Origin: Candidatus Aminicenantes bacterium
Lineage (GTDB): Bacteria > Acidobacteriota > Aminicenantia > Aminicenantales > Aminicenantaceae
Assembly (NCBI GenBank): GCA_016783445.1
Contig: JADHWO010000004.1
Coordinates: 11,212-75,211, forward strand
Direction: 5' to 3'
DNA length: 64,000 bases
In this document: in pieces, positions 1 to 64,000 of the stretch
How the letters are laid out: each line of letters starts with the position of its first letter
How positions within the stretch are numbered: the first letter of the stretch is position 1
Position numbers and translations under genes: made by a program
Notes under the pieces: model-generated
Databases searched by the model: none
What the model was told of the DNA's origin: nothing
The model's input: the letters and a program-made list of their open reading frames with translations, nothing else

Positions 1-1158
1 GAAGAAGCACGTAATGCTTTAATCGAGGCGACTAACCTCAAAAGAAAAAACAAAGAAAAAATAGCCGTTGCCGTAGGATGTTATGTTGAAAGATATAAAG
101 ACTCCCTTGTAGAAAAATACCCGGAAATCGATATCTGGTTAGGAGTCAAAGATTTCGATAAGATCGTACAGGTAATCGAGGGCAAACCATTTAATAAATC
201 TAAAAATTGCTTCCTCTATGACCATACATCCCCCCGCCTTATTCAGACTCCCCCGGTATGGACATACGTCAAAATATCTGAAGGCTGTTCCCACGAATGT
301 TCCTTCTGCGCCATCCCGCTAATCAAAGGACCTTACCGGTCTCGTCCCATCTCTTCAATCCTTCAGGAAGTCGAAGAGCTCTCCCTCCGGGGAGTCAAAG
401 AAATAAATCTCATCTCTCAGGACACAACTTTTTTTGGCCGTGATCAAGGGCTGGAGGATGGATTGAGCCATCTCCTCCGGCAACTTCTCAAAGTAAAAAA
501 AATCGATTGGATCCGGATCCTCTATGGTTACCCTGAAGAAATAAGCGATTCTCTTTTAGAAATCATGCAGGAGGAAAAAATTTGCTCGTATCTTGATATC
601 CCCTTTCAACATTCAAATCCCCAGATCCTGAAAAAAATGAAAAGAGGAATGGACATGAGGAGGGCTCTAAAATTTATCCAGAAGATAAGGAAAAAGCTGC
701 CTGACGCAACTCTCCGGACATCCCTCGTAGTTGGCTTCCCGGGCGAGGGCAAGAGAGAATTTACCGATTTGAAAAAATTCGTCCATGAAGCAAAATTTAA
801 TCATCTAGGTGTCTTCACTTATTCAAAAGAAGATGGGACATCTTGCTCCTCACTCGGTGACCCTGTCAAAGAGGGTGTAAAAAGAAAAAGAAAAGAGAAA
901 ATCATGGAAATTCAAATGGAAATATCACAGAAGAACAATAAAAAATATCTGAACAAACACATTGATGTCCTGATTGAGGGAACGCTTAAAGAAAACTCAA
1001 ACATATTAATTGGGCGGGGAAAATTCCAGGCTCCTGAAGTTGACGGCAAAATTCTGATGGAAACAAACGGAAAATTATCTGAAGTGGTAAACACTATCCA
1101 AATGGTTGAAATCACAGGTTGGGATGTATATGATTTATACGGAAAATTAGCTCAATGA
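1..1158 (+). CDS. rimO: Ribosomal protein S12 methylthiotransferase RimO (radical SAM MTTase with C-terminal TRAM domain). 5' end lies outside the window; reading frame is open from position 1.
   Basis: Frame-1 translation from nt 1 gives ...CSHECSFCAIPLIKGPYRSRP... (CxxxCxxC radical-SAM motif), then a TRAM-like C-terminus with the RimO-typical APEVDG segment. The listed ORF at 463 is an internal Met. Confidence 0.75.
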   Translation, partial: EEARNALIEATNLKRKNKEKIAVAVGCYVERYKDSLVEKYPEIDIWLGVKDFDKIVQVIEGKPFNKSKNCFLYDHTSPRLIQTPPVWTYVKISEGCSHECSFCAIPLIKGPYRSRPISSILQEVEELSLRGVKEINLISQDTTFFGRDQGLEDGLSHLLRQLLKVKKIDWIRILYGYPEEISDSLLEIMQEEKICSYLDIPFQHSNPQILKKMKRGMDMRRALKFIQKIRKKLPDATLRTSLVVGFPGEGKREFTDLKKFVHEAKFNHLGVFTYSKEDGTSCSSLGDPVKEGVKRKRKEKIMEIQMEISQKNNKKYLNKHIDVLIEGTLKENSNILIGRGKFQAPEVDGKILMETNGKLSEVVNTIQMVEITGWDVYDLYGKLAQ

Positions 1159-1604
1159 AATCCTTGTCAAAAATTATTGCAATTTTTTTTGGTGTGGGCT
1201 ACTTTCCTGTCGCTCCTGGCACTTTAACAAGCCTGCTAGTCGTTGTCCTCTATAAATTCTACCTCTATAAATTAAGCTGGCCTTTTTATCTTCTGCTCGT
1301 TTTTATTCTCTTTTTTGTGGGTGTTTCGGTCTCAACAAAATATTCATTAGAGCTGAAAAAGAAGGACCCTAGAAAAATCGTGATTGATGAGGCAGTTGGC
1401 CAACTTCTTGTTCTCTTCCGGATGAGCGAAGCCTGGTTTCCTATTCTATCCTGCTTCCTCCTCTTCCGTTTCTTTGATATTATTAAACCTTACCCCATAA
1501 GAAAAATCGAAACCCTCCCAGAGGGATGGGGAATCATGATGGATGACATCATTGCTGCGGTGTACGCAGGCGTGATTTTTAATCTTTACTTGATTTTAAA
1601 ATGA
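1155..1604 (+). CDS. pgpA: Phosphatidylglycerophosphatase A
   Basis: 149 aa, N-terminal GVGYFPVAPGTLTS motif typical of PgpA, hydrophobic membrane profile; 4-nt overlap with rimO stop. Confidence 0.75.
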   Translation: MKSLSKIIAIFFGVGYFPVAPGTLTSLLVVVLYKFYLYKLSWPFYLLLVFILFFVGVSVSTKYSLELKKKDPRKIVIDEAVGQLLVLFRMSEAWFPILSCFLLFRFFDIIKPYPIRKIETLPEGWGIMMDDIIAAVYAGVIFNLYLILK

Positions 1605-2875
1605 AGAACAAAAAGGACTATAAAATAGAGATTTTAGCCATTGGCTCTGAGCTTCTTACTCCTTACTACCAAGACACTAATTCTCTCTATTTAACAGAAC
1701 GTTTTAATGACCTGGGAATGGAAGTCTTTTATAAAACAATAGTGGGAGATGACTGGGACAATCTAGTTCTATCTATTAAGCAGGCTTTAGACAAATCAAA
1801 CCTTATTGTTGGCATGGGCGGCCTTGGCCCCACAAAAGACGACAGAACTCGAGAGGCTTTTGCCACTGTGCTTCAGAGAAAGCTCATCTTTAAAAAAACG
1901 ATTCTCAAAAAAATCGAAGAGAGATTTAATCGCAGAAAGCTTTCCATGCCTGCTGTAAACAAAAAGCAGGCCTATATCATAAACGGAGCAGAAGTCCTTG
2001 AAAACAGGAATGGTACGGCTCCTGGCTTATGGCTTGATACAGGGACTAAAATAATCATCCTTCTGCCCGGCCCTCCCCATGAACTTAAGCCCATGTTTGA
2101 ATCCTCAGTCTGGACACGCCTACAAAATTTCAGAACAGATTATTCGGTCCGTAAAATATTAAAAATTACAGGACTGACTGAATCCAAGATCGAAACTCTT
2201 CTCACAGACCTCTATCCCCGGGAGCCAGGTCTCAAGATCACAACCCTTGCCTATCCCGGCCAGATAGAAATCCACATCACCAGCCATTCAAAGCAGAGTC
2301 AGGACCTGGCAGAGAAAAAAACCCAAAAACTGATAAAAAACATACTTAAAAGGCTTAAAGAAAATGTCTTTTCTACCTCAGGTGAAGAGCTTGAGGCTGT
2401 GATTGGGAGGCTTTTAAAGCACAAAACAAAAACCCTGGCTACAGCTGAATCATGTACCGGAGGCTTTCTTGGCCACCGCATCACAAATGTCCCTGGTAGC
2501 TCAAACTATTTCTTACACGGCGTAGTGACCTACAGCAACAATGCAAAAATGAATAACCTGGGAGTTCCCTCTGATTTAATCGAAAAACACGGAGCTGTTA
2601 GCTCCCAGGTCGCCGAGGCCATGGCTAAAGGGATCAGAGAAAAAGCACAAGCAAGTTTTGGCCTTGCCATAACCGGAATAGCAGGTCCAACAGGTGGAAC
2701 CCCGGAAAAACCCGTAGGCCTAGTTTATACTGCCCTTGCCTGGGATAAAGAAACAGAAGTCTCAAAGAACCTTTTTTTAGGGAACCGGGAGACCATAAAA
2801 TTCCAGTCCAGCCAAAAAGCCCTGGACATGTTACGAAGACATCTGTTTAAATTCCACATAAGTAAAGAGGACTGA
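1601..2875 (+). CDS. cinA: CinA-family competence/damage-inducible protein (MocF-like N-domain plus C-terminal CinA/PncC nicotinamide-nucleotide amidohydrolase domain)
   Basis: 424 aa; N-terminal GMGGLGPTKDD molybdopterin-binding-fold motif and C-terminal TAESCTGG...ITGIAGP CinA motif. Confidence 0.85.
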   Translation: MKNKKDYKIEILAIGSELLTPYYQDTNSLYLTERFNDLGMEVFYKTIVGDDWDNLVLSIKQALDKSNLIVGMGGLGPTKDDRTREAFATVLQRKLIFKKTILKKIEERFNRRKLSMPAVNKKQAYIINGAEVLENRNGTAPGLWLDTGTKIIILLPGPPHELKPMFESSVWTRLQNFRTDYSVRKILKITGLTESKIETLLTDLYPREPGLKITTLAYPGQIEIHITSHSKQSQDLAEKKTQKLIKNILKRLKENVFSTSGEELEAVIGRLLKHKTKTLATAESCTGGFLGHRITNVPGSSNYFLHGVVTYSNNAKMNNLGVPSDLIEKHGAVSSQVAEAMAKGIREKAQASFGLAITGIAGPTGGTPEKPVGLVYTALAWDKETEVSKNLFLGNRETIKFQSSQKALDMLRRHLFKFHISKED

Positions 2876-2876
2876 A

Positions 2877-3443
2877 TTGAGAACTTTTATCGCTATCAAC
2901 CTCAGTCAGGAGATAAAAAAAACACTCTCCCACCTTATCGATGAACTTGACATGCTTGATAAAGGGAAGAAAAAAATAAGATGGATAAAACAAGAAGGCA
3001 AACATTTAACTCTTAAATTTTTGGGGGAAATCAGCCAGGAAAAAGCACTTGAAATTAAAAATGTTCTGGAAAGGATTTCAGAAAAATTCAAACCTTTTAT
3101 TCTTAAAATCAAAGGGACCGGCCGCTTCCCTCCAGGAGGAAAAAATCCAAGGGTGCTCTGGGTCGGGATCGAAGAAGAGAAAACCCTGTTTGCACTCCAA
3201 TCTCAATTGGAAGGAGAGATGGAAAAATTGGGCTTTCCAAGAGAACAGCGGAAATTTCGTCCTCATCTCACGCTTGGCAGAGTCAAAACTTTCTCCAGTC
3301 TCAGAGAAACGCTTCTTCTTATTGATAAATACAGGGAAAGAAATCTTGGAGAAATGGATGTGGAAAAAATCACTTTTATCCAGAGTGTTCTCAAACCAAC
3401 AGGAGCAGAATATTCTGTAATTTCTGAGGTCGAACTTAAATGA
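2877..3443 (+). CDS. thpR: RNA 2',3'-cyclic phosphodiesterase (2H phosphoesterase, LigT/ThpR)
   Basis: 188 aa with two H-x-T-L motifs (HLTLKF, HLTLGR); TTG start preceded by AAGAGG. Confidence 0.7.
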   Translation: MRTFIAINLSQEIKKTLSHLIDELDMLDKGKKKIRWIKQEGKHLTLKFLGEISQEKALEIKNVLERISEKFKPFILKIKGTGRFPPGGKNPRVLWVGIEEEKTLFALQSQLEGEMEKLGFPREQRKFRPHLTLGRVKTFSSLRETLLLIDKYRERNLGEMDVEKITFIQSVLKPTGAEYSVISEVELK

Positions 3444-4030
3444 AAATACTTCTAGCCCTCCTATCTTATTTTTTTGGAGCCATCCCTTCGGGATATATCT
3501 TTTTTCATTTGAGCGAAAAAAAGGACATCCGAAACTTTGGGAGCCAAACTACAGGAGCTACTAATGTTCTCCGCCTTAAAGGCTTTAAATATGCTCTTCC
3601 AGTGGGTCTGTTTGATGTTTTCAAAGGGTTCCTGCCAGTTTTTTTGGCTTTAATATTATTTCAAGATAAACTCCTTGCGCTGGCTTGCGCTTCTTTAGCT
3701 GTTTTGGGCCACTGTTTTCCTGTCTTTATTAAGTTTAAAGGAGGAAAAGGCCTGGCGACCACATTTGGTGCTTATGCTGTATTAGCTTTTAAGCCTTTTC
3801 TTCTCAGTGTGGCCATTTTTTTAATTGTTGCTGGAATAAGCCGGTATGTGTCCCTGAGCTCGCTCCTTGCTGCCCTGAGTTATCCCTTCTTTATCTTCCT
3901 TTTTAAAGAAGAAGTTGAAATCGCTTACTTAAGTTTTGCTCTTTTTTTGTTGATTATGTTTATGCATCGGGGCAATATTAAAAGGCTTATTAAAGGCAAA
4001 GAAAGAAAATTAGGAGAGAAAGCCAAATGA
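3440..4030 (+). CDS. plsY: Glycerol-3-phosphate acyltransferase PlsY
   Basis: 196 aa membrane protein; GSQTTGATNVLR matches the PlsY GSGNxGATN signature; overlaps thpR stop. Confidence 0.85.
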   Translation: MKILLALLSYFFGAIPSGYIFFHLSEKKDIRNFGSQTTGATNVLRLKGFKYALPVGLFDVFKGFLPVFLALILFQDKLLALACASLAVLGHCFPVFIKFKGGKGLATTFGAYAVLAFKPFLLSVAIFLIVAGISRYVSLSSLLAALSYPFFIFLFKEEVEIAYLSFALFLLIMFMHRGNIKRLIKGKERKLGEKAK

Positions 4031-5055
4031 AAGCAAGTGTAATTGGTGGAGGCTCTTGGGGAAGCGCTTTTGCACTTCATCTTGGCAAGCTTGATATAAA
4101 AACCCGGCTCTGGATAAGAGAAAAGGATGTTTATGAAGAAACGCTTCAGTTTAAGGAAAACAGAGCTTTTCTGCCCGGATTTGTCTTCCCTCCAACAGTT
4201 ACTTTTTTCCACAACATGGAAGAAGCCGTGGCATCTTCAGATGTCGTTTTTATTGCTGTTCCTTCTAAATTCTGCCGGCAGATTTATGAGAAGCTCGCCG
4301 CCCATCTTTCCTCCAATCATAAAATCGTCAGCCTTACAAAAGGAATTGAAGAAGGTTCTCTAAAAAGAATGAGCGAGGTCATGGAAGAAGTTTTTTCTCC
4401 TTTTTTTACCCCACATATTGCTGTGCTTTCTGGTCCAAGCTTTGCCAAGGAAGTTGTAGAAAACCATCCCACTGCAGTGGTTTTAGCCTCAAAAGAGGAA
4501 GACCTGGCTAAAAAAGCACAACATCTTATCTCATCTCCTACTTTCCGCACTTACACATCAGATGATATAGCTGGGGTAGAACTTGCAGGATCTATAAAAA
4601 ACGTCATCGCAATAGCAGCCGGAATTTCAGATGCCTTTTTATTCGGCAGTAATTCTGTTGCAGCTTTAGTAACAAGAGGGATTGCTGAAATGACAAGATT
4701 AGGGTTAAAATTAGGAGCCAAGATGGAAACTTTTGCCGGATTAGCAGGTATCGGTGACCTTGTGCTCACCTGCACAGGGAAATTAAGCCGTAACCGTTAT
4801 ATCGGTTTAGAAATGGGGAGAGGAAAAAATCTCCCTGAAATAGTCTCCGCCATTAAAATGGTAGCCGAAGGAGTAACCACGACTCTTTCTGTCCACCAAC
4901 TGGCAGAAAGGGAAAAAGTGGAGATGCCTATCTGCGAACAAATATATCAGGTGCTTTATAAAAATAAAGATCCCAGGACTGCTCTTCAAAACCTGATGGC
5001 AAGAAAATTAAAAAGTGAATATACAGCACAACAGGAGGAAATAAATGAGACCTAA
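4027..5055 (+). CDS. gpsA: NAD(P)H-dependent glycerol-3-phosphate dehydrogenase
   Basis: 342 aa; N-terminal VIGGGSWGSAFA Rossmann motif and overall GpsA architecture. Adjacent to plsY as in many bacteria. Confidence 0.9.
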   Translation: MKASVIGGGSWGSAFALHLGKLDIKTRLWIREKDVYEETLQFKENRAFLPGFVFPPTVTFFHNMEEAVASSDVVFIAVPSKFCRQIYEKLAAHLSSNHKIVSLTKGIEEGSLKRMSEVMEEVFSPFFTPHIAVLSGPSFAKEVVENHPTAVVLASKEEDLAKKAQHLISSPTFRTYTSDDIAGVELAGSIKNVIAIAAGISDAFLFGSNSVAALVTRGIAEMTRLGLKLGAKMETFAGLAGIGDLVLTCTGKLSRNRYIGLEMGRGKNLPEIVSAIKMVAEGVTTTLSVHQLAEREKVEMPICEQIYQVLYKNKDPRTALQNLMARKLKSEYTAQQEEINET

Positions 5056-5821
5056 ATTAACCATTATTTTTTTCATCTGTCTGAATATGCTTCTTTGTGC
5101 TTCACCTCAGAAAAAAATTGAAAAAGCGAGGGAGAAAGATCCTCTCCACCAGTGCAACATGGGTTTATTCCATCTGAACGAAGGAAATATCGATGAAGCC
5201 ATTAAATATCTAAATAAAGCTCTCTCGCTTAATCCCCGCTACGATCTCGCTTTAAATGCCCTTGGCTTGGCCCATTCTATGAAAGGAAATTTTGCAGAAT
5301 CTGAGAAGAATTTCCAGAAATGTCTACAAGTTAATCCTTCAATGACTGAAGCTCATAACTATCTTGGAACTGTTTACCAGGAGATGGGATTCATTGATAA
5401 AGCTGAAAGAGAATTCAGAATTGCCGCCTTAGATAGAAACTATAAATCAAGGGAGCTCCCTTATTACAATCTGGCAAGATTATACATTCTGAAGGAAAAG
5501 CTCACGGAAGCCCTCGAGTATGTCAATAGGTCACTCGAAATAAATGACAGTTTCCGTATGGCTTATAACCTCAAGGGAATCATTTTAGAAAGACAATTAA
5601 AATTTGATGAGGCGGTTGAATGCTATAAGGAAGCCCTTAAAAATCTTGAGGTTGGCATTAATCCTAAAGTTTATGTTGATATTAGCTTTAATCTCGGAGT
5701 GGTATATTTTAAAAACAATGAGTTTAAAGAGGCAAAGAAAATTTTTGAAAAGATCTCTTCCTATGTCACAGACCTTGATATGAAGGAAAAGATAGACAAG
5801 TATTTAAAAATGATCAAATAA
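5045..5821 (+). CDS. TPR-repeat protein with N-terminal signal peptide, probable lipoprotein
   Basis: 258 aa; hydrophobic N-terminus ending in Cys (LLCAS), multiple 34-aa TPR-like repeats (ALxLNPxY...); start overlaps gpsA stop. Confidence 0.6.
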   Translation: MRPKLTIIFFICLNMLLCASPQKKIEKAREKDPLHQCNMGLFHLNEGNIDEAIKYLNKALSLNPRYDLALNALGLAHSMKGNFAESEKNFQKCLQVNPSMTEAHNYLGTVYQEMGFIDKAEREFRIAALDRNYKSRELPYYNLARLYILKEKLTEALEYVNRSLEINDSFRMAYNLKGIILERQLKFDEAVECYKEALKNLEVGINPKVYVDISFNLGVVYFKNNEFKEAKKIFEKISSYVTDLDMKEKIDKYLKMIK

Positions 5822-5840
5822 AATGGGGACGGTTCTATTT

Positions 5841-7097
5841 TTATGTTCCTTCCTGCCAACCAGCCAGATATTCCTTCTGCTCTGCGGTAAGCCTGTCAAT
5901 TTTCACGCCAAGAGTCTTCAACTTCATACGGGCTATCTCCTTATCGATCCTTTCTGGAACAGGATAAACTTTTTTCTCAAAATTCTTCCCCTCTCTAAAA
6001 AGATGTAAAACACTGAGTGCCTGATTGGCAAAACTCATATCCATAACTACAGCAGGATGCCCTTCAGCGGCAGCCAGGTTGATTAACCGCCCTTCAGCAA
6101 GAAGACAAATTTTTCTTCCGTTTTTTAAAGTGTACTCTTCAACAAAATCCCTTATCTGTCTTTTTTTCCGGGCAAGGTTCTCCAGGGCCGGAATATCAAT
6201 TTCGACGTTGAAGTGACCGGAATTGGCAACAATAGCACCATCCTTCATCCTTAAAAAATGATCCCGGCTTAAAATGCTTTTATTTCCTGTAGCTGTTACA
6301 AATACATCACCGATCTTAGCAGCATCTTTTATAGACATAACCTGATAACCATCCATAACCGCTTCCAGAGCCCTTAGAGAATCTACTTCGCAAATAATGA
6401 CCTTGGCTCCTGCACCTCCCGCTCTCATAGCTATTCCCCGGCCGCACCATCCGTAACCTACAACAACAAAATTCAATCCAGCAAAAAGAATATTGGTTGC
6501 CCTTATAATCCCATCTACCGTACTCTGTCCTGTTCCGTAGCGGTTATCAAAAAGGTGTTTTGTGTTAGCATCATTGACCGCAATAATCGGATAAAGAAGC
6601 ACCTTATTTTTAGCCATGTTTTTTAATCGAATTACACCGGTAGTCGTCTCTTCGGTTCCTCCAATAACACCTTTAAGGAGATTTTTTCTTTTTGAGTGCA
6701 GGGTCGACACAAGATCCGCTCCATCATCCATGGTTATATGGGGACCATGATCAAGAGATTGATTGATGTGTCTGTAATATGTCTTGTTATCCTCTCCATT
6801 TATAGCAAAAACAGGAATGCCATAGTGCTTTACAAGAGCGGCAGCAACTTCATCCTGGGTACTTAGGGGATTAGAAGCTGTAAGGGCCAATTCCGCTCCT
6901 GCATTCTTCAATACCTTCATCAAGTTTCCAGTTTCGCTCGTTACATGTAGACAGGCGGAAATTCTGACTCGCTTTAAAGGTTTCTCTTTGGTGAATTTTT
7001 CATTTATAAAACCCAGGACAGGCATGTATTTCTGAGCCCATTCCATTTTGAGCTTACCTTTCTCTGCAAGCTTCAAGTCTTTAACGTCGTGTTCCAT
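5841..7097 (-). CDS. ahcY: Adenosylhomocysteinase (S-adenosyl-L-homocysteine hydrolase)
   Basis: 418 aa; full-length similarity to AhcY including the NAD-binding GYGWCGRG motif. Confidence 0.9.
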
Positions 7098-7134
7098 TCT
7101 CCTCTCCTTTTAAGCCTTATTTGCCAACCGCACC

Positions 7135-8301
7135 TTAGAGTCCGGCATCCTTCCTCAGTGCTTCGTCTATATCAAGTCTTTCCCAGGTAAATTCTTTCTC
7201 TGCGCGGCCAAAGTGCCCGAAACAGGCTGTCTCTTTGTAGATGGGACGAAGCAAATTTAATGTCTGGATCATCTCCTTCGGAGAAAGATTAAAATGTTCC
7301 CTTATCATTTTTTTTATTCTATCCTCTGATATTTTTGATGTCCCGAAAGAATCCACCATTATTGAGACTGGATGAGGCACTCCGATAGCATAGGCGATCT
7401 GAACCTCTAATTTATCTGCAATACCGGCTGCAACTAAATTCTTTGCAACATAACGAGCCATATATGAACCTGAGCGGTCCACCTTAGAGGGATCCTTTCC
7501 GGAAAAACACCCTCCTCCATGGCTGCCGACACCTCCGTAAGTATCCACAATTATTTTCCGCCCTGTAACGCCTGAATCTGCAAAAGGCCCACCCCGTTCA
7601 AACCGGCCTGTTTCATTAATATAGACCTTAGTATTTTTATCGTACATTTCAGGCGGGATGATCTCTTTAATAACAATATCCTTGATGTCCTCCCTCAAAT
7701 CGCTCATCTTAACTTCATTGTTATGCTGGGCAGCAATCACAATGGCATCTACTCTTCGGGGTTTATGTCCTTCATATTCAACAGTGACCTGAGATTTCCC
7801 ATCCGGCCTGAGATAATTTAATGTTTTTTCCTTCCGAACCTGGCTCAGCCGCCTCACGAGCTTATGAGCAAGCATAATAGGTATCGGCATGAGTTCCTCT
7901 GTTTCTCTGCACGCATAGCCAAACATCAGGCCCTGGTCTCCAGCTCCTTGTTCACGATCTCCAGTTTCATTAACGCCTATAGCAATGTCAGGAGACTGCT
8001 CATGGATGGAAGAGACAACACAACATGTTTTATAATCAAATCCGTATTCGGCATTCGTGTATCCGATTTGCTTAACTGTGTCTCTGACAACTTTCTGGAA
8101 CTCGCAATAGCCTTCACTAGTTATTTCTCCTGCGATAAGAACAAGTCCAGTGGTTACTAATGTTTCGCAAGCTACTCGACTGTTGGAATCCTGTTTGATA
8201 AGATCGTCAAGTATAGCGTCAGAGACCTGATCACAAATCTTATCCGGATGTCCCTCTGTCACAGATTCAGAAGTAAAAAAATATTTTCCCTCTTTACTCA
8301 T
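7135..8301 (-). CDS. metK: S-adenosylmethionine synthetase
   Basis: 388 aa; N-terminal [24 protein letters not shown] and [16 protein letters not shown] MetK signatures; forms a methyl-cycle pair with ahcY. Confidence 0.95.
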
Positions 8302-8388
8302 ATCTCACCTCATCTGAATTATAGGATGGCAAAATTGCGTAGCAGAAAAATTAACATAAAAAGAACTCATTTTCAATGAAAAAAAGAC

Positions 8389-8926
8389 GGTTCTCTTCTA
8401 TTTTGTGCGGGCAAAACATGTCTTGATAGATTAATAGAAAGTGTTCGGGGATGGATGAAGCGACCTTTGAAGATTTAGCCTCTCTGAATCGCGCTTCGAG
8501 GAAACCCGACAGAGTCGGGCGGCGAGTATGTATAAGCTCAGACCAGTGGATTCAGAAAACACGCAACTTTTGCCCCAGCAATACAAACATTTAAATTTTG
8601 CGAAGGCCAGCAGGTAAAAAAAACCGTTTGAAGGCAAAGCGGGCATGGTTCACAAAATTGGGGACAGTCCCTATAAATACAAAAGGGACAGTCCCCATTT
8701 TGTGAGAGCGAAGCCTGAAACCGAGCAGCTTTTGACTCGCTGGGGCAAAAGTTGCGTGTTTTTGAACCTGCTGACCTGAGCTCTCCTTCAAACGGTTTTT
8801 TCCACCCACTGCCCTTCGCTTATGCGTTGAATAGACTGATGAAGGGATAGCGTGAAAAATCTGAACGGGAGCGAGACCATTCACAAATACTTACTGATTA
8901 ATACCCACACAAAATGGAAGAGAACC
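8389..8926. mobile_element. MITE-like non-coding foldback element, copy 1 (538 bp); 23-bp terminal inverted repeats GGTTCTCTTC(T/C)ATTTTGTG(C/T)GGG; flanked by 8-bp direct duplication AAAAAGAC
   Basis: 5' end ggttctcttctattttgtgcggg at 8389 and 3' end cccacacaaaatggaagagaacc ending at 8926 are reverse complements. aaaaagac is present immediately outside both ends. The interior is a long palindrome (cagaaaacacgcaacttttgcccc / ggggcaaaagttgcgtgtttttg) with no credible ORF. Two more copies in the window. Confidence 0.8.
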
Positions 8927-9073
8927 AAAAAGACTTAGACTACTTTTATTCAACAGGAGGGATCAACGCGCTACTTTCGTAAGAATATTATTTTCTATTT
9001 CCTTTTTACTTTTTTTCTCAATTTGAATTTGTATTTCAATTTATGTTATTTTTAAACCGCTTAAACTTGAGCC

Positions 9074-10417
9074 ATGAATAAAGTTTCTTTATTAAAAAAC
9101 AAGCTTTTAATACTCAGCTTATCCCTTTTTCTTTTTGGGTGGTACTCTTATTCTCAAGCTCAGGATGAAAAAAACCTACCTTTCCCCATAACTCTATTCA
9201 AATTAAAAAACGGGCTGCAGGTTATTCTCTCAGAAGACTCTTCCCTACCTCTTGTTTCGGTTGTTGTTGCTTATAATGTTGGCTCCATGTATGAGGAGCC
9301 TGGAAAGACTGGCTTGGCTTATTTGCTGGAGAATCTGATGTTCCAGGGTTCAGAAAATGTCAGCAGGATGCAGCACTACAGCATTATCCACAACGCTGGA
9401 GGGGAGCTTAATGCCGCTACCTCAGCAGATAAAACCATTTTTTTCCAAACTGTACCTTCCAACCAGCTTGCACGGGTGCTTTGGCTTGAATCGGACAGGA
9501 TGATGTCTCTTGAGATTAACGACTTAAATGTCCAACAGGTCAAAGATATTCTTATTGAAGAGATTCATCACAGGAAAGCAACCAATCCTTACCTGGAAAG
9601 TTATTATAGATTTGACCAGTTTATCTACCCTGATTTTTTTTACAGTCATCCTGTTATAGGAAACGAATCCGACTTAATAAACATAACAGTTGAAGATGTT
9701 AAAAAATTCTATTCCACTTTTTATAAACCTAATAATGCTGTCCTTTCAATTGCCGGAAATATAAACAAAAAGAAAGCAGAAGAGGAAATCAGAAAATATT
9801 TTGAAACTATACCTGAGGGGCAAAACTTCCCTCCTGTCACTTCTCCAAAGCTTCCAGAAAGAAAACCCATAATCAGAACTCATAAAGATCCTTCTGTCCC
9901 CTCTCCGGGTTTTCACCTAGGTTACAGGATGGCTTCTCCATCAACAGATGATTTCTATCCTCTTAGAATTATTGAGTATATTCTTCTACATGGGAAAACA
10001 TCCCGTCTCTACAAAAGGCTGATTAAAAGAGACCGTACTGCCTCCCATCTAAGCGGGAGCATTGAAATAAGGAAAAACCTTGCACGTTTAAAAATATTTG
10101 TTGTTTGCGGCAACACAACAATGATGGAGAGGAGTAAAAGGGCTATAATTTCTGAGATTAACAGGCTTAAAATGAGCCTTATATCTGAAAAAGAGCTACA
10201 AAAATCAAAAAATTTGTTTAAGATGGACTACATCAATCAGTATGCGACCTCTGGAGATAAGGCTCGATTCCTTGCCGAGAGTTTTCTTTCTAAAAAAAGC
10301 CTCGACCATCTAGCCAATGAGCTAAAAAAGTACCTTGCTGTAACTCGTGGTGATATTATAGGAATTATGAGGAAATATTTTACTCATGAAAGTATTACTC
10401 TTAATATAATAAAATGA
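9074..10417 (+). CDS. M16-family (pitrilysin/insulinase-like) peptidase homolog with signal peptide. The zinc-binding HxxEH motif is degenerate (YLLEN), so probably non-catalytic.
   Basis: 447 aa; M16 N- and C-domain architecture. Motif position reads GLAYLLENLMFQGSE instead of HFLEHMLF. Confidence 0.65.
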   Translation: MNKVSLLKNKLLILSLSLFLFGWYSYSQAQDEKNLPFPITLFKLKNGLQVILSEDSSLPLVSVVVAYNVGSMYEEPGKTGLAYLLENLMFQGSENVSRMQHYSIIHNAGGELNAATSADKTIFFQTVPSNQLARVLWLESDRMMSLEINDLNVQQVKDILIEEIHHRKATNPYLESYYRFDQFIYPDFFYSHPVIGNESDLINITVEDVKKFYSTFYKPNNAVLSIAGNINKKKAEEEIRKYFETIPEGQNFPPVTSPKLPERKPIIRTHKDPSVPSPGFHLGYRMASPSTDDFYPLRIIEYILLHGKTSRLYKRLIKRDRTASHLSGSIEIRKNLARLKIFVVCGNTTMMERSKRAIISEINRLKMSLISEKELQKSKNLFKMDYINQYATSGDKARFLAESFLSKKSLDHLANELKKYLAVTRGDIIGIMRKYFTHESITLNIIK

Positions 10418-11889
10418 AAAAAATAAGAAGCCAATTAAAAAACGCCCTTCCCTTATTCCTTCTGATATTTCTATACTGGAATCCCCTTCTCTTCTCTCAG
10501 GAAAGATTTCGTAAATCTCCTCCCAATCCCGAACCGTTTACAGAACTAAGGCTTCCTGAAATAAATTATAAAACCTTCCCTAATAATGGCCTGACTTTAG
10601 CGATAATCCAAAGAGAAAATCTTCCAATCATCAGCCTTAAGGCAATCATTTTCTCAGGAGAAAGCTCCTCTCCGGAAAATCTTCCCGGGATAGCCACTCT
10701 CACGGCTAACATGATCAGCCGTGGGGTCTCTCACCTCACCTCTTCTAGAATTGAAGAAGAAATAGAATCCATAGGCGGAAGATTCTTTACCTCCATCCAT
10801 CCTGACCATTCAGTTTTTACTTTTACTTTTTTAGAAGAATATTTAGATCGAGCCCTCTCACTCCTGAGCAGAATGTTCCTCCAGCCCACGTTCTTAAGTC
10901 ACGAAATAGAGAATGTCAAAAGGTCAATGCAATACGGTATAATTCAGAATAAAACAGACCCGGAATTTCTAGCTAAAAGGCAACTCTTCCGACTTCTTTT
11001 CAGAGACCATCCTTATTACAAAGGCACCTTAAATGAGGATCTTATAAGATACTTAAACCAAAAAGATCTCATTTCTTATTTCAGAAATTATTACAGACCC
11101 AACAATGCACTTATTGTCTTAACAGGCAATCTGAATATCACGGCAACCGAAAGACTGGTAAGCCGCTATTTTTATTCCTGGCGAAAAAAAGAGCTTTTAA
11201 ACTCTCCCTTACCCCCACCTAATCCCTTCACAGAACAAAAAGTCTGCTTGATCGACCTCCCAGGAGCCAAAGATGCCACAATTTACCTTGGAAATGTTGT
11301 TTACCCTGTAACCAGCCAGGATATCTTCCCTTTAATTGCTTTAAATCAAGTCCTTGGCGGCACACCCAAAAGCCGTCTTTTTATGAATCTCAGGGAATCC
11401 AAGGGATATGCTTACTATGCTTTTAGCAATGTGGGCTCCTTTAAGAGCTGCAGCATATTCTTTGTTAATGCAAGAGTAACACCTGAAGTCACATACTCTT
11501 CTATAAACGAAATTCTTAAAGAAATCGAAGGAATCACCAAAAATAAAATACCCATCCCCGAAATTGAACAGGCCAAATCCTATTTGATCGGAAATCTCTC
11601 TCTGCAAATAGAAACTTTTGAGAATCTTTCCTCCAAGGCTTCTGAATTTAATATCCTCAACATAGAAGATGAACTCTGGAGGAAATATTATGAAAACATT
11701 ATGCTAATCGATTCAGAGAGAGTTCTTGAAACAGCCGGCAAATACCCACTTCTTACCCCAGTTATCGTAATTGTTGGAGACAGCAGCATTATCCTCGACA
11801 ATATCAGAGAGTTCGGAGAAGTGGAATTATTCAATAAAAAAGGAGTTTCTCAGGGGATTCTGCATTTGAATAAAGGAGAAAAAAAATGA
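10414..11889 (+). CDS. Second M16-family peptidase homolog (paired subunit), signal peptide, also lacking HxxEH
   Basis: 491 aa; overlaps upstream M16 gene by 4 nt (operon); M16 fold-like pattern, GIATLTANMISRGVSH at motif position. Confidence 0.6.
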   Translation: MKKIRSQLKNALPLFLLIFLYWNPLLFSQERFRKSPPNPEPFTELRLPEINYKTFPNNGLTLAIIQRENLPIISLKAIIFSGESSSPENLPGIATLTANMISRGVSHLTSSRIEEEIESIGGRFFTSIHPDHSVFTFTFLEEYLDRALSLLSRMFLQPTFLSHEIENVKRSMQYGIIQNKTDPEFLAKRQLFRLLFRDHPYYKGTLNEDLIRYLNQKDLISYFRNYYRPNNALIVLTGNLNITATERLVSRYFYSWRKKELLNSPLPPPNPFTEQKVCLIDLPGAKDATIYLGNVVYPVTSQDIFPLIALNQVLGGTPKSRLFMNLRESKGYAYYAFSNVGSFKSCSIFFVNARVTPEVTYSSINEILKEIEGITKNKIPIPEIEQAKSYLIGNLSLQIETFENLSSKASEFNILNIEDELWRKYYENIMLIDSERVLETAGKYPLLTPVIVIVGDSSIILDNIREFGEVELFNKKGVSQGILHLNKGEKK

Positions 11890-13556
11890 AACTTGTTGAA
11901 TGTGTTCCCAATTTCAGCGAAGGGCGAGACCGGGAAAAAATCAACACTATCACTATAGAGATTGAATCCACTCCCCAAGTCACGCTTCTTGACGTAGATC
12001 CCGGAGAATCAACCAACCGAACCGTTGTCACTTTTATTGGTTCTCCTGAAGGAGTGAAAGAAGCAGCGTTTAAAGCTATAAAAAAAGCAGCTGAAGTCCT
12101 GGATATGAGCAAGCACAAAGGGGCTCACAGCCGAATAGGAGCAACAGATGTCTGTCCTTTTGTTCCTGTTTCAGGAGTTACAATGGAAGATTGTATCCAG
12201 CTTGCCCACGAAGTAGGAGAAAGAGTCGGTAAAGAGCTTGGAATTCCGGTTTATCTGTATGAAGAGGCAGCCCAGAAGCCAGAGAGAAGGAATCTGGCAA
12301 ATATAAGAATAGGTGAATATGAAGGTCTTTCAGAAAAATTGAAAGACCCTGATTGGGCACCTGATTACGGCAAACCTGTTTTTAATCCAAAAGCTGGGGC
12401 CACGGTGATCGGAGCGAGAGAATTTTTAATCGCATACAACATAAATTTGAACACAAGCGACCGGAGACTCGCACAAGAAATCGCGCTTAACATAAGAGAG
12501 AGGGGGCGCGCAAAAAGAAATAAAGAAGGAAAGATAATAAGAGATGAGACAGGAAAGGCCATCAAGGTCCAGGGCAAATTCAAAGAAGTTAAGGCCGTAG
12601 GATGGTTTATTGAAGATTATGGAATTGCGCAAATCTCAATAAACTTTACAAACTATAAAATATCTCCGCCTCACATCGTATTTGATGAAGTTATAAAAGA
12701 AGCGGAAAAAATCGGATTAAGGGTTACGGGAAGTGAGCTAGTCGGCTTAATCCCTATGGAAGCTCTTCTTATGGCTGGCAGGTATTACATTGAAAAGCAG
12801 GGAAAAAGCCCGGGGGTCCCGGAAGAAGAGCTCATAAGAACAGCTGTTCTTTCTCTTGGCTTAAACGATGTTGCCCCGTTTGAGGAAAAAAAGAAAATCA
12901 TCGAATACCAGTTCAAAGAAACTGAAAACTCTTTGATTTGTCTCAATCTGCGGGAGTTTGCTAACGAACTTTCCGTGGATTCTCCTGCTCCAGGTGGAGG
13001 AAGTACAGCAGCTTTATGCGGAGCTTTATCCGCTTCTCTCTCCTCAATGGTCTCCAATTTAACAGTTGGCAAAAAAGGATATGAAACTGTCCAGAATGAT
13101 GTAAAAAAAATAGCCGTGAAAGCCCAGGCAATAAAGGATGAATTTTTAAGAGCTATAGATCTAGATGCGATAGCTTTTAACAAGCTTATGGGAGCCTCCA
13201 GGATGCCAAGGAAAACAGACGAGCAAAAACAAGAAAGGGACAAGGCCATAGAAGAAGCATCCAAAGAAGCAACTTTAGTTCCTTTTGAAGTACTGGAAAA
13301 AAGCATAAAGGCTCTAAATCTGGCTAAAGAGATTGCTCAAAAAGGGAATAAAAATTCTCTTAGCGATGCTGGAGTGGCAGGGCTTACAGCCCAGGCAGCC
13401 GCTGAAGGAGCTTATTATAATGTCAAGATAAACCTGCCAGGCATCCAGGATACTGAATTCAAATCAAAAATAAAGAGAAAAGCCACATCTTTAAAGAAAA
13501 AATCTGTAAAACTCGGGGATGAACTGAGAGAAATAATCGAGAAAGAGCTGAAATAG
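11886..13556 (+). CDS. ftcD: Bifunctional glutamate formimidoyltransferase / formimidoyltetrahydrofolate cyclodeaminase
   Basis: 556 aa; N-terminal MKLVECVPNFSEGRD is the canonical formiminotransferase start. C-terminal helical cyclodeaminase domain (ALCGALSASLSSMV). Confidence 0.85.
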   Translation: MKLVECVPNFSEGRDREKINTITIEIESTPQVTLLDVDPGESTNRTVVTFIGSPEGVKEAAFKAIKKAAEVLDMSKHKGAHSRIGATDVCPFVPVSGVTMEDCIQLAHEVGERVGKELGIPVYLYEEAAQKPERRNLANIRIGEYEGLSEKLKDPDWAPDYGKPVFNPKAGATVIGAREFLIAYNINLNTSDRRLAQEIALNIRERGRAKRNKEGKIIRDETGKAIKVQGKFKEVKAVGWFIEDYGIAQISINFTNYKISPPHIVFDEVIKEAEKIGLRVTGSELVGLIPMEALLMAGRYYIEKQGKSPGVPEEELIRTAVLSLGLNDVAPFEEKKKIIEYQFKETENSLICLNLREFANELSVDSPAPGGGSTAALCGALSASLSSMVSNLTVGKKGYETVQNDVKKIAVKAQAIKDEFLRAIDLDAIAFNKLMGASRMPRKTDEQKQERDKAIEEASKEATLVPFEVLEKSIKALNLAKEIAQKGNKNSLSDAGVAGLTAQAAAEGAYYNVKINLPGIQDTEFKSKIKRKATSLKKKSVKLGDELREIIEKELK

Positions 13557-13559
13557 CTT

Positions 13560-14084
13560 TTGAGTAATTTATTGATTACCGGCCCTCCCCGCTGCGGGAA
13601 AACAACCCTGATAAAAAAAATCAGCCAGGATGTTTCTCTCTCAAATAAAGTGGGAGGCTTTATAACCGAGGAATTAAGAGAAAAGGGAGAAAGAGTCGGC
13701 TTCAAAATTACTTCTCTTCCTGATAACAAAGAAGGTATCCTGGCCAGGAAAGATTTTTCTTCTCCTTATCGGGTTGGAAGTTACGGTGTGAACACAAAAG
13801 ACCTGGAAAATATCGGTTGCTCTGCCATCTCAGAAGCCCTGTATTCTGAAAAGATCATCCTTGTGGATGAAATCGGCAAAATGGAGCTATTCTCAAAGAT
13901 ATTTAAGAATATACTTGCCCATGCTTTAGACTCGCCTCAAAAAATGCTGGCTACAATCATGGAACGAAGAAATGAATTTGTTGACAGGATTAAAAATAGA
14001 AAAGATGCAAAACTTGTTCATCTCTCTCGTAACAATTTTAACAATGTATTTACAGAGATTCTGAACTGGTTCAAAATGCCTTAA
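13560..14084 (+). CDS. P-loop NTPase of the THEP1/MJ1559 (COG1618) family
   Basis: 174 aa, TTG start; Walker A GPPRCGKTT and Walker B ILVDEIGKME. Confidence 0.65.
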   Translation: MSNLLITGPPRCGKTTLIKKISQDVSLSNKVGGFITEELREKGERVGFKITSLPDNKEGILARKDFSSPYRVGSYGVNTKDLENIGCSAISEALYSEKIILVDEIGKMELFSKIFKNILAHALDSPQKMLATIMERRNEFVDRIKNRKDAKLVHLSRNNFNNVFTEILNWFKMP

Positions 14085-14093
14085 AAAAATGAG

Positions 14094-14633
14094 ATGAAAT
14101 CAATGAAAGAATATACAATAAAAAAAAGAAAAATTAAGCTTGTAGAGGGGAATATTGTTCTCCTAAATGTTGAAGCTATGGTCAATGCTGCAAATAAAAA
14201 TTTAATCTTAGGAGGCGGTGTTGCAGGAGCAATCCGGAATTACGGCGGGCCTTCTATCCAGGAAGAATGTAACAAAATTGGGCCTATAGAAGTGGGAGAA
14301 GCCGTATTAACAAACGCAGGAAACCTCAAGGCCAAATACGTCATCCATGCTGCTGGCCCTGTTTACGGCGAAGGGCAGGAAGAGGAGAAATTGCTCAATG
14401 CAACTCTGAACAGCCTTAAAATAGCAGAAAAAAATAAAATAAAAAACATGGCTTTCCCTGCCATCAGCTCAGGTATATTCGGCTTCCCCATACAGCAGTG
14501 CAGTGAAATTATGCTCAAAGCTGCCATGGAGTTTCAGGAAAATAATGAATATCCTCAAGAGATAATATTTTGTCTTTTTGGACAGGAAGCCTATTCTGTA
14601 TTCGAAAAGACTCTGGAAAAACTAACCTTGTAG
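14094..14633 (+). CDS. Macro-domain protein (ADP-ribose / O-acetyl-ADP-ribose binding or deacetylase)
   Basis: 179 aa; NAANKNLILGGGVAGAI and HAAGPVY motifs of macro domains. Confidence 0.8.
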   Translation: MKSMKEYTIKKRKIKLVEGNIVLLNVEAMVNAANKNLILGGGVAGAIRNYGGPSIQEECNKIGPIEVGEAVLTNAGNLKAKYVIHAAGPVYGEGQEEEKLLNATLNSLKIAEKNKIKNMAFPAISSGIFGFPIQQCSEIMLKAAMEFQENNEYPQEIIFCLFGQEAYSVFEKTLEKLTL

Positions 14634-14655
14634 GATTTTCTTAAAGAATTTTATT

Positions 14656-15276
14656 CTATTTTTCCCTCGTTTCTTTTACCGGAACAAATAAAAGAGGAAA
14701 TATTATATCACTCAGACAACAAGGAACCCAAACTGCTAGGAATAAAAACAAAAAAATGGGGAAAATTATAATCAAACTTACTGTTTGTCCTATAGCCATA
14801 AGGATATGGAATAAGGATGCCCAGGTGCTGAGTAACACATGTCCAGAATGAGAGAATTTAGTTTTTGGCACTAAAAGAGCTATTAATATACCCAAAAATG
14901 CTGCGCCATTTATTATCAATGGTTCTTCAATAAGGCCAATATGAATTCCTTTATTAGGCAGATTAAGTAACAACTCGCCCAAATATGGAATTAAAGAATC
15001 ACTTAAAGTAGCAATCACAATCGAGCCAGTGTAACCAATTATAATTCCCCATAATAATTTAAAATCCGTCCTATTGAGTTTATACATTGCTGTGGTCGCT
15101 ATTGCACTTAGGACTACATGGGCCGGATGTAAGATGTAAAAAATAATTGAAGAAACCCTGGAAACCTGGGAAAGGACATTAAAAAGAATTATAACAACAA
15201 TTAAAACTATCCCTGTGATCGCTCCAAAAGCGGTGAATGGTGCATGATTTTTAAGTTCCCTAAGTATCTGCCTCAT
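14656..15276 (-). CDS. Hypothetical polytopic membrane protein
   Basis: 206 aa with about 6 hydrophobic spans; no recognisable catalytic motif. Confidence 0.45.
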   Translation of the reverse strand: MRQILRELKNHAPFTAFGAITGIVLIVVIILFNVLSQVSRVSSIIFYILHPAHVVLSAIATTAMYKLNRTDFKLLWGIIIGYTGSIVIATLSDSLIPYLGELLLNLPNKGIHIGLIEEPLIINGAAFLGILIALLVPKTKFSHSGHVLLSTWASLFHILMAIGQTVSLIIIFPIFLFLFLAVWVPCCLSDIIFPLLFVPVKETREK

Positions 15277-15458
15277 TTTTTTACCTTCTAATTAATTTTA
15301 AAACATTTTTAGTATCTCTTGTAAGGGCTTTTGTTTCAACTGATAATTCTTATAATATAAAAAAACGGCTAAAACAATCTTTTTTCCCAAAAGCCCAAAT
15401 TGATGAGAAAAAAGCTTTTTGATCATTCTAAAGGGTAAAGCCTTTCCTTCCACTCGAA

Positions 15459-18038
15459 TTATTTTCCAAATTGAATAATAACTTCTTTTCTCATATACCC
15501 TTCTTCATTCCTTTTAAAACGAATTTTTATCTTTTTCTCTAACTTCTCTGCCTCTTCCATTGTGGCTTCAACAACGGAGTGTACCAGCCTTGTTGTTAAC
15601 AGGCTCAAGCTGTATTCTTTCCCCCCTAATCCTTCAACAAGAATTCCTAGTTGATTGTTCTTATATTGAGCTCTTATTATCTTCAATCCCGTAGTTTTAT
15701 CGCCGATCTGAGGAAAAAAAGGAGGCAAATGGATAAAAATACTTTTTTCTGTCAATATTTCTATACGTGTATTCCCTTTAATCTCACAATCCAGCACAGC
15801 GCGAACTTCTCCGCTGTTCTCCTCTATCAGGAAATCTTTCTCTTTTCCATTGACTTTTACAGCCTTTACTTGGGCTCCATAACCCAGAGAAGGACAGAAA
15901 AAAATACGATACGGAACAAAAGCTTCAGAGTCGATCTGGCAAATCAATTTTTTCTCTGACTGTAATAAATTAAAATGGAAAATATCTTTTCCAATACGAA
16001 AATTTCTGACTTTAACTCTATCCCAGTTTCCGGGAAGGCTCGGCCTGAATTTAATTTCACTCTTCAGGGCATTTCCCCCTAATCCTAAAAGCCCTCTCAC
16101 CAGGCAAGTAATAACAGGAGAAGAAGAAAAAATCTGATGTGGAACTGATGCTTCGATCGGCTTAAAAAACTCCCCTGAAAAAAGCTCAGGACAAAATCCC
16201 AAAGCATCGATAAAAGTGTTAAAAGCCAGACTCATAAGGTGAGAATAACCGGCAAGAGAGCGGCCGTAGTTATACTCTGAAAGACACGCATAACCGGTCA
16301 GAAATGGCCAGACAGTTCCGTAGTTATAATTTAAAGGGTCATAATACGAGCTTTTAGGAGAAAGAGACCTAACGCCCCAGTCAGTGCTCATCTCAGAAGA
16401 AGCAAAAAGATCCAGGATATAATTGGCTCTTTCCTGAGGAAACTGTCTGAAAAAAAGAGGCATGAAGGGCCAAACTGTGGTTTCAGTAAGCGGTTTATCC
16501 TCTACGGTCAAAGCATGAGCATATTTTTTTTCTGCCTCCACCCAGAATTTGTCACGAAGTGTTTCCAAAGCTTTAGTATACGTTTTTTCTGCACCGCGGG
16601 AGAGTTTTTTTTCTCCCATAAGGTTCGCAAGCTCTGACAAGACCCTGTGAGCCTCTACAGATAAGGCTGCTAAATAAATATCCGATTTTGTCTTTTTCAG
16701 AAAAGCTCCTAGCTCCAGAGCAGCTAATCCCGCCACAGTATTTTCCATAAGGCCATCTCCATCTGTATCGGAAGAAAGAACGTACTTGTATGCTTTTTTT
16801 ATGGAAGGCCAGCTTTCCTTTATGAATTCTAAATCACCGGACCATTTGAGATAGTCATTTAAAGAAATGATATAATAGGGAGATGTCTCAGCATGGTAAA
16901 ATCCGTAAGGATATTTTTCAAACCAGGGAATAAACGCAGCACCCTGGGAGAGCTCATGCATGATTTTCCCATCCTCACGCTGATTCTTCCTTATGAAGGC
17001 TAAGCCCTGCCGCGTCACATCAAAATAGCCGTAACTGTTTATAGCCCAGGAATTGAAAAATGTATCCCCGCCAAAGAACCAGGCAAAACCAGGTCTTTCA
17101 CTTCTACCGGAAAGACCATATCCCGCCACAAGCCCGCATCCCAGTTGAGGGTTGCAGACAAAGGCTTTATCCACGGCCACTTTGGCCCACTGGAATGCTT
17201 GATTCAAACTCCTGTCCGGGGTTTGAACTGAGAGATACTCCTTTACCAAACTTTCATAATGATCGAATGTTCCTGAATAAAGCTCTTCAAAATCCCTTCC
17301 CAGCCGAGAATAAATATTTTCTGCTCTTCTTCTTCCGTCAAAACTTGCTGAAATAAATATGGGGATAAAAACCTGTTTTGAAACCTTTGGGTCCACATGA
17401 ATTTTCATCTTCATGTCTCCTTCAGGAAGGGCATGCGCCGGCCCTGAAGAAAACCTTTCACCTCCTGGACTTCCCACCAGAGCCACATTTTTTCCTGTGC
17501 CCTCGGAGATAACAAAATATTTTTTTCCACTATCCCAGTAACTGTACTGCCCGCCTAGCCCTGCAGGCCACATTGGTTTCAAATCAGGTGTGAAGCTCGC
17601 AATAATAGATAGAGGCTTGATGGACTCAACAGATAATAAGATCACAACTCCGGACTCTCTTAAGGGAGAGAAAAAAGTTTCTTTTACCGTAAAGGAAGAA
17701 TGAACATAGCGAAGAGTGGTCTGATGGGGATAAACATCTATTCTGTTTACTACCTCTCGTCCATCTACGATTTTATTATCTTCTTCAATTAAAAAATATA
17801 GTTGAAAATTGTGAAGGACTTTATATGGGTAGATCCAGATCTCTGTATTTCCATCCTCAGTACCCAAAACAGCACTCTTCTGGCCAAGGCTTTCAAAATA
17901 TCGGCCCGGTTGGACAGTACGGGCCAGGTGGAGCTCTCCGGTTTTAAGGGAAAATTTTTCAGGAAAATCTGCTTCACTTCCCCCAGCAGAGAAAAAATGA
18001 AAGAAGAGAATCCAAAAAAACAGCAATACTTTTTTCAT
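15459..18038 (-). CDS. Secreted putative glycoside hydrolase (six-hairpin (alpha/alpha)6-barrel glycosidase-like, glycogen-debranching / GH63-like)
   Basis: 859 aa; signal peptide; long beta-rich N-terminal half then an alpha-helical region with conserved acidic/aromatic clusters (GGDTFFNSWAI, DTDGDGLMEN). Translationally coupled to the upstream galK (4-nt overlap). Family assignment is uncertain. Confidence 0.5.
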   Translation of the reverse strand: MKKVLLFFWILFFHFFSAGGSEADFPEKFSLKTGELHLARTVQPGRYFESLGQKSAVLGTEDGNTEIWIYPYKVLHNFQLYFLIEEDNKIVDGREVVNRIDVYPHQTTLRYVHSSFTVKETFFSPLRESGVVILLSVESIKPLSIIASFTPDLKPMWPAGLGGQYSYWDSGKKYFVISEGTGKNVALVGSPGGERFSSGPAHALPEGDMKMKIHVDPKVSKQVFIPIFISASFDGRRRAENIYSRLGRDFEELYSGTFDHYESLVKEYLSVQTPDRSLNQAFQWAKVAVDKAFVCNPQLGCGLVAGYGLSGRSERPGFAWFFGGDTFFNSWAINSYGYFDVTRQGLAFIRKNQREDGKIMHELSQGAAFIPWFEKYPYGFYHAETSPYYIISLNDYLKWSGDLEFIKESWPSIKKAYKYVLSSDTDGDGLMENTVAGLAALELGAFLKKTKSDIYLAALSVEAHRVLSELANLMGEKKLSRGAEKTYTKALETLRDKFWVEAEKKYAHALTVEDKPLTETTVWPFMPLFFRQFPQERANYILDLFASSEMSTDWGVRSLSPKSSYYDPLNYNYGTVWPFLTGYACLSEYNYGRSLAGYSHLMSLAFNTFIDALGFCPELFSGEFFKPIEASVPHQIFSSSPVITCLVRGLLGLGGNALKSEIKFRPSLPGNWDRVKVRNFRIGKDIFHFNLLQSEKKLICQIDSEAFVPYRIFFCPSLGYGAQVKAVKVNGKEKDFLIEENSGEVRAVLDCEIKGNTRIEILTEKSIFIHLPPFFPQIGDKTTGLKIIRAQYKNNQLGILVEGLGGKEYSLSLLTTRLVHSVVEATMEEAEKLEKKIKIRFKRNEEGYMRKEVIIQFGK

Positions 18039-19210
18039 TCTTTTCCCTCCTTATTCAGGAAATTTGCACGCGCACCTTCTCTGATGTTTACCTCATAGAA
18101 TCCGGGCCGGACAAATCCTCTTTTTCCCGCTTCTTTAAGAAGTATATTTTTGAAAGCATCTGATTTCTCTTTTTTAATAAGGGCAATCCCTGAGCCTCCA
18201 AATCCAGCCCCTGTAAGACGGGCTCCTAAACAGCCGGAAAACTCCTGAGCTGAATCATAAAGCAAGTCAAGCTCTGGACAGGAAACCTCATAATTATCTC
18301 TTAAGCTCTTATGAGATTGGGAAATAAGCTGGCCCAGCATGAGAAAATCACTTTTCTTTATCGCCTCAACAGCCTTCTTTACCCTATTGTTCTCGCTAAT
18401 AACATGCCTGGCTCTCTTCAAAAGGACTTTATTGATTTTGTCTTTTCTCTCCTCAAGCACACTCAACGTAGCATCTTTATAACTATAAATCCCGTATTTT
18501 TTTAGAAGCTCAAGAGCACGAGAAGATTCCAGGCACCTCTTATTGTATTCTGAAGAGGACAATTCCCGACGGACGCCACTGTCAAAGACAAGGATTTGGA
18601 GCCCAGCTTTTTCCAGGTCGAGCGGAATGAGCTGATATTTAAGTATCTCACAATCCAAAAATAAAGCCTTGTTTTTCTGGCCAAAAATTGAAATAAACTG
18701 GTCCATAAGGCCGCACTTCACACCGACAAAATCGTTCTCTGCCCTGCGCGCAATCTCAGCCATCCGTTTGGGTTCAAGATCTAGCTTAAAAAGTGTGTTT
18801 AAACCCTGGACAATACTCACCTCAAGAGCCGCAGAAGAACTAAGCCCAGCCTCCAGAGGAATATCCCCCCATACAAGGCCATTTATTCCCTGAAGGTTAA
18901 AACCTTCTTCCTCCAGCGCCCAGAAAACACCCTTAACATAATTGACCCATTTATTCTGTTCTGAGTAACAGATTTTTTGGAGAGAAAACGTATCCTTCTT
19001 CTTAAAATTTTCTGCCCAGAGATAAACTTTTTTATCACTCCTTCTGGAGAGGAAAAAACAACTCCGGAGATCAATCGCCGCAGGCAAAACATAACCCAAA
19101 TTGTAATCGGTGTGCTCACCAATGATATTTATCCGCCCTGGTGCAGAAGAGAAAACTTCTGGATATGAATTGAAGATATCTTGAAAAACAAGGCCCAATG
19201 ATTTTTTCAT
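18035..19210 (-). CDS. galK: Galactokinase (GHMP kinase family)
   Basis: GalK signature PGRINIIGEHTDYNLGYVLPAAID near the N-terminus, GHMP ATP-binding motif. Start placed at MKKSLG (19210) rather than the upstream in-frame Met at 19270. Confidence 0.85.
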   Translation of the reverse strand: MKKSLGLVFQDIFNSYPEVFSSAPGRINIIGEHTDYNLGYVLPAAIDLRSCFFLSRRSDKKVYLWAENFKKKDTFSLQKICYSEQNKWVNYVKGVFWALEEEGFNLQGINGLVWGDIPLEAGLSSSAALEVSIVQGLNTLFKLDLEPKRMAEIARRAENDFVGVKCGLMDQFISIFGQKNKALFLDCEILKYQLIPLDLEKAGLQILVFDSGVRRELSSSEYNKRCLESSRALELLKKYGIYSYKDATLSVLEERKDKINKVLLKRARHVISENNRVKKAVEAIKKSDFLMLGQLISQSHKSLRDNYEVSCPELDLLYDSAQEFSGCLGARLTGAGFGGSGIALIKKEKSDAFKNILLKEAGKRGFVRPGFYEVNIREGARANFLNKEGKE

Positions 19211-19367
19211 AAGGAGGTATATGAATTTTAAAGAAAACAAAAAAGAAAAGTCAAATGTAAAAATCAGCAATGAGAAGATTTAACAATTCTCTTGAATCTG
19301 TATAATTTTTATGTCATTATTCCACCTAATTTTTTAATAATATCTTTTATGTACCAGGAGGAATAAT

Positions 19368-20822
19368 ATGTCATTTATCTTTGAAGGATTCAAACCACTT
19401 CTTCTCTGGAAGCATTTTGAGCAAATCATGAAAATCCCTCACTGTTCAGGAAACGAGACGGGCCTGGGCGATTATATTATATCAGAGGCAAAACGTCTGG
19501 ATCTGGTTTGGAAAAGGGATAAAGTCGGAAATGTTATTGTTGCAAAAAAAGCATCTCCAGGTCACGAAAATGCGGAAACAATTATTTTCCAGGGACATAT
19601 GGATATGGTCGGTGAAAAAAACTCTGATGTTGCTCACGATTTTGCCAAAGATGCTATACAAGCTGAAGTCCAAGGAGAATGGGTTCAAGCTAAAGGAACC
19701 ACTCTTGGCTCAGACAACGGGATAGGCGTAGCCGCCTCCCTTGCCATTATGGAAGAAAACAGCTTAAAACACGGCCCCCTGGAATTCCTTTTTACTGTGG
19801 ATGAAGAGACAGGCCTCACCGGTGCTACTAAAATAGGACCTGGTTTTCTAACAGGAAAAAAACTCCTCAATCTGGACAGCGAAGATGAAGGAGCCTTTAC
19901 AATTGGCTGTGCTGGCGGAGCTGATTCAGAAATCACCTATCAATTAAAGAGGCAGACAAGTAAAGGCGGCGAGCTCTACAGGCTCAAAGTTTTCGGTTTT
20001 AGAGGTGGACATTCAGGGATTGATATCGACCAGGGGCGTGGAAATGCAATAAAACTCCTTACCCGTTTGTTATGGCAGACCAAAAAAGAATTCCCATTTG
20101 AATTAGTAATAATAGAAGGCGGGAATAAAAGAAATGCTATCGCAAGAGAAGCATGGGCTGATGTTCTCCTTGACCCTGCCCAGAGTCAGGAGTTTTCCTC
20201 TTCCCTACAAAAAGCTTTTGAAAAAATAATAATTGAATATAAAACCATAGAGAAAGACGCAAACTTCTCTTTTGAAAAATCAGAAGAGGAAAAAGAAGAT
20301 CCCTTGACTGACGAATCCCAGAAGGTTCTTATAAACCTCCTCTTTACTCTCCCCCACGGAGTGATTGCCAAACACCCTGAAATGAAAGACCTTGTAGAAA
20401 CCTCTACCAATATGGCAATTGTTAAAACTTTTCAAGACCATGCCCAGATTATCTGCAGCAGCCGGAGCTCTGTGGCATCAGCCCTGGAAGCAACACGAAA
20501 TTCGATCGAAGCTATATGTGAACTTGCCGGAGCAGACATTGTGCAACCTGATGGCTATCCTGGCTGGGCTCCCAACCTTCAGTCCTCTCTCCTTAAGATT
20601 TTTAAAGAATTATACCAGAGAACATTTCAAAAAGAGCCAGAAGTTGCTGCTGTTCATGCAGGCCTTGAATGTGGAATTATAGGAGAAAAATTTCCAGGCA
20701 TGGATATGATTTCTTTTGGGCCCACTATTGAACATCCTCATTCTCCGGAAGAAAGGGTTCACATAGGATCTGTAGAAAAATTCTGGACTTTTTTAACCGC
20801 TGTACTCGCTGAGCTGGCCTAG
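19368..20822 (+). CDS. pepD: Aminoacyl-histidine dipeptidase (Xaa-His dipeptidase, M20 family)
   Basis: 484 aa; N-terminal LWKHFEQIMKIPHCSGNE and HMDMV metal-binding motifs characteristic of PepD. Confidence 0.85.
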   Translation: MSFIFEGFKPLLLWKHFEQIMKIPHCSGNETGLGDYIISEAKRLDLVWKRDKVGNVIVAKKASPGHENAETIIFQGHMDMVGEKNSDVAHDFAKDAIQAEVQGEWVQAKGTTLGSDNGIGVAASLAIMEENSLKHGPLEFLFTVDEETGLTGATKIGPGFLTGKKLLNLDSEDEGAFTIGCAGGADSEITYQLKRQTSKGGELYRLKVFGFRGGHSGIDIDQGRGNAIKLLTRLLWQTKKEFPFELVIIEGGNKRNAIAREAWADVLLDPAQSQEFSSSLQKAFEKIIIEYKTIEKDANFSFEKSEEEKEDPLTDESQKVLINLLFTLPHGVIAKHPEMKDLVETSTNMAIVKTFQDHAQIICSSRSSVASALEATRNSIEAICELAGADIVQPDGYPGWAPNLQSSLLKIFKELYQRTFQKEPEVAAVHAGLECGIIGEKFPGMDMISFGPTIEHPHSPEERVHIGSVEKFWTFLTAVLAELA

Positions 20823-20824
20823 GC

Positions 20825-21580
20825 TCAGATAATACCTAGCTCGCTGAACTGAGGAAATCCTGAATGAGATATCCCCCAGCAGGCGAAAAGAATAAGACTT
20901 AATAAAAAGACACCCAGGAAAAATATAAGAAAGGGATACTTCCCTCTTTCTTTTTGTCTTCGAAAATAAAGAAAAAGAGCAAGGAGAAAGCCAGCTCCTG
21001 CGGCGGGAAAAGCAAAAACAACTGACTGGCCTTCTATTGCTTCCACTGTAAAAGTAAAACCAAATAAAACTGCCCCGACTGAAAGAAGAATAATGTTTTT
21101 CCAGGAGATAGACTTGATAAAAAACTGGGAAGCTATAATGACCAAGCCTACAGAAATTAGAAAAACTCCTCCGTGCCATATAAGATGGCTGATTGTCTCA
21201 TCAAAAAGATATGTGGCCCGGTATAATTCCGAATCTTTCATGTTCTGAACAAGCCTGGCAAGAGAATTCGAAGAGAGATGGATACCATGACCACTCACAT
21301 AACAAAGAAATCCAATAGCTAAAAAGATCCGCGCCGAAATCCTTAAATTATCAAGCGAGGGCAACTGCCCTTGGATGGAATATAGAGTTTTATTGGTACG
21401 TGAATAAAAAATGTAAGCTAAAGGAATAACGGCAAAGGGAGTTATAAAATCAAGTGTATCTCCCCCAGTTAAAGGCCATTTAAGATAGCTCGTAAGGAGA
21501 GCTGGCAGGATATGAAAAAAAGCGAAGGAAAAACAGAAGGCAAAAAACCAGAAATATAGCCTATTACTATCTTCTTTCAT
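20825..21580 (-). CDS. Hypothetical integral membrane protein
   Basis: 251 aa with about 7 hydrophobic segments; convergent with pepD. Confidence 0.45.
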   Translation of the reverse strand: MKEDSNRLYFWFFAFCFSFAFFHILPALLTSYLKWPLTGGDTLDFITPFAVIPLAYIFYSRTNKTLYSIQGQLPSLDNLRISARIFLAIGFLCYVSGHGIHLSSNSLARLVQNMKDSELYRATYLFDETISHLIWHGGVFLISVGLVIIASQFFIKSISWKNIILLSVGAVLFGFTFTVEAIEGQSVVFAFPAAGAGFLLALFLYFRRQKERGKYPFLIFFLGVFLLSLILFACWGISHSGFPQFSELGII

Positions 21581-21809
21581 TCAAATCTCCGTCAAAAGAC
21601 ATGATAGAAATTGAAATTAATTCCTAAACCCTCGTCAATAAGAGCAATGTCAAACCGAACAACAAAGTTTTGAAGATAATATCTCAATCCTCAGTCAATA
21701 TCAACAACAGCTTTATTGAGCCTTATTCCTGAGAAGGATGGCCAAACGTTTCCCCAGTCTAAAAAAATGTTGCCTCTTTTGTTTTTTTTCTAATGGAAGT
21801 TCTTGAGAA

Positions 21810-21849
21810 TATCAATTTAAAAAGTTGACTAACCCGAGTTAGTCAGCTT
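21810..21849 (-). terminator. Rho-independent terminator downstream of the beta-barrel gene
   Basis: Inverted repeat aagttgactaac-ccga-gttagtcagctt (11/12 bp stem) directly after the stop at 21851, followed on the minus strand by a T-rich tract. Confidence 0.6.
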
Positions 21850-21850
21850 T

Positions 21851-23305
21851 TTAAAAATGTAATCCAAAATTTATCCCAAATCCAAAACCGCCAAAACTTA
21901 CTCTTTTTTCAGGAAAATTTAGTATCATTGAACTATAAATCATATTAAATTGTTCATCATAGTCCCCAACATAATAACCGGTTAATTGAAAATCTTCGAT
22001 TTTTACAGGAATATATTTGTAATCGATATTCACTCCCACTGACCAATGCCTATTGAAAAAGTAATCATATTCTCCAAAAGCAATAAAAGTTAAGCCATTT
22101 TTTGAAAAATTGATATTATCGCCTTTCCCTCCTGAGAATCTCCATTCAGATGTTCTAAAATCTAGATTAAGATTACTTATTCCTATTCCAGCTCCTAGTT
22201 TAAAAGATGACTTCCTGAGAAAAGCATCTGGAATAGGCATCCACGCGCCTGTAATATAGTAAACACTTCCCGAATAATTTCCCAAGAGATAAAGGTCTGT
22301 GTAGTATTGTCTTCCTTCTTTATAGACTGTAACGTACTTATAACCATGAATTTCATGCTCTCCTAAAGGAAAATATCCAACACCCAAGGCAAATTTTTGG
22401 CTGATTGAATATTCAATTCTTATATTTTTAAAAAAAATAACAGGATCTTTTGCTACTTGCGGGAAATCTGTTGGTCCATATGAACCAAATGAAACAAAGA
22501 ATAGCATGAGCTCTCCACCTGGCTTTGTATCTCCAAAACCCCAATCTTTAAAATATCCTGAATAATTTTTAACTCCGTGAGAATTAAAATAACCAGGATT
22601 AAAAGTGAAATGAAAGCGGCTGAACTTACTAGATCTAGGTTTTTGATAATGTCTCTCATTAAATCTAATATGCTTTTTTTGAATTACATTTTTTTCAACA
22701 GGATTTCGAACTTTTTTCTTCATTAAAGAATTTGTCATTTTGTAACTATGAGGCAATTCTAGGGGAAACCGTGATTTAGAATTCAACTTTTTCAGAATGC
22801 TATCTACTTCTTCATTTGGCCTTCCTTCCAAAATTATCGACTCATCAATACCTTTGATAGCGCCCCAAATACCGCCAATTGGCGCTGATAAAATTGCCAA
22901 TCCTAATCCTCCTATCAAAGCCTTCTGACCGGCTGTCATACTGAACCAACCAGGCGGATCATCGCCGCTTAAAAGACCCAGCAATGCACCACTTCCTCCG
23001 CCAATCAATAATCCAGCTCCAAGACCTTTTAATAACTTTGATTTCTTCAAAATTCGGATACTTCTCAATTCATATATATCCGTTGTAATCCCAGATAAAG
23101 ATAAATCATCCATAAGAATAAGCTTGCTCCCTTTTACTGCTAGAAGTTCTGCCTTGATAATTTGGCCATCTAATGTCTGAATTAGAAGCTTAGCACCGTG
23201 TTTTTTTTCTTTAGCGTAAGAATCAGTCGCAAAAGTAATAACTGCAAAAAGTGTAATTAAAAATATTAGCTTCTTCCCCATTGATTTAAATTTTTTCTCT
23301 TTCAT
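21851..23305 (-). CDS. Outer-membrane beta-barrel protein with a glycine-zipper-rich periplasmic region (first transcription unit of the proposed regulon)
   Basis: Start placed at MKEKKFKS (GGGAGG 7 nt upstream); signal peptide ...TDSYA. Central GxxxG glycine-zipper tract; C-terminal half has alternating aromatic/hydrophobic beta-strand pattern ending ...GINFGLHF (terminal Phe typical of OMPs). The listed ORF start at 23368 overlaps the promoter motif and is unlikely. Confidence 0.6.
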   Translation of the reverse strand: MKEKKFKSMGKKLIFLITLFAVITFATDSYAKEKKHGAKLLIQTLDGQIIKAELLAVKGSKLILMDDLSLSGITTDIYELRSIRILKKSKLLKGLGAGLLIGGGSGALLGLLSGDDPPGWFSMTAGQKALIGGLGLAILSAPIGGIWGAIKGIDESIILEGRPNEEVDSILKKLNSKSRFPLELPHSYKMTNSLMKKKVRNPVEKNVIQKKHIRFNERHYQKPRSSKFSRFHFTFNPGYFNSHGVKNYSGYFKDWGFGDTKPGGELMLFFVSFGSYGPTDFPQVAKDPVIFFKNIRIEYSISQKFALGVGYFPLGEHEIHGYKYVTVYKEGRQYYTDLYLLGNYSGSVYYITGAWMPIPDAFLRKSSFKLGAGIGISNLNLDFRTSEWRFSGGKGDNINFSKNGLTFIAFGEYDYFFNRHWSVGVNIDYKYIPVKIEDFQLTGYYVGDYDEQFNMIYSSMILNFPEKRVSFGGFGFGINFGLHF

Positions 23306-23360
23306 CTCATTCCTCCCTAATCTTCTTTCTCTACATAATTTAGGCATATTGGGGAAAAGA

Positions 23361-23405
23361 GTTGTCAAAGAGATGTTAAAAGTTTGTTAAAAGTTTGTTA
23401 AAAAA
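23361..23405 (-). promoter_or_regulatory. Promoter-operator motif A: four direct half-sites (TTAACAAAC / TTAACAAAC / TTAACATCT / TTGACAACT) at 11-bp phasing; the last is a -35-like TTGACA
   Basis: Minus-strand reading TTTTTAACAAACTTTTAACAAACTTTTAACATCTCTTTGACAAC. Near-identical copies at 25776-25820 and 30358-30401, each just upstream of a minus-strand transcription unit. Confidence 0.6.
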
Positions 23406-23416
23406 GCAGAAATATC

Positions 23417-23458
23417 GAAAAAAAGGGGACTGTTCCTTAAAAAATAGGAACAATCCCC
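23417..23458 (-). terminator. Rho-independent terminator after the radical SAM gene
   Basis: ggggactgttcct-taaaaaat-aggaacaatcccc hairpin followed (minus strand) by TTTTTTTCG, between the stop at 23486 and promoter motif A. Confidence 0.6.
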
Positions 23459-23485
23459 AATATTTGCTGCTAGCAGAGGCTATTT

Positions 23486-24853
23486 TTACGAACCGGTAAT
23501 TGTATACACTTTTTTCTGAGCATGGTCTCTCTGGAAAATGGATAATCTAAAGAATACTGAGGAAATAATCAAAGAACGGAATATCCGTTTCAGTATATTC
23601 CCTTTAGTTGACATTGTGGAGATAAATCTCCACCACCTTTTAACAATACTTTTCCAGGAATAGAAGTATTTATTGATTCTGCGATAGGCTTTAAAAACAT
23701 CTTCCGAAGAAACTCGTTTTGGTGTAAAGACAAGATGGTCACCTTCATAATGTGAAAGGTCTTTATCAAAAATCCTCCCTTCTGACTCTACTTCTTTATG
23801 GAATGGTGTCCCGGGAATTGGGATGGAAATAGAGGTAAGTATTGAGCTCGGGTCAATATCATCAAGCCTCTCAGGCAGACTCTCGTAATAGGAAGGAGTA
23901 TCCTCATCAAGAGCCAGCATCAAACCTGTAAATGTCAAAATCCCACGCTTCTTAAGCTTCTCAAACAGCTCCTTGTATTCCTCCACTTTGTTCTGCCTCT
24001 TATGGACTGATGAAAGGCTTGGCTCATTTAATGACTCCAATCCAATAAAAGCCATTCCGCACCGCGCCTCGACTAACAGGTCTATATATTCATCATCATG
24101 AAGGCAGTCAAAGCTGAACTGGGCTCCTAATCCCCATAGTTTCAATTTGGCGATCTCTTTTAAAAGTTCTTTGGCATAACCCATATCTCCACCGAGATTA
24201 TTGTCAAGGAGCATTGCCATTTTGCGTTTATGGAATGGAAGTTTAGAGGTAGCGGTTAAATCACGGATCACATCCTCTATCGGCCTGCAGCGGTACGGAG
24301 TAGGTTTAACCGTAAGCTGACAGAAACTGCACTTGTATTTACATCCCCTCGTAGCCTCAGTCACAACAGGAACCGCAAAATCTGACTCAATCAGGTCATA
24401 TCGTGGAGGAGGTATATTGTCTAAAGATGGAGCAAGAGGTGCCTCATAAACCTTCTTCAATTTTCCATTTACCATATCCTCAACCACCTGGGCCCAAACA
24501 GGCTCTGCCTCCCCCACAACTACTGAATCCATGTGGGGAATAACCTCTTCAGGAAAAGTGGAAGGATATTTCCCACCTGCTACGACTGTTTTCCCAAGCT
24601 TTCTAAACTTATCCGCTACTTCAAAAGCATGGGGTGCACAGTAATCCATAAAGCTGAGCCCAATAAAATCTGCATCTGTGTTGTAATCGATAGGACGAAC
24701 CATCTCATGGAGAAGATCTACATCAACTATAGGTGGAGTCAAGCCAGCTACTAGAGCACCTGCGAGGGGTGGAGCTGGAGACCTGGCAAAATAAGTCTTT
24801 TCATCTCCCAGATTTTGGAAAAGTACAATAATTTGTAATTTTGGTTTATTCAT
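23486..24853 (-). CDS. B12-binding-domain radical SAM enzyme
   Basis: 455 aa; N-terminal cobalamin-binding-like Rossmann region then CKYKCSFCQ (CxxxCxxC); 8-nt overlap with the upstream SDR gene. Confidence 0.75.
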   Translation of the reverse strand: MNKPKLQIIVLFQNLGDEKTYFARSPAPPLAGALVAGLTPPIVDVDLLHEMVRPIDYNTDADFIGLSFMDYCAPHAFEVADKFRKLGKTVVAGGKYPSTFPEEVIPHMDSVVVGEAEPVWAQVVEDMVNGKLKKVYEAPLAPSLDNIPPPRYDLIESDFAVPVVTEATRGCKYKCSFCQLTVKPTPYRCRPIEDVIRDLTATSKLPFHKRKMAMLLDNNLGGDMGYAKELLKEIAKLKLWGLGAQFSFDCLHDDEYIDLLVEARCGMAFIGLESLNEPSLSSVHKRQNKVEEYKELFEKLKKRGILTFTGLMLALDEDTPSYYESLPERLDDIDPSSILTSISIPIPGTPFHKEVESEGRIFDKDLSHYEGDHLVFTPKRVSSEDVFKAYRRINKYFYSWKSIVKRWWRFISTMSTKGNILKRIFRSLIISSVFFRLSIFQRDHAQKKVYTITGS

Positions 24854-25667
24854 TAAATTCCTCCTTTTTATTTCGTAATTTATTCGCGATTCTTTTCATA
24901 ACCCTTATAACAAGCCAGGGCAGGAAACTTCGAGACAGTGCCAGCATCTTACCTCCAAGGGAAAGAATTAACTCCTGTTTTTCTTTTTTTATGGCTCTAA
25001 CAATAGTTTTTGCAACTCTCTGGGGAGAAACATAGGGGCCAGGAGGCCGGTGTGCCCCTCCCACATTCTTCTCTTTTTCGAAAAAGCCAGTCTGAGTATA
25101 GCCTGGATAAACGTTCATTATTGAGACACCGCTCCCTGCCAGCTCGGCACGCAAACTCTGGCCAAGGGCAACAAGCGCGGCTTTACTGGCACTATAAGCA
25201 CCCAGATAAGGAACGCCGTACATGGCTGCAACAGAGGAAATATTTACAATTAGCCCGCTACCATTTTTTTTCAGAAGAGGCAGGACTCTTAGAATACAAT
25301 GAACAGCCCCAAAAAAATTGACCTCCATTACTGAGCGGAAGTCCTCTAATGCCGTCATCTCACTATACCCATAAACTCCTGTGCCAGCATTGTTGATTAA
25401 GATGTCGATGCCCCCTAACTGGTCTTCACATCTTTTAATAAGCTGGTTGACCTTCTCCCTATTTGCTACATCACAGGCAACGGCAAGGGGAGCTTGAATC
25501 CCTGGGAAAGTATCTTCTAATTCATCAGCGACCTTCCTCAGAGAGCCAAAGCTACGGGATGTTATAGCTAGTTTTGCTCCTTTATTTGCAAATTCAAAGG
25601 CAAGCGCTTTGCCGATTCCAGAAGATGCTCCTGTTATAAGCACTCTCAAATCCCTGATTTCTGACAT
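24846..25667 (-). CDS. Short-chain dehydrogenase/reductase (SDR)
   Basis: 273 aa; TGASSGIG cofactor motif, NNAG, and YxxxK (YSASK) catalytic motif. Confidence 0.85.
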   Translation of the reverse strand: MSEIRDLRVLITGASSGIGKALAFEFANKGAKLAITSRSFGSLRKVADELEDTFPGIQAPLAVACDVANREKVNQLIKRCEDQLGGIDILINNAGTGVYGYSEMTALEDFRSVMEVNFFGAVHCILRVLPLLKKNGSGLIVNISSVAAMYGVPYLGAYSASKAALVALGQSLRAELAGSGVSIMNVYPGYTQTGFFEKEKNVGGAHRPPGPYVSPQRVAKTIVRAIKKEKQELILSLGGKMLALSRSFLPWLVIRVMKRIANKLRNKKEEFNE

Positions 25668-25775
25668 TTTTTATCCTAGTGACCGAAGTTTTGTAAAATG
25701 GAGACTGTCTCCATTTTTCGCAATTTTTTAATTTATTTATCCTCTTTCTATAATGTAACTCTCCCCTGAGATAAA

Positions 25776-25820
25776 GTTGTCAAAGAGATGTTAAGAGTTT
25801 GTTAAAAGTTTGTTAAAAAA
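25776..25820 (-). promoter_or_regulatory. Promoter-operator motif B (same 4 x 11-bp direct-repeat array ending in TTGACA)
   Basis: Minus strand TTTTTAACAAACTTTTAACAAACTCTTAACATCTCTTTGACAAC, about 110 nt upstream of the SDR start codon. Confidence 0.6.
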
Positions 25821-25842
25821 GGCAGGGAAATAAAAAAATGTA

Positions 25843-25889
25843 GGAAAAAGGGGGCAGGCTACTTTTTTTTAAAAAAGTAGCCTATCCCC
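25843..25889 (-). terminator. Rho-independent terminator closing the five-gene unit
   Basis: gggggcaggctac-(AT loop)-gtagcctatcccc hairpin with T-runs on both strands, immediately downstream of the stop of 25906..26334. Confidence 0.55.
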
Positions 25890-25905
25890 TTTTTTGCTTT
25901 TTTAG

Positions 25906-26334
25906 TTAATTAGTTCTATTTTTCCAGATTGCCAGAACAAGAAAAATACCTCCACCAAGACAGAGAAGGTTTATTAATATATTCAAAATACCTTCTCCAA
26001 CTCCTGTGAGATAGATTCCATGTTGGATATTAAACGAGATATCCAGAAGCCCAAGAAAGATAAGAGAAGCTCCCCCCATTAGGGAAAACAGACTGCCGTA
26101 AGACTTCTTTTTCAATAAGCCAATTCCACCGATAGTTAAAACTAAAGACAGATAGATATCAGGCACAGGAAAAGCTGATTCAAAAGCCAAATAGATCTCT
26201 TTCAATTGTGGGTCATTAAAACTTATTAAGTCCGTAGTAAAAAAAGCGATCCAGAAAAATACAATTCCAACTGCCAGTGCCAGCTCCAAAATGGCAGCAG
26301 TTTTAATCACTCCCGTCAATTTGACCTTTTTCAT
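25906..26334 (-). CDS. Small 4-TM membrane protein, last gene of the five-gene unit
   Basis: 142 aa, four hydrophobic helices; no recognisable family. Confidence 0.5.
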   Translation of the reverse strand: MKKVKLTGVIKTAAILELALAVGIVFFWIAFFTTDLISFNDPQLKEIYLAFESAFPVPDIYLSLVLTIGGIGLLKKKSYGSLFSLMGGASLIFLGLLDISFNIQHGIYLTGVGEGILNILINLLCLGGGIFLVLAIWKNRTN

Positions 26335-26376
26335 GTCAAATCCAATAATTGTTTAAAATATTATATAAAGTCTTTA

Positions 26377-27216
26377 TTATTCGCCTGTTTGCATTTTTTT
26401 CTTCTTTTCACGTCTTTTTCTTATCGTACTGCTTCCAATCTTCTCCAGGAGCGGCAAAAGCAAGAAGTAAAACTTGGGAAAAGCCATTCCAATCCGGCAG
26501 AAAACTCCCATTCCGGACGGAACCAGTATTTCCGCCTTATTCTTACGCACTGCTTTGATTATTCCTTTAGCAACCTTTTCAGGTTTTAAGGGTTCCCCTA
26601 TAAAGGAAAGCACAGCCTCGTCATATAAAAGTTCATAATCAAGCTGTGGAGTATCTACAGAATCAGGACAAACTACAGCTATTCCCACGGGAGATTTACG
26701 CAATTCAGCATATAGCGAAAAAGAATAGCCTCGAATGGCGAATTTAGTAGCGCTATAGATAGCTTCACCCGGCATCGGAACAATACCTCCCAATGAGGCA
26801 ACATTGACAATTTTACCAGAATTCTGCTCTTTCATAAGAGGCAAAACTGCCCGGCATCCATTAATAGTTCCTAAAAAGTTTACTGAAACCTGATGATGGA
26901 CTTTCTCTAAGGCAATTTTTTCAGTTGCTCCTGGGTGAATAACGCCTGCATTGTTAACAAGAATATCAATTTTGCCGTACTTTTGCCTGACATTCTCTAT
27001 AAGCGACTGCCAGGATTCAGGGTTTGTGACATCATGTTCAATAACCATGGTCTCTGTTCCCAGATCCTTCAAGGCCACACTTAATTCTTCTAATTCTTTC
27101 TTTCGAATATCTGTCAGGACTAAAACAGCACCTTGTTTGGCAAAAATATGTGCTGTAGCTGAGCCTATACCACCAGCTGCACCGGTAATGATTGTTACTT
27201 TTTCCTTAAGCATCAA
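26377..27216 (-). CDS. Short-chain dehydrogenase/reductase (SDR)
   Basis: 279 aa; TGAAGGIG, NNAG and YSATK motifs. Confidence 0.85.
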   Translation of the reverse strand: MMLKEKVTIITGAAGGIGSATAHIFAKQGAVLVLTDIRKKELEELSVALKDLGTETMVIEHDVTNPESWQSLIENVRQKYGKIDILVNNAGVIHPGATEKIALEKVHHQVSVNFLGTINGCRAVLPLMKEQNSGKIVNVASLGGIVPMPGEAIYSATKFAIRGYSFSLYAELRKSPVGIAVVCPDSVDTPQLDYELLYDEAVLSFIGEPLKPEKVAKGIIKAVRKNKAEILVPSGMGVFCRIGMAFPKFYFLLLPLLEKIGSSTIRKRREKKKKMQTGE

Positions 27217-27252
27217 ATTTCTCCTGGTAATGTTTAAAATGTTTAGATTACA

Positions 27253-28299
27253 CTACCAAATTCCAGCTTCTAGTGCAATGTGAAGTAATTCTGTTATATA
27301 GCCTTGAGGATCAGAACCAGCCGTCTCAGACAAGTTTCTAATCAATGTAGTATTAAGAGGGATTAGCTGTTCTTGAGTCTTGATGCTTACTCCTTCTCCG
27401 CTGGCCACCTCACCAATTAAGATAGGCATCCAACCGTTTAGGGCGGCCCTTTGAAGAAATTTTTTTTCATTCTGAGGGCTTATGGTAAAACAAAGCTCAA
27501 ATTCTCCATGAACCGCTGCCAGAGCCAACCACGGCGGAAGATTTTGAGCTCTGCACACCTGTTGTACAACCGGATGCAAGATACGCTCCCAATCATTATT
27601 AAGAATGAATTTGTTATGATTCAGCCGCATAAGTGTATCTAAAGTATGTAAAAGACCATCACTTGTATCCATGCAACAACTGGCAAATTCCCTGACTATT
27701 ATTCCCTCTGCGATTCTTGCGGCTGGTTTGTAGAAAAACTCCAGCATTTTATAATCCTGCCCGGACAGCCGCAAAAAAGCAAAAATGCTTCCCAGGCCTC
27801 CTGGACCGGAAAGGTATAACTTATCCTTTGGTTTTGCTCCTATTCTGGTAATGGCTGATTTTTTTGGAACAAGTCCAACAGCACACCCGGAAAGAAATAA
27901 TTCTTTTCCCTGGTTAGTATCTCCACCAAGAACAAATGTATTCAGCCGCTTGCAGGCATCAGAAATTCCCTCTGTCAGTCTCGCCATAAATGCCTCATCC
28001 TGAGTTGAGGGGAAGCTAATTGACACGAGCAGTCCCAGGGGTTCAGCTCCAACCGCAGCCAGATCTGAAAAATTAACCATAGCCAGCATCCAGCCAATAA
28101 GATATGGATCATCATATAAGCCAGTGGATACCTCTTCCACCAAAGCATCCGTTGTTATTGCTAGATATTTTTCACTTTCCTTTCCAAAATCTATCAACTC
28201 TGCATCTGCTTCGTGAATCTCATTTTTTTTATGTGGAGCTTTGAGATAATTTTTAGTTATCTTCTCGATTTTTAAGTTTTCTAAAATATCTTTTTTCAT
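27253..28299 (-). CDS. ThiL-like PurM-superfamily ATP-dependent enzyme (AIR-synthase-related kinase)
   Basis: 348 aa; segment DDPYLIGWMLAMVNFSDLAAVGAEPLGLLVSISFP matches the ThiL/PurM N-domain signature (AVNLSDLAAMGA...). The genomic context is not thiamine biosynthesis. Confidence 0.65.
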   Translation of the reverse strand: MKKDILENLKIEKITKNYLKAPHKKNEIHEADAELIDFGKESEKYLAITTDALVEEVSTGLYDDPYLIGWMLAMVNFSDLAAVGAEPLGLLVSISFPSTQDEAFMARLTEGISDACKRLNTFVLGGDTNQGKELFLSGCAVGLVPKKSAITRIGAKPKDKLYLSGPGGLGSIFAFLRLSGQDYKMLEFFYKPAARIAEGIIVREFASCCMDTSDGLLHTLDTLMRLNHNKFILNNDWERILHPVVQQVCRAQNLPPWLALAAVHGEFELCFTISPQNEKKFLQRAALNGWMPILIGEVASGEGVSIKTQEQLIPLNTTLIRNLSETAGSDPQGYITELLHIALEAGIW

Positions 28300-29225
28300 T
28301 GGCTTACTTTTAAGATTCCCTGCAGTAATTTGATCTTAATGTCACGAGCAAGGCATACTTCTCCATCAAGCTCCAGCGGTGTAAGAGAAACCGGGTAAAT
28401 ATCAATTCTATCCGTCTTCCAGCTCCTCGTTTTTGGCAGTCCTGAAAATTTAGATCGTGCAAGAGAGAAAATCGTCCTTAATCTGGCCAGGACTCCCATC
28501 TTCTCACAAAGAGCAACACCAAAAAAATCGCTTTGAGGAGAAATATTAAAATCGTAACAGAGATTCCCGCTGATATGAGGATTAATAACAACGCTCAAAC
28601 TGGAAACATCCGTTGAATAGCGTTTATTCCCAATTTTGATCTCTGTTGGAATATTCTTAGCTGAGAATAATGTCTTTAATGCAGAATACCAGATGGTTCC
28701 CTCAACCCACTTGGATTTCATCAATTTTATGATTTTCTCTTTTGAATTGAACAGAAAATTGGCTTGAGCTATAACTCCAATACTGCAATTTATGATGAAA
28801 TACCTTCTCTGCCATTTTCCATTTTCATCCTCAAAATCAACCTGCCCAACATTATGCTGAACAGCATTTTTATAATCCAATTTTAACGGCACTTTACCAT
28901 TATTGTTATTATTTTCAGAGGAAGACTTGTGAAAATCATTGCTCGAACCCAAACCAATAGCTCCCATAATTACTTTCCTGCGTTCCACCTTTCTCATATT
29001 CATTATTTGATTGAGTAAAAAATTAATCGTCCCATCCCCTCCAGCCGACACTAATAATCTTTCTCCTCTGCCATACTCCTGACGCAGGCTCTTGTGGAAT
29101 TCTTCTAAATCAGAAATGAGGATATAATTATTTTTGATATACTTTTTTTCCAGCTCAGGTCTGTACTTTTCCCATTTTTGAAACCCTTTGCCATTATTGG
29201 AATATTTGTTTAATAAAATAAGCAT
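28296..29225 (-). CDS. DAGK_cat-domain lipid kinase (YegS/BmrU/sphingosine-kinase-like)
   Basis: 309 aa; LLVSAGGDGTINF matches the diacylglycerol-kinase catalytic-domain GGDGT motif; overlaps the neighbouring genes. Confidence 0.7.
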   Translation of the reverse strand: MLILLNKYSNNGKGFQKWEKYRPELEKKYIKNNYILISDLEEFHKSLRQEYGRGERLLVSAGGDGTINFLLNQIMNMRKVERRKVIMGAIGLGSSNDFHKSSSENNNNNGKVPLKLDYKNAVQHNVGQVDFEDENGKWQRRYFIINCSIGVIAQANFLFNSKEKIIKLMKSKWVEGTIWYSALKTLFSAKNIPTEIKIGNKRYSTDVSSLSVVINPHISGNLCYDFNISPQSDFFGVALCEKMGVLARLRTIFSLARSKFSGLPKTRSWKTDRIDIYPVSLTPLELDGEVCLARDIKIKLLQGILKVSQ

Positions 29226-29229
29226 TGTC

Positions 29230-30285
29230 TCACACCTGCCTTTTTTCTGGTCTAAGTTTTAAAGTCAGTTCAAAGAATAAATAAAAGGCCACAATAAAAA
29301 CCAGCCAATTTATCTTCAGAGTTACAGTTATCGCTGCACAGTAAAGAATAAAAGAACGAACCACATTAGCTATCGCACCGTGAGCTTTGTTTTCATCCCT
29401 GGTTTGATGGATCTTGATCTGGGCATAAAGGTTTACAGCTACTGCTATAAAAAATATGGAAATTCCAAGTATGTTTTGCTCTCTGAACAAAATCAGTACC
29501 CAGCCGGTAAGCACAGCGGCTAAGAGAGCAATAACATCGCTGTATACAGCAGCTGCCTTCCAGCCAAAAACTACAGGAAAAGTCTTATAACCGGTCTTTC
29601 TATCAGCTGAAATATCTTTGAAATAACCCATCACAACAAAATTAGCATAACCGAAAAAAATCGCTAACACTGCTAAAAGGAAGGCCAAAGAATGTAAGTC
29701 TCCCAGCCGAATGATTTCCTTGACTGAATAATCTCTATCTACAAATCTCCCCATAACTGGCAGCAAAGCAACTATCCATGAATTCCAGAATGGCCCACCC
29801 CACCAGGTTCTTTTTAACGGAGTGTAAGTGAGCAAACCTATAACTGCAATAACACCAAAGACTAAAATTACAGGATTTAAATAAACCATGATTAAAATCG
29901 CCAGTGTTAATCCAGCAAGGCTGACACTTAAAACCTGCCAGCGGGAAATTATACCTTTTATCAAGGGACGATATGGGGAGGAGAGAGCATCTGTATCCAT
30001 TTGAAAACAATCTGTAAGAGCCTGTCCTAATCCGTAGGATAAGAACAGAGGGATAAAAGCAAGTGCAATTCTTACATCTCCCAGCTCTTTTATAAAAACA
30101 AGCCCTACCAATCCAGCACTTCCAGAGACAAAAAAAAGATATGGTCTCATTGTTGACCAAAAAGCCTTCCAAAAAGTTAAACTTAAGATATCCGCATACC
30201 GATAATTGGGCATGAAACATCCCCTCAGGAGATTTAATAAAATGAGCCCGGTACTTATTTTTATATTTTTACTTACTGCTAACAT
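29230..30285 (-). CDS. UbiA-family aromatic/polyprenyl prenyltransferase (integral membrane)
   Basis: About 8-9 TM helices. Asp-rich motifs TDCFQMDTD (NDxxDxxxD-like) and YFKDISADRKTG (DxxxD) fit the UbiA superfamily. True start may be the internal MPNYRY (30213). Confidence 0.7.
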   Translation of the reverse strand: MLAVSKNIKISTGLILLNLLRGCFMPNYRYADILSLTFWKAFWSTMRPYLFFVSGSAGLVGLVFIKELGDVRIALAFIPLFLSYGLGQALTDCFQMDTDALSSPYRPLIKGIISRWQVLSVSLAGLTLAILIMVYLNPVILVFGVIAVIGLLTYTPLKRTWWGGPFWNSWIVALLPVMGRFVDRDYSVKEIIRLGDLHSLAFLLAVLAIFFGYANFVVMGYFKDISADRKTGYKTFPVVFGWKAAAVYSDVIALLAAVLTGWVLILFREQNILGISIFFIAVAVNLYAQIKIHQTRDENKAHGAIANVVRSFILYCAAITVTLKINWLVFIVAFYLFFELTLKLRPEKRQV

Positions 30286-30357
30286 TATGCCTCCTGGAGT
30301 TTATTAATCTTCAATTTCTCCATTTCTATAAATAATCTAACTTCCCCTGGATCTAAA

Positions 30358-30401
30358 GTTGTCAAAAAGATGTTAAGAGTTTGTTAAAAGTTTGTTAAAA
30401 A
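30358..30401 (-). promoter_or_regulatory. Promoter-operator motif C (same direct-repeat array), upstream of the UbiA-led unit and directly downstream of the response-regulator gene
   Basis: Minus strand TTTTTAACAAACTTTTAACAAACTCTTAACATCTTTTTGACAAC. Confidence 0.6.
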
Positions 30402-30584
30402 TGGAAAATTTGTAGGAAAATTAGAGAAAGACAGATATAGCCTTTAATTCTTTTATTGATACAATTAATGAAGAAAATGAGTACATACCCAAATTTGCAG
30501 AGATAGGTCACAATATTTTATTGGGTCTGCCCCCATTTTAATTAACAGGAATAAAACAGGAAGGCTGGAAAAGTGTAAGATTTG

Positions 30585-31268
30585 TTATTTTTGAAATTTA
30601 TAACCGGACCAGGGTATAGTGATAAGATGTGAAGGTTTGGCTGGATTTCCCTCTATTTTTTGCCTTAAATGGTGGATAAAAGTATCAATCGTCCTTGTTG
30701 TGGGGAATTTATCGTAACCCCAGACTTCATTAAGAATTGTCTCCCGGCTTACAACTTCTCCCTCATGGGAAACGAGGAGCTTAAGAAGGCCATACTCTTT
30801 GGCTGTAAGGTAAATGTCTTTTTTTCCTTTTGAGGCGATTTGTTTTTTAAAATTAATGTAAACATTCCCAAAAGAATACTCCTCAACTTCTGGCGCTTCA
30901 GGTTTAGAGCGGCGGAGCACAGCTCTAATCCTGGCAAGAAGTTCTTTTGTCCCAAAAGGTTTTGTGATGTAATCATCCGCTCCAAACTCAAGCCCTAAAA
31001 CTTTATCAATTTCTTCTTTCTTCTCCCCTGTCAGCATGATAATAGGCGTTTTAATTTTTTTTGTCCGCAACCTCTTACAAACTTCCAGTCCATTTAAAGA
31101 AGGGAGTAAAAAATCGAGTATTATCAAATCAACTGTTTCCTGGCTTGCCAGCTGAAATCCCTTCTCTCCATCAGCAGCCGTGATAACTTTAAAACCTTCT
31201 ATTTCCATATAAACTTTTAATGTTTCAAGTAAAACTTTATCATCGTCGATAATTAATATTTTTTTCAT
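30585..31268 (-). CDS. OmpR/PhoB-family response regulator (receiver plus winged-helix DNA-binding domain)
   Basis: 227 aa; receiver with DD...D...K pattern (IIDDD, ILDFLLP, T...K); C-terminal wHTH (LTAKEYGLLKLL..., TIDTFIHHLRQKIE). Confidence 0.9.
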   Translation of the reverse strand: MKKILIIDDDKVLLETLKVYMEIEGFKVITAADGEKGFQLASQETVDLIILDFLLPSLNGLEVCKRLRTKKIKTPIIMLTGEKKEEIDKVLGLEFGADDYITKPFGTKELLARIRAVLRRSKPEAPEVEEYSFGNVYINFKKQIASKGKKDIYLTAKEYGLLKLLVSHEGEVVSRETILNEVWGYDKFPTTRTIDTFIHHLRQKIEGNPAKPSHLITIPWSGYKFQK

Positions 31269-33643
31269 GGCTTTGGAAAAATCAGAATAAAAGTGCTGCC
31301 TTTATTGGCTTGACTTTCAACTTTGACCTCCCCCTTATGAGCTTCCATAATGTGTTTGACAATTTTTAATCCCAGGCCTACTCCTTTTGGATTGTGTTGG
31401 CTCGCCTCAGCATGCCGGTAAAACTCCTCGAATATCCTCTTTATATCTCTGGAAGGAATGCCAATCCCCTTATCTTTAACATGAATCTCCGCCAGTTTTT
31501 CTCTCTCGATAAGCTGGATCACGATTTCTCTCTTATCTGACGAATATTTAATAGCATTATCAATAAGATTAGTCAAAGCCTGCTTAACAGCATCCTGGTC
31601 TATCTCTAAAAAAATAGGACCCTCCGCTAAATCAACAGTGAAAACAAATCCATCTGATTCTAACTTTTGTAAAAACAGTTGTGCTACTTCTATAATGATA
31701 GACTGTATTTTAACTTTTTGAAAATTATAAGTTTTTACTTGTTGTTCAATTTTTCCAAAATCAAGGATATTGTGCAGGAATCGGGAAAGTCGGCTGCTTT
31801 CGCTGGCCACAAGGTTTATGAGCTCATCCTGCTTTGTTTTCTCCTTTATCTTCCCTCCCTGAAGAATTTCCGCCAGACCTTGGATGGAACTCATGGGAGT
31901 TCGAAGCTCGTGGGATACAGATGAAATAAACTCAGTTTTAAGGCGGTTAAGCTCATTCAATTTTTCTCTTTCCACTCTTTCATAAATCACTTCTTCCTGA
32001 AGCCTGATCCTTTCAAGGTTTAAAGCCAGTTCCCTGGCCATGGTAAGTAAAAGCTCTATGTCATCCCGGCTGAATTTCTCCCCTGATTTTTTCTTTCCCA
32101 GAGACAATAATCCAGCAAGGTCAGATGACTTAAAAGACAGAGGAAAAATTAACTCAATTTTTTTCTCTTCAAGTTCTTCCTCCAGTGAAAAATCCATATG
32201 TTCTTCCGTACGAACAGCCCTTTTCCTGGCAATTATATTATCTGAATCCATACAAAGAGAAACCAAAAAGTTGAGGTTTTTTTCGCCATTTTTTCCAATT
32301 AAAAGCTTAGGCTTTCCGGACCTCACAGAAAATATGTAGACTCCGATATGTTCTAGAGGCAAGGTGTTTTTCATCTTTTGTAAGAAAAATTCTACAAGCT
32401 GGCCGCGGTTTACCATCTCATAAGCTCTCTCACTGAAACTGAGGATGCTTTTTTTATAGTCAAAACTCATCCGGAAAAATGCCTTATCAACTATCTCTTG
32501 GATTTTCTTCCTCGCAGGATGAAAAACTACTGCAGCCGCAAGAGCCCCAATAACAGATACAGCTGTTTTATTGACAGAAAAGAAATTTGAAAAGATATTT
32601 TGAAAAAGAGCAACGGAAAAGAGATAAATACTGACAGTGAACACAGTTAGTAAAAAATAGACCAAGCTTCGGTTGATGACCAGTTCGACTTCCATCAGTT
32701 TAAACTTCACAATGGAAAAAGCGAACGCAAGAGGTATAAAAATAAAAAACAACAGGGAAAATTCCTCTGTCATCAGAGGTTTATTTCTTATTACCTGGGG
32801 TAATTCATATAAAAGAATAAACGGTCCCAAACCGACAAAAAGACCGTAAAAGATCCATTTTATCTGGGCTCGTTCTTCCTCCATGGCAACTTTTCGATAG
32901 CTGAAAATAAGGAAAAAAACTGCTAAAAGGACAAAGAAAATTAGGTAACAACGAAGAGCATAAAGAACGATTTGGTAGTACTTGTTTATTTCGATCGAAG
33001 ATTTTAAGCTTGACAAGAGAAATAACACCTCAAGAACCCCAGCAAAAATTAGAGCCGGACAGTAAATAAAAAACCTGCTTATCTTGAGTTTTTTCTTTGA
33101 GAAAAAAAGAGAAAAACGAAGTAGAAGAGCAGGTGCCAGAGGATAGAGAATATAGAACAAGATCCCCGGAGCATAAGAGAGCCAGTCTTTCCGCAAACAG
33201 AAAAATCCGCTGTTTATGATAAGGGAAGAAAAGAGTGCCAAAGAAGCCCAATAATAGATGCGAGCCCTTGAATCTTCGGCACGCAGGAAAAAAACTAAAA
33301 TTGCTACGGCAAGGCAGAAGAGAGCTATAAGGAAATAAATTAAGGGATAAGCAGCCTGGGGCCCAGAGTAATATGGAATGATTTGACCCTCTCTTTTTTT
33401 TATTGTGTCATTAACTTTGATATGGAAGGTTACCTGTTCTCCGATTGTTTTCCGGCTAAGCATAAATTCACGGTCTAATTTCCCTTCGGTTTTTACGCCG
33501 TCTATTTGCTCAACAAAACCATAGTCTACTCCCGTAGGAAGAGGAAGGCCGGGGCGCTGACGGAGCAAAAAGAATCCGTAAATACTTATAAGAAAAATGA
33601 CAAAGCCCACAAACAAATAAAAGAAAAACAGGGCTTTTTTCAT
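31265..33643 (-). CDS. Multi-TM sensor histidine kinase (short periplasmic loop, about 7 TM helices, cytoplasmic linker/GAF-like region, HisKA plus HATPase_c)
   Basis: 792 aa; H-box SHELRTPMSSI, N-box NLIDNAIKYS, G-boxes DKGIGIP and GVGLGL; 4-nt overlap with the response-regulator gene. Confidence 0.9.
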   Translation of the reverse strand: MKKALFFFYLFVGFVIFLISIYGFFLLRQRPGLPLPTGVDYGFVEQIDGVKTEGKLDREFMLSRKTIGEQVTFHIKVNDTIKKREGQIIPYYSGPQAAYPLIYFLIALFCLAVAILVFFLRAEDSRARIYYWASLALFSSLIINSGFFCLRKDWLSYAPGILFYILYPLAPALLLRFSLFFSKKKLKISRFFIYCPALIFAGVLEVLFLLSSLKSSIEINKYYQIVLYALRCYLIFFVLLAVFFLIFSYRKVAMEEERAQIKWIFYGLFVGLGPFILLYELPQVIRNKPLMTEEFSLLFFIFIPLAFAFSIVKFKLMEVELVINRSLVYFLLTVFTVSIYLFSVALFQNIFSNFFSVNKTAVSVIGALAAAVVFHPARKKIQEIVDKAFFRMSFDYKKSILSFSERAYEMVNRGQLVEFFLQKMKNTLPLEHIGVYIFSVRSGKPKLLIGKNGEKNLNFLVSLCMDSDNIIARKRAVRTEEHMDFSLEEELEEKKIELIFPLSFKSSDLAGLLSLGKKKSGEKFSRDDIELLLTMARELALNLERIRLQEEVIYERVEREKLNELNRLKTEFISSVSHELRTPMSSIQGLAEILQGGKIKEKTKQDELINLVASESSRLSRFLHNILDFGKIEQQVKTYNFQKVKIQSIIIEVAQLFLQKLESDGFVFTVDLAEGPIFLEIDQDAVKQALTNLIDNAIKYSSDKREIVIQLIEREKLAEIHVKDKGIGIPSRDIKRIFEEFYRHAEASQHNPKGVGLGLKIVKHIMEAHKGEVKVESQANKGSTFILIFPKP

Positions 33644-33846
33644 GCTTTGATATTCCCTTCCTGCTGGGCAAAATATAACACCTTGCTATGTTTATTGTCA
33701 AACAGAGGTCGTTGAGTAATAAATTGGAGCAGTAAAAAAATCTATTCAGGATAAAAAATCACATTTTTTACGGAAAATAAATGTGATTTTATTTTTATTT
33801 TGGGAGGATTTAAAGTAAAAATCTCAGAGTAAATTCTGGTTTGTAT

Positions 33847-34440
33847 CTATCTCGTTATTTTATTCTGTTCTTCTGCAAATTTTATCAGCTCTTTTTCGTA
33901 GGACCTAATGGTTTTGCTCCTTTTAATAGCATCATTGACTAACACTGCACTAAGTACACAAGAGAGTATTCCACCAAAAAGTGACATTCTTCTTGCCACG
34001 GATGTATTTTGCTGTGATCCAACCAGCGCTTCTACGTCTTCCACTTGGTCTGTCCTTTCTGCTTCTTCATAAGTGGCAAACACATAAATAAGAGTACTCC
34101 CCAATCCGAGAAATCCTACTGATGCAATCAGAGATGACGTCTTTTTCTTCTTCTGAATTTTAATCTCTTGTCTGATTGATTCGGGGTCAGAAAACTTCTT
34201 GGTTCCTCTTCTGGCTTGTGCAAGTTCACTCGTTGTTTTTTCAAAGTCAAAAAACGGAGTGTTTATTGTAGCTATTTCATAATTTTTCATTAATGAAAAT
34301 TCTTCATTTAATTTACTGACCGAAAAAGCACTTGACTTTGAAAGTGTCAATTGGTTTGAGGGCATTTCACTCGGGTAAGCATTAATTGACACAAAAAGAA
34401 TAAATATCACAGATATTAGAGTTACTGCCTTTTTTTTCAT
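33847..34440 (-). CDS. Hypothetical exported protein (signal peptide, C-terminal hydrophobic anchor), upstream of the histidine kinase
   Basis: 197 aa; N-terminal MKKKAVTLISVIFILFVSINA signal; a second hydrophobic span near residue 120-140. Confidence 0.45.
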   Translation of the reverse strand: MKKKAVTLISVIFILFVSINAYPSEMPSNQLTLSKSSAFSVSKLNEEFSLMKNYEIATINTPFFDFEKTTSELAQARRGTKKFSDPESIRQEIKIQKKKKTSSLIASVGFLGLGSTLIYVFATYEEAERTDQVEDVEALVGSQQNTSVARRMSLFGGILSCVLSAVLVNDAIKRSKTIRSYEKELIKFAEEQNKITR

Positions 34441-34783
34441 TTGTCCTCTCCACGATGAGTTTTTTTGGATTTCTTGTCCTTTTTGTTTTTCATATCTCTG
34501 TATTTTTTTTGTCTATTTTCTCTTCTATTTAAAAACTACCACAAAATATTATTTTATGTCAACATTTCAAATTTTTTTTAAATTCTCTATTTTAAAAAAT
34601 GCTTAATTTAACTCAATCCCTGGCATTTCTACTCTCTAAGCTTATAATTCATCCCATATAATAAATTAAAGAGTTGATTTGCCTTAACCATCTCTCTTTT
34701 TATAGATATCAAATGGAAGCAGATCACTTTAATTTCTTGCATATATTTGAATCTGCTTAATCTGACAAAATAAAAAAGAAGTC

Positions 34784-35286
34784 GGTTCTCTTCCATTTTG
34801 TGCGGGTAAAACATGTCTTGATAGATCAAAAGTAAGTATTCTGGGATGGATGAAGCGACCTTTGAAGATTTAGCCTCCCTGAATCGCTTTTCGAGGAGGC
34901 CCGACAGAGTCGGGCGGCGAGTATGTTTGAACTCAGGCCACTGGATTCAGAAAACACGCAACTTTTGCCCCAGCTATTCAAATATTTAAATTTTGCGAAG
35001 GCCAGCAGGTAAAAAAAACCGTTTGAAGGCAAAGCGGGCATGGTTCCTCTCCTTGAGGGAGAGGAGAGCGAAGCCTGAAACCGAGCAGCTTTTGCCTCGC
35101 TGGGGCAAAAGCTGCGTGTTTTTGAACCTGCTGACCTGAGCTTTCCTTCAAACGGTTTTTTTCACCCACTGCCCTTCGTTTATGCGTTGAATAGACTGAT
35201 GAAGGGATGGCGTGAAAAATCTGAATGGAAGCGAGACCATTCACGAATACTTACCTATTATTACCCACACAAAATAGAAGAGAACC
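34784..35286. mobile_element. MITE-like foldback element, copy 2 (503 bp) with 23-bp TIRs and 8-bp target duplication AAGAAGTC
   Basis: ggttctcttccattttgtgcggg ... cccacacaaaatagaagagaacc; aagaagtc on both flanks; about 90% identical to copy 1 outside a short variable central hairpin tip. Confidence 0.8.
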
Positions 35287-35342
35287 AAGAAGTCAATGAT
35301 CAATGCAGGCTTTTTATTCGAGGATGAGGTTAAATGAAAAAA

Positions 35343-36443
35343 TTATCTCACTTTTAGAAAAGATTCTAGTTTTTCCTTTTTTAGATTAAAAAGTTCGGAT
35401 AGTTTTTCTACAGTGATTATCTTCTTCTGATAAGCTTCAAGAGCTACTCTTTTAAACCGGGAAGAGAAGAGAATCCCTCCTTTCCCTTTTATCAGTTCCT
35501 TCTCCTCAGAAAACTTCCCAAAAAAAGCCTCCCCATGAGTAGATGAGGCAAGCTTCTGGAACTCCTCAAATTTTGTCGGGGAAATGAATTCTAAATCCTT
35601 AAGCACTTGAATTATTGCGAGAGTTCCAACACCAAAATAATTCCTGAGATAAAGAACATCCGCAAAATTTAACTTTTTTTTAAACAGATCTTTGTTAATT
35701 ATTTCTTTAACCTTTGATGGGGGGACTAAAAAACGAAGAACAAATGTCTGGGCAAACTTTTCGCGAGGATGGTAAAGAGATACATACTCATTTATGAATA
35801 TATCCGGATTATCGATAACAGGGCCAATATTTCTATCCTTGAGAAAATGGCAGTATTCATGAGCTGCTGTGAAGATTTGTTGTCCAAGAGACTGGATGCT
35901 GTTTACCAGAGCAAAAGCAGCTCCCTCTATTTCAAAATAGATAAATACACCTGAGATTTTGGATTTCTCCGGAATGGGCTGTCTCACAATATGTAAGCCA
36001 TTAAGTTCAAGCACCGAGAAAACATCCCTGATAGGCCCATTTCCAAATCCAAGCCTGTTTCTTTCTTCATCTGCCATTCTCTCAGCCGATGTGTGTGTGT
36101 AAAGCGGGGCAAGCTCAAGACGGCGTCCGGTCAATTCCTCAAGATTGCTGTACTCTTCACAAAACTTTTTGAACTTCCTCAACTCCCCTCTCGCTTTTTT
36201 ATCCAGGCTCTCTTCCTGAAGAAGCACATTAAAAGCCTCCTCTTTTTCTTTTAAAAAGTAAGAGGCATCTTTTTTAAAGTAATTAGCAAGAGTGGTTAAA
36301 GTGTCAAGGCTTGGCATTCTTTTTCCCAGCTCCAGGAGTGAGATGAATTTGCTTGATAAGCCTACGGCCTTGGCAAGAGCTTCCTGTGTAAGGCCAATAT
36401 CCTCTCTTTCTCTTCTAAGTTTTGTTCCCAGGATTCCAGGCAT
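35343..36443 (-). CDS. XRE-family HTH transcriptional regulator fused to an ImmA/IrrE-family (DUF955) metallopeptidase domain
   Basis: 366 aa; N-terminal LRREREDIGLTQEALAKAVGLSSKFISLLELGKRMPS (Cro/C1 HTH); central HEYCHFL HExxH motif in an ImmA/IrrE-like region. Confidence 0.75.
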   Translation of the reverse strand: MPGILGTKLRREREDIGLTQEALAKAVGLSSKFISLLELGKRMPSLDTLTTLANYFKKDASYFLKEKEEAFNVLLQEESLDKKARGELRKFKKFCEEYSNLEELTGRRLELAPLYTHTSAERMADEERNRLGFGNGPIRDVFSVLELNGLHIVRQPIPEKSKISGVFIYFEIEGAAFALVNSIQSLGQQIFTAAHEYCHFLKDRNIGPVIDNPDIFINEYVSLYHPREKFAQTFVLRFLVPPSKVKEIINKDLFKKKLNFADVLYLRNYFGVGTLAIIQVLKDLEFISPTKFEEFQKLASSTHGEAFFGKFSEEKELIKGKGGILFSSRFKRVALEAYQKKIITVEKLSELFNLKKEKLESFLKVR

Positions 36444-36576
36444 TTTATACTCCCTTAAGTTCTTGTTTCCATTAAATATAACCCTGAGTTAGATAATTGT
36501 CAACATCCGTCGTTTTTTATGACCTGTAGTTGGAATTTTCTGGGAAACATATTAATTCAAACACATAAACCGATAA

Positions 36577-36950
36577 ATCTCTTCCATTTTGTGTGGGTAA
36601 AACATGTCTTGATAAATATTCTGGGATGGATGAAGCGACCTTTGAAGATTTAGCCTCCCTGAATCGCTCTTCGAGGAAATCCGACAGAGTCGGGCGGCGA
36701 GTATGTTTAAGCTCAGGACAGTGGATTCAGAAAACACGCAACTTTTGCCCCAGCGAGTCAAAAGCTGCTCGGTTTCAGGCTTCGCTCCCCTCTCCATCCC
36801 GGAGAGGAACCATGCCCGCTCTGCCTTCAAACGGTTTTTTCCACCCACTGCCCTTCGCTTATGCGTTTAAAAAATTGATGAAGGGATGGCGTGAAAAATC
36901 TGAAGGGGAGCGAGACCATTCACGAATATTTTCTGATAATTACCTACGCT
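36577..36950. mobile_element. MITE-like element, copy 3 (about 374 bp), a single-pass degenerate version
   Basis: Left end tctcttccattttgtgtggg and shared internal blocks (cagaaaacacgcaacttttgcccc..., ccttcaaacggttttttccacccactgccc...). The central segment is in inverted orientation relative to copies 1 and 2; the 3' TIR is eroded and there is no clean duplication. Confidence 0.65.
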
Positions 36951-37064
36951 AAAAGGAAGAAAACTTATACGTTAAATTTTTTGGCTAGACTTTATATGAA
37001 ATCTTCCAATATACTTTAAATATATTTTAAAAATGGCCATTCAAGACTTATTTAAGGAGGCATT

Positions 37065-40000
37065 ATGAGAAAAACAACTTTATTAATTTTTTTATGCCTT
37101 GGTATAGTCACGTCAAATTTTGCTATCGATGATGCTCGGCTGCTGAGGTTCCCTGACATAAATAAAGACCTGATCGTTTTTGTCTATGCCGGAGACATCT
37201 GGTCTGTTCAAGCAGCAGGAGGAGCAGCAAAAAAACTCACGTCTCACGAAGGGATGGAGCTATTTCCTAAAATATCACCAGACAGCAGGTGGATAGCATT
37301 TTCTGCTGAATATTCAGGTTCCCGGCAGGTCTTTATCATGCCCATCACAGGTGGAATCCCAACACAGCTCACCTACTACAATGATGTAGGAATGATGCCG
37401 CCAAGAGGTGGTTTTGACTATCAGGTTCTTGACTGGACGCCTGACAGCCAGAAAATTCTGGTCAGGGCAAACAGGACTCCATACGGACAAAGAAGAGGAA
37501 AATATTTTCTTGTGAGTATTGATGGTGGATTTGAGACTCCCCTTCAGATACCAGAGGGAGGAGGAGGAACCTTTTCTTCGGACGGGAAAAAAATCACTTA
37601 CACTCCAATTGGCAGAGAATTCAGAACCTGGAAGAGATACCAGGGAGGAATGGCCCAGGATATATGGACTTATGATCTTGAAAAAGCCGTATCAAAAAGA
37701 TTGACGACATTCCCTGGAACCGACCAGCATCCCATGTGGTATAAGGATAAAATTTACTTTGTTTCGGATAGAGACTTAACCTTAAATATTTATTCTTATG
37801 ATCTGGCTACAGAAAAGATCGAAAAAATTACAGGTCACTCAGAATACGATGTTCTCTGGCCTTCGGGTGAAAACGGGCTTGTTGTTTATGAGAATGGAGG
37901 TTACATCTACAAATTAAATATCCATACAAACGAGAATCAAAGGATACAGGTCAACATCAATTATGACAGCCCTTATGTTATGCCCTATTTTAAAAATGTT
38001 AAGGAAAATATAACAAGCTTTGACATATCCCCTTCTGGAAAAAGAGCAGTATTCGAAACTAGAGGGGATATATTCACAGTTCCTGCAAAGGAAGGAATTA
38101 CATACAATCTGACTGACACTCAAGGAGTAAGGGAAATTTTCCCTGCATGGTCCCCTGACGGGCAATTTTTAACGTACTACTCGGATAAAACCGGTGAATA
38201 CGAGATTTACCTCATGGACAGGAGTAAGGATAATGCTGTCACTCAACTCACAGAAGGAAGCGAGATATGGCGGTATCCCCTTGTGTGGTCTCCTGACAAC
38301 TCAAAGGTTCTTTTCTCAGACAGGAATCAGGATTTACAGATCCTGGATATCAAAACTAAAAACATTACATATGTGGATAAAGCCCGCCGTTTTGATATCA
38401 CAGATTATGACTGGTCTCCTGATTCCAAGTGGGTAGTTTATACAAAATACAGTGATAACACTCAAGATGCGGTTTGGGCTTATTCCTTGGACAAGGGAAA
38501 AACCTTCCAGCTAACGAATGATATGTTCATAGATTTTTCCCCTGTCTTTTCAACTTGTGGAAAATACATATTTTTCCTCTCAGACAGGAGCTTCAACCTG
38601 AATTTTTCAAGCTTTGAATTCGATTATATTTTCAGGGAATCAACTAATATTTATGCTGTCCCCTTAACAGAAGCCGTGCCTCCTCTCTTTAAAGATAAAA
38701 ATGACCAGGAGGAGGTCAAAAAGGAAAAAGCAGAAAAAGAAACAAACTCCAAAAAAGAAGCGAAAAAAACATCCAAGACAGAGGAAGAAAAGGCACCTTC
38801 AGTCCGGATAAATTTTGAAGGAATAAACGAAAGGATCGTATCCTTCCCCTTAAAACCCGGGGACTACAGAAATCTTACTGCTGTAGAGGGTGGGGTTCTT
38901 TATGTCAAAGATGGCGAATTACACATGTTTAAGATCGAAGATAAGAAAGATTCAGTGATCATAAAGGGAATATCTGGTGGAGCACTTTCGGCAAATAGAA
39001 AAAAGATTCTTTACCGTGCCAGGCAAAAATATGGAATCATCGATTTAAAACCCGATCAGAAGGTTGGAGCCGGAGAGCTAAATCTTTCCGACTTAACAAT
39101 GAAGATAGAACCTCTAAAAGAATGGAAACAGCTTTTTAATGACGGATGGAGAATCTATAGAGACTGGTTCTACGTAAAAAATCTACATGGAGTTGACTGG
39201 CAGAAGATGAAAGTAAAATACGGCCAGCTGGTTCCTTACTTAAGTCACAGGGCTGACCTCGATTTTATTTTTGGAGAGCTTGTCGGAGAGCTGAATACCG
39301 GACACTGCTACATCAACTGGGGAGACTTTCCAAGAGTTAAAAGGGTTGAAGGAGGACTTTTAGGTGCCGAGCTTAAAGTTGACGAGAAATCCTTAAGATA
39401 CATCATCAGCAAAATTTACAAAGGAGAAAACTGGAACGAAAGAACAAGGTCTCCCTTAACCGAACAGGGAATCAATGTGAAGGAGGGCGATTACCTCATC
39501 AGTCTCAACGGCCAAAATATCACCACAAAAGACAATCCTTACAAATTTCTTGAAAACACAGTCGGAAAAAGGATACCTATCGTTGTGAATTCTAAGCCTG
39601 TTGAGAAAGGAGCAAGAGAGTTCCTGATAAAGCCAATCCAGAGCGAGCTGAACCTTTTTTACATGGATTGGGTGAATTCAAGAAGAGAAATGGTGGATAA
39701 ACTCTCAAAAGGGAAAATAGGCTACTTCCATGTTCCCAATACCTCTGTTGAGGGAAACAGGGAACTGTTTAAAGGCTTTTATGCTTTTAGAAACAAGGAT
39801 GCACTGATCATTGACGAAAGATATAACGGAGGCGGTTTTATTCCTGATGTCATGACAGAACTCCTGACAAGAAAAATCTTAAGTTACTGGGGAAGGAGAG
39901 GTTTGATTCCAAGCCAGACTCCAGGTGCAGCTCACGAGGGGCCAAAAGTCATGCTCATCAATCACTATTCTGCTTCTGGCGGCGACGCTTTCCCCTACTA

Positions 40001-40331
40001 CTTCAAAAAGAACAAACTGGGAACTCTTATCGGGACTAGAACCTGGGGAGGACTTGTCGGATTGTCAGGCAATCCGGCCCTGGCTGATGGAGGTTATACT
40101 GCAGTTCCTACATTTGGTTTTATAAACACAGAAGGAAATTGGGCAGTAGAAGGAGTTGGAGTCTATCCGGATATAGAAGTGTATGACCGGCCAGAGCTTG
40201 TGGCCAAAGGAGAAGATCCATGTATAAAAAAAGCTGTCGAAGTCCTTCTTGAAGAGCTTAAAAAGAATCCTCCGAAAAAAATAAAAAAGCCCGAAGATCC
40301 TGACCGCTCGAAGCGGATAAAGAAAAAGTAA
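37065..40331 (+). CDS. Tricorn protease homolog (beta-propeller domains plus PDZ plus S41 C-terminal peptidase), secreted
   Basis: 1088 aa; signal peptide; repeated WSPD propeller motifs; charged KE-rich linker; C-terminal region with tricorn/S41 hallmarks (HVPNTSVEGN, IDERYNGGG, SASGGDAF). Confidence 0.8.
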   Translation: MRKTTLLIFLCLGIVTSNFAIDDARLLRFPDINKDLIVFVYAGDIWSVQAAGGAAKKLTSHEGMELFPKISPDSRWIAFSAEYSGSRQVFIMPITGGIPTQLTYYNDVGMMPPRGGFDYQVLDWTPDSQKILVRANRTPYGQRRGKYFLVSIDGGFETPLQIPEGGGGTFSSDGKKITYTPIGREFRTWKRYQGGMAQDIWTYDLEKAVSKRLTTFPGTDQHPMWYKDKIYFVSDRDLTLNIYSYDLATEKIEKITGHSEYDVLWPSGENGLVVYENGGYIYKLNIHTNENQRIQVNINYDSPYVMPYFKNVKENITSFDISPSGKRAVFETRGDIFTVPAKEGITYNLTDTQGVREIFPAWSPDGQFLTYYSDKTGEYEIYLMDRSKDNAVTQLTEGSEIWRYPLVWSPDNSKVLFSDRNQDLQILDIKTKNITYVDKARRFDITDYDWSPDSKWVVYTKYSDNTQDAVWAYSLDKGKTFQLTNDMFIDFSPVFSTCGKYIFFLSDRSFNLNFSSFEFDYIFRESTNIYAVPLTEAVPPLFKDKNDQEEVKKEKAEKETNSKKEAKKTSKTEEEKAPSVRINFEGINERIVSFPLKPGDYRNLTAVEGGVLYVKDGELHMFKIEDKKDSVIIKGISGGALSANRKKILYRARQKYGIIDLKPDQKVGAGELNLSDLTMKIEPLKEWKQLFNDGWRIYRDWFYVKNLHGVDWQKMKVKYGQLVPYLSHRADLDFIFGELVGELNTGHCYINWGDFPRVKRVEGGLLGAELKVDEKSLRYIISKIYKGENWNERTRSPLTEQGINVKEGDYLISLNGQNITTKDNPYKFLENTVGKRIPIVVNSKPVEKGAREFLIKPIQSELNLFYMDWVNSRREMVDKLSKGKIGYFHVPNTSVEGNRELFKGFYAFRNKDALIIDERYNGGGFIPDVMTELLTRKILSYWGRRGLIPSQTPGAAHEGPKVMLINHYSASGGDAFPYYFKKNKLGTLIGTRTWGGLVGLSGNPALADGGYTAVPTFGFINTEGNWAVEGVGVYPDIEVYDRPELVAKGEDPCIKKAVEVLLEELKKNPPKKIKKPEDPDRSKRIKKK

Positions 40332-40446
40332 CCAGCGACTCATAAATAAGATAACTTACATGGATAATCGCCAAAGGCCAGGGTAAAACGTAGATAAGTT
40401 ACTGTTCTTAAATTAAGCTGAAAGAGAAAATTCCAAGGAAAGTCTT

Positions 40447-41439
40447 TTACATTTCCACATTGAAGCCAAGGTCTAGGCTTTTTGCGCGGCGCAGTACGAG
40501 CTCGGCAACAGCCACATCCTGAACAGCCAATCCCACTGATTTGAAGAACGTTGATTCTCCTTCTGACTCACGACCCGGAATTTTTCCTGCTGCCACCTCT
40601 CCAATTTCTCCGTAAATATGCTGCTCTGAAATAAGTCCTCCTTCTATAGAAATAATCAAATCTCCTGCTTCAGCAAGACTTGCCTCACGAGAATCCACAA
40701 CTACCTTGGAGCGAACTACAGTCCGGGCAGGAATTTCCTGCATTTCCGGTGTATAAGAGCCGATACCATTTATATGAACACCTGGTTTGAGGTCTTCATC
40801 ATTAAACACAGGTTTACTAGAGGTCGTAGCTGCACAAATAACATCAGCCTCACAGACAGCCTGTTTTGGTGTTTTTGCTATAAAAATATTTTCAGGAATT
40901 GGGTTGCCTCGAGTTTTCATCTCTTTAACATAAGCCAGTGCGGTTTTTAGCTCCACATCATAGACCCAAACCTCTTCTATAGGTCTAACCGTACAAATTG
41001 CTTCTAACTGAGTTCGGGATTGAGTCCCTGCTCCAAAAATAGCTGCTACCCGGGAATCCTGGCGCGACAAAAGATCCGTTGCAACACCAGATGCAGCTCC
41101 TGTACGTAGCGCTGTAAGATATGTTCCATCCATAATAGACAGTGGTCGACCGGTTTCTGTTTCCACTACAATCACAACAGCATGAATTGTAGGCAGTCTT
41201 TTACTCTGATTATTGGGAAAAATCGAGACAATTTTAGCTCCCATTGCCTCACTTTCAGCTAAATAGGCGGGCATAAAAAGGGTCACTCCGCTTTGCTTCT
41301 TCACCTGAATCTGCGTCCTTAACGGCACGTCTGCTTTGCCACTTGAAAGCTGTATAAACGCTTTTTTTACAGTTTTTATGGCTTCGGCCATATTTACAGC
41401 TTGAGCCACATCATTTCTGGATAGTATTTTTAGTCTCAT
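40447..41439 (-). CDS. Ornithine cyclodeaminase / mu-crystallin family enzyme (possible ketimine or delta1-pyrroline-2-carboxylate reductase)
   Basis: 330 aa; OCD/mu-crystallin Rossmann fold (IFGAGTQSR). Confidence 0.75.
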   Translation of the reverse strand: MRLKILSRNDVAQAVNMAEAIKTVKKAFIQLSSGKADVPLRTQIQVKKQSGVTLFMPAYLAESEAMGAKIVSIFPNNQSKRLPTIHAVVIVVETETGRPLSIMDGTYLTALRTGAASGVATDLLSRQDSRVAAIFGAGTQSRTQLEAICTVRPIEEVWVYDVELKTALAYVKEMKTRGNPIPENIFIAKTPKQAVCEADVICAATTSSKPVFNDEDLKPGVHINGIGSYTPEMQEIPARTVVRSKVVVDSREASLAEAGDLIISIEGGLISEQHIYGEIGEVAAGKIPGRESEGESTFFKSVGLAVQDVAVAELVLRRAKSLDLGFNVEM

Positions 41440-41443
41440 TGGC

Positions 41444-42598
41444 TTACACCACCCTTTTTTCTCCTTTATGTTTTATGTCTCTTTGCCTTCTAAAAGTAAA
41501 CGGTTTTAAATCAAAATCAGTACGACCATCAAGGATGAGCTCAGAAAGGATAATACCTACTGCAGGCCCTTGTTGAAAACCATGACCCGAAAAACCAATA
41601 GCACAAAAGAATCCATCGAAACCAGGAATCGCTCCAATAAACGGATTTCCATCAGGAGTGATTGAGTATAGTCCTCCCCAACCTCGAAGGATTTCAGCTT
41701 TTTCCAGGATAGAGGCCCGGTGAATTGCAGCCTCAATAACTTCCTCCAGGAACTCTCGGTCCACATGGAGATTAAAGCTTGAAGGCTCATTTTGGTCACT
41801 CATGCCCATAAGAAGACCCGGATCTTCACCCCGGAAGTAAAATGTAACATCCTGGTCAATAATCATTGGTACAGGCTTTGGAATCACATCAAAGGATTTT
41901 GTCATAAAGACTTGGCGGCGGTAGGGTTTTACTGGAATGTTTATTCCAGCCATCCCTGCAACTTCACTTCCCCAGGGCCCGGCTACATTAACGACAATAG
42001 ACGAAGAGATGGCCCCCTTACTTGTCTCAACTCCTTGAACTCTGCCGTTTTTTATCTTGATGCCGGTCACCTCTGTTTTTTCTTCAATCCGGACACCAAG
42101 CTTCCTGGCACAATTAGCAAATCCCATCGCAACAAGATAAGGATCTGCATAGCCATCTTCTGGACCAAGAGTTCCACCTTTTAAATCTTCAACATTTAAG
42201 TAAGGCCATCGGTGTTTGATCTCCTTTGGGGATAGCACCTCCACAGGAACGCCATACTGGCGCTGTGTTTCAACATCGGATAAAAAATTTCTCCAGGTCT
42301 CTTCCTTCTGGGCAAGAAAAAGATAGCCTACCTGGCGGAAGTTTATATCAACACCAAATTCCTCTTTAAAATGCTCAAACAGCTGTACAGACTTTTGTAC
42401 CAAACGAATATTCGCAGGATGAGAGAATTGCTGGCGAATACCCCCAACACTCAATCCCGTTGAAGCCTGGGCCAAAAGCTCTTTTTCCAGGATAACGACA
42501 TCCGAGACACCACTTTTAGCCAGATAATAAGCTGTGCATACTCCCATTATGCCGCCGCCGATGATGGCTACCTCGGCTGTATTTTTCCAGTCTATCAT
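41444..42598 (-). CDS. FAD-dependent oxidoreductase of the D-amino-acid oxidase / sarcosine oxidase beta (DAO) family
   Basis: 384 aa; N-terminal VAIIGGGIMGVCTAYYLAK FAD-binding motif; DAO-family length and layout. Confidence 0.75.
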   Translation of the reverse strand: MIDWKNTAEVAIIGGGIMGVCTAYYLAKSGVSDVVILEKELLAQASTGLSVGGIRQQFSHPANIRLVQKSVQLFEHFKEEFGVDINFRQVGYLFLAQKEETWRNFLSDVETQRQYGVPVEVLSPKEIKHRWPYLNVEDLKGGTLGPEDGYADPYLVAMGFANCARKLGVRIEEKTEVTGIKIKNGRVQGVETSKGAISSSIVVNVAGPWGSEVAGMAGINIPVKPYRRQVFMTKSFDVIPKPVPMIIDQDVTFYFRGEDPGLLMGMSDQNEPSSFNLHVDREFLEEVIEAAIHRASILEKAEILRGWGGLYSITPDGNPFIGAIPGFDGFFCAIGFSGHGFQQGPAVGIILSELILDGRTDFDLKPFTFRRQRDIKHKGEKRVV

Positions 42599-42656
42599 CT
42601 TAAATATAATTCACAAGCCGTTCTCGAACAGCCTGTATTGATCCCAGCTTTTTCGA

Positions 42657-44918
42657 TTACGTTTTTGAGCGGACCATGAGGACAGAGGCAGAAGCCTGAT
42701 TGGCTACCTTGTCAGGAATTGAACCAAAAAGCCACCGTCGGAGTATCCACTCCTCTGATGCACCCATTACAATAAGATCATGCTCTCCAGAGATACGGAC
42801 AATTGCCCGGGCAATATCTGTATCAATAACAACACATATATCAGCCGGAACTCCAGCCTCGGTGAGTCTATCACGGACAAAGTCTTCGGCTTCCCCTTGA
42901 AAGAGCCGGATGCTTTCCCTGTCAAAATCAGAGCTGGCAGCTGATGGACCCCGTCCAACCTGCACATTTAATGCTGTGATTGAAGCCTTCCACTCAGAAG
43001 CTAAATCATTGGCCAGCTGAAGTCCAAGCCGCGCATGCGAACCTCCACTGATAGGAACCAGAATGCGTCGGACATTCTGTAAACCTCGATCTTTAAGAAC
43101 CAGTACATTTCCCTTTGCAATCTTCAGCACGCCTGCAACACAGGTCCGTTGGGTTCTGAGCATACGAACTTCACCCCGCCAGCCCATTACAATAAGGTCA
43201 GGCTGCTCCACATCAGCTATGCTGAGGATAGCCGAGGTAACACTGTGAGCCACTATAGCAGTGGCTCGAGCTTTAACTCCTTTTTCGGAGGCATGATAGG
43301 ATGCGGTATCCAGAAGTGTTTTCTTCTCCCATCGCCTTTTCTCATATTCTATCCGCCCCGCTTCAAGAGGTGTTTGTGCCGGGACATTCACAACGTGAAT
43401 CAATTGAAGATGAGCTCTGCGTTTTTTAGCCAATGCAGTGCTCAGCATCAGCAACGAATGCTCGGTATCCGGATTAGCCAAAGGAACAAGAATCACCGGA
43501 AGCTCTTCGCGACGTGAGACAAGGTATTCCTTAGCTCTTACTACAAGAGGTTTAACAACTTTTTTTTGCCATAATATATTCGAGGCACCAACCAGTTGTG
43601 TTCCTTTACGTAAGAAAATTATATACCAGAGAAAACTCGCAGCAATAATCATATATCCAATGATCAGAGAAACTCGACTTGTATTAACGATGACAAAAAT
43701 GCATCCCAGCAATCCCAAAACCGGAACAAGCGGATATCCAGGGGTCCGAAAACTGGGTTTATACCAATCCAGCTTAGCGTATCTCATAATCATACATGCT
43801 AAAGTTATAAGGGAATAGAGTACAAGGCTCAGGAAACCGGCGACTTCAGCCAGAAGCTCAAGATGACCCCCGAGAAACACCAGTACAAGCATGGTCAGGC
43901 CACCGGTCACTGCGATCGACCGGTAAGGTGTCCTGAAGCGGGAGTGAATCCGATTGAGCCAGTCAGGCATGAGCTGGTCTCTACCCATGGCAAAAGAAAT
44001 TCTCGACGCTGCCATTACACTGGCATTTGCTGAAGATACTGTAGCCAGAATACCCCCGACAAGCACCAGAATATACCCTCCTCTGCCCATGAGATTCCTG
44101 GCAAGATCCATAAGCACAGTTTCATTGGCCATACTCGGATCGTTGTACTGCCTTAATCCCAGCATACAAAACACAACAGCACAATAGACAATAGTTACAA
44201 TCACAACAGAACCAACCAGAGCAAGAGGGAGATTTCTGTCTGGATTTCGGATTTCTTCAGAAATGGCAGAAATTTCAGCAAATCCCATAAAAGTGATGAA
44301 GAGAATCGGCAGGGTTATCAGCACACCAGAGAATCCAATCTCTGGAGGAATAAAGGGAGTTAATCTTTCAGGCTCTACAGAGAATAGTGCCCGTACAACA
44401 AATACCATCAGCACAAATAAAAGCATCGCGACAATAACGGTTTGAGTACGCCCTGTTTCTCTCGCTCCAATAAAGTTAAGCAGGCCGAGCAACGCTGTTA
44501 CAACAAGGGCAATCATAACAGGTGAAACACCTAAAGCATCACTCACATAGTGACCGAATCCAATCATATAGAAGGCGGATGCGAATATAAGGCTCAGCCA
44601 TAAAGCCCAGCCCATAATTGTGCCAATCAAAGGCCCAAATGCTCGGACCATGAATAAGTAGCCACCCCCAGCATAAGGCATTCCTGTGGACAACTCGGCC
44701 ATACAGAGAGCAACCAAGACTGAAACAAAGCCGCAGATGATAAATGATAATAATACGGCTGGTCCTGCTTTGCCTGCGACTATTCCAGGCAAAACAAATA
44801 TGCCTGCCCCGATCATCGTACCAACACCAACAGACAATGCCGCGCCAAAACCCAGGTCGCGAGCAAGCTTTATTTTAGAGTTCTCACTCGAGTTTCCGGC
44901 TTTACTGTTTTTCTTCAT
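42657..44918 (-). CDS. APC-superfamily amino-acid permease fused to two C-terminal universal stress protein (UspA) domains
   Basis: 753 aa; about 12 TM N-terminal region (GAGIFVLPG); C-terminal roughly 280 aa with two USP-like alpha/beta units (...LIVMGWRGE... and ...LIVMGASEE...). Confidence 0.75.
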   Translation of the reverse strand: MKKNSKAGNSSENSKIKLARDLGFGAALSVGVGTMIGAGIFVLPGIVAGKAGPAVLLSFIICGFVSVLVALCMAELSTGMPYAGGGYLFMVRAFGPLIGTIMGWALWLSLIFASAFYMIGFGHYVSDALGVSPVMIALVVTALLGLLNFIGARETGRTQTVIVAMLLFVLMVFVVRALFSVEPERLTPFIPPEIGFSGVLITLPILFITFMGFAEISAISEEIRNPDRNLPLALVGSVVIVTIVYCAVVFCMLGLRQYNDPSMANETVLMDLARNLMGRGGYILVLVGGILATVSSANASVMAASRISFAMGRDQLMPDWLNRIHSRFRTPYRSIAVTGGLTMLVLVFLGGHLELLAEVAGFLSLVLYSLITLACMIMRYAKLDWYKPSFRTPGYPLVPVLGLLGCIFVIVNTSRVSLIIGYMIIAASFLWYIIFLRKGTQLVGASNILWQKKVVKPLVVRAKEYLVSRREELPVILVPLANPDTEHSLLMLSTALAKKRRAHLQLIHVVNVPAQTPLEAGRIEYEKRRWEKKTLLDTASYHASEKGVKARATAIVAHSVTSAILSIADVEQPDLIVMGWRGEVRMLRTQRTCVAGVLKIAKGNVLVLKDRGLQNVRRILVPISGGSHARLGLQLANDLASEWKASITALNVQVGRGPSAASSDFDRESIRLFQGEAEDFVRDRLTEAGVPADICVVIDTDIARAIVRISGEHDLIVMGASEEWILRRWLFGSIPDKVANQASASVLMVRSKT

Positions 44919-45064
44919 GATAATAATTTTTGTTATCTATAAACTGCCCAACTCGTGAATTATTCAGGTTAATTAATCTGATTTATTATACATTTACGAA
45001 AAGATAAATTAACTCCTCGATATTTATCTGCAAGTGCAGAGTTACAACATCACTGAGTTTTTTA

Positions 45065-48000
45065 TTACCTGATTCTTATAGGGTAAGGAGGTCGCTTTAA
45101 TTTTATAGGTGGATTCTTCTTGAGCTCTTCCATAATAACTTCAATAGCCTTTTCCAGTTGAGGATCTCGTCCGGCAATCACATCAGCAGGCCACTGTTCA
45201 ACTTCAATATCCGGAGGAACTCCTACATTCTCAACGACCCAACCATTCTCTGTCCATATAGCCAGGTTTGGAGCAGAGACATAGCCGCCATCCATCAGGA
45301 TTGGAAATCCAAGGGTTCCTACCAGGCCGCCCCACGTTCTTTTTCCGATCAGTTTGCCAAGCTTGAATTTCCGGAACATCCAGGGAAGCAGATCACCTCC
45401 GGAACCGGCTGTCTCATCAATAAGCATAACCTTAGGACCTTGAATGGATGCACCTGGCGTTTTAAGATCAGCCCCATAACGCATGTGCCAGTAGCAGGTT
45501 AAAGGACGCCGCAAAATATCTATATAGTAGTCTGCAACTGAGCCGCCACCGTTAAACCTCTCATCAACAATGATGGCATCTTTGTTCACCTGGGGAAAGA
45601 AATACCGTTTGAAATAGGTGTGTCCCGTTGTTGTTGTATTTGGCACATAAACATAAGCCACCCGGCCATTTGTAGCCTTATCAACTTTTTTGAGGTTCCC
45701 CTCCACCCAGTCACGATTCCGTAGAGAGCTCTCGTCGCGAACAGGGACAACAAATACAGTACGTGAGCCTGCGCTGTTTGGATCCGGACCAACAGTTATT
45801 TCAATAAGTTTTCCCGCAGAATTTTCAAATAAACTGAAAATATTCTGCGGGGGGCGAAGTTCCTTCCCGCGTACAGCCAGGAGATATTCTCCCTTTTTAA
45901 CATCTACGCCTGGCTCAGTTAAGGGAGAACGAAGCTGGGGATTCCAGTTGAGACCGCCATAGACCTTTTTAAACCTGTAGCGGCCATTTTCTATAGAATA
46001 ATCGGCACCGAGCAAACCTCCGGGAACCTGTTTGGACAACGCAGGTGTGTCTCCACCTCCTACTCGATGGTGCCCTACAGCCAGTTCACTACACATCCAT
46101 TGAATCACCCGGTTGAGGTCTCCACGAGTTGCAACATGAGGAAGGAACACAGCGTATTTCTTTTGCATGGCCTCCCAGTCTGCACCGTGCATGTTTGTAG
46201 CATAGAAAAAATCGCGGTTAATTCGCCAGGCTTCATAAAAAATCTGTTGCCATTCAGCCCTTGGGTCTATACGTACTTCAATGGCATTAGTGTCGATCTT
46301 TCCCTGACCGGGCTTTATCTTTCCGGCTGCAGGTGCAATTCCCAGGGAATCACTGGAAATGTAGAGTATCTTTTTCTTATCGGCTGAAATTTCATACCCA
46401 TTAACTCCTGATAAAACAACTTCATCTTTACGTTTATTGAGGTCGTACATATGCAGCTTGGTTTCCCTTGCATAGGGTCCCCGGCTTCCCGAAGGTGCTT
46501 CAAGATAATAGAATTCTCCTGCCTTGCCGGCCTGAAGACTAAAATAGGCGCCAGCAGAAAGAGATAGAGCAAGTATTCGCTGATTGAGGCCATCAAAGTC
46601 TACAGAGAAAGCCTTTTCCGGCTTTGCTTTTTTCTTTTCAGGCTCTATCTTCTTTTCAGGTTTTTCTTTCTTTATCATCCCCTCTTCCTCGTCACTCTCC
46701 TTGGTAAGAGGTGATGGAACGTCCTTTTGCAGCACAGCAAGATAAATGGAACGTGTCATGCGCGTATCAGCATTTGACATGGCAAACCACTGTTTGACCG
46801 GCCCGGCATCAGTGGATGCAAAAAAGTAGAGATATTTACCGCTCTCATCAAAAGCAGGATCGCTGACATCACTCAGGCCATCTGTAACCACATAGGATTT
46901 ATCTTTTTCAAGAGAGTAGAGATAAACCTTCGAGATATAAGCTGCGGTATTCAGCGTGTAAACAATCCATTTGGAATCAGGGGACCAGGTAGACGTGATC
47001 GTCTTTGCACGTCTTGGCCCGAAGAGGTATTCAGACCCGATTTTCTTCGAGATCCCTGTTTTTAAATCTATCCAGTAGAGAGTCCAGGAGTTATCTGCAA
47101 AAGAAATTTTCTGGCTGTCTGGCGACCAGACCGGGGTGTCATAAAATCCAGTGCCTGTCAGCTTGAACTTTTTCACATCTCCCTTGCCGTCCTGGGTACT
47201 AACATGGAGCTCGTATTCACCAGACTCGTCTGAAAAGTAAGCAATGTTTTTTCCGTCAGGTGACCAGACTGGACTCCGTTCATGAGTGCCTGTTGTGTTT
47301 GTCAGGTTCCGGGGGTCTCCTTTTTCAGCCGGAACCGTGATTATCTCCCCACGAAATCCTAAAACAGCTCTTGCTCCGGAGGGAGAAATCGAAGCACCCC
47401 TTATATAACGGAATCCACTGACATAGCGGGGACGAACCTCAATCAAGTCGGCTGCTACACCAACAGTTAATTTCGTGCTCCGTGCATATGAGGGATTGAA
47501 GATGTGGAGATGCCCAGCCTGTTCGTAGATAATTTTCTCATTACCTGAAGAAGCACTAAGAACAGGAAAATCTTTATGGGAGGTGAGCTGCTTGATTTCT
47601 TTCGATTTTGTATCGAATGAAAAAATATTAAATTCTCCATTTCGATCTGAAAGAAAATATATCTTCTCCCCTATCCACATAGGATCAGTATCATTACAGC
47701 GGCCTTCAGGCTGAGGAATCTTTTCTACTGAGTAATCGCTAAAAGTGATAATCCAAATTGTGGAAACCGTTCCTCCTCGATAATTTTTCCACTGGCGAAA
47801 GCGTTCAGAGAGTGGAGTGTAAGCCATTTTACTGCCGTCAGGTGAGTATGTTGCCTTGTAAGCATTGGGAATTTTTAGGGATGTGGGAAGCCCGCCTTTA
47901 AGAGGCACAGTAAAAAGCTGCGTATACCGCCTTGTAAAAACATAACGGGGAGATATAAACAGCACTGAGGAGCCGTCCGGTGTAAAGCCGCGAACAATAT

Positions 48001-48346
48001 CATATCCCGGATGCCAGGTGAGCCGCCTCGGGACTCCACCATCAACAGGAACGACATAAACATCTGTGTTGCCATCATACTGGGCACTAAAAGCAATAAG
48101 TTTCCCGTCCAGTGAAAAAACAGGATTAGATTCTAAGCCTTGAGCTGTGGTCAAGCGCCGGACTCCTTTCCCATCAATATTAGCCACCCAGAGGTCTCCT
48201 GCATAACCAAAAGCTATATGGGTTTTGCTAATAGCGGGTTGACTTAAAAGTTTGGTATCGTTGATATTGATTTTACCAGCCAGGAAAACAGGCATGGCAA
48301 TTGTAAATACCAACACAAAAAAGATGAGATAAAAACTTCTTTTCAT
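45065..48346 (-). CDS. Second tricorn protease homolog (secreted), paralogous to 37065..40331
   Basis: 1093 aa; same architecture and motifs (WSPD repeats, KE-rich linker, YVPNTTTTGH, VDERFNGGG, TAGSGGDLLP), ends ...PYPIRIR. Confidence 0.8.
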   Translation of the reverse strand: MKRSFYLIFFVLVFTIAMPVFLAGKININDTKLLSQPAISKTHIAFGYAGDLWVANIDGKGVRRLTTAQGLESNPVFSLDGKLIAFSAQYDGNTDVYVVPVDGGVPRRLTWHPGYDIVRGFTPDGSSVLFISPRYVFTRRYTQLFTVPLKGGLPTSLKIPNAYKATYSPDGSKMAYTPLSERFRQWKNYRGGTVSTIWIITFSDYSVEKIPQPEGRCNDTDPMWIGEKIYFLSDRNGEFNIFSFDTKSKEIKQLTSHKDFPVLSASSGNEKIIYEQAGHLHIFNPSYARSTKLTVGVAADLIEVRPRYVSGFRYIRGASISPSGARAVLGFRGEIITVPAEKGDPRNLTNTTGTHERSPVWSPDGKNIAYFSDESGEYELHVSTQDGKGDVKKFKLTGTGFYDTPVWSPDSQKISFADNSWTLYWIDLKTGISKKIGSEYLFGPRRAKTITSTWSPDSKWIVYTLNTAAYISKVYLYSLEKDKSYVVTDGLSDVSDPAFDESGKYLYFFASTDAGPVKQWFAMSNADTRMTRSIYLAVLQKDVPSPLTKESDEEEGMIKKEKPEKKIEPEKKKAKPEKAFSVDFDGLNQRILALSLSAGAYFSLQAGKAGEFYYLEAPSGSRGPYARETKLHMYDLNKRKDEVVLSGVNGYEISADKKKILYISSDSLGIAPAAGKIKPGQGKIDTNAIEVRIDPRAEWQQIFYEAWRINRDFFYATNMHGADWEAMQKKYAVFLPHVATRGDLNRVIQWMCSELAVGHHRVGGGDTPALSKQVPGGLLGADYSIENGRYRFKKVYGGLNWNPQLRSPLTEPGVDVKKGEYLLAVRGKELRPPQNIFSLFENSAGKLIEITVGPDPNSAGSRTVFVVPVRDESSLRNRDWVEGNLKKVDKATNGRVAYVYVPNTTTTGHTYFKRYFFPQVNKDAIIVDERFNGGGSVADYYIDILRRPLTCYWHMRYGADLKTPGASIQGPKVMLIDETAGSGGDLLPWMFRKFKLGKLIGKRTWGGLVGTLGFPILMDGGYVSAPNLAIWTENGWVVENVGVPPDIEVEQWPADVIAGRDPQLEKAIEVIMEELKKNPPIKLKRPPYPIRIR

Positions 48347-48698
48347 AACAACCTCCTAATTTATAAATAAAGTGCAAAAAGAATAGCTTAATACATAATA
48401 TTTATAAAATGCAAAAAAAACTACTTCTTCGGAAGCATCTCTATTTCCGTGATAAAGAAACAGTCAGGCAAACTGATTTGATTGTTGAATATCATAAAAT
48501 CCCCTTCATTGTTCTTTTAAATAATGAATTTTAATATACAGAGTTTACTTAGGAATAACAACAATTTTTCTTTTTCTGGACTCTTGAGTTTGGTTATTAT
48601 AGAATTATTTTCCGTGCCAGGATGGGAAGGTAAAAGAAAAAGAGCTGTCACGTTATAATTATTGTTTTTTCATTAATCCTTTAAAAGGAGAGCTTAAG

Positions 48699-49163
48699 AT
48701 GAAAAGAAGAAACGCTCTGCTCACCTTAAGCTGTTTGGCCTTAGCAGGTCCAAATCTGTTTTCTTGTAAAAGAAGGAGTAAACAAATGAAAAAAGAAATC
48801 AAAACAGATAAAGCTCCAAAGGCAATCGGCCCCTATTCACAGGCTATAATGGCTAATGGTCTTATCTTTGCTTCAGGTCAAATCGCGATTAATCCCTCTA
48901 CAGGAGAGCTAATCGCAGGAACTATTGAAGAAGAGACCCGGCTTGTGTTGAATAATCTCAAAGCAGTTCTTGAAGCCGCAGGAAGTTCCTTCGATAAAGT
49001 CATTAAATGCACGGTATTTCTCCAGAACATGGATGACTTCAGCCGTATGAATGCAGTGTACGGCGAATTCTTCAAACCTCCATATCCTGCCCGTGCAGCC
49101 GTTCAAGTAGCCCGCTTGCCCAAAGATGTCAAAGTAGAAATTGAAGCGATTGCTATACAATAA
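48699..49163 (+). CDS. RidA/YjgF-family enamine-imine deaminase with an N-terminal signal or lipoprotein-like peptide
   Basis: 154 aa; strong SD (AAAGGAGAG) before the first Met; residues about 40-154 match the RidA fold (KAPKAIGPYSQA..., ...ARAAVQVARLP). N-terminal MKRRNALLTLSCLALAGPNLFSC is signal-peptide-like. Confidence 0.7.
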   Translation: MKRRNALLTLSCLALAGPNLFSCKRRSKQMKKEIKTDKAPKAIGPYSQAIMANGLIFASGQIAINPSTGELIAGTIEEETRLVLNNLKAVLEAAGSSFDKVIKCTVFLQNMDDFSRMNAVYGEFFKPPYPARAAVQVARLPKDVKVEIEAIAIQ

Positions 49164-49207
49164 TCCGGATTGTCCTAAGAGATAAAATGTTTTAAAATAA
49201 CAGTATC

Positions 49208-49426
49208 ATGCCTATTTATGAGTTTATCTGTAAAAAATGTGGGAAGCATTTTGAGAGCCTCGTTTCAATGGGAGGAGAAAATAATGTTTCCTGCGCTTCT
49301 TGCGGGAGCAAAGACATAGAAAAATTACTCTCTTCTTTTGGAATTGGTGGAGGCGGAAGCCGTCTCAGCTCTTCCTCTGAAGCCTGCACGACATGCTCGA
49401 CAAATACGTGCAGCACATGCAAATAA
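49208..49426 (+). CDS. FmdB-family zinc-ribbon protein with Cys/Ser/Thr-rich tail
   Basis: 72 aa; MPIYEFICKKCGKHFE...CASCGS CxxC...CxxC zinc ribbon; extra C-terminal CTTCSTNTCSTCK. Confidence 0.65.
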   Translation: MPIYEFICKKCGKHFESLVSMGGENNVSCASCGSKDIEKLLSSFGIGGGGSRLSSSSEACTTCSTNTCSTCK

Positions 49427-49701
49427 ACTCTAAGTTCGCCCTGCTCGCTTTAACAACGGGATTATAATTCTACATATGGAGGATTCTATTTTCTTCTGAT
49501 CACTTAAATTCATTTAAACAATATATTCTTAATCAAAAAAAATAGAACCTTCCCCATTTTATGCATTTTAATTTGACTCTCCCCTTTTTAATTGTTAATC
49601 TTTTGCCAAAAAATAACGGGAAAAGAACTAATAGAGAGGCCTTCTCAAATTTCTTTTAAATAACAGAAAATTAATCACATCAATCTATACCGGCAAACTT
49701 A

Positions 49702-50550
49702 ATGAAATTAAAAAAAAGACTACCCAAAGATCAAAACTTTGAACAGGTGAGAAAACATTATGAAATAGAAAAGTCTATTGCAGAGAAACTAAAAAAGGCT
49801 ACTAGAGAAGAGAGAAAAAAAATTTTCCCTATTATGTATCATGAGCTCTTTGCCAATGTTCCCGACCATCCTCGGCTTATGGCAAAAAAGGGTGCTGATA
49901 AAATCCAGTCTTCTAATAGACAGAAATTCCAGCTTGTCAAAGAATACCTAAATAATTCAATTGTTTTTGTTGAATTTGGTCCTGGCGATTGCCATTTCGC
50001 CTCCAGTGTTTGTAAATATGTAAAAAAAGCATATGCTGTAGACATTTCTGACCAAAGAGAAAAAAACAGCCATTTCCCATCAAATTTTGAATTGATAATC
50101 TATGATGGATATAACTTAAATATAGAAAGAGGTTCAGTTAATGTTGTGTTTAGTGATCAGTTTATAGAGCATCTTCATCCTGAAGATGTCGAATATCATT
50201 TTTTATTGGTAAAAAGGATTCTTCGCGATGGTGGTCTGTACATATTCAGAACACCCCATGCTTTTTTTGGGCCTCATGATATATCTAAGTACTTCTCAGA
50301 CGAGCCAGAAGGATTCCACCTGAAAGAATGGACTTATTCAGAAATAGGAGAGATAATAAAAAAACTGAATTTTTCTTCCTGGAGTGGATTTTGGCGAATA
50401 AATAGTAAGTTAAATAAGAATTATAAAAAATTCCCTTTTTGTTATTTTAAAACAGCAGAAACAATACTTAAAGGTATGCCAAAAAATTCCAAAAGGTATC
50501 TCTCAAGACTTTTTCTTCCTCTAAAACTGTTCATGATCGCAGTTAAATAA
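49702..50550 (+). CDS. Class I SAM-dependent methyltransferase (putative)
   Basis: 282 aa; VEFGPGDCHF (motif I-like GxGxG) and acidic motif II (AVDISD); otherwise unassigned. Confidence 0.5.
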   Translation: MKLKKRLPKDQNFEQVRKHYEIEKSIAEKLKKATREERKKIFPIMYHELFANVPDHPRLMAKKGADKIQSSNRQKFQLVKEYLNNSIVFVEFGPGDCHFASSVCKYVKKAYAVDISDQREKNSHFPSNFELIIYDGYNLNIERGSVNVVFSDQFIEHLHPEDVEYHFLLVKRILRDGGLYIFRTPHAFFGPHDISKYFSDEPEGFHLKEWTYSEIGEIIKKLNFSSWSGFWRINSKLNKNYKKFPFCYFKTAETILKGMPKNSKRYLSRLFLPLKLFMIAVK

Positions 50551-50810
50551 AATTTATACACTGATGTTTGGAAAAAAAATATGATGTACATATGGGAACT
50601 GTTCTATTTTCCTCTAATTTTTTGAATTCAATTTAACAATATAATTTTAACTAAAAACAATGGAACCGTCCCTAATTTTTATAAATAAAAAACAGAGTTG
50701 TGCCCATTTTTTTGCCACACTGCCATATTCTAACCTTTTGAAGTGTTGAAAGTCTGATCCCGCTGAATTTTCTTGACTTTGTTCTACCCTTGAAGAAAAA
50801 TATATCTTTG

Positions 50811-52811
50811 ATGAAGAATGAAGTGCGGATTGGAGTTGACACAGGGGGAACATTCACTGATTTTACTATCTCCATCAACGGAAAAATCGAAATAAAAAAA
50901 ATCCCTTCCACTCCAAAAAATCCTTCTCTGGCTATTCTTGAAGGTATAGATGAATTCCTGAGAAAAGAACTATCTCCTGTGGTAATTCACGGGACAACCG
51001 TTGCAACAAATTCTCTCCTCGAAAGGAAAGGAGTACGAATTGCCCTGATCACAACCAGGGGCTTCGAGGATATTCTGTTTATCGGGCGCCAGACGAGGCG
51101 AGAACTCTACAGCTTGAGAGGAGAGCGCAGAACACCACTCCTCCCCCGCCGTCTTTGTTTCGGGCTTGAGGAGAGAATCTCAGCATCAGGAAAAATCGAA
51201 ACAAAAATCTCCCTTTCCGAACTCCAAGAAATCCTCGAAAAAATAATAAAATTAAAAACCGAAGCCGTGGCTGTTTCCCTTATCAATTCTTACGCAAATA
51301 ATTCTCACGAAAAAACCATCTCCAGAGAATTAAAAAAGAAAAAAATCCTGGCTTCTGTCTCAAGCGAGATACTCCCGGAACATCGTGAATACGAAAGAAC
51401 AGCCATAACCGCTGTTAATGCTTATCTCATGCCTGTTGTAAGCCAGTATTTAGCGGACCTAGAGAAAAAAATGCAGCATGTTGAACTTCGAATCATGCAG
51501 TCTAATGAAGGATATATCACTCCGGCGAGGGCAAAATCAGAACCTATAAGAACAGCTCTCTCAGGCCCTGCAGGAGGAGTAGTTGGAGCATTTCACCTGG
51601 CAAGAGCGGCTGGATTTCAAAATATCATCTCTTTTGATATGGGAGGGACTTCCTCTGATGTTTCCCTTATAGACGGTAAGATCAGAAGAACAAATGAAAG
51701 TAAAATCGGAGATTTTCCCATCCGAATCCCTATTATCGATATTCACTCGGTCGGGGCTGGAGGTGGCTCCATTGCCTATGTAGACAGAGGTGGCTCTCTC
51801 AGAGTTGGGCCTAAGAGTGCAGGAGCTGAACCAGGGCCGGCTTGTTACGGGCACGGAAACTTCCCGACTGTCACAGATGCCAATCTGGTTTTAGGCCGGC
51901 TGGTCCCGGAGTTTTTCCTTGGTGGCAAAATGAAAATCCTTCCAAAAAGGAGCCATGAGGTCCTGGAGAGGCTTGCTAAAAAAATCAACAAATCTTTTCT
52001 TGAAACAGCTGCAGGTATCATCAAAATTGCCAATGCAAACATGGAAAAAGCCATCCGGGTGATTTCAATTGAAAGGGGTTTTGACCCAAGAAATTTCGCT
52101 CTCTTCTCCTTTGGAGGAGCCGGGGGGATGCACGCAGTTGATATTGCCTCTCACCTTAAAATACCCAGAGTGATTGTTCCTAAAAACGCTGGAGTACTCT
52201 CTTCCCTCGGGCTTCTTATGGCCGATTCTATCAAGGACTATTCTAAATCCATATTGAAGACAGCAGAGAAATTAAAAAAAGAGGAACTCGAAAAGTTTTT
52301 TGTCGAATTAGGAGAAAGAGGCGTCAGAAATATGAAAGAGGAGGGTTTCAGTAAGGAGGAAACTTTTATCTATCCTTTCCTGGACCTCAGGTATCTCGGT
52401 CAATCCTATGAAATAACCATTCCTTACAGGTACACAAAGAGCCCCGGCTTATCCTTTGTATCCGATTTTCATAAGGCTCACAAAAAACTCTATTCTTACC
52501 AGCACGACCAAAGACCTGTAGAGATCGTCAATATTCGGATCAAAGCTGTGGGAAAAAGTAAAAAAATCAGGCTTAAAAAGCTTCCCCTCAAAGGTGCCAA
52601 ACCTGAAAAGGCTTTTCTAAAAAAACAATCCATCTATTACAACGGGAAAAGCTACCAAGCCTCAGTGTTTAATAGATCTCTTCTCTCCCCCGGGAACAAA
52701 ATGAACGGCCCAGCTCTTATCGCAGATATAGAGTCAACAATATTCCTTCCCCCTTCCTGCACATCTAAAGTTGACGGCTTGCTCAATTTGCTTATCCAAA
52801 AGGTGGAGTAA
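50811..52811 (+). CDS. hyuA: Hydantoinase/oxoprolinase family protein, A subunit (HyuA)
   Basis: N-terminal RIGVDTGGTFTDF motif and overall HyuA architecture. Start set at the ATG (MKNEV...) rather than the upstream TTG at 50790. Confidence 0.8.
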   Translation: MKNEVRIGVDTGGTFTDFTISINGKIEIKKIPSTPKNPSLAILEGIDEFLRKELSPVVIHGTTVATNSLLERKGVRIALITTRGFEDILFIGRQTRRELYSLRGERRTPLLPRRLCFGLEERISASGKIETKISLSELQEILEKIIKLKTEAVAVSLINSYANNSHEKTISRELKKKKILASVSSEILPEHREYERTAITAVNAYLMPVVSQYLADLEKKMQHVELRIMQSNEGYITPARAKSEPIRTALSGPAGGVVGAFHLARAAGFQNIISFDMGGTSSDVSLIDGKIRRTNESKIGDFPIRIPIIDIHSVGAGGGSIAYVDRGGSLRVGPKSAGAEPGPACYGHGNFPTVTDANLVLGRLVPEFFLGGKMKILPKRSHEVLERLAKKINKSFLETAAGIIKIANANMEKAIRVISIERGFDPRNFALFSFGGAGGMHAVDIASHLKIPRVIVPKNAGVLSSLGLLMADSIKDYSKSILKTAEKLKKEELEKFFVELGERGVRNMKEEGFSKEETFIYPFLDLRYLGQSYEITIPYRYTKSPGLSFVSDFHKAHKKLYSYQHDQRPVEIVNIRIKAVGKSKKIRLKKLPLKGAKPEKAFLKKQSIYYNGKSYQASVFNRSLLSPGNKMNGPALIADIESTIFLPPSCTSKVDGLLNLLIQKVE

Positions 52812-52815
52812 CTAT

Positions 52816-54390
52816 ATGGTAAACATGGTTAAATTCGACCCTATCGAGCTTGAACTGTTTAAGAACATCTTTATTTCTATATCTGAGGAAATGGGCGCTG
52901 TCCTTGGGCGAACCTCCCTCTCTCCTAACATTAAAGAGAGAAAAGACTTCTCCTGTGCTCTTTTTAATAAAAAAGGAGAGACATTCGCCCAGGGTTCTCA
53001 TATCCCAGTCCATTTAGGAGCTATGCCTCTCTCTGTTCAAGCATCCCTCAAAACAGTCCATTTTGAAGAGGGCGACTTGGTGATTCTCAATGATCCTTAT
53101 AAAGGAGGAACCCACCTCCCCGATATAACCTGTATTTCTCCTGTTTTTATCGAAAAAAACCTGAGCTTTTTTGTAGCAAACCGTGCCCATCACTCTGACG
53201 TAGGAGGAAAAACTCCCGGCTCCATGCCGCTCGCTACAGAAATCTATCAAGAAGGATTGATTATCCCCCCCTTAAAACTGATACAAAAAGGTTTATTAAA
53301 CTCTGATATTTTCAATCTGATTCTCGCTAATGTCAGAACTCCAGAAGAACGAAAAGGAGACCTCCTGGCCCAGATAGCTGCCAATGAAAAAGGAAAACAA
53401 AGGTTAGAAGAAATAATAAAAAAATATGGTTTAAAAAAACTCCTTCGTTACACCTATCTCATCCAGCTCTACACGGAAAAGATTTTAAGAAAAACCATAA
53501 AAGACATTCCTAACGGCACTTATGTTTTCACTGACTATATGGATGACGACGGGATCAAGGAGAAACCCATAAAAATTGGCGTAAAACTGACAATAAGAAA
53601 TGACGAGGCCCTGATTGATTTCAGCTCATCATCACCTCAAGTTGAAGGTAATGTCAATGCTAATTTTGCGGTAACTTATTCCGCAGTACTCTACGTTTTC
53701 CGCTGCCTCGTAGAGGAAGACATTCCATTTAATACAGGCTTGATGAGGCCGCTAAAAATCAAAGCTCCTGAAGGTTCAATTCTTAATGCTTTGCATCCGG
53801 CAGCAACTGCAGGAGGGAATGTAGAGACATCCCAGAGAATCGTTGACGTTCTTCTTGGGGCTCTCTCCAAGGCGATACCTGATAATATTCCAGCTGCAAG
53901 CTCAGGTACTATGAATAATATCGCCTTTGGCGGTTATGACCCATCAAGAAAAAGAAACTTTGCCTATTATGAGACCATTGGAGGAGGCATGGGCGGAAGC
54001 TCTGATTTCCCAGGTCTCAGTGGAGTCCACACTCACATGACTAATTCTCTCAACACTCCCTTGGAAGCTCTTGAGAATTACTTCCCTCTGAAAATTAAAA
54101 AATACTGCCTTCGGCAGGGCTCTGGCGGTAAAGGACAGAATACTGGAGGGGATGGGATCATACGCGAATATGAATTTGCTGTTCCCGTTCAATTGACTAT
54201 CATCTCTGAAAGGCGGAAATTTGCCCCTTATGGAGCTCAGGGAGGAAAAGATGGGAAAAAGGGAAAGAACATCCTTTTCTCTAAAGGTAAAAAAATACAC
54301 CTGAAATCCAAGGTCAACAGAAAGGTCCAACCCGGAGATGTGCTGCGCATAGAAACTCCCGGGGGCGGAGGTTATGGCAGTAAAAAATAA
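52816..54390 (+). CDS. hyuB: Hydantoinase B/oxoprolinase family protein (HyuB)
   Basis: Start at MVNMVKF preceded by GGTGGAG. Hydantoinase_B-type motifs (DPYKGGTHLPD, ...GGMGG...); a few nt downstream of the hyuA stop. Confidence 0.8.
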   Translation: MVNMVKFDPIELELFKNIFISISEEMGAVLGRTSLSPNIKERKDFSCALFNKKGETFAQGSHIPVHLGAMPLSVQASLKTVHFEEGDLVILNDPYKGGTHLPDITCISPVFIEKNLSFFVANRAHHSDVGGKTPGSMPLATEIYQEGLIIPPLKLIQKGLLNSDIFNLILANVRTPEERKGDLLAQIAANEKGKQRLEEIIKKYGLKKLLRYTYLIQLYTEKILRKTIKDIPNGTYVFTDYMDDDGIKEKPIKIGVKLTIRNDEALIDFSSSSPQVEGNVNANFAVTYSAVLYVFRCLVEEDIPFNTGLMRPLKIKAPEGSILNALHPAATAGGNVETSQRIVDVLLGALSKAIPDNIPAASSGTMNNIAFGGYDPSRKRNFAYYETIGGGMGGSSDFPGLSGVHTHMTNSLNTPLEALENYFPLKIKKYCLRQGSGGKGQNTGGDGIIREYEFAVPVQLTIISERRKFAPYGAQGGKDGKKGKNILFSKGKKIHLKSKVNRKVQPGDVLRIETPGGGGYGSKK

Positions 54391-55582
54391 AAAATCTACT
54401 TTTGGTCCAGGCTTTCTGGTAACGGCAGCTTTTATCGGACCCGGGACTGTGACTTCCTGCTCCATGGCAGGTGCACAGTTTGGCTATGCACTGATTTTTA
54501 CTCTGGTCTTTGCCACACTAACCACTCTTATTCTCCAGGGAATGACAGGAAGACTCAGTCTGGGCTCTGGTCGTGACCTTGCTCAATCTTTAAGAGAATT
54601 CCCTCAAAATCGCCTGACAAGAGGTTTGTTTGTTTTCCTCACCCTTTCCTCTATTACATTTGGCTGCGCCGCTTATGAAGCCGGAAATATCATTGGAGGC
54701 TCAATCGGTCTTGAAATGATCACCTCAATTCCCCAAAAACTCTGGGTTGTTTTAATATCCTTAATAGCTATTTTTTTTATGAGCCTGGGTAAATACAGAT
54801 TAGTGGAGAAGTTTTTAATATTTCTGGTTTTCCTGATGAGTTTCTCTTTCCTAACGACTCTTGTGATAATTAAACCAAATTTGCTCTTTATTTTTAAGGG
54901 GATGATTCCTTCTTTTCCAAAAAATTCACTCTATCTCATCCTTGCTCTTGTTGGAACCACTGTTGTGCCTTATAACCTATTTCTCCACTCCTCAGCTGTT
55001 AAGGAAAAATGGCGCTCCCCAGCTCATCTTAAAGATGTTAAAAAAGACCTGCTTCTCTCTATCTCATTAGGAGGAATCATTTCAGCCTCAATTGTAATAA
55101 CTTCAGCTGTTGCTTTTTATGAGAAAGGGATTGTCCTGGAAAACGGGATGCAGCTGGCTCAACAGCTCAAACCTCTTTTCGGTTCCTTCACCAATTTCCT
55201 CTTTGGCCTTGGTTTTTTTGCCGCAGGCTTGAGTTCAGCCCTGACTGCTCCGTATGCGGCTGCATTCGCCTCCTCAGGTGTTCTTGGCTGGAAAGGAGGT
55301 TTTCGTTCTAAAGGATTTAGAGGGGTCTGGTTAGGGGTAATCCTGATAGGTTTTGTCGTATCCTGTTTTAATCTTAAACCTATTGTTGTTATTATATCTG
55401 CCCAGGTTGCTAATGGGCTGGTTCTGCCGCTTGCCACTGTATTTCTGCTTATTGTGCTAAATAACCGTCAAAAAATGGGAAAATGGGTCAACAACATCAA
55501 ACAGAACATACTGGGAAGCTTGATCATCCTTATCGTCACCTGCCTTGGCCTGTGGAATATTATTAAGCTCTTCTTAAAGTAA
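54374..55582 (+). CDS. NRAMP-family transporter (MntH-like divalent-metal/H+ symporter fold)
   Basis: 402 aa; N-terminal GPGFLVTAAFIGPGTV and about 11 TM helices typical of NRAMP; overlaps hyuB stop by 17 nt (translational coupling). Confidence 0.7.
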   Translation: MAVKNKKSTFGPGFLVTAAFIGPGTVTSCSMAGAQFGYALIFTLVFATLTTLILQGMTGRLSLGSGRDLAQSLREFPQNRLTRGLFVFLTLSSITFGCAAYEAGNIIGGSIGLEMITSIPQKLWVVLISLIAIFFMSLGKYRLVEKFLIFLVFLMSFSFLTTLVIIKPNLLFIFKGMIPSFPKNSLYLILALVGTTVVPYNLFLHSSAVKEKWRSPAHLKDVKKDLLLSISLGGIISASIVITSAVAFYEKGIVLENGMQLAQQLKPLFGSFTNFLFGLGFFAAGLSSALTAPYAAAFASSGVLGWKGGFRSKGFRGVWLGVILIGFVVSCFNLKPIVVIISAQVANGLVLPLATVFLLIVLNNRQKMGKWVNNIKQNILGSLIILIVTCLGLWNIIKLFLK

Positions 55583-55592
55583 GGGAAAAAAT

Positions 55593-56234
55593 CTACTCTA
55601 TTACAACAAATGTAATTCGGCGGTTCATCGCACGATTCTCAGGAGTGTCGTTCTCAACAAGAGGTTTTGACTCACCATAGGAAAAAGTACTCATGTGGTG
55701 AAGAGATACTCCGTGCTGCGTGTAGAGATAGTTCCTGACTGACTCCGCACGGACCTGGCCTAGCCATAAGTTATACTCCTCTGTCCCGATGCTATCTGTA
55801 TGCCCTTGTATCTCAATATGGACATTCTTGTTTTGTGCTTTTATGCGCGCTGCAAAATTGCTGAGAACAATTTTGTCCTCATCAGTAAGATCACCTTTAT
55901 CAAAGTCAAACTGTACTGAATCATCCGAGAACGTCACTTCAAAAAGAAATTTGCCTGTGGCTAACTTACCTACCTCTTCGGCCTGATCAAACGCTTCCAT
56001 AGCACGTGCAACTGCCTCCTGATTCGTCTCTGAAAGCTTCTGTTGCTGCTGGGTTTGCTGTTCAGTAGTCTTTTTTAACGTTTCGATTTCCGTTTTGTTC
56101 GCCTCAGCTTGCGCCTTGACAGGATCCATAACTTGAGAAATCTGTTCCTGGACAAAACCTTTAGTGGCACATCCGCTTAACCCAATCAAAAAAATCACCG
56201 CCAAAGCTACCAAAGCATAAAAAGTTTTTTTCAT
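55593..56234 (-). CDS. OmpA/MotB-domain peptidoglycan-associated lipoprotein with coiled-coil linker
   Basis: Start at MKKTFY (GGGAGGAA upstream); lipobox LIGLSGC; Q-rich coiled coil. C-terminal OmpA-like domain (GHTDSIGTEEYNLWLGQVRAESVRNYL..., NRRITFVV). Confidence 0.75.
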   Translation of the reverse strand: MKKTFYALVALAVIFLIGLSGCATKGFVQEQISQVMDPVKAQAEANKTEIETLKKTTEQQTQQQQKLSETNQEAVARAMEAFDQAEEVGKLATGKFLFEVTFSDDSVQFDFDKGDLTDEDKIVLSNFAARIKAQNKNVHIEIQGHTDSIGTEEYNLWLGQVRAESVRNYLYTQHGVSLHHMSTFSYGESKPLVENDTPENRAMNRRITFVVIE

Positions 56235-56311
56235 AAGAGTTCCTCCCTTGTTTTTAGCTTTTTTGTGGCAATATTTTCTCATTTATAAGGCAAAATGTAA
56301 AGCAAGTTGTT

Positions 56312-57022
56312 TTATATCTTATTATTGTCTCCTTTAAGAGCATATTCCACGGCGAATCTGGCATGAATCCTTGTTGTATCAAAAAGAGGGACTTCACAGT
56401 CTTCCTGGCTTATCAATAAGGGTATTTCTGTGCATCCTAAAATGACTCCCTCTGCCCCGCTGGCAGCAAGGTTCTTTATAATTCTTATAAACTTTTCCTT
56501 TGATTGGCTTTTTATCTCCCCCAAACAAAGCTCGCTATATAGTATATTGTGAATGAGTTGTCTTTCTTCTTCATTTGGGATAATAACTTTTAAGCCAAAC
56601 TTTTCGCTCAATCTGCCCTTATAAAAATCCTCCTCCATGGTAAATTTAGTGCCCAGCAGGCCCAATTTTTTTAGCCCTTGTTTCTTTATCTCTTCTGCAG
56701 TTGCATCCGCAATATGCAGCAAAGGGATTTTTATACTCTTCTGGACCTCATCTGCCATCTTATGCATTGTATTAGTGCAGATAATGATAAGATCTGCCCC
56801 TCCTTTTTCTACTCTTTGAGCAGCATTTATCATGAGTTCGGTTGCTTTATCCCATTTTCCTTGATGCTGTAATATTTCAATTTCTTCAAAATCAACAGAA
56901 TACATAAGACTCTTAGCAGAATGGAATCTGCCCAGCTTTTCTTTCACAGTCTCATTAATGATTCGGTAGTATTCAAGAGATGACTCCCAGCTCATGCCTC
57001 CAATTAGACCGATAACTTTCAT
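56312..57022 (-). CDS. Asp/Glu/hydantoin racemase-family protein (EutA-like)
   Basis: 236 aa; two-Cys racemase family layout (…IICTNTMH… and …ILGCTEIP…). Confidence 0.7.
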   Translation of the reverse strand: MKVIGLIGGMSWESSLEYYRIINETVKEKLGRFHSAKSLMYSVDFEEIEILQHQGKWDKATELMINAAQRVEKGGADLIIICTNTMHKMADEVQKSIKIPLLHIADATAEEIKKQGLKKLGLLGTKFTMEEDFYKGRLSEKFGLKVIIPNEEERQLIHNILYSELCLGEIKSQSKEKFIRIIKNLAASGAEGVILGCTEIPLLISQEDCEVPLFDTTRIHARFAVEYALKGDNNKI

Positions 57023-57195
57023 TCTCTCTCTCCATTAATTTTGATTATTTTAATAACAATTAAAATAGCAGAATTTAATAATAATTTCTATCTGAAAAAA
57101 GTGACAGGAATTTTTCTTCCCGGGCTAATCCTTTCCAGTCATTATATTCAAAAGCGGTGGATTTGATGAATCAAGCCCCTACAGATTTAAAACCA

Positions 57196-57283
57196 ACAAA
57201 ATATGGGGCCTGCTCCCTTTTTCTGTCCCCTTTTTCTTTCATGAAAAAAGCGATACAAAATATGGGGCCTGCCCCCTTTTTTC
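57196..57283 (+). repeat. Two direct copies (28 bp each, 59 bp apart) of ACAAAATATGGGGCCTGC(T/C)CCCTTTTT(C/T), each a short GC hairpin plus T-run, in the leader of the threonine-dehydratase-like gene
   Basis: 57196-57223 and 57255-57283 are near-identical; each has GGGG(C)CTG(C)CCCC followed by five or more T. Confidence 0.6.
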
Positions 57284-57389
57284 TATTTTTTTTTCAAAAG
57301 GGCTTGATAAGAATTGCGAATCTTGTAATACTTTTCCTGGATGAAGCACGATAAACAATTCTAATCACAACCGGTAAAACTATAAACTA

Positions 57390-58382
57390 ATGAACAGTAA
57401 AGTCCAAACAAAGAGTTTAGACATAAAAAAAGAGGCTTTAGAAGCGGAAAATAGAATAAGGAAACATATCAGAGAAACTCCTGTTGAATACTCCCCCTAT
57501 CTCAGTAAAGCAGGAAACTGCAAGGTAAATCTCAAGCTTGAAAACATACAGTTCTCCGGTTCTTTCAAGTTTCGAGGCGCCATGAACAAACTCCTCTCCT
57601 TATCAAAAAAGGAGAAGGAGAAAGATGCCATCACAGCTTCATCCGGAAACCACGGCGCAGCGTTTGCTTATGCTTGTAATAAACTAGGATTAAAGGGGAC
57701 GATTTATTTACCTGAAATTGCTACTCAGACAAAAATTGAAGCTCTTCGCTCTTACGACGCAGACTTAAAACTCTACGGGCAAGACTGTATCCAGACAGAA
57801 GTTTATGCCAGAAAAACAGCAAAAAATAACAATCTTGTATACATCCCTCCTTACAATGACATAAAGATAATCGGTGGTCAGGCCACAATCGGTATCGAAT
57901 TACAAAGGCAAATAAAAAAAATAGATGCCGTGTTCGTGGGAGTTGGTGGAGGAGGGCTAATCTCTGGAATCGCCGGATATTTAAAATCCATAAACACAAA
58001 TATCAAAATAATCGGCTGCCAGCCAAAAAACTCCGCGGTTATGTATGAATCCATCAAAGCCGGGAAAATTGTAGAAATGGAGTCAAAACCCACAATCTCT
58101 GACGGTTCTGCTGGTGGAATCGAACAGGGCTCCATCACTTTAGATATATGCAAAAACCTTGTTGACGAATTTATTTTAGTTACAGAGGAAGAAATCAAAG
58201 AAGCTATTAGACTTCTAGTGGAAAAACACTCCATGCTCATTGAGGGTGCAGGCGCCCTTTCTGTTGCATCTTTTATCAAGGTTAAAAAAAGATTTAAAAA
58301 TAAAAATGTCGTTTTAATCATAAGCGGAGCAAAAATAAGCATGGACCAGCTGAAAGAAGTCTTCTGCCAAGGATATAACTAA
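57390..58382 (+). CDS. PLP-dependent threonine/serine dehydratase-family enzyme (EutB-like)
   Basis: 330 aa; PLP-lysine motif SGSFKFRGA, GNHG, and the glycine-rich GVGGGGLISG loop of fold-type II PLP enzymes. Confidence 0.8.
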   Translation: MNSKVQTKSLDIKKEALEAENRIRKHIRETPVEYSPYLSKAGNCKVNLKLENIQFSGSFKFRGAMNKLLSLSKKEKEKDAITASSGNHGAAFAYACNKLGLKGTIYLPEIATQTKIEALRSYDADLKLYGQDCIQTEVYARKTAKNNNLVYIPPYNDIKIIGGQATIGIELQRQIKKIDAVFVGVGGGGLISGIAGYLKSINTNIKIIGCQPKNSAVMYESIKAGKIVEMESKPTISDGSAGGIEQGSITLDICKNLVDEFILVTEEEIKEAIRLLVEKHSMLIEGAGALSVASFIKVKKRFKNKNVVLIISGAKISMDQLKEVFCQGYN

Positions 58383-58383
58383 A

Positions 58384-59343
58384 ATGACAAAGATATTTAA
58401 CCTGAGCCAGATCAAGGAAGCCTTAAAAAACATCGATCCTATTCAAGCCATTGAAAAGGGATTTATCGCTTACTCTCAAGGAAAAGTGGTTGTGCCCCCG
58501 GTTGGAGAGATGATTTTTAAACACCCTCCCGGAGACGTTCACATAAAATATGGCTATATAATCGGCGATGAATATTATGTTATTAAAATCGCTTCAGGCT
58601 TTTATGAAAATATTAAGTCAAACCTTCTAACTTCCTCTGGATTAATGTTGGTCTTCAAACAGAAAACAGGAGAGGTAGCCTGTATCCTTCTTGATGAGGG
58701 ATATCTCACCAATGTGCGAACAGCAGCAGCGGGAGCAGTTGTTGCCAAATATTTGGCCCCAAAAGTTGTTCACAAAATCGGCATTATAGGTGCGGGTGCT
58801 CAAGGCAGGATGCAGCTTGAAAGCTTAAAATCAATTATCAATTGTAACGATGTTTTTGTGTGGGGAATAAACCGTCAGGAATTAGACGCCTACAAAGAAG
58901 AAATGGAACCGCAAGGGTATAATATACAAACCACACTGGAGGCCGAAAATATTGCCGCAGCCTGCAACCTTATCGTTATGGCAACACCATCAAAGTCTCC
59001 GCTTCTGATGGCTGATAAAATTCGGGAAGGAACACATATTACCGCTATGGGTTCTGACACGCCTGAAAAAAATGAATTAGATCCTGAAATCCTTCAAAAA
59101 GCGGATATTGTTGTTGCTGACAGCATCAGCCAGTGCCTATCCCGTGGAGAAATCTTTCAGGCAATAAAAGCGGTTAAAATCAAAAAAGAAAACCTTGTCG
59201 AGCTAGGAAATGTCATTATTGATAAAAAACTTCAAAGATCCTCTGATGAACAGATAACAATTGCAGATTTAACAGGTGTTGCCGTCCAGGATATTCAGAT
59301 TGCAAAGGCTGTGTATGAAGCTCTGCTTGGCAAGAAGATATAA
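58384..59343 (+). CDS. Ornithine cyclodeaminase / mu-crystallin family protein (EutC-like), second OCD homolog in the window
   Basis: 319 aa; OCD-family Rossmann segment IGIIGAGAQGR; starts 2 nt after the dehydratase stop. Confidence 0.75.
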   Translation: MTKIFNLSQIKEALKNIDPIQAIEKGFIAYSQGKVVVPPVGEMIFKHPPGDVHIKYGYIIGDEYYVIKIASGFYENIKSNLLTSSGLMLVFKQKTGEVACILLDEGYLTNVRTAAAGAVVAKYLAPKVVHKIGIIGAGAQGRMQLESLKSIINCNDVFVWGINRQELDAYKEEMEPQGYNIQTTLEAENIAAACNLIVMATPSKSPLLMADKIREGTHITAMGSDTPEKNELDPEILQKADIVVADSISQCLSRGEIFQAIKAVKIKKENLVELGNVIIDKKLQRSSDEQITIADLTGVAVQDIQIAKAVYEALLGKKI

Positions 59344-59387
59344 AAAAATAAGATAAGAGCAAAGAACGGCTATAAGGAGAGGTCATT

Positions 59388-60515
59388 ATGAAAATTGAGA
59401 TTTTTGAACTGGAAAGGACTCAATCTCAATGGGAAAACAGAGTAAAATACAACCTCACGGAAAGCGGTATTCATCCCTACTCTCTCAATGAAATTCTCGA
59501 CAAGGAAGAAATAAAAGATCTGATTTCCCTGCGGCTTGGCTACGGTCAAACAAATGGCTCTATAGAGCTGAGAGAAGCAATCAGCCGCCTCTATCCGGGA
59601 ACAGACCTGGATAATGTTCTCGTGACAAACGGCTCTGCAGAAGCAAACTTTATAACCATCTGGACTAATCTTGAGCCAGGCGATGAGCTTATTTTAATGC
59701 TCCCGAATTACATGCAAATCTGGGGAATTGCCCGTTCTTTTGGCGTTACAGTCAAACCTTTTTATCTCAGAGAAGACCTAAACTGGGGACCAGACCTTGA
59801 CGAACTGAAAAGCTTGATATCACCCCGGACAAAAATGATAGCCGTCTGTAATCCCAATAATCCTACAGGTGCTGTTCTCAGCAAGGAAGAAATGAAGGAA
59901 ATTGTTCACATCGCCATGGAAGCCGGTGCTTGGATCTATTCTGATGAAGTATACTGCGGTGCTGAATTAAATGGAGAAGAAACACCTTCTTTTTTTGGCC
60001 TCTATGATAAAGTGATTGTATGCCATGGACTCTCAAAAGCCTATGCTCTTCCTGGTCTCAGGTTGGGCTGGCTAGTCGGGCCAAAAGAAACTATCGAAAA
60101 AAGCTGGGCTTCACACGACTATACATCTATTGCTTCAGGAATTCTCAGCAATCATGTGGCAGCTTTGGTGCTTCAGCCTGATAGGAGAAAAAAAGTTTTA
60201 AATCGTAACAGAAAAATTCTGAAAAAAAATTTAGTAGAACTTGAAAAATGGATCGATAAACACAAAACTCTCTTTAACCTGATCCCTCCCAAAGCAGGAG
60301 GCATAGCTTTTCCGCGATACAGTTTGGAAATCAATTCCACAGAACTCGCCACTAAACTCATGAAAGAAAAAAGTGTCTTTATCGTGGCTGGGGACTTGTT
60401 CGGAATGGACCACTATTTGCGTATTGGGATTGGCTCGGAAAAGAATTATTTTTTAGCTGGTTTAAGCTTGTTTGACGAGACATTACAGGAAATCAGCGGA
60501 AATTCTTCTGTCTAA
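59388..60515 (+). CDS. Class I/II PLP-dependent aminotransferase
   Basis: 375 aa; fold-type I aminotransferase layout with SKAY (Schiff-base Lys) and conserved N/D/Y/R positions; good SD (AAGGAGAGG). Confidence 0.7.
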   Translation: MKIEIFELERTQSQWENRVKYNLTESGIHPYSLNEILDKEEIKDLISLRLGYGQTNGSIELREAISRLYPGTDLDNVLVTNGSAEANFITIWTNLEPGDELILMLPNYMQIWGIARSFGVTVKPFYLREDLNWGPDLDELKSLISPRTKMIAVCNPNNPTGAVLSKEEMKEIVHIAMEAGAWIYSDEVYCGAELNGEETPSFFGLYDKVIVCHGLSKAYALPGLRLGWLVGPKETIEKSWASHDYTSIASGILSNHVAALVLQPDRRKKVLNRNRKILKKNLVELEKWIDKHKTLFNLIPPKAGGIAFPRYSLEINSTELATKLMKEKSVFIVAGDLFGMDHYLRIGIGSEKNYFLAGLSLFDETLQEISGNSSV

Positions 60516-60558
60516 CTCAATGGGCTCATACAAAAATGGGCTGTCAGTATATCCCCAA

Positions 60559-62373
60559 TTAATCCACAGTAAGTGTCTTGCTGATATTGCGGGGCTGGTC
60601 AGGATTTATACCTTTTTCCTGGCTTACATAATAGGCAAGTTGCTGGGCAACAACAACCGCAAGGAGAGGAACGATGAAGTAGTTCTGAGAAGGCAAAGGA
60701 ATGAGCTCATCTGAATTGATAGAAAGAGAATCCAAATAAGGTGCAATCGTGCAGATTTTTCCCCAGCGGCAGCTTACTTCATTAATATGGGAAAGCGTCA
60801 TATAGGAGTCCTCAAGAGTGGAGAGAAATAAGACCCAATCGCCCTTCTTTATAATTGCTAGGGGACCATGTTTGAACTCAGAAGAATACATCCCTTCACA
60901 GGGAATATAAGTAATCTCCTTCATTTTTAAAGCTGCTTCCAAACATGCACTATAGCTTACTCCATAACCAAGATAATAGAGATAGTTTTTCTTTGCTAAA
61001 AAGCGGGCAATCTGCCTGCACTTCTCCACAGTCTGGGATAATGTCTTTTTAATGAGAGAAGGAAGGTTTCCAAACTCATCCTCCAGGGCGGTATTTTTCC
61101 CGTCTTTAATCTCCCCCAATTTCATCGATAAATACAGAAAGACAATCACTTGATTTGTGAATGTTTTTGTAGCGGGCACACTGATTTCAATATTAGAGAG
61201 AAGAGGCAAACAATTTTTAATCCTGAGCTGGAGTGAGGAACCAAGAACATTCACTAAAGCAAAAATTTTCTTCGCTTTTTTCTCTTCTAAAAAATTCAAA
61301 ACACTTACAACATCTTTAGTCTCTCCACTTTGAGAAACAAGGATGTAAGCCCCCTGGGAAAGGTCTCCATGGCCTAAAAACTCTTTAAACGCACCGGCAA
61401 TAACAGGGACTGCTTCGATGCCAGCGATTTTATTCAGATAATATGCACCGAGAACACAGGCATTATAAGACGAGCCAGAACCAACAAGATAAATCTTTCT
61501 CTCTCGCTTCAATCCACTATAGAATTCACCCACCTGACCAGAGTCTTTTAAGAAATTGATCAAGGCTTGGGCTTTTTCTGGCTGTTCATAAATCTCCTTG
61601 AGCATAAAATGAGGAAATTTTCCCTTTTGTGCATCTTCAATATTCAGAGTACATTGATAAGGGCTCCTCTTGATCTCCTCTCCTGAAGAGAGTTTTCTGA
61701 TCTGATATGTATCCCAACTGTATTCAACGTACTCGTCGTCATAAATCGAAACGATGGAATCCGTGAATTGAATAATCGACGGCAGATCAGAAGAGCAGCA
61801 GATAAAATCCCTGCCAATTCCAAGATAAAGAGAGGAATATTTCTTGACACAATACATCTTATGGGACTCTTTCCGGGTTGCTACATAGGCATAATCGCCC
61901 TTAAGAATTGTATCTGCTTCCTGGATAGCTGCGTTCATGTCTTTGCTTTGCTTGAATCCCTCCTCAATGACATGGACAATAACTTCACCGTCATTTTCGC
62001 CCTGGAAAACATGGCTTTTTTCCCCGTATTCCTTAATGAGCTCTTTTGTGTTGACAATATTTCCGTTGTGAGCACCTACCATTTCCTTTAAACAATCATA
62101 GTGGGGCTGTGAATTCTCCTTAGAAGGGGGACCAAAAGTTGCCCACCGAAGCTGCACTATTCCTTTGTACCCTTTAAGTTTTTCAAAATTATATTTTTTA
62201 TTGACATCTTCAATTCCCCCAACATCCTTTTTCAACTCAATAGAATCGCTACTGAAAGCCGCCATTCCAACAGAATCATAGCCCCTGTAGGTGAGCTTTC
62301 TTCCAGCTTGAAGAAGAATCTTTCCTAAATCTTCCTTAAAATCCTTAAAAATAATTCCAAATATTCCGCACAT
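60559..62373 (-). CDS. glmS: Glutamine--fructose-6-phosphate aminotransferase (isomerizing)
   Basis: 604 aa; N-terminal MCGIFGI class-II glutaminase nucleophile; two SIS domains (…GSGSSYNA…, …GYGVSYSAC…). Confidence 0.8.
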   Translation of the reverse strand: MCGIFGIIFKDFKEDLGKILLQAGRKLTYRGYDSVGMAAFSSDSIELKKDVGGIEDVNKKYNFEKLKGYKGIVQLRWATFGPPSKENSQPHYDCLKEMVGAHNGNIVNTKELIKEYGEKSHVFQGENDGEVIVHVIEEGFKQSKDMNAAIQEADTILKGDYAYVATRKESHKMYCVKKYSSLYLGIGRDFICCSSDLPSIIQFTDSIVSIYDDEYVEYSWDTYQIRKLSSGEEIKRSPYQCTLNIEDAQKGKFPHFMLKEIYEQPEKAQALINFLKDSGQVGEFYSGLKRERKIYLVGSGSSYNACVLGAYYLNKIAGIEAVPVIAGAFKEFLGHGDLSQGAYILVSQSGETKDVVSVLNFLEEKKAKKIFALVNVLGSSLQLRIKNCLPLLSNIEISVPATKTFTNQVIVFLYLSMKLGEIKDGKNTALEDEFGNLPSLIKKTLSQTVEKCRQIARFLAKKNYLYYLGYGVSYSACLEAALKMKEITYIPCEGMYSSEFKHGPLAIIKKGDWVLFLSTLEDSYMTLSHINEVSCRWGKICTIAPYLDSLSINSDELIPLPSQNYFIVPLLAVVVAQQLAYYVSQEKGINPDQPRNISKTLTVD

Positions 62374-62390
62374 TCTTTTAGAAGCTCACT

Positions 62391-63563
62391 TTATGATTTA
62401 TAAAATGCACTGATGGAAGTAACGACGTAATCTTGCTGCTCCGAAGTTAATTCCGGATAGACAGGTATAGCAAGAACTTCATGAGTCGCTTTTTCCGCAA
62501 CAGGAAAATCTCCTTCCTTGTACCCGAGATAAGAAAAGCATTTCTGAAGATGGAGCGGCAAAGGATAATAAACAGCTGTCCCCACGCCCTTTCCTTTCAA
62601 GAATTCCAACAATTTGTCTCTTTCTTTTGCTCTTAAAACATATTGATGGTAAATATGATAATTCTTAACACCACTATCCTTATACAAAGGCTCTGGAATC
62701 TGAATTTTTCCTTCTTCCACCAATCCTGATTCCTGGAATATCTTGTTGTAATACAAAGCTTTTTCTCTCCTCTTCTGATGCCATGTTTCTAAATATTTGA
62801 GCTTGACTCTGAGGATTGAAGCCTGGAGCGCATCAAGCCGGAAATTACCGCCAAGAATATCATAGAAATATTTATTTCTCGATCCGTGTCCTCTCAACAA
62901 CTTCAGTTTCTGCGCCAATTCTTCCTCGTCAGTGAGAACCATACCCCCATCTCCAAACCCTCCTAGATTTTTCGAAGGGAAAAAGGACAAGATCCCAAGG
63001 TTCCCTAATGTACATGCTTTCTTTATGCCTTCAGGAGTTGGATATTCCGCCCCGACAGCCTGAGCTGAATCTTCAACCACGAACAAATCATATTTTTTTG
63101 CACAATCCATAATTGGAGTCATATCAACACACTGCCCATAAAGATGAACAGGTATCACCGCTTTAATTGCTGAAATCCCCTCTTTCCTGAGCTGAGATTC
63201 AAGAACTCCTTCTAGCTTGGCTGGGTCAATGTTAAAGCTTTTCTTTTCAATATCGCAAAAAACAGGCTTTGCTTTAAGTCTGGCTATTGCACCTACAGTT
63301 GCAAAAAATGTAAATGGGGTTGTAACCACAGCATCCCCTTCTCCCACACCAAGAGCCATTAAAGAGATAATCAGAGCATCAGATCCGGAAGAAACTCCTA
63401 CAGCAAATTCTGCCCCACTGTATGCAGCCATTTCTTTTTCAAACTCCTCAACCTCTGGCCCTAAAATAAACCTCTGCGATGAGACAACTTCTAAAATTTT
63501 CTGATCGATTTCTTCCTGTATACTCAGGTATTGAGCTCTTAAATCTAAAAGTGGAATATTCAT
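62391..63563 (-). CDS. DegT/DnrJ/EryC1/StrS-family sugar aminotransferase
   Basis: Start at MNIPLLDL (AGGTGAAAGGAAAG upstream); DegT-family motifs and Lys-containing active-site region; typical of amino-sugar / O-antigen loci. Confidence 0.8.
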   Translation of the reverse strand: MNIPLLDLRAQYLSIQEEIDQKILEVVSSQRFILGPEVEEFEKEMAAYSGAEFAVGVSSGSDALIISLMALGVGEGDAVVTTPFTFFATVGAIARLKAKPVFCDIEKKSFNIDPAKLEGVLESQLRKEGISAIKAVIPVHLYGQCVDMTPIMDCAKKYDLFVVEDSAQAVGAEYPTPEGIKKACTLGNLGILSFFPSKNLGGFGDGGMVLTDEEELAQKLKLLRGHGSRNKYFYDILGGNFRLDALQASILRVKLKYLETWHQKRREKALYYNKIFQESGLVEEGKIQIPEPLYKDSGVKNYHIYHQYVLRAKERDKLLEFLKGKGVGTAVYYPLPLHLQKCFSYLGYKEGDFPVAEKATHEVLAIPVYPELTSEQQDYVVTSISAFYKS

Positions 63564-63635
63564 ATCTTTCCTTTCACCTTTTAATTTTAAATGAGCACTG
63601 TATTTAAATATAATAAAATTGTCAACACACAACTC

Positions 63636-64000
63636 TTATTTATAAACCTTCTTTAATTTTTCCTTCTCGATTATTAATTGGCCTTGATAAGTTACATAAT
63701 TCAGTAAAATAAGAACTCTTTCCTTTGCAGTGAGTTCTTTCTTAAATATTCCCCTTAATCCCTTCAATGGCCCTTTCACAACTTCAATCTCATCTCCAAC
63801 CTCAGGCTCCTCCCCGTATTTATCAATCTCAATGAGACCGTTTACTTCTCTGGATTTAATCTCAAGGATAATATCTTCCAGAATTGGCGTAGGAAGGATC
63901 TTGCTTCCGACCACTCTTTTTACCCCTCTTGTGTATCTCACAAGCTGGTATTGGGCTGGAAAATCAAAGTAGATGAATTCATAGCCTGGGAAGAAAGGTC
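63636..64000 (-). CDS. NusG/UpxY-family transcription antiterminator (KOW domain present; NGN domain continues past the window end)
   Basis: Minus-strand frame is open to position 64000 (...PFFPGYEFIYFD...). Listed ORF starts at an internal GTG. KOW-like GDEIEVVKGPLKGLRGIFKK; the FPGY motif is typical of the NusG N-domain. Confidence 0.6.
   Translation of the reverse strand, partial: PFFPGYEFIYFDFPAQYQLVRYTRGVKRVVGSKILPTPILEDIILEIKSREVNGLIEIDKYGEEPEVGDEIEVVKGPLKGLRGIFKKELTAKERVLILLNYVTYQGQLIIEKEKLKKVYK

Follow-up and report, generated by a model that had tools for sequence, protein, structure and literature searches.

A ThiL-like protein encoded with a UbiA prenyltransferase and a DAGK_cat lipid kinase probably helps to build an unknown membrane lipid

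The window, a 64,000-nucleotide stretch of DNA from a Candidatus Aminicenantes bacterium (contig JADHWO010000004.1), carries on its minus strand a prenyltransferase gene and two kinase genes among regulatory and accessory genes. In the direction of transcription, the features are:

31265..33643, minus strand: sensor histidine kinase, 792 aa (Pfam HisKA and HATPase_c)
30585..31268, minus strand: OmpR/PhoB-type response regulator, 227 aa (Pfam Response_reg and Trans_reg_C)
30350..30398, minus strand: regulatory element copy 1, upstream of the UbiA gene (three 11-bp direct repeats TTAACAAACTT, then TTGACAAC)
29230..30285, minus strand: UbiA-superfamily prenyltransferase, 351 aa (PF01040, 97.6 bits, cut-off 34.2)
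28296..29225, minus strand: DAGK_cat lipid kinase, 309 aa, soluble or peripheral (PF00781, 47.3 bits, cut-off 23.6)
27253..28299, minus strand: predicted ThiL-derived PurM-superfamily kinase, 348 aa (PF00586, 92.7 bits, cut-off 24)
26377..27216, minus strand: short-chain dehydrogenase/reductase SDR1, 279 aa (adh_short, 179 bits)
25906..26334, minus strand: small membrane protein, 142 aa (three hydrophobic segments; DUF8058-like in relatives)
25855..25884, minus strand: terminator-like hairpin 3′ of the membrane-protein gene (13-bp stem, T-rich tail; consensus match only)
25770..25816, minus strand: regulatory element copy 2, upstream of SDR2 (sequence match)
24846..25667, minus strand: SDR2, 273 aa (adh_short, 184.6 bits; 8-bp overlap with the radical-SAM gene)
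23486..24853, minus strand: B12-binding radical-SAM enzyme, 455 aa (Radical_SAM, B12-binding, DUF4070; CxxxCxxC)
23425..23458, minus strand: strong intrinsic-terminator-like hairpin 3′ of the radical-SAM gene (13-bp stem, 7 GC pairs, T7 tail)
23360..23401, minus strand: regulatory element copy 3, upstream of the 505-aa ORF (sequence match)
21851..23368, minus strand: 505-aa protein of unknown family (N-terminal hydrophobic segments; ends ...FGLHF)
20825..21580, minus strand: 251-aa conserved neighbour of unknown function (no Pfam match)

An earlier note on this DNA had described a trio of UbiA prenyltransferase, DAGK_cat kinase and ThiL-like PurM-superfamily protein at 30285..27253, and this description holds: all of its coordinates are those of open reading frames, and the three Pfam profiles (PF01040, PF00781 and PF00586) all score above cut-off. 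The UbiA gene has an AGGAGG ribosome-binding site 6 nt 5′ of its ATG, and the ThiL-like (AIRS/ThiL-like) protein contains NFSDLAAVGAEP. The tight coupling claimed for the genes is evident at both junctions, where the UbiA stop codon TGA is followed after a 4-nt spacer by the DAGK ATG, and the DAGK stop and ThiL-like start overlap as ATGA. The GGDGT motif reported for the kinase was found as SAGGDGT, together with GSSNDF and a C-terminal ELDGE. The context was also rightly described as neither thiamine nor quinone synthesis, with no thiamine, ubiquinone or menaquinone gene among the ~46 window ORFs scanned against Pfam. The span given for the operon stands for the trio but falls short of the whole unit, which continues downstream to 23486 (SDR, membrane protein, SDR and B12-binding radical-SAM enzyme), reaches the 505-aa ORF at 23368..21851 by a shared regulatory element, and extends upstream to the response regulator and histidine kinase pair at 30585..33643.

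The response regulator gene overlaps the histidine kinase gene by 4 bp and is co-located with the cluster in 24 loci. The kinase, with ~10 N-terminal hydrophobic segments in a hydropathy scan, lies beside the cluster in 20 loci of Aminicenantes and, in opposite orientation, of Ignavibacteriota/Bacteroidota. The three-fold 11-bp repeat heads three transcription units; its motif matches the window six times, with overlap, where 0.02 matches would be expected, and recurs at homologous positions in 15 Aminicenantes loci as well as in locus L088. The response regulator is the predicted binder of this element. Among the accessory proteins, SDR1 has orthologues (58–79% identical) that hold the same position in Aminicenantes loci, and the 142-aa membrane protein, found in 25 loci, has no Pfam match in its window copy and a weak PF26247 match in orthologues. 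The radical-SAM enzyme is the best-conserved protein of the cluster (57–85% identity across phyla, 38–42 loci), with only weak similarity to HpnJ, BchE and PhpK in NCBIfam. The 505-aa protein is linked to the cluster solely through its upstream element; it has no Pfam match and a homologue in just one other locus (L041), and its C-terminal residues resemble those of an outer-membrane barrel. In other Aminicenantes loci this position is occupied by an Omp85-like protein. Homologues of the 251-aa protein come after the cluster in 8 loci.

Of 84 loci, drawn from about ten phyla, 73 have all three trio genes; the phyla include Aminicenantes, Ignavibacteriota, Bacteroidota, Gemmatimonadota, Myxococcota, several Acidobacteriota classes, Cloacimonadota and Calditrichota. 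Since the same three genes stand together so often and in so many phyla, their co-location is far beyond chance and is not a chance neighbourhood. Eight of the 11 loci without the full trio are contig-end truncations, and synteny is kept in 73 of 76 informative loci; a ThiL-like gene without adjoining UbiA and DAGK genes, in locus L005 and in the complete genome CP070750, both with ample flanks, counts against the reading preferred below. The three proteins co-diverge, with correlated pairwise identities (r 0.93–0.95). UbiA and DAGK genes are adjacent in 70 loci irrespective of gene order, as expected if the product of the DAGK kinase serves as substrate of the UbiA transferase. In 60 loci the DAGK gene immediately precedes the ThiL-like gene, often with overlap, and in one database protein a DAGK C-terminus is fused to a ThiL-like domain. 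No literature on this cluster was found.

The recurrent neighbours of the trio across loci are lipid genes. An alpha-oxoamine synthase lies near it in 39 loci; others encode GNAT-like and hexapeptide acyltransferases, SDR and 3-beta-HSD-type reductases, a fatty-acid hydroxylase, a desaturase, a COQ7-like protein, a BtaA-like DUF3419 protein, phosphatidylserine decarboxylase, and MMPL, MacB/FtsX and Omp85-like proteins. No alpha-oxoamine synthase was found among the window ORFs scanned, which counts against the preferred reading and leaves the proposed acceptor undefined in this window.

The UbiA protein has at least 7 hydrophobic segments and does not belong with UbiA, MenA or CyoE (22–25 bits against cut-offs of 264–275; no heme O synthase (CyoE) model among its 20 matches at E <= 0.01). 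Its nearest NCBIfam models, all far below cut-off, are archaeal prenyltransferase/DGGGPS and ChlG, and in the PDB it comes closest to chlorophyll synthase (E 7e-7) and DGGGPS (E 4e-6); enzymes of this type prenylate oxygen atoms. The motifs TDCFQxDTD and KDxxAD are invariant in 62–65 orthologues. Because the former departs from NDxxDxxxD, with Asn replaced by Thr and the central Asp by Gln, the donor chemistry may be unusual; this departure counts against the preferred reading. In the DAGK_cat protein, GGDG, GSSNDF and DGE are conserved across 67 orthologues. Among bacterial enzymes of DAGK_cat type, CpgB phosphorylates ceramide (PMC9393093, PMC12275187) and PG1348 dihydrosphingosine (PMC9045371).

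The ThiL-like protein scores 171.6 bits against TIGR01379, 12.5 below the cut-off of 184.15 (E. coli ThiL, 398), and eight of nine scanned relatives score 137–174. Other models score less (SelD 59, PurM 32 and HypE 30 bits), the PDB match is ThiL (111 bits), and the top Foldseek matches of its AF2 model (pLDDT 91.4) are ThiL structures. The family keeps the Asp/Ser motifs TTD, SDLAA, GGDTN and DTSDG, and motifs and model indicate that the kinase machinery is retained. The family signature is EE..G-L-Y, TSDG and HGE[FY]EL, the last replacing GG[DE]DYEL through a two-residue insertion. In comparison with five canonical ThiL proteins, G-x-H-F gives way to an invariant EE-x-x-x-G-L-Y. The equivalent position in P. 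aeruginosa ThiL is His54, which hydrogen-bonds TMP (PMC13254938). Canonical ThiL motifs occur in none of the 150 best representative clusters, and only 216 clusters at 50% identity are reached at E <= 1e-30 against 4841 at E <= 1e-10. Family members are 26–34% identical to E. coli ThiL, and canonical ThiLs of different phyla are about equally distant from one another. The separation from ThiL therefore rests on motifs, model scores and context; in a rough neighbour-joining tree, monophyly of the family is weakly supported (bootstrap 0.56). Both points count against the preferred reading. The sub-equivalog score, the family-specific motifs and the insertion place the protein outside genuine ThiL. 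The non-thiamine, lipid-linked role put forward earlier likewise gains from the synteny across about ten phyla, the lipid-gene neighbours, the sub-threshold ThiL score and the altered substrate motif.

The best reading of the cluster is a membrane-lipid pathway not yet characterised, with a lipid phosphomonoester as the compound that the ThiL-like enzyme would phosphorylate. From the comparative data we put the probability of a lipid pathway, with a ThiL-like protein that is not a housekeeping thiamine kinase, at roughly 0.85. The locus would be regulated by a two-component system and would make or remodel a membrane lipid, probably of the envelope, around an invariant core of a membrane prenyltransferase of DGGGPS/chlorophyll-synthase type, a peripheral DAGK_cat kinase and a kinase that would descend from thiamine-monophosphate kinase and have lost the thiamine-type substrate signature. 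The DAGK_cat enzyme would phosphorylate a lipid alcohol, in most lineages a sphingoid-like amino alcohol from the co-located alpha-oxoamine synthase, reductase and N-acyltransferase; the UbiA enzyme would prenylate the lipid phosphate so formed, in the manner of DGGGPS acting on GGGP; and the ThiL-like enzyme would convert the phosphomonoester head to a diphosphate, with chain tailoring by the radical-SAM enzyme and SDRs. Judged by the chemistry of its family, there is about an even chance that the ThiL-like enzyme keeps the ThiL reaction, transferring the ATP gamma-phosphate to a lipid phosphomonoester to give a lipid diphosphate. The order DAGK_cat, UbiA, ThiL-like is proposed tentatively, at well below even odds. 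We know of no biological role for a sphingoid or ceramide diphosphate, which counts against this reading.

Another possible but rather doubtful scheme, the main idea of the earlier note, is prenol salvage. Here the DAGK_cat enzyme would phosphorylate a free isoprenoid alcohol, for example farnesol, geranylgeraniol, phytol or a modified prenol; from the prenyl phosphate the ThiL-like enzyme would make the prenyl diphosphate, which the UbiA enzyme would use as donor for an acceptor that the variable accessory genes provide. To our knowledge every UbiA-family enzyme consumes a diphosphate, and ThiL chemistry turns a monophosphate into a diphosphate. The scheme would also suit the overlapping or fused DAGK and ThiL-like genes, the lack of a recurrent polyprenyl-diphosphate synthase in the neighbourhoods, and the behaviour of the trio as a self-contained cassette, which in several loci of Acidobacteriota, Gemmatimonadota and Myxococcota is found by itself and in Aminicenantes has been exchanged as a whole at a single chromosomal site, where the flanking genes are 57–77% identical and the trio only 35–52%. 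However, bacteria already make prenyl diphosphates de novo, and the bacterial DAGK_cat enzymes known to us act on DAG, ceramide or sphingoid bases, none on prenols. The always-adjacent pair is UbiA–DAGK and not the sequential DAGK–ThiL-like or ThiL-like–UbiA, and in Bacteroidota the ThiL-like gene sits beside the oxoamine synthase, several genes from DAGK–UbiA. Because an alpha-oxoamine synthase, N-acyltransferases, reductases and hydroxylases accompany the trio in most other lineages, the chance of a sphingoid-like amino-lipid as substrate is no lower than that of a prenol.

In loci of Ignavibacteriota, Saprospiraceae, Flavobacterium and Flavitalea, the ThiL-like gene is directly followed by the alpha-oxoamine synthase gene, and in one database protein the two are joined. 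This would fit a ThiL-like protein that, like PurM, PurL or HypE, spends ATP on activating a carbonyl or amide oxygen in an intermediate derived from the oxoamine synthase, for example in cyclodehydration or dehydration of an N-acyl-alpha-aminoketone, or one whose substrate is a soluble precursor of the head group and whose action does not depend on the DAGK_cat kinase. We consider this improbable: the chemical versatility of the PurM superfamily and the substrate-side motifs, unlike those of ThiL and with a new invariant Glu-Glu pair, speak for it, but the ThiL score far exceeds those of SelD, PurM and HypE, the structural neighbours fall in the same ranking, and an adjoining oxoamine synthase is lacking in the window and in other Aminicenantes loci of its type. 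Far less probable is that the protein serves the organism as nothing more than a thiamine-monophosphate kinase, being a divergent lineage-specific ThiL within a lipid operon. Against this stand the synteny with UbiA and DAGK, the loss of the TMP-contacting His motif and, in some members, of the whole GGDT metal motif. Scanning of window ORFs and selected neighbours turned up no thiamine gene, and a TPP riboswitch was absent both from the window (Rfam) and from 7 related loci. The distribution is also rare and patchy (107 loci among 185,579 species genomes in a motif-pattern scan), and the named non-MAG sources in the match list are only Flavobacterium maritimum and Flavitalea antarctica, beside one Flavobacterium sp. 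MAG. In its favour, ThiL is the nearest family by sequence and fold, the shortfall from the curated cut-off is small, many members are publicly annotated as thiamine-monophosphate kinase, and no second thiL was seen in the ~20 kb read per genome.

The proposed membrane-lipid pathway has partial likenesses among known systems. With ThiL (TIGR01379; PDB 3C9T, 5CC8, 8YKU), its best sequence match at 24–29% identity, the ThiL-like protein shares the two-domain PurM-superfamily fold (Foldseek E 1e-26, TM 0.7–0.8) and the metal- and ATP-binding motifs; ThiL has (L/V/I)SDG, GGDDYEL and G-x-H-F where this protein has TSDG, HGE[FY]EL and EE..G-L-Y, and the gene of this protein is accompanied by UbiA and DAGK lipid genes, with no thiamine genes or TPP riboswitch in the loci read. 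The DAGK_cat protein shares GGDGT, NDF and DGE with the soluble lipid kinases YegS/BmrU/DgkB (TIGR00147, PDB 2QV7), although it scores 61.7 bits under a cut-off of 118.65 and matches DgkB at E 3e-4. DGGGP synthase and chlorophyll synthase (PDB 6M31, 9SAU), the best NCBIfam and PDB matches of the UbiA protein, are likewise polytopic membrane proteins with the second Asp-rich motif and YRP loop; the UbiA protein differs in falling below every equivalog cut-off (77 against 269; 53 against 313), in having TDxxQxDxD for NDxxDxxxD, and in its context, with no GGGPS, G1P dehydrogenase or pigment genes near the trio. Bacterial sphingolipid pathways (Spt, bCerS, CerR and CpgB in Caulobacter; PG1348 in Porphyromonas) match the related loci in their kinds of enzyme, namely alpha-oxoamine synthase, N-acyltransferase, reductases, hydroxylases and a DAGK_cat-type kinase. 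They differ in that the oxoamine synthase of the related loci scores below every Spt cut-off (371 against 640), none of the described pathways has a UbiA or ThiL-like enzyme, CpgC has no conserved domain (PMC9393093), and the window lacks the synthase. In phytol salvage of plants and cyanobacteria, the phytol kinase VTE5 and the phytyl-phosphate kinase VTE6 feed VTE2 or chlorophyll synthase (ChlG). This succession of alcohol kinase, monophosphate kinase and UbiA-family transferase is, by analogy, the logic of the trio under prenol salvage; VTE5 and VTE6 belong to protein families unrelated to the trio kinases, and the likeness would be one of working, not of membership.

The three minus-strand open reading frames described in the earlier note are present with exactly the boundaries it gave, and each scores above the Pfam cut-off of its family:

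30285..29230, minus strand: UbiA prenyltransferase (PF01040, 97.6 bits against a cut-off of 34.2)
29225..28296, minus strand: DAGK_cat lipid kinase (PF00781, 47.3 bits against 23.6)
28299..27253, minus strand: AIRS-domain, ThiL-like protein of the PurM superfamily (PF00586, 92.7 bits against 24)

The motifs it cited were recovered as well (kinase, SAGGDGT; AIRS protein, NFSDLAAVGAEP), and the proposed tight coupling is evident in the 4 nt between the UbiA stop and the DAGK start and in the ATGA shared by the DAGK stop and the ThiL-like start. A setting outside thiamine and ubiquinone biosynthesis had also been claimed, and a Pfam scan of ~46 window ORFs identified no gene of thiamine or quinone synthesis. 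Its closest relatives place the host among the Aminicenantes. The extent of the unit had to be widened, because it runs on beyond the trio through four further genes of the same strand:

27216..26377, minus strand: SDR1, continuing the unit after the ThiL-like gene
26334..25906, minus strand: membrane protein of 142 aa, after SDR1
25667..24846, minus strand: SDR2, after the membrane protein
24853..23486, minus strand: B12-binding radical-SAM enzyme, overlapping SDR2 by 8 bp

The radical-SAM enzyme matches PF04055 above the cut-off (51.7 bits) and its cysteine motif, GCKYKCSFC, contains the CxxxCxxC core, while the B12-binding domain (PF02310) reaches 25.7 bits, under the cut-off of 32.1, and DUF4070 22.1 bits. 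With such a domain and core it qualifies, by profile and motif, as a predicted Class B (B12-dependent) enzyme; it reaches no equivalog model (HpnJ, 64 against 578 bits). Elsewhere the window holds two large tricorn-type protease paralogues with PD40 repeats, PDZ_Tricorn and Peptidase_S41 (37065-40331 and 45065-48346), two ornithine cyclodeaminase/mu-crystallin paralogues (40447-41439 and 58384-59343) and hydantoinase/oxoprolinase A and B genes (50790-54390), a content that fits a peptide- and amino-acid-degrading lifestyle.

UbiA is preceded by genes for an OmpR-type response regulator and for a histidine kinase with ~10 hydrophobic segments. An element of ~50 nt, formed by three 11-bp direct repeats TTAACAAACTT and then TTGACAAC, occurs in exactly three copies in the 64 kb (six overlapping matches observed in the window against 0.02 expected):

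30350-30398, minus strand: element copy before the UbiA gene
25770-25816, minus strand: element copy before SDR2
23360-23401, minus strand: element copy before a 505-aa ORF (23368..21851)

The element is conserved at the corresponding sites of L088, a related Aminicenantes contig, and of 15 further Aminicenantes loci. Terminator-like hairpins are found 3' of the membrane-protein gene and of the radical-SAM gene. The element is probably the operator of the adjacent OmpR-type regulator, and we infer three co-regulated transcription units under that regulator. The 505-aa ORF (21851-23368, minus strand) has no Pfam family, contains glycine-rich hydrophobic segments and terminates in ...FGLHF, a type of ending typical of outer-membrane barrels; a homologue is present in only one other fetched locus (L041), and in other Aminicenantes loci its position is occupied by an Omp85-like protein.

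A one-genome-per-species scan with alignment of ThiL-like proteins yielded 107 related loci, 80 of which were kept; together with the window and loci of two organisms lacking a MAG label in their NCBI names, this gave 84 loci with a ThiL-like gene. UbiA and DAGK both lie alongside that gene in 73 of them, and a contig end cuts eight of the eleven loci without the full trio. L030 retains UbiA without an intact DAGK, and L005 and the complete genome CP070750 have ample flanks with neither gene beside the ThiL-like one. In these last two (L005, 10001-14430; L021/L001 from the Aminicenantes genome CP070750.1, 9000-13750) the ThiL-like, membrane-protein, SDR and radical-SAM genes are present, neither UbiA nor DAGK is encoded in the nearest 10 kb and just short ORFs stand upstream; UbiA and DAGK may have another place in the genome, or else the cluster copy may be decaying. 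UbiA and DAGK adjoin each other in 70 of the 84 loci and are the only always-adjacent pair in the trio, with DAGK directly upstream of the ThiL-like gene in 60. The trio was seen in Aminicenantes, Ignavibacteriota, Bacteroidota (Saprospiraceae, Chitinophagaceae, Flavobacterium), Gemmatimonadota and Myxococcota, and further in Holophagales, Vicinamibacteria, Thermoanaerobaculaceae, Cloacimonadota and Calditrichota. When each of the three proteins is compared with its window copy, the identity values rise and fall together across loci (r 0.93-0.95). The trio is a conserved, co-inherited set in a lipid-gene context. Two database proteins look like fusions, P0172 of a DAGK C-terminus with a ThiL-like domain and P0179 of a ThiL-like domain with an alpha-oxoamine synthase. 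Genuine Rosetta-stone fusions are one explanation; the other is that frameshifts or misassembly on short contigs produced them. A Cloacimonadota locus (L027, 5893-7470) carries a second UbiA-domain protein of 526 aa downstream of the trio, with a ~280-residue N-terminal extension without a recognisable domain.

To characterize this context, all neighbouring ORFs were clustered and the representatives scanned for families. The B12 radical-SAM enzyme, found in ~41 loci, is the most conserved protein of the set (57-85% identity across phyla), and an alpha-oxoamine synthase occurs in 39 loci, its best NCBIfam matches being serine palmitoyltransferase (371 against 640 bits) and BioF (369 against 426). 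Other recurrent neighbours are SDR and 3-beta-HSD-type reductases, GNAT-like or hexapeptide acyltransferases, a BtaA-like DUF3419 protein, fatty-acid hydroxylase/desaturase or COQ7-like proteins, phosphatidylserine decarboxylase, MMPL and MacB/FtsX transporters and Omp85-like proteins. In Flavobacterium maritimum and Flavitalea antarctica the order is ThiL-like, oxoamine synthase, DUF3419, GNAT-like, MMPL/desaturase, DAGK and UbiA. Judged by these predicted families, the context of the trio is membrane-lipid metabolism.

Positions 1-17059 of L088 are syntenic with window positions 18035-33643. The regulator, SDR1, the membrane protein, the M20 peptidase and galactokinase are 57-77% identical between the two, against just 35-52% for the trio:

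Amino-acid identity of L088 to the window
Histidine kinase: 66%
Response regulator: 77%
SDR1: 76%
Membrane protein: 72%
M20 peptidase: 72%
Galactokinase: 67%
UbiA: 52%
DAGK: 35%
ThiL-like: 43%

The accessory set of L088 also differs, comprising an oxoamine synthase, a START-like protein, a hexapeptide acyltransferase and a COQ7-like protein, without SDR2 and the radical-SAM enzyme. Since the trio has diverged between conserved flanks and the accessory genes are different, it appears to act as an exchangeable cassette at this site, and the pattern resembles the swapping of a cassette at a single locus.

By profile score the nearest family of the third protein is ThiL (TIGR01379, 171.6 bits; SelD 59, PurM 32, HypE 30). 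Its best PDB sequence match is Acinetobacter baumannii ThiL (111 bits), and the top 19 Foldseek matches of its AF2 model (pLDDT 91.4) are all ThiL structures, followed by SelD, HypE and PurM. PF00586 and the model agree on a two-domain PurM-superfamily fold with aspartate metal ligands, and D51, D79, D127, D211 and D214 are invariant; because the metal- and ATP-binding aspartates are kept, kinase chemistry would be expected to persist. A PurM-type activation role is less likely.

A genuine ThiL role, to which these matches would lend themselves, is also less likely. The window protein falls below the TIGR01379 cut-off of 184.15 bits, and of nine relatives from several phyla eight score 137-174 bits and one, P0270, a borderline 186.5, compared with 398 for E. 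coli ThiL. On the substrate side the canonical D-x-L-x-x-G-x-H-F is replaced by D-x-x-x-E-E-x-x-x-G-L-Y, characteristic of the ThiL-like family, GG(D/E)DYEL by x-x-HGE(F/Y)EL, two residues longer, and (L/V/I)SDG by TSDG. The canonical-motif histidine corresponds to His54 of P. aeruginosa ThiL, which hydrogen-bonds thiamine monophosphate (PMC13254938). The canonical substrate-side motifs, present in all five canonical ThiLs compared, are missing from every one of the 150 best representative clusters, and the family is small, with 216 clusters (50% identity) at E ≤ 1e-30 against 4841 at E ≤ 1e-10. The neighbours of the gene are lipid genes, and Rfam found no TPP riboswitch in the window or seven related loci. 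A housekeeping ThiL is thus judged unlikely on score, motifs, context and distribution. The score and the replaced motifs place the protein outside genuine ThiL; a rough neighbour-joining tree sets the family apart from five canonical ThiLs, but its bootstrap support is weak (0.56 and 0.66; 0.56 for the separation from the canonical ThiLs), so the tree is taken as indicative only. At the level of sequence, these comparisons establish a ThiL-derived protein with a changed substrate side.

When E. coli ThiL was searched by tblastn against 86 loci and the window, it matched the ThiL-like genes alone; a second PurM-like match in L054, considered as a canonical thiL on the same contig, is HypE (C-terminal PRIC). 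A sub-clade (P0256, P0261, P0263) has lost the GGDT metal-binding motif (e.g., FFDISFF, LSEFQNL) and kept the remainder, and may consist of inactive or repurposed paralogues. Many family members, among them the Flavobacterium maritimum and Flavitalea antarctica proteins, carry the name 'thiamine-monophosphate kinase' from the JGI and NCBI pipelines; since members so labelled score under the TIGR01379 cut-off, systematic mis-annotation is probable. The most distant relatives, P0270 and P0389, just reach that cut-off. In L087 (137-9504) this clade lies between a genuine GGGP synthase and hisC, with GGPP synthase, two geranylgeranyl reductases with ferredoxin and a DGGGP synthase-like UbiA nearby, an archaeal-type lipid neighbourhood in which DAGK is absent. 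Being near hisC, without DAGK and at the ThiL cut-off, this clade was set aside as evidence for a lipid role; we read it as ordinary, probably archaeal, ThiL whose linkage to lipid genes would be coincidental housekeeping.

The UbiA protein has at least seven hydrophobic segments and an intact second motif (KDISAD; expected DxxxD), whereas its first, TDCFQMDTD against NDxxDxxxD, keeps three aspartates but has Thr for Asn and Gln for the central Asp, substitutions invariant in 62 orthologues (TDCFQxDTD). The protein does not group with UbiA (ubiA_proteo, 25 against 275 bits) or MenA (23 against 264), and no heme O synthase model (CyoE) is among the 20 matches listed at E ≤ 0.01; it is closest to archaeal prenyltransferase/DGGGP synthase models and chlorophyll synthase, all far under their cut-offs. 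The DAGK protein has the nucleotide-binding GGDGT motif, as SAGGDGT at residues 60-66, conserved in 67 orthologues, retains GGDG, NDF and DGE, and reaches no subfamily cut-off.

We suggest that the ThiL-like enzyme would still phosphorylate a phosphomonoester, now a lipid one, which the DAGK_cat enzyme would supply. The order slightly preferred is DAGK kinase, UbiA, then ThiL-like, on a sphingoid-like or other lipid alcohol, because UbiA-DAGK is the sole always-adjacent pair and because DGGGP synthase, the nearest UbiA relative, prenylates a lipid phosphate. It is also preferred for its precedent in known DAGK_cat enzymes from bacteria, whose substrates are ceramide or dihydrosphingosine (PMC9393093, PMC12275187, PMC9045371). 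The order in the earlier note, from prenol through prenyl phosphate and prenyl diphosphate to transfer, makes equally good chemical sense; it is favoured by loci with the trio alone and by the cassette behaviour, but is without precedent in the DAGK_cat family. The most far-reaching interpretation allows for both orders: no PurM-superfamily kinase before the ThiL-like protein would have acted on a lipid phosphomonoester (prenyl or sphingoid/ceramide-type phosphate), and the trio would stand for a class of cell-envelope (amino)lipids, prenylated and diphosphate-bearing, that has yet to be described, produced under two-component control in ~10 mostly uncultured phyla and with cassette exchange between lineages. 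It is tentative, with a probability of about 0.3.

To our knowledge, ThiL has so far been a single-function vitamin-B1 enzyme. If true, the reading would give it a second biochemical role and flag hundreds of public 'thiamine-monophosphate kinase' entries as probably mis-annotated. It would indicate an unknown membrane-lipid pathway common to Aminicenantes, Ignavibacteriota, Bacteroidota, Gemmatimonadota, Myxococcota and several Acidobacteriota classes. Sediments and soils harbour these groups in abundance; the lipids they contain serve as biomarkers but are poorly assigned. The locus also bears on the role of DGGGP synthase-like prenyltransferases in FCB-group bacteria and on which genes yield lipid or prenyl diphosphates apart from de novo synthesis. 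Flavobacterium maritimum and Flavitalea antarctica have isolate-style, non-MAG names, and genetics and lipidomics would be feasible if they are truly cultured.

Compared with known systems, the locus differs from the bacterial sphingolipid cluster (Spt-bCerS-CerR-CerK) in that neither the window nor its relatives encode an equivalog-level serine palmitoyltransferase; no oxoamine synthase is among the window ORFs scanned, and the other Aminotran_1_2 protein (59388..60515), considered as a hidden one, is unrelated. Caulobacter CpgABC was rejected as a homologous system, sharing only the DAGK_cat family of CpgB; CpgA resembles PgsA, and CpgC lacks any conserved domain. The DAGK protein stays below the YegS/Rv2252/BmrU subfamily model (TIGR00147, 61.7 against 118.65 bits), and the UbiA protein below the equivalog level of DGGGP synthase (best 77 against 269 bits) and chlorophyll synthase (53 against 313). 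Pigment genes are absent among the window ORFs scanned, and so are GGGPS and G1P dehydrogenase, for which reason an archaeal-type ether-lipid pathway was rejected; an ordinary bacterial plsY-gpsA pair is present (3440..5055). The literature searched contains no description of the trio or of a ThiL paralogue in lipid metabolism, and nothing relevant on bacterial prenol kinases. We rate the locus as a gene cluster for a bacterial membrane lipid that has recruited a kinase of the PurM superfamily: its component families are known, and what is new against that literature is how the genes are combined, together with the ThiL-derived and UbiA subfamilies.

Follow-up and report, generated by a model that had tools for sequence, protein, structure and literature searches.

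A six-gene locus in DNA of a Candidatus Aminicenantes bacterium (a stretch of 64,000 nucleotides, hereafter the window) was interpreted, with about even confidence, as a lineage-specific island for scavenging peptides and amino acids, built stepwise at a conserved amino-acid-catabolism locus. Plausibly, this island leads from peptides to imino acids with known kinds of parts, a predicted exported RidA being the one small surprise among them. Such an island fits the protein-eating lifestyle known for Aminicenantes, which have been reported as peptide-degradation specialists (PMC6469976), here in an uncultured sediment bacterium whose closest homologs likewise carry the name Candidatus Aminicenantes.

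Gene content and organization of the locus

All six open reading frames described in an earlier note on this DNA were found within positions 37065-49163, and Pfam and NCBIfam backed every domain call (Table 1). The window also encodes M16 and M20 peptidases and FTCD.

Table 1. Features of the locus and its immediate surroundings (positions in the window).
Feature	Position	Strand	Length or basis
HTH_3 + Peptidase_M78 (ImmA/IrrE-like) regulator	35343-36443	-	Pfam
Tricorn-1	37065-40331	+	1088 aa
OCD/mu-crystallin-family NAD(H) enzyme	40447-41439	-	330 aa
DAO-family FAD flavoenzyme	41444-42598	-	384 aa
APC permease + two C-terminal Usp domains	42657-44918	-	753 aa
Tricorn-2	45065-48346	-	1093 aa
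Divergent intergenic region, tricorn-2/RidA	48347-48698	.	sequence
RidA	48699-49163	+	154 aa
HyuA/HyuB + Nramp	50790-55582	+	Pfam; context, outside the module of the earlier note

The tricorn genes were indeed positioned on either side of a block of minus-strand genes, but tricorn-2 itself lies on the minus strand, so that tricorn-2, permease, flavoenzyme and OCD genes form a co-directional series from 48346 to 40447, with gaps of 146, 58 and 4 bp. Tricorn-1 and the OCD gene are convergent. RidA, which had been said to follow the second tricorn gene, is instead divergent from it across a 352-bp spacer, in which promoter-like matches were no higher than expected from shuffled sequence. The gene order was repeated in at least 20 independent contigs (protein identity 72-99%) and so is no accident of a single assembly.

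Tricorn-type proteases and permease

Tricorn-1 matched the Pfam families PD40, Tricorn_C1, PDZ_Tricorn and Peptidase_S41, and tricorn-2 was likewise identified by Pfam as a tricorn-type S41 serine protease. Both paralogs, which were 37% identical over their full length, contained the full domain set. Their reported size of about 1090 residues and their K/E-rich linker were confirmed (1088 and 1093 aa; linker at residues ~545-585). Tricorn-2 aligned with 1n6d/1k32 (1e-85) with equivalents of S965, H746 and E1023 kept and R131/R132 absent, and alignment of the paralogs showed the catalytic Ser, His and Glu in both. Classical Sec signal peptides were found on tricorn-1 (MRKTTLLIFLCLGIVTSNFA, encoded at 37065-37124) and tricorn-2 (MKRSFYLIFFVLVFTIAMPVFLA). 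They were kept in orthologs, including two tricorn-1 orthologs (L007 and L008) with cleavage sites ALA and AFA. Secretion of the tricorn homologs, as claimed earlier, is therefore well predicted, and the two proteases would reside in the periplasm or beyond and cut peptides outside the cytoplasm.

Tricorn-2 was located upstream of the permease gene in ~20 contigs. Pfam confirmed the proposed fusion of the permease (AA_permease, AA_permease_2) to two Usp domains, encoded at ~42657-43511. The 12 hydrophobic segments in residues 1-440 correspond to 12 predicted TM segments, and the closest structures were those of GkApcT (6f34/5oqt). The protein is best described as an amino-acid transporter of a generic, GkApcT-like type, whose sequence gives no hint of its substrate; encoded between the tricorn genes, it may import the amino acids that the proteases release. 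Because the strict ATP-binding motif is missing from both Usp domains, the suggested nucleotide gating of transport found no support. Usp fusions to transporters are widespread.

RidA and its conserved partners

RidA scored 182.5 bits against TIGR00004 (cut-off, 106.25) and carried a 29-residue N-terminal extension of the twin-arginine type (48699-48785), with a lipobox-like LFSC in this genome. The extension was kept in 93 distinct sequences, in all of which the RR was invariant, and synonymous codon variation was observed inside it. A second, internal start at 48786 has its own AGGAG, this internal Shine-Dalgarno sequence being encoded by R26-S27. These observations agree with the export signal claimed for RidA and indicate that the extension is translated and under selection as an export-type signal. 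In the literature searched, the sole extracytoplasmic Rid precedent was the Rid-type subunit of the Chlamydomonas periplasmic L-amino-acid oxidase (cited in PMC5053998).

Assignment of RidA to a redox module was not borne out: its conserved partners were HyuA/HyuB and Nramp rather than the redox pair, and the order RidA-HyuA-HyuB-Nramp was seen in loci L086 and L088 and in 11 further loci. HyuA and HyuB belong to the ATP-dependent hydantoinase/oxoprolinase/caprolactamase family (NCBIfam CapA/CapB-like, below cut-off) and are predicted to form an ATP-dependent lactamase-type pair.

Stepwise assembly of the locus

Three locus variants were distinguished, consisting of (1) the regulator with RidA-HyuAB-Nramp, (2) the same genes with the permease and (3) these with tricorn-2, the DAO-OCD pair and tricorn-1 added. 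The HTH_3/Peptidase_M78 regulator was the boundary gene conserved across all variants and adjoined RidA or the permease where tricorn and enzyme genes were missing. RidA-HyuA-HyuB-Nramp is the older operon and already lay near the permease when the tricorn genes came. Tricorn genes and the juxtaposition of permease and enzymes were restricted to one subclade, beyond which tricorn genes and permease were unlinked to the enzyme pair. For the three-gene minus-strand operon of the earlier note, gene positions and strands held, but the arrangement is species-specific: the 58-bp spacing between permease and flavoenzyme genes was found in this species only, whereas relatives carried 0.6-2.9 kb of unrelated genes there (MBL on the opposite strand, DUF4438, LiaF-TM).

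Such inserts, together with a terminator-like hairpin inside the 58-bp gap and the nesting of variants that lack the later parts, would also be expected of a mosaic with no integrated system, in which general periplasmic tricorn proteases and an older, separate unit of permease and RidA-HyuAB-Nramp were joined by an independent DAO-OCD cassette that landed by chance. One locus (L006) indeed had the DAO-OCD pair next to the HTH_3/Peptidase_M78 regulator but neither tricorn genes nor permease, and another (L101) held tricorn-2 and permease without the pair. This account is possible, if on balance unlikely: at least 10 contigs, some with protein identity as low as ~72%, kept the complete arrangement, peptide and amino-acid use is a theme common to all inserted genes, and deletion of the intervening genes in this species left permease and enzymes in one direction, 58 bp apart. 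For the scavenging island, the preferred reading, we infer functional coupling of proteases, permease and enzymes only from their adjacency.

A predicted imino-acid module

The OCD homolog (PF02423, E = 2e-79) had as its best PDB match Thermococcus litoralis LhpI, a characterised Δ1-pyrroline-2-carboxylate (Pyr2C) reductase (6t3e, E = 2e-87, 296.7 bits), ahead of A. fulgidus AlaDH (202.9 bits) and P. putida OCD (1u7h, 86.7 bits). It carried an R41-K69-R112-D308 tetrad, a GAGTQS motif and D161. The OCD-specific residues E56, D228 and K232 of the P. putida enzyme were replaced by L54, Y229 and M233, of which the latter two were invariant in 12 homologs; TlLhpI has L52, V224 and A228 at these positions, and AlaDH has R, D and K. 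On the choice left by the earlier note between Pyr2C reductase and true cyclodeaminase, the homolog sides with the former and is predicted to be a TlLhpI-type reductase acting on Pyr2C (or piperideine-2-carboxylate).

For the flavoenzyme (PF01266, E = 2e-78), the best PDB match was the beta subunit of archaeal L-proline dehydrogenase (1y56_B, 9e-73, 248.9 bits, full length), compared with 185 bits for dimethylglycine dehydrogenase, 66.5 bits for DauA and 117.8 bits for the NCBIfam D-amino-acid dehydrogenase model (cut-off, 383). NCBIfam equivalog scores of both enzymes were below cut-off throughout. The flavoenzyme fell into a group with the beta subunits of L-proline dehydrogenase and sarcosine oxidase and with dimethylglycine dehydrogenases, apart from D-amino-acid dehydrogenases and from the D-amino-acid oxidases to which it had been likened. 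It retained an R-G-W motif, matching the R-x-W pattern usual in beta subunits that depend on an alpha partner, and had neither a signal peptide nor an adjacent alpha subunit; an alpha-like gene was not found in the 64-kb window. Homology to L-proline dehydrogenase beta does not fix the substrate: BjOpnDH2, although closely related, does not act on L-proline (PMC4575208).

The synteny, active-site residues and close homologs of these two translationally coupled enzymes suggest that they work as a cytoplasmic imino-acid module. The OCD enzyme would act as an NADH-dependent reductase of Pyr2C, and probably of Δ1-piperideine-2-carboxylate (Pip2C), to L-proline or L-pipecolate, which the flavoenzyme, as a secondary-amine dehydrogenase of the L-proline dehydrogenase beta type, would most likely take onward to P5C. 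The full route would be T3LHyp (trans-3-hydroxyproline) to Pyr2C to L-Pro to P5C.

Only the flavoenzyme-OCD pair was widely conserved at the locus. Of 80 genome loci, spread over Aminicenantes, Acidobacteriota and Chloroflexota, 50 had a DAO-family gene within 2.5 kb of the OCD gene and in the same orientation. In six Aminicenantes loci the pair was directly followed by a ProRac-family gene with a Cys...Thr signature (STMCGH, DRSPTGTG), whose best PDB match was the T. litoralis T3LHyp dehydratase TlLhpH (6r76/6r77). Archaeal LhpI-LhpH-L-ProDH clusters provide a precedent (PMC4141209, PMC4364671). Genes for T3LHyp dehydratase, P5C dehydrogenase and alpha subunit were found neither in the 64-kb window nor in the tricorn-bearing subclade loci.

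The pair had previously been read as a redox racemisation system, in which a D-proline or D-lysine dehydrogenase would convert imported D- or cyclic amino acids to Pyr2C or Pip2C and the OCD enzyme would return the L-imino acid. The Pyr2C-reductase type of the OCD homolog agrees with one half of this scheme, and translational coupling of the pair (4-bp gap) and its occurrence in those 50 loci even without dehydratase are neatly explained if the two enzymes catalyse consecutive steps. Watanabe et al. raised the same possibility for LhpI clusters without LhpH (PMC4141209), and D-proline supports growth of T. litoralis. The other half is weakened by the flavoenzyme, whose nearest characterised relatives use L-proline, dimethylglycine or sarcosine, whereas matches to D-arginine/D-amino-acid dehydrogenases and to the Thermoproteales model for D-proline dehydrogenase were far weaker or confined to the Rossmann end. 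Moreover, the dehydratase beside the pair in six Aminicenantes loci already provides Pyr2C, and the permease shows no sign of D- or imino-acid specificity. Racemisation is a possible but not the better-supported reading of the pair, and as an explanation of the locus it is doubtful.

Kinship of the flavoenzyme with sarcosine oxidase beta and dimethylglycine dehydrogenases would also suit demethylation or cleavage of an N-substituted amino acid (N-methyl, sarcosine or opine-like), with the OCD homolog as an N-methyl-L-alanine- or opine-type dehydrogenase. N-methyl-L-alanine dehydrogenase activity is known for TlLhpI, the OCD family includes opine dehydrogenases, and the beta subunits of opine dehydrogenases resemble L-proline dehydrogenase beta closely. 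A folate-binding/aminomethyltransferase domain and alpha and gamma subunits are all absent, however, and the T3LHyp-dehydratase synteny points to a pyrroline ring, which makes such secondary-amine catabolism quite improbable.

Conversion of ornithine to L-proline by a true ornithine cyclodeaminase, followed by flavoenzyme oxidation, is hardly credible even though eight other Aminicenantes loci have genes for carbamate kinase and ornithine carbamoyltransferase upstream of the pair: the OCD homolog lacks the three residues proposed as necessary for cyclodeamination (L54/Y229/M233 instead), its matches to true OCDs were weak (NF005762, 148 bits against a cut-off of 350), and no OTCase or carbamate kinase gene was found in the window.

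Comparison with known systems

Both Aminicenantes proteases resemble Thermoplasma acidophilum tricorn (1k32/1n6d; MEROPS S41B) in their domain order of two beta-propellers, C1, PDZ and S41 and in their equivalents of Ser965, His746 and Glu1023. Unlike the T. acidophilum enzyme, which is cytosolic and downstream of the proteasome, both have Sec signal peptides. They further differ by an inserted K/E-rich linker, by occurring as two diverged paralogs and by the Arg131/Arg132 clamp and Ser745, which are not kept. The permease shares the 12-TM core of GkApcT/MjApcT-type APC transporters, with GkApcT closest, and carries two C-terminal Usp domains, as in other transporter fusions, here without the strict ATP motif. 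RidA scores far over the RidA/YjgF cut-off and has the active-site PAR arginine; it differs by its conserved twin-arginine-type signal and the retained internal start.

The OCD homolog is like T. litoralis LhpI, its closest solved-structure relative, in the catalytic tetrad, the NAD-specific Asp and the presence of non-polar residues where cyclodeaminases carry their specific ones. The flavoenzyme is closest to the beta subunit of archaeal L-proline dehydrogenase, but stands without alpha, gamma and delta subunits. Sister Aminicenantes loci complete the likeness to archaeal LhpI-LhpH-L-ProDH clusters by adding the Cys/Thr dehydratase, which is missing from the locus of this genome. In contrast to the archaeal clusters, the pair occurs in a bacterial host from non-thermal, sediment-type metagenomes, and its neighbours are a permease with fused Usp domains and tricorn proteases predicted to be exported.

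Gene Content and Layout of the Locus

The six open reading frames described in the earlier note were all present at the coordinates given there, and their assignments matched Pfam and NCBIfam domain calls (see table). Its account of the layout required correction in two respects: tricorn-2 is encoded on the minus strand, and RidA does not follow it, the plus-strand RidA gene being divergent from tricorn-2 and 352 bp away. Between 48346 and 40447, four genes thus share one direction and are separated by 146, 58, and 4 bp. The closest homologs of the window proteins are annotated as Candidatus Aminicenantes, and the sequence of the window recurs in several metagenome assemblies.

Features of the locus and of the surrounding window, with positions, strands and domain matches
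Feature	Position	Strand	Length (aa)	Domains and matches
Two M16 (insulinase-type) peptidases, adjoining; formiminotransferase-cyclodeaminase; M20 peptidase	9074-13556 and 19368-20822			
HTH_M78 regulator	35343-36443	-		HTH_3, Peptidase_M78
Tricorn-1	37065-40331	+		PD40 propeller repeats, Tricorn_C1, PDZ_Tricorn, Peptidase_S41 (Pfam)
OCD homolog	40447-41439	-	330	OCD_Mu_crystall, E = 2e-79
Flavoenzyme	41444-42598	-	384	DAO, E = 2e-78
Weak terminator-like hairpin	42612-42637			
Permease	42657-44918	-	753	AA_permease, two Usp stretches
Tricorn-2	45065-48346	-		PD40 propeller repeats, Tricorn_C1, PDZ_Tricorn, Peptidase_S41 (Pfam)
RidA	48699-49163	+	154	Ribonuc_L-PSP
RidA-HyuA-HyuB-Nramp operon	48699-55582	+		
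Methyltransferase	49702-50550			
Asp/Glu-type racemase	56312-57022	-		
Threonine/serine dehydratase, second OCD-family paralog, aminotransferase	57390-60515			

Per-gene GC contents (0.41–0.47, with 0.43 for HyuA and 0.40 for the window) showed no clear compositional break and gave no clear sign of a foreign origin of the island genes. Around the 12-kb segment, no flanking direct repeats, tRNA-like boundaries, or other signatures of mobile elements were found, the sole repeat matches being inverted, paralog-derived matches between the two tricorn genes. Promoter-like and terminator-like elements did not exceed shuffled controls in number. The M16 and M20 peptidases and the formiminotransferase-cyclodeaminase encoded elsewhere in the window are consistent with a peptide- and amino-acid-catabolic lifestyle.

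The identities of the proteases, permease, and enzymes, together with their signals, residues, and synteny, were observed directly. From these, we infer substrates, reaction direction, and a coupling of proteolysis to uptake and conversion, and we give an even chance to the reading that the locus is a peptide-scavenging island of exported tricorns, an amino-acid permease, and a cytoplasmic imino-acid enzyme pair. Exported tricorn proteases would cut peptides and the permease would take up amino acids. The OCD homolog would reduce Δ1-pyrroline-2-carboxylate (Pyr2C), or its piperideine analogue (Pip2C), to L-proline or L-pipecolate, respectively, and the beta-type flavoenzyme would oxidise the L-imino acid onward, as in the trans-3-hydroxy-L-proline (T3LHyp) route.

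Tricorn-Type Proteases With Signal Peptides

Both tricorn proteins, which share 37% identity along their whole length and each contain a K/E-rich linker, showed the domain order of tricorn protease (S41B), with Tricorn_N and Tricorn_2nd also among the precomputed domain matches. Tricorn-2 matched the T. acidophilum tricorn (1n6d/1k32) with E = 1e-85, and alignment to 1n6d showed conservation of the equivalents of the nucleophile Ser965, of His746, and of Glu1023 (AGSGGD, VGH, and VVEN). Pairwise alignment with tricorn-2 located the catalytic residues of tricorn-1 in SASGGD, TGH, and AVEG. Ser745 was not conserved in the alignment to 1n6d, nor was the Arg131/Arg132 clamp for the substrate C-terminus in tricorn-2, where the RR segment corresponds to a gap.

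Whereas the T. acidophilum tricorn forms a cytosolic hexamer/capsid, both proteins encoded here carry predicted signal peptides. Their N-termini consist of a K/R n-region, a strongly hydrophobic core (Kyte-Doolittle 10-residue maximum of 3.3), and small residues preceding the predicted cleavage site. Orthologs in L007 and L008, the loci closest to the window, have the same layout, with ALA, AFA, and LQA cleavage sites. Both proteins were accepted as probably Sec-exported, as had been proposed. Nearby OmpA and Omp85 genes suggest a diderm envelope. A literature search on Aminicenantes tricorn proteases returned no reports.

Locus History and the Permease

Three nested forms of the locus emerged from the surroundings of RidA homologs and from 47 metagenome loci found via the permease. 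The simplest combines the HTH_M78 regulator with RidA-HyuA-HyuB-Nramp (L086, L088). In a second form, found in 11 loci, a Usp-permease (71–77% identical to that of the window) is inserted divergently beside RidA. In the third, tricorn-2 lies between RidA and the permease, while DAO-OCD, the gene pair for flavoenzyme and OCD homolog, and tricorn-1 lie between the permease and the regulator. This form is represented by the window, L117, and about 18 more contigs with the tricorn-2/permease pair, including L007 and L008, and its DAO-OCD genes were seen in those contigs whose sequence reaches far enough. One locus (L101) contains tricorn-2 and the permease, with DAO-OCD absent. These nested forms favor a non-integrated mosaic, an explanation that we regard as possible, if on balance unlikely.

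The earlier note had described permease, flavoenzyme, and OCD homolog as a three-gene operon. The close spacing (58 bp between permease and DAO gene) stood for the window, but the arrangement did not extend to relatives, in which 0.6–2.9 kb with unrelated genes (an opposite-strand metallo-beta-lactamase-fold gene, DUF4438, and a LiaF-TM protein) separates the two. Since a spacing of 58–62 bp occurs solely in the window species, the three-gene arrangement is best read as the product of a recent deletion. A weak terminator-like hairpin persists in the gap. The methyltransferase gene between RidA and HyuA has an unusually low GC content (0.327) and is probably a recent insertion, because the window species (L117, L135) alone has it and the other loci lack it.

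The permease core, with 12 hydrophobic segments, most resembles GkApcT (6f34/5oqt). Its closest NCBIfam models, a generic amino-acid transporter and BcaP, all scored below their equivalog cut-offs. With only such generic GkApcT-like matches, a specificity for unusual amino acids, as suggested earlier, was unsupported. The same held for nucleotide gating via the Usp domains: a regex scan for the ATP-binding motif of the MJ0577 type, G-2x-G-9x-G-[S/T], gave no strict match in either domain, the second of which contains G-AS-E-x9-GS.

The Flavoenzyme Resembles Proline Dehydrogenase Beta Subunits

The flavoenzyme aligned over residues 8–369 with 1y56_B (E = 9e-73, 248.9 bits), which is labelled ‘sarcosine oxidase’ but comes from the L-proline dehydrogenase (L-ProDH) complex of P. 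horikoshii, of which it is the beta subunit. Dimethylglycine dehydrogenases (185 bits) and sarcosine oxidase beta (144 bits) followed; catabolism of N-methyl amino acids or opines, with which such matches might be associated, appears improbable. As in PDH1-type beta subunits, an N-terminal IIGGGIMG ADP-binding motif and an R-x-W motif (LRGW) are present, the latter being typical of beta subunits whose FMN is shared with an alpha partner (PMC4575208). Because one protein closely related to L-ProDH beta shows no activity on L-proline (PMC4575208), an L-imino acid is a putative substrate, and the stereochemistry is likewise provisional. In the stored public gene call, the flavoenzyme starts 17 codons late (367 aa) and thereby loses the GGGIMG FAD-binding motif; the start of the 384-aa form is kept in orthologs.

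Neither the window nor any of the 47 loci anchored on the permease was found to encode an alpha subunit (Fer2 + Pyr_redox_2). An alpha-like gene adjoins DAO/OCD in L016, L026, and L036; L045 and L046 gave partial matches. Several Chloroflexota-type loci (L016:5778-7985, L026:5168-7393, L036, and L045) encode a protein of about 740 aa with Fer2_4, Pyr_redox_2, and BFD domains, a type that we assign to the alpha subunits of heteromeric dehydrogenases for proline, opines, and HCN. Its gene in L016 has a DAO paralog on either side and precedes the OCD gene. The Fer2_4/Pyr_redox_2 protein was absent from all Aminicenantes loci examined.

Identity as a D-amino-acid dehydrogenase or oxidase (DadA, DauA, D-ProDH) was not supported, as NF001933 scored 117.8 against a cut-off of 383 and NF040813 covered only residues 10–47. 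DauA (3nyc, D-arginine dehydrogenase) reached 66.5 bits, as compared to 248.9 for 1y56_B. The earlier proposal of a D-amino-acid flavoenzyme is therefore the less well supported reading: D-amino-acid models remained far below cut-off and the closest relatives were L-ProDH beta and dimethylglycine dehydrogenase. Redox racemisation of D-imino acids by flavoenzyme and OCD homolog would account for the tight coupling of the two genes, but suits these relatives less well and is considered unlikely.

The OCD Homolog as a Candidate Pyr2C Reductase

The solved structure that best matched the OCD homolog was the T. litoralis Pyr2C reductase TlLhpI (6t3e, 296.7 bits), followed by A. fulgidus alanine dehydrogenase (202.9 bits) and by lysine and ornithine cyclodeaminases (98 and 87 bits). 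Residues were mapped via the 6t3e alignment onto the positions treated by Watanabe et al. (PMC4141209). The [R/K]-K-R-D substrate tetrad of the TlLhpI subfamily is present as R41-K69-R112-D308, along with GAGTQS at 136–141 (G-x-G-x2-[A/S]) and the NAD-specific D161. At the cyclodeaminase positions, the protein contains L54, Y229, and M233 (L52, V224, and A228 in TlLhpI); Y229 and M233 were invariant across 12 homologs. By these residues, the OCD homolog is predicted to catalyse an NADH-dependent reduction of Pyr2C to L-proline.

In agreement with the earlier note, neither structure matches nor residues grouped the protein with true cyclodeaminases. The E56-D228-K232 residues of ornithine cyclodeaminase (P. 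putida numbering) are replaced by L54/Y229/M233, and NF005762 scored 148 against a cut-off of 350; an ornithine cyclodeaminase route, which these active-site residues contradict, is highly improbable. An archaeal-type alanine dehydrogenase (AF1665) was similarly rejected, with R52-D219-K223 replaced by the same three residues and a TIGR02371 score of 284 against a cut-off of 409 bits. A T3LHyp dehydratase gene was found neither in the window nor in any locus of the tricorn-bearing subclade. Six other Aminicenantes loci, with OCD genes 56–64% identical to that of the window, have such a gene immediately downstream.

Conservation of the Enzyme Pair Across Genomes

Window proteins were mapped onto 80 loci from species-representative genomes, which had been found with an alignment of OCD homologs. 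A DAO-family gene occurred within 2.5 kb of, and on the same strand as, the OCD gene in 50 of these. It is located directly upstream (52–76% identity) in Aminicenantes and some Anaerolineae, and downstream (about 42–45% identity), often beside Liv-type ABC transporter genes, in many Chloroflexota. An alpha-like subunit of the Fer2+Pyr_redox_2 type is additionally encoded in a few Chloroflexota loci and related ones. The two tricorns, permease, and RidA were confined to L007 and L008, the closest two of the 80, while the equally close L006 has DAO-OCD beside the same HTH_3/M78 regulator without tricorns, permease, or RidA.

In six Aminicenantes loci, a proline-racemase-family gene directly follows DAO-OCD. 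The protein from one of these (L017) had the T. litoralis T3LHyp dehydratase as its best PDB match (6r76/6r77, 2e-135). This arrangement therefore matches the three enzymes of the described archaeal cluster (PMC4141209, PMC4364671) gene for gene. The window itself contains no proline-racemase-family gene, OTCase, carbamate kinase, or alpha subunit.

Eight other Aminicenantes loci share the order P-loop protein, carbamate kinase, OTCase, 720-aa K/E-rich protein, DAO, and OCD. The K/E-rich protein of about 720 aa (L017:6607-8778; also in L010, L021, L023, L028, L030, L037, and L043) has no Pfam match and is conserved between OTCase and DAO-OCD(-LhpH), with the carbamate kinase and P-loop protein (435 aa) encoded upstream. 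In three Acidobacteriota loci (L038, L042, and L073), a DHDPS-family gene and a LarA-like (lactate-racemase family) gene flank the OCD homolog. As DHDPS-family Pyr4H2C deaminases are known, these loci may represent another hydroxyproline-type variant.

An Export Signal on RidA

RidA scored 182.5 bits with TIGR00004 (cut-off 106.25) and contains the active-site Arg motif YPARAAVQVARLP. Its gene has an upstream ATG at 48699 and an internal in-frame ATG at 48786, each preceded by an AGGAG-type ribosome-binding site. Public (NCBI) annotation keeps just the 125-aa form, without the export signal. The same 29-residue extension was present in 112 sequences (93 distinct) from the 120 closest clusters, with the consensus M-[K]-R-R-x-A-L-hydrophobic-x-L-[S/G]-x-hydrophobic-A-L-x-G-P-x-L-x-S. 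R3 and R4 were invariant among the distinct sequences, hydrophobic positions varied conservatively, and codon changes were silent, for example between AGA and CGA at the second Arg, which argues for protein-level selection on a twin-arginine-type signal. All features expected of Tat signals were found: the RR is invariant, residues 5–22 of the window protein are uncharged (a hydrophobic run of 13 or more uncharged residues being expected), and its basic c-region reads KRRSKQ. A lipobox-like L-[FIV]-S-C occurred in 10 of the 93 distinct sequences, that of the window included. The near-invariant R26-S27 codons (AGG-AGT) double as the Shine-Dalgarno sequence of the internal start, so both forms may be made, which suggests that one gene could yield an exported and a cytoplasmic protein.

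The proposed export signal was thus borne out as a predicted, selected N-terminus, and the proposed tie of RidA to the redox pair was not: its conserved partners are HyuA/HyuB and Nramp, with which it forms a conserved Aminicenantes operon (window, L086, L088, L097, L102, and others). The best NCBIfam match of HyuA/HyuB was caprolactamase CapA/CapB, far below cut-off; candidate substrates would be 5-oxoproline, a different lactam, or a hydantoin.

Downstream lies a gene for a threonine/serine dehydratase, which scored above the PRK06815 cut-off, and after it come genes for a second OCD-family paralog and an aminotransferase (best match below cut-off). The Asp/Glu-type racemase gene precedes them. 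The paralog is 28% identical to the first and EutC/cyclodeaminase-like, and the trio resembles EutB/EutC-type pairs. An SbnA/SbnB reading was rejected on the basis of this affinity and of the above-cut-off identity of the PLP enzyme as a Thr/Ser dehydratase.

A broader scheme, which we consider doubtful, combines a Tat-exported housekeeping-type RidA and a possible cytoplasmic copy with a locus that funnels five-membered-ring amino acids to glutamate. In the periplasm, exported RidA would remove reactive imines and enamines. The exported tricorns, permease, ATP-dependent lactamase HyuAB, Pyr2C reductase, and proline-dehydrogenase-type flavoenzyme would convert peptide-derived proline, hydroxyproline, and pyroglutamate to glutamate.

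Comparison With Known Systems

Aminicenantes are abundant uncultured sediment bacteria, thought to feed on detrital protein, and proline and hydroxyproline residues are poorly handled by ordinary peptidases and aminotransferases. The locus leads to four testable proposals: tricorn-type proteases that act outside the cytoplasm in Aminicenantes; a possible route for proline and hydroxyproline residues; a bacterial counterpart of the archaeal hydroxyproline pathway across Aminicenantes, Acidobacteriota, and Chloroflexota; and a RidA export signal that was discarded in the public 125-aa annotation. The one feature that specialists might not expect is that a canonical RidA should carry a Tat-type signal throughout the phylum, perhaps together with dual initiation. 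Beyond the periplasmic L-amino-acid oxidase complex of Chlamydomonas, which includes a Rid protein (PMC5053998), the literature searched contained no other precedent for an extracytoplasmic Rid protein. Aminicenantes have already been viewed as peptide degraders (PMC6469976). All components of the locus belong to known families, and nothing here overturns current understanding. The pathway of which the enzyme core forms a bacterial example is known from archaea, bacteria, and mammals alike.
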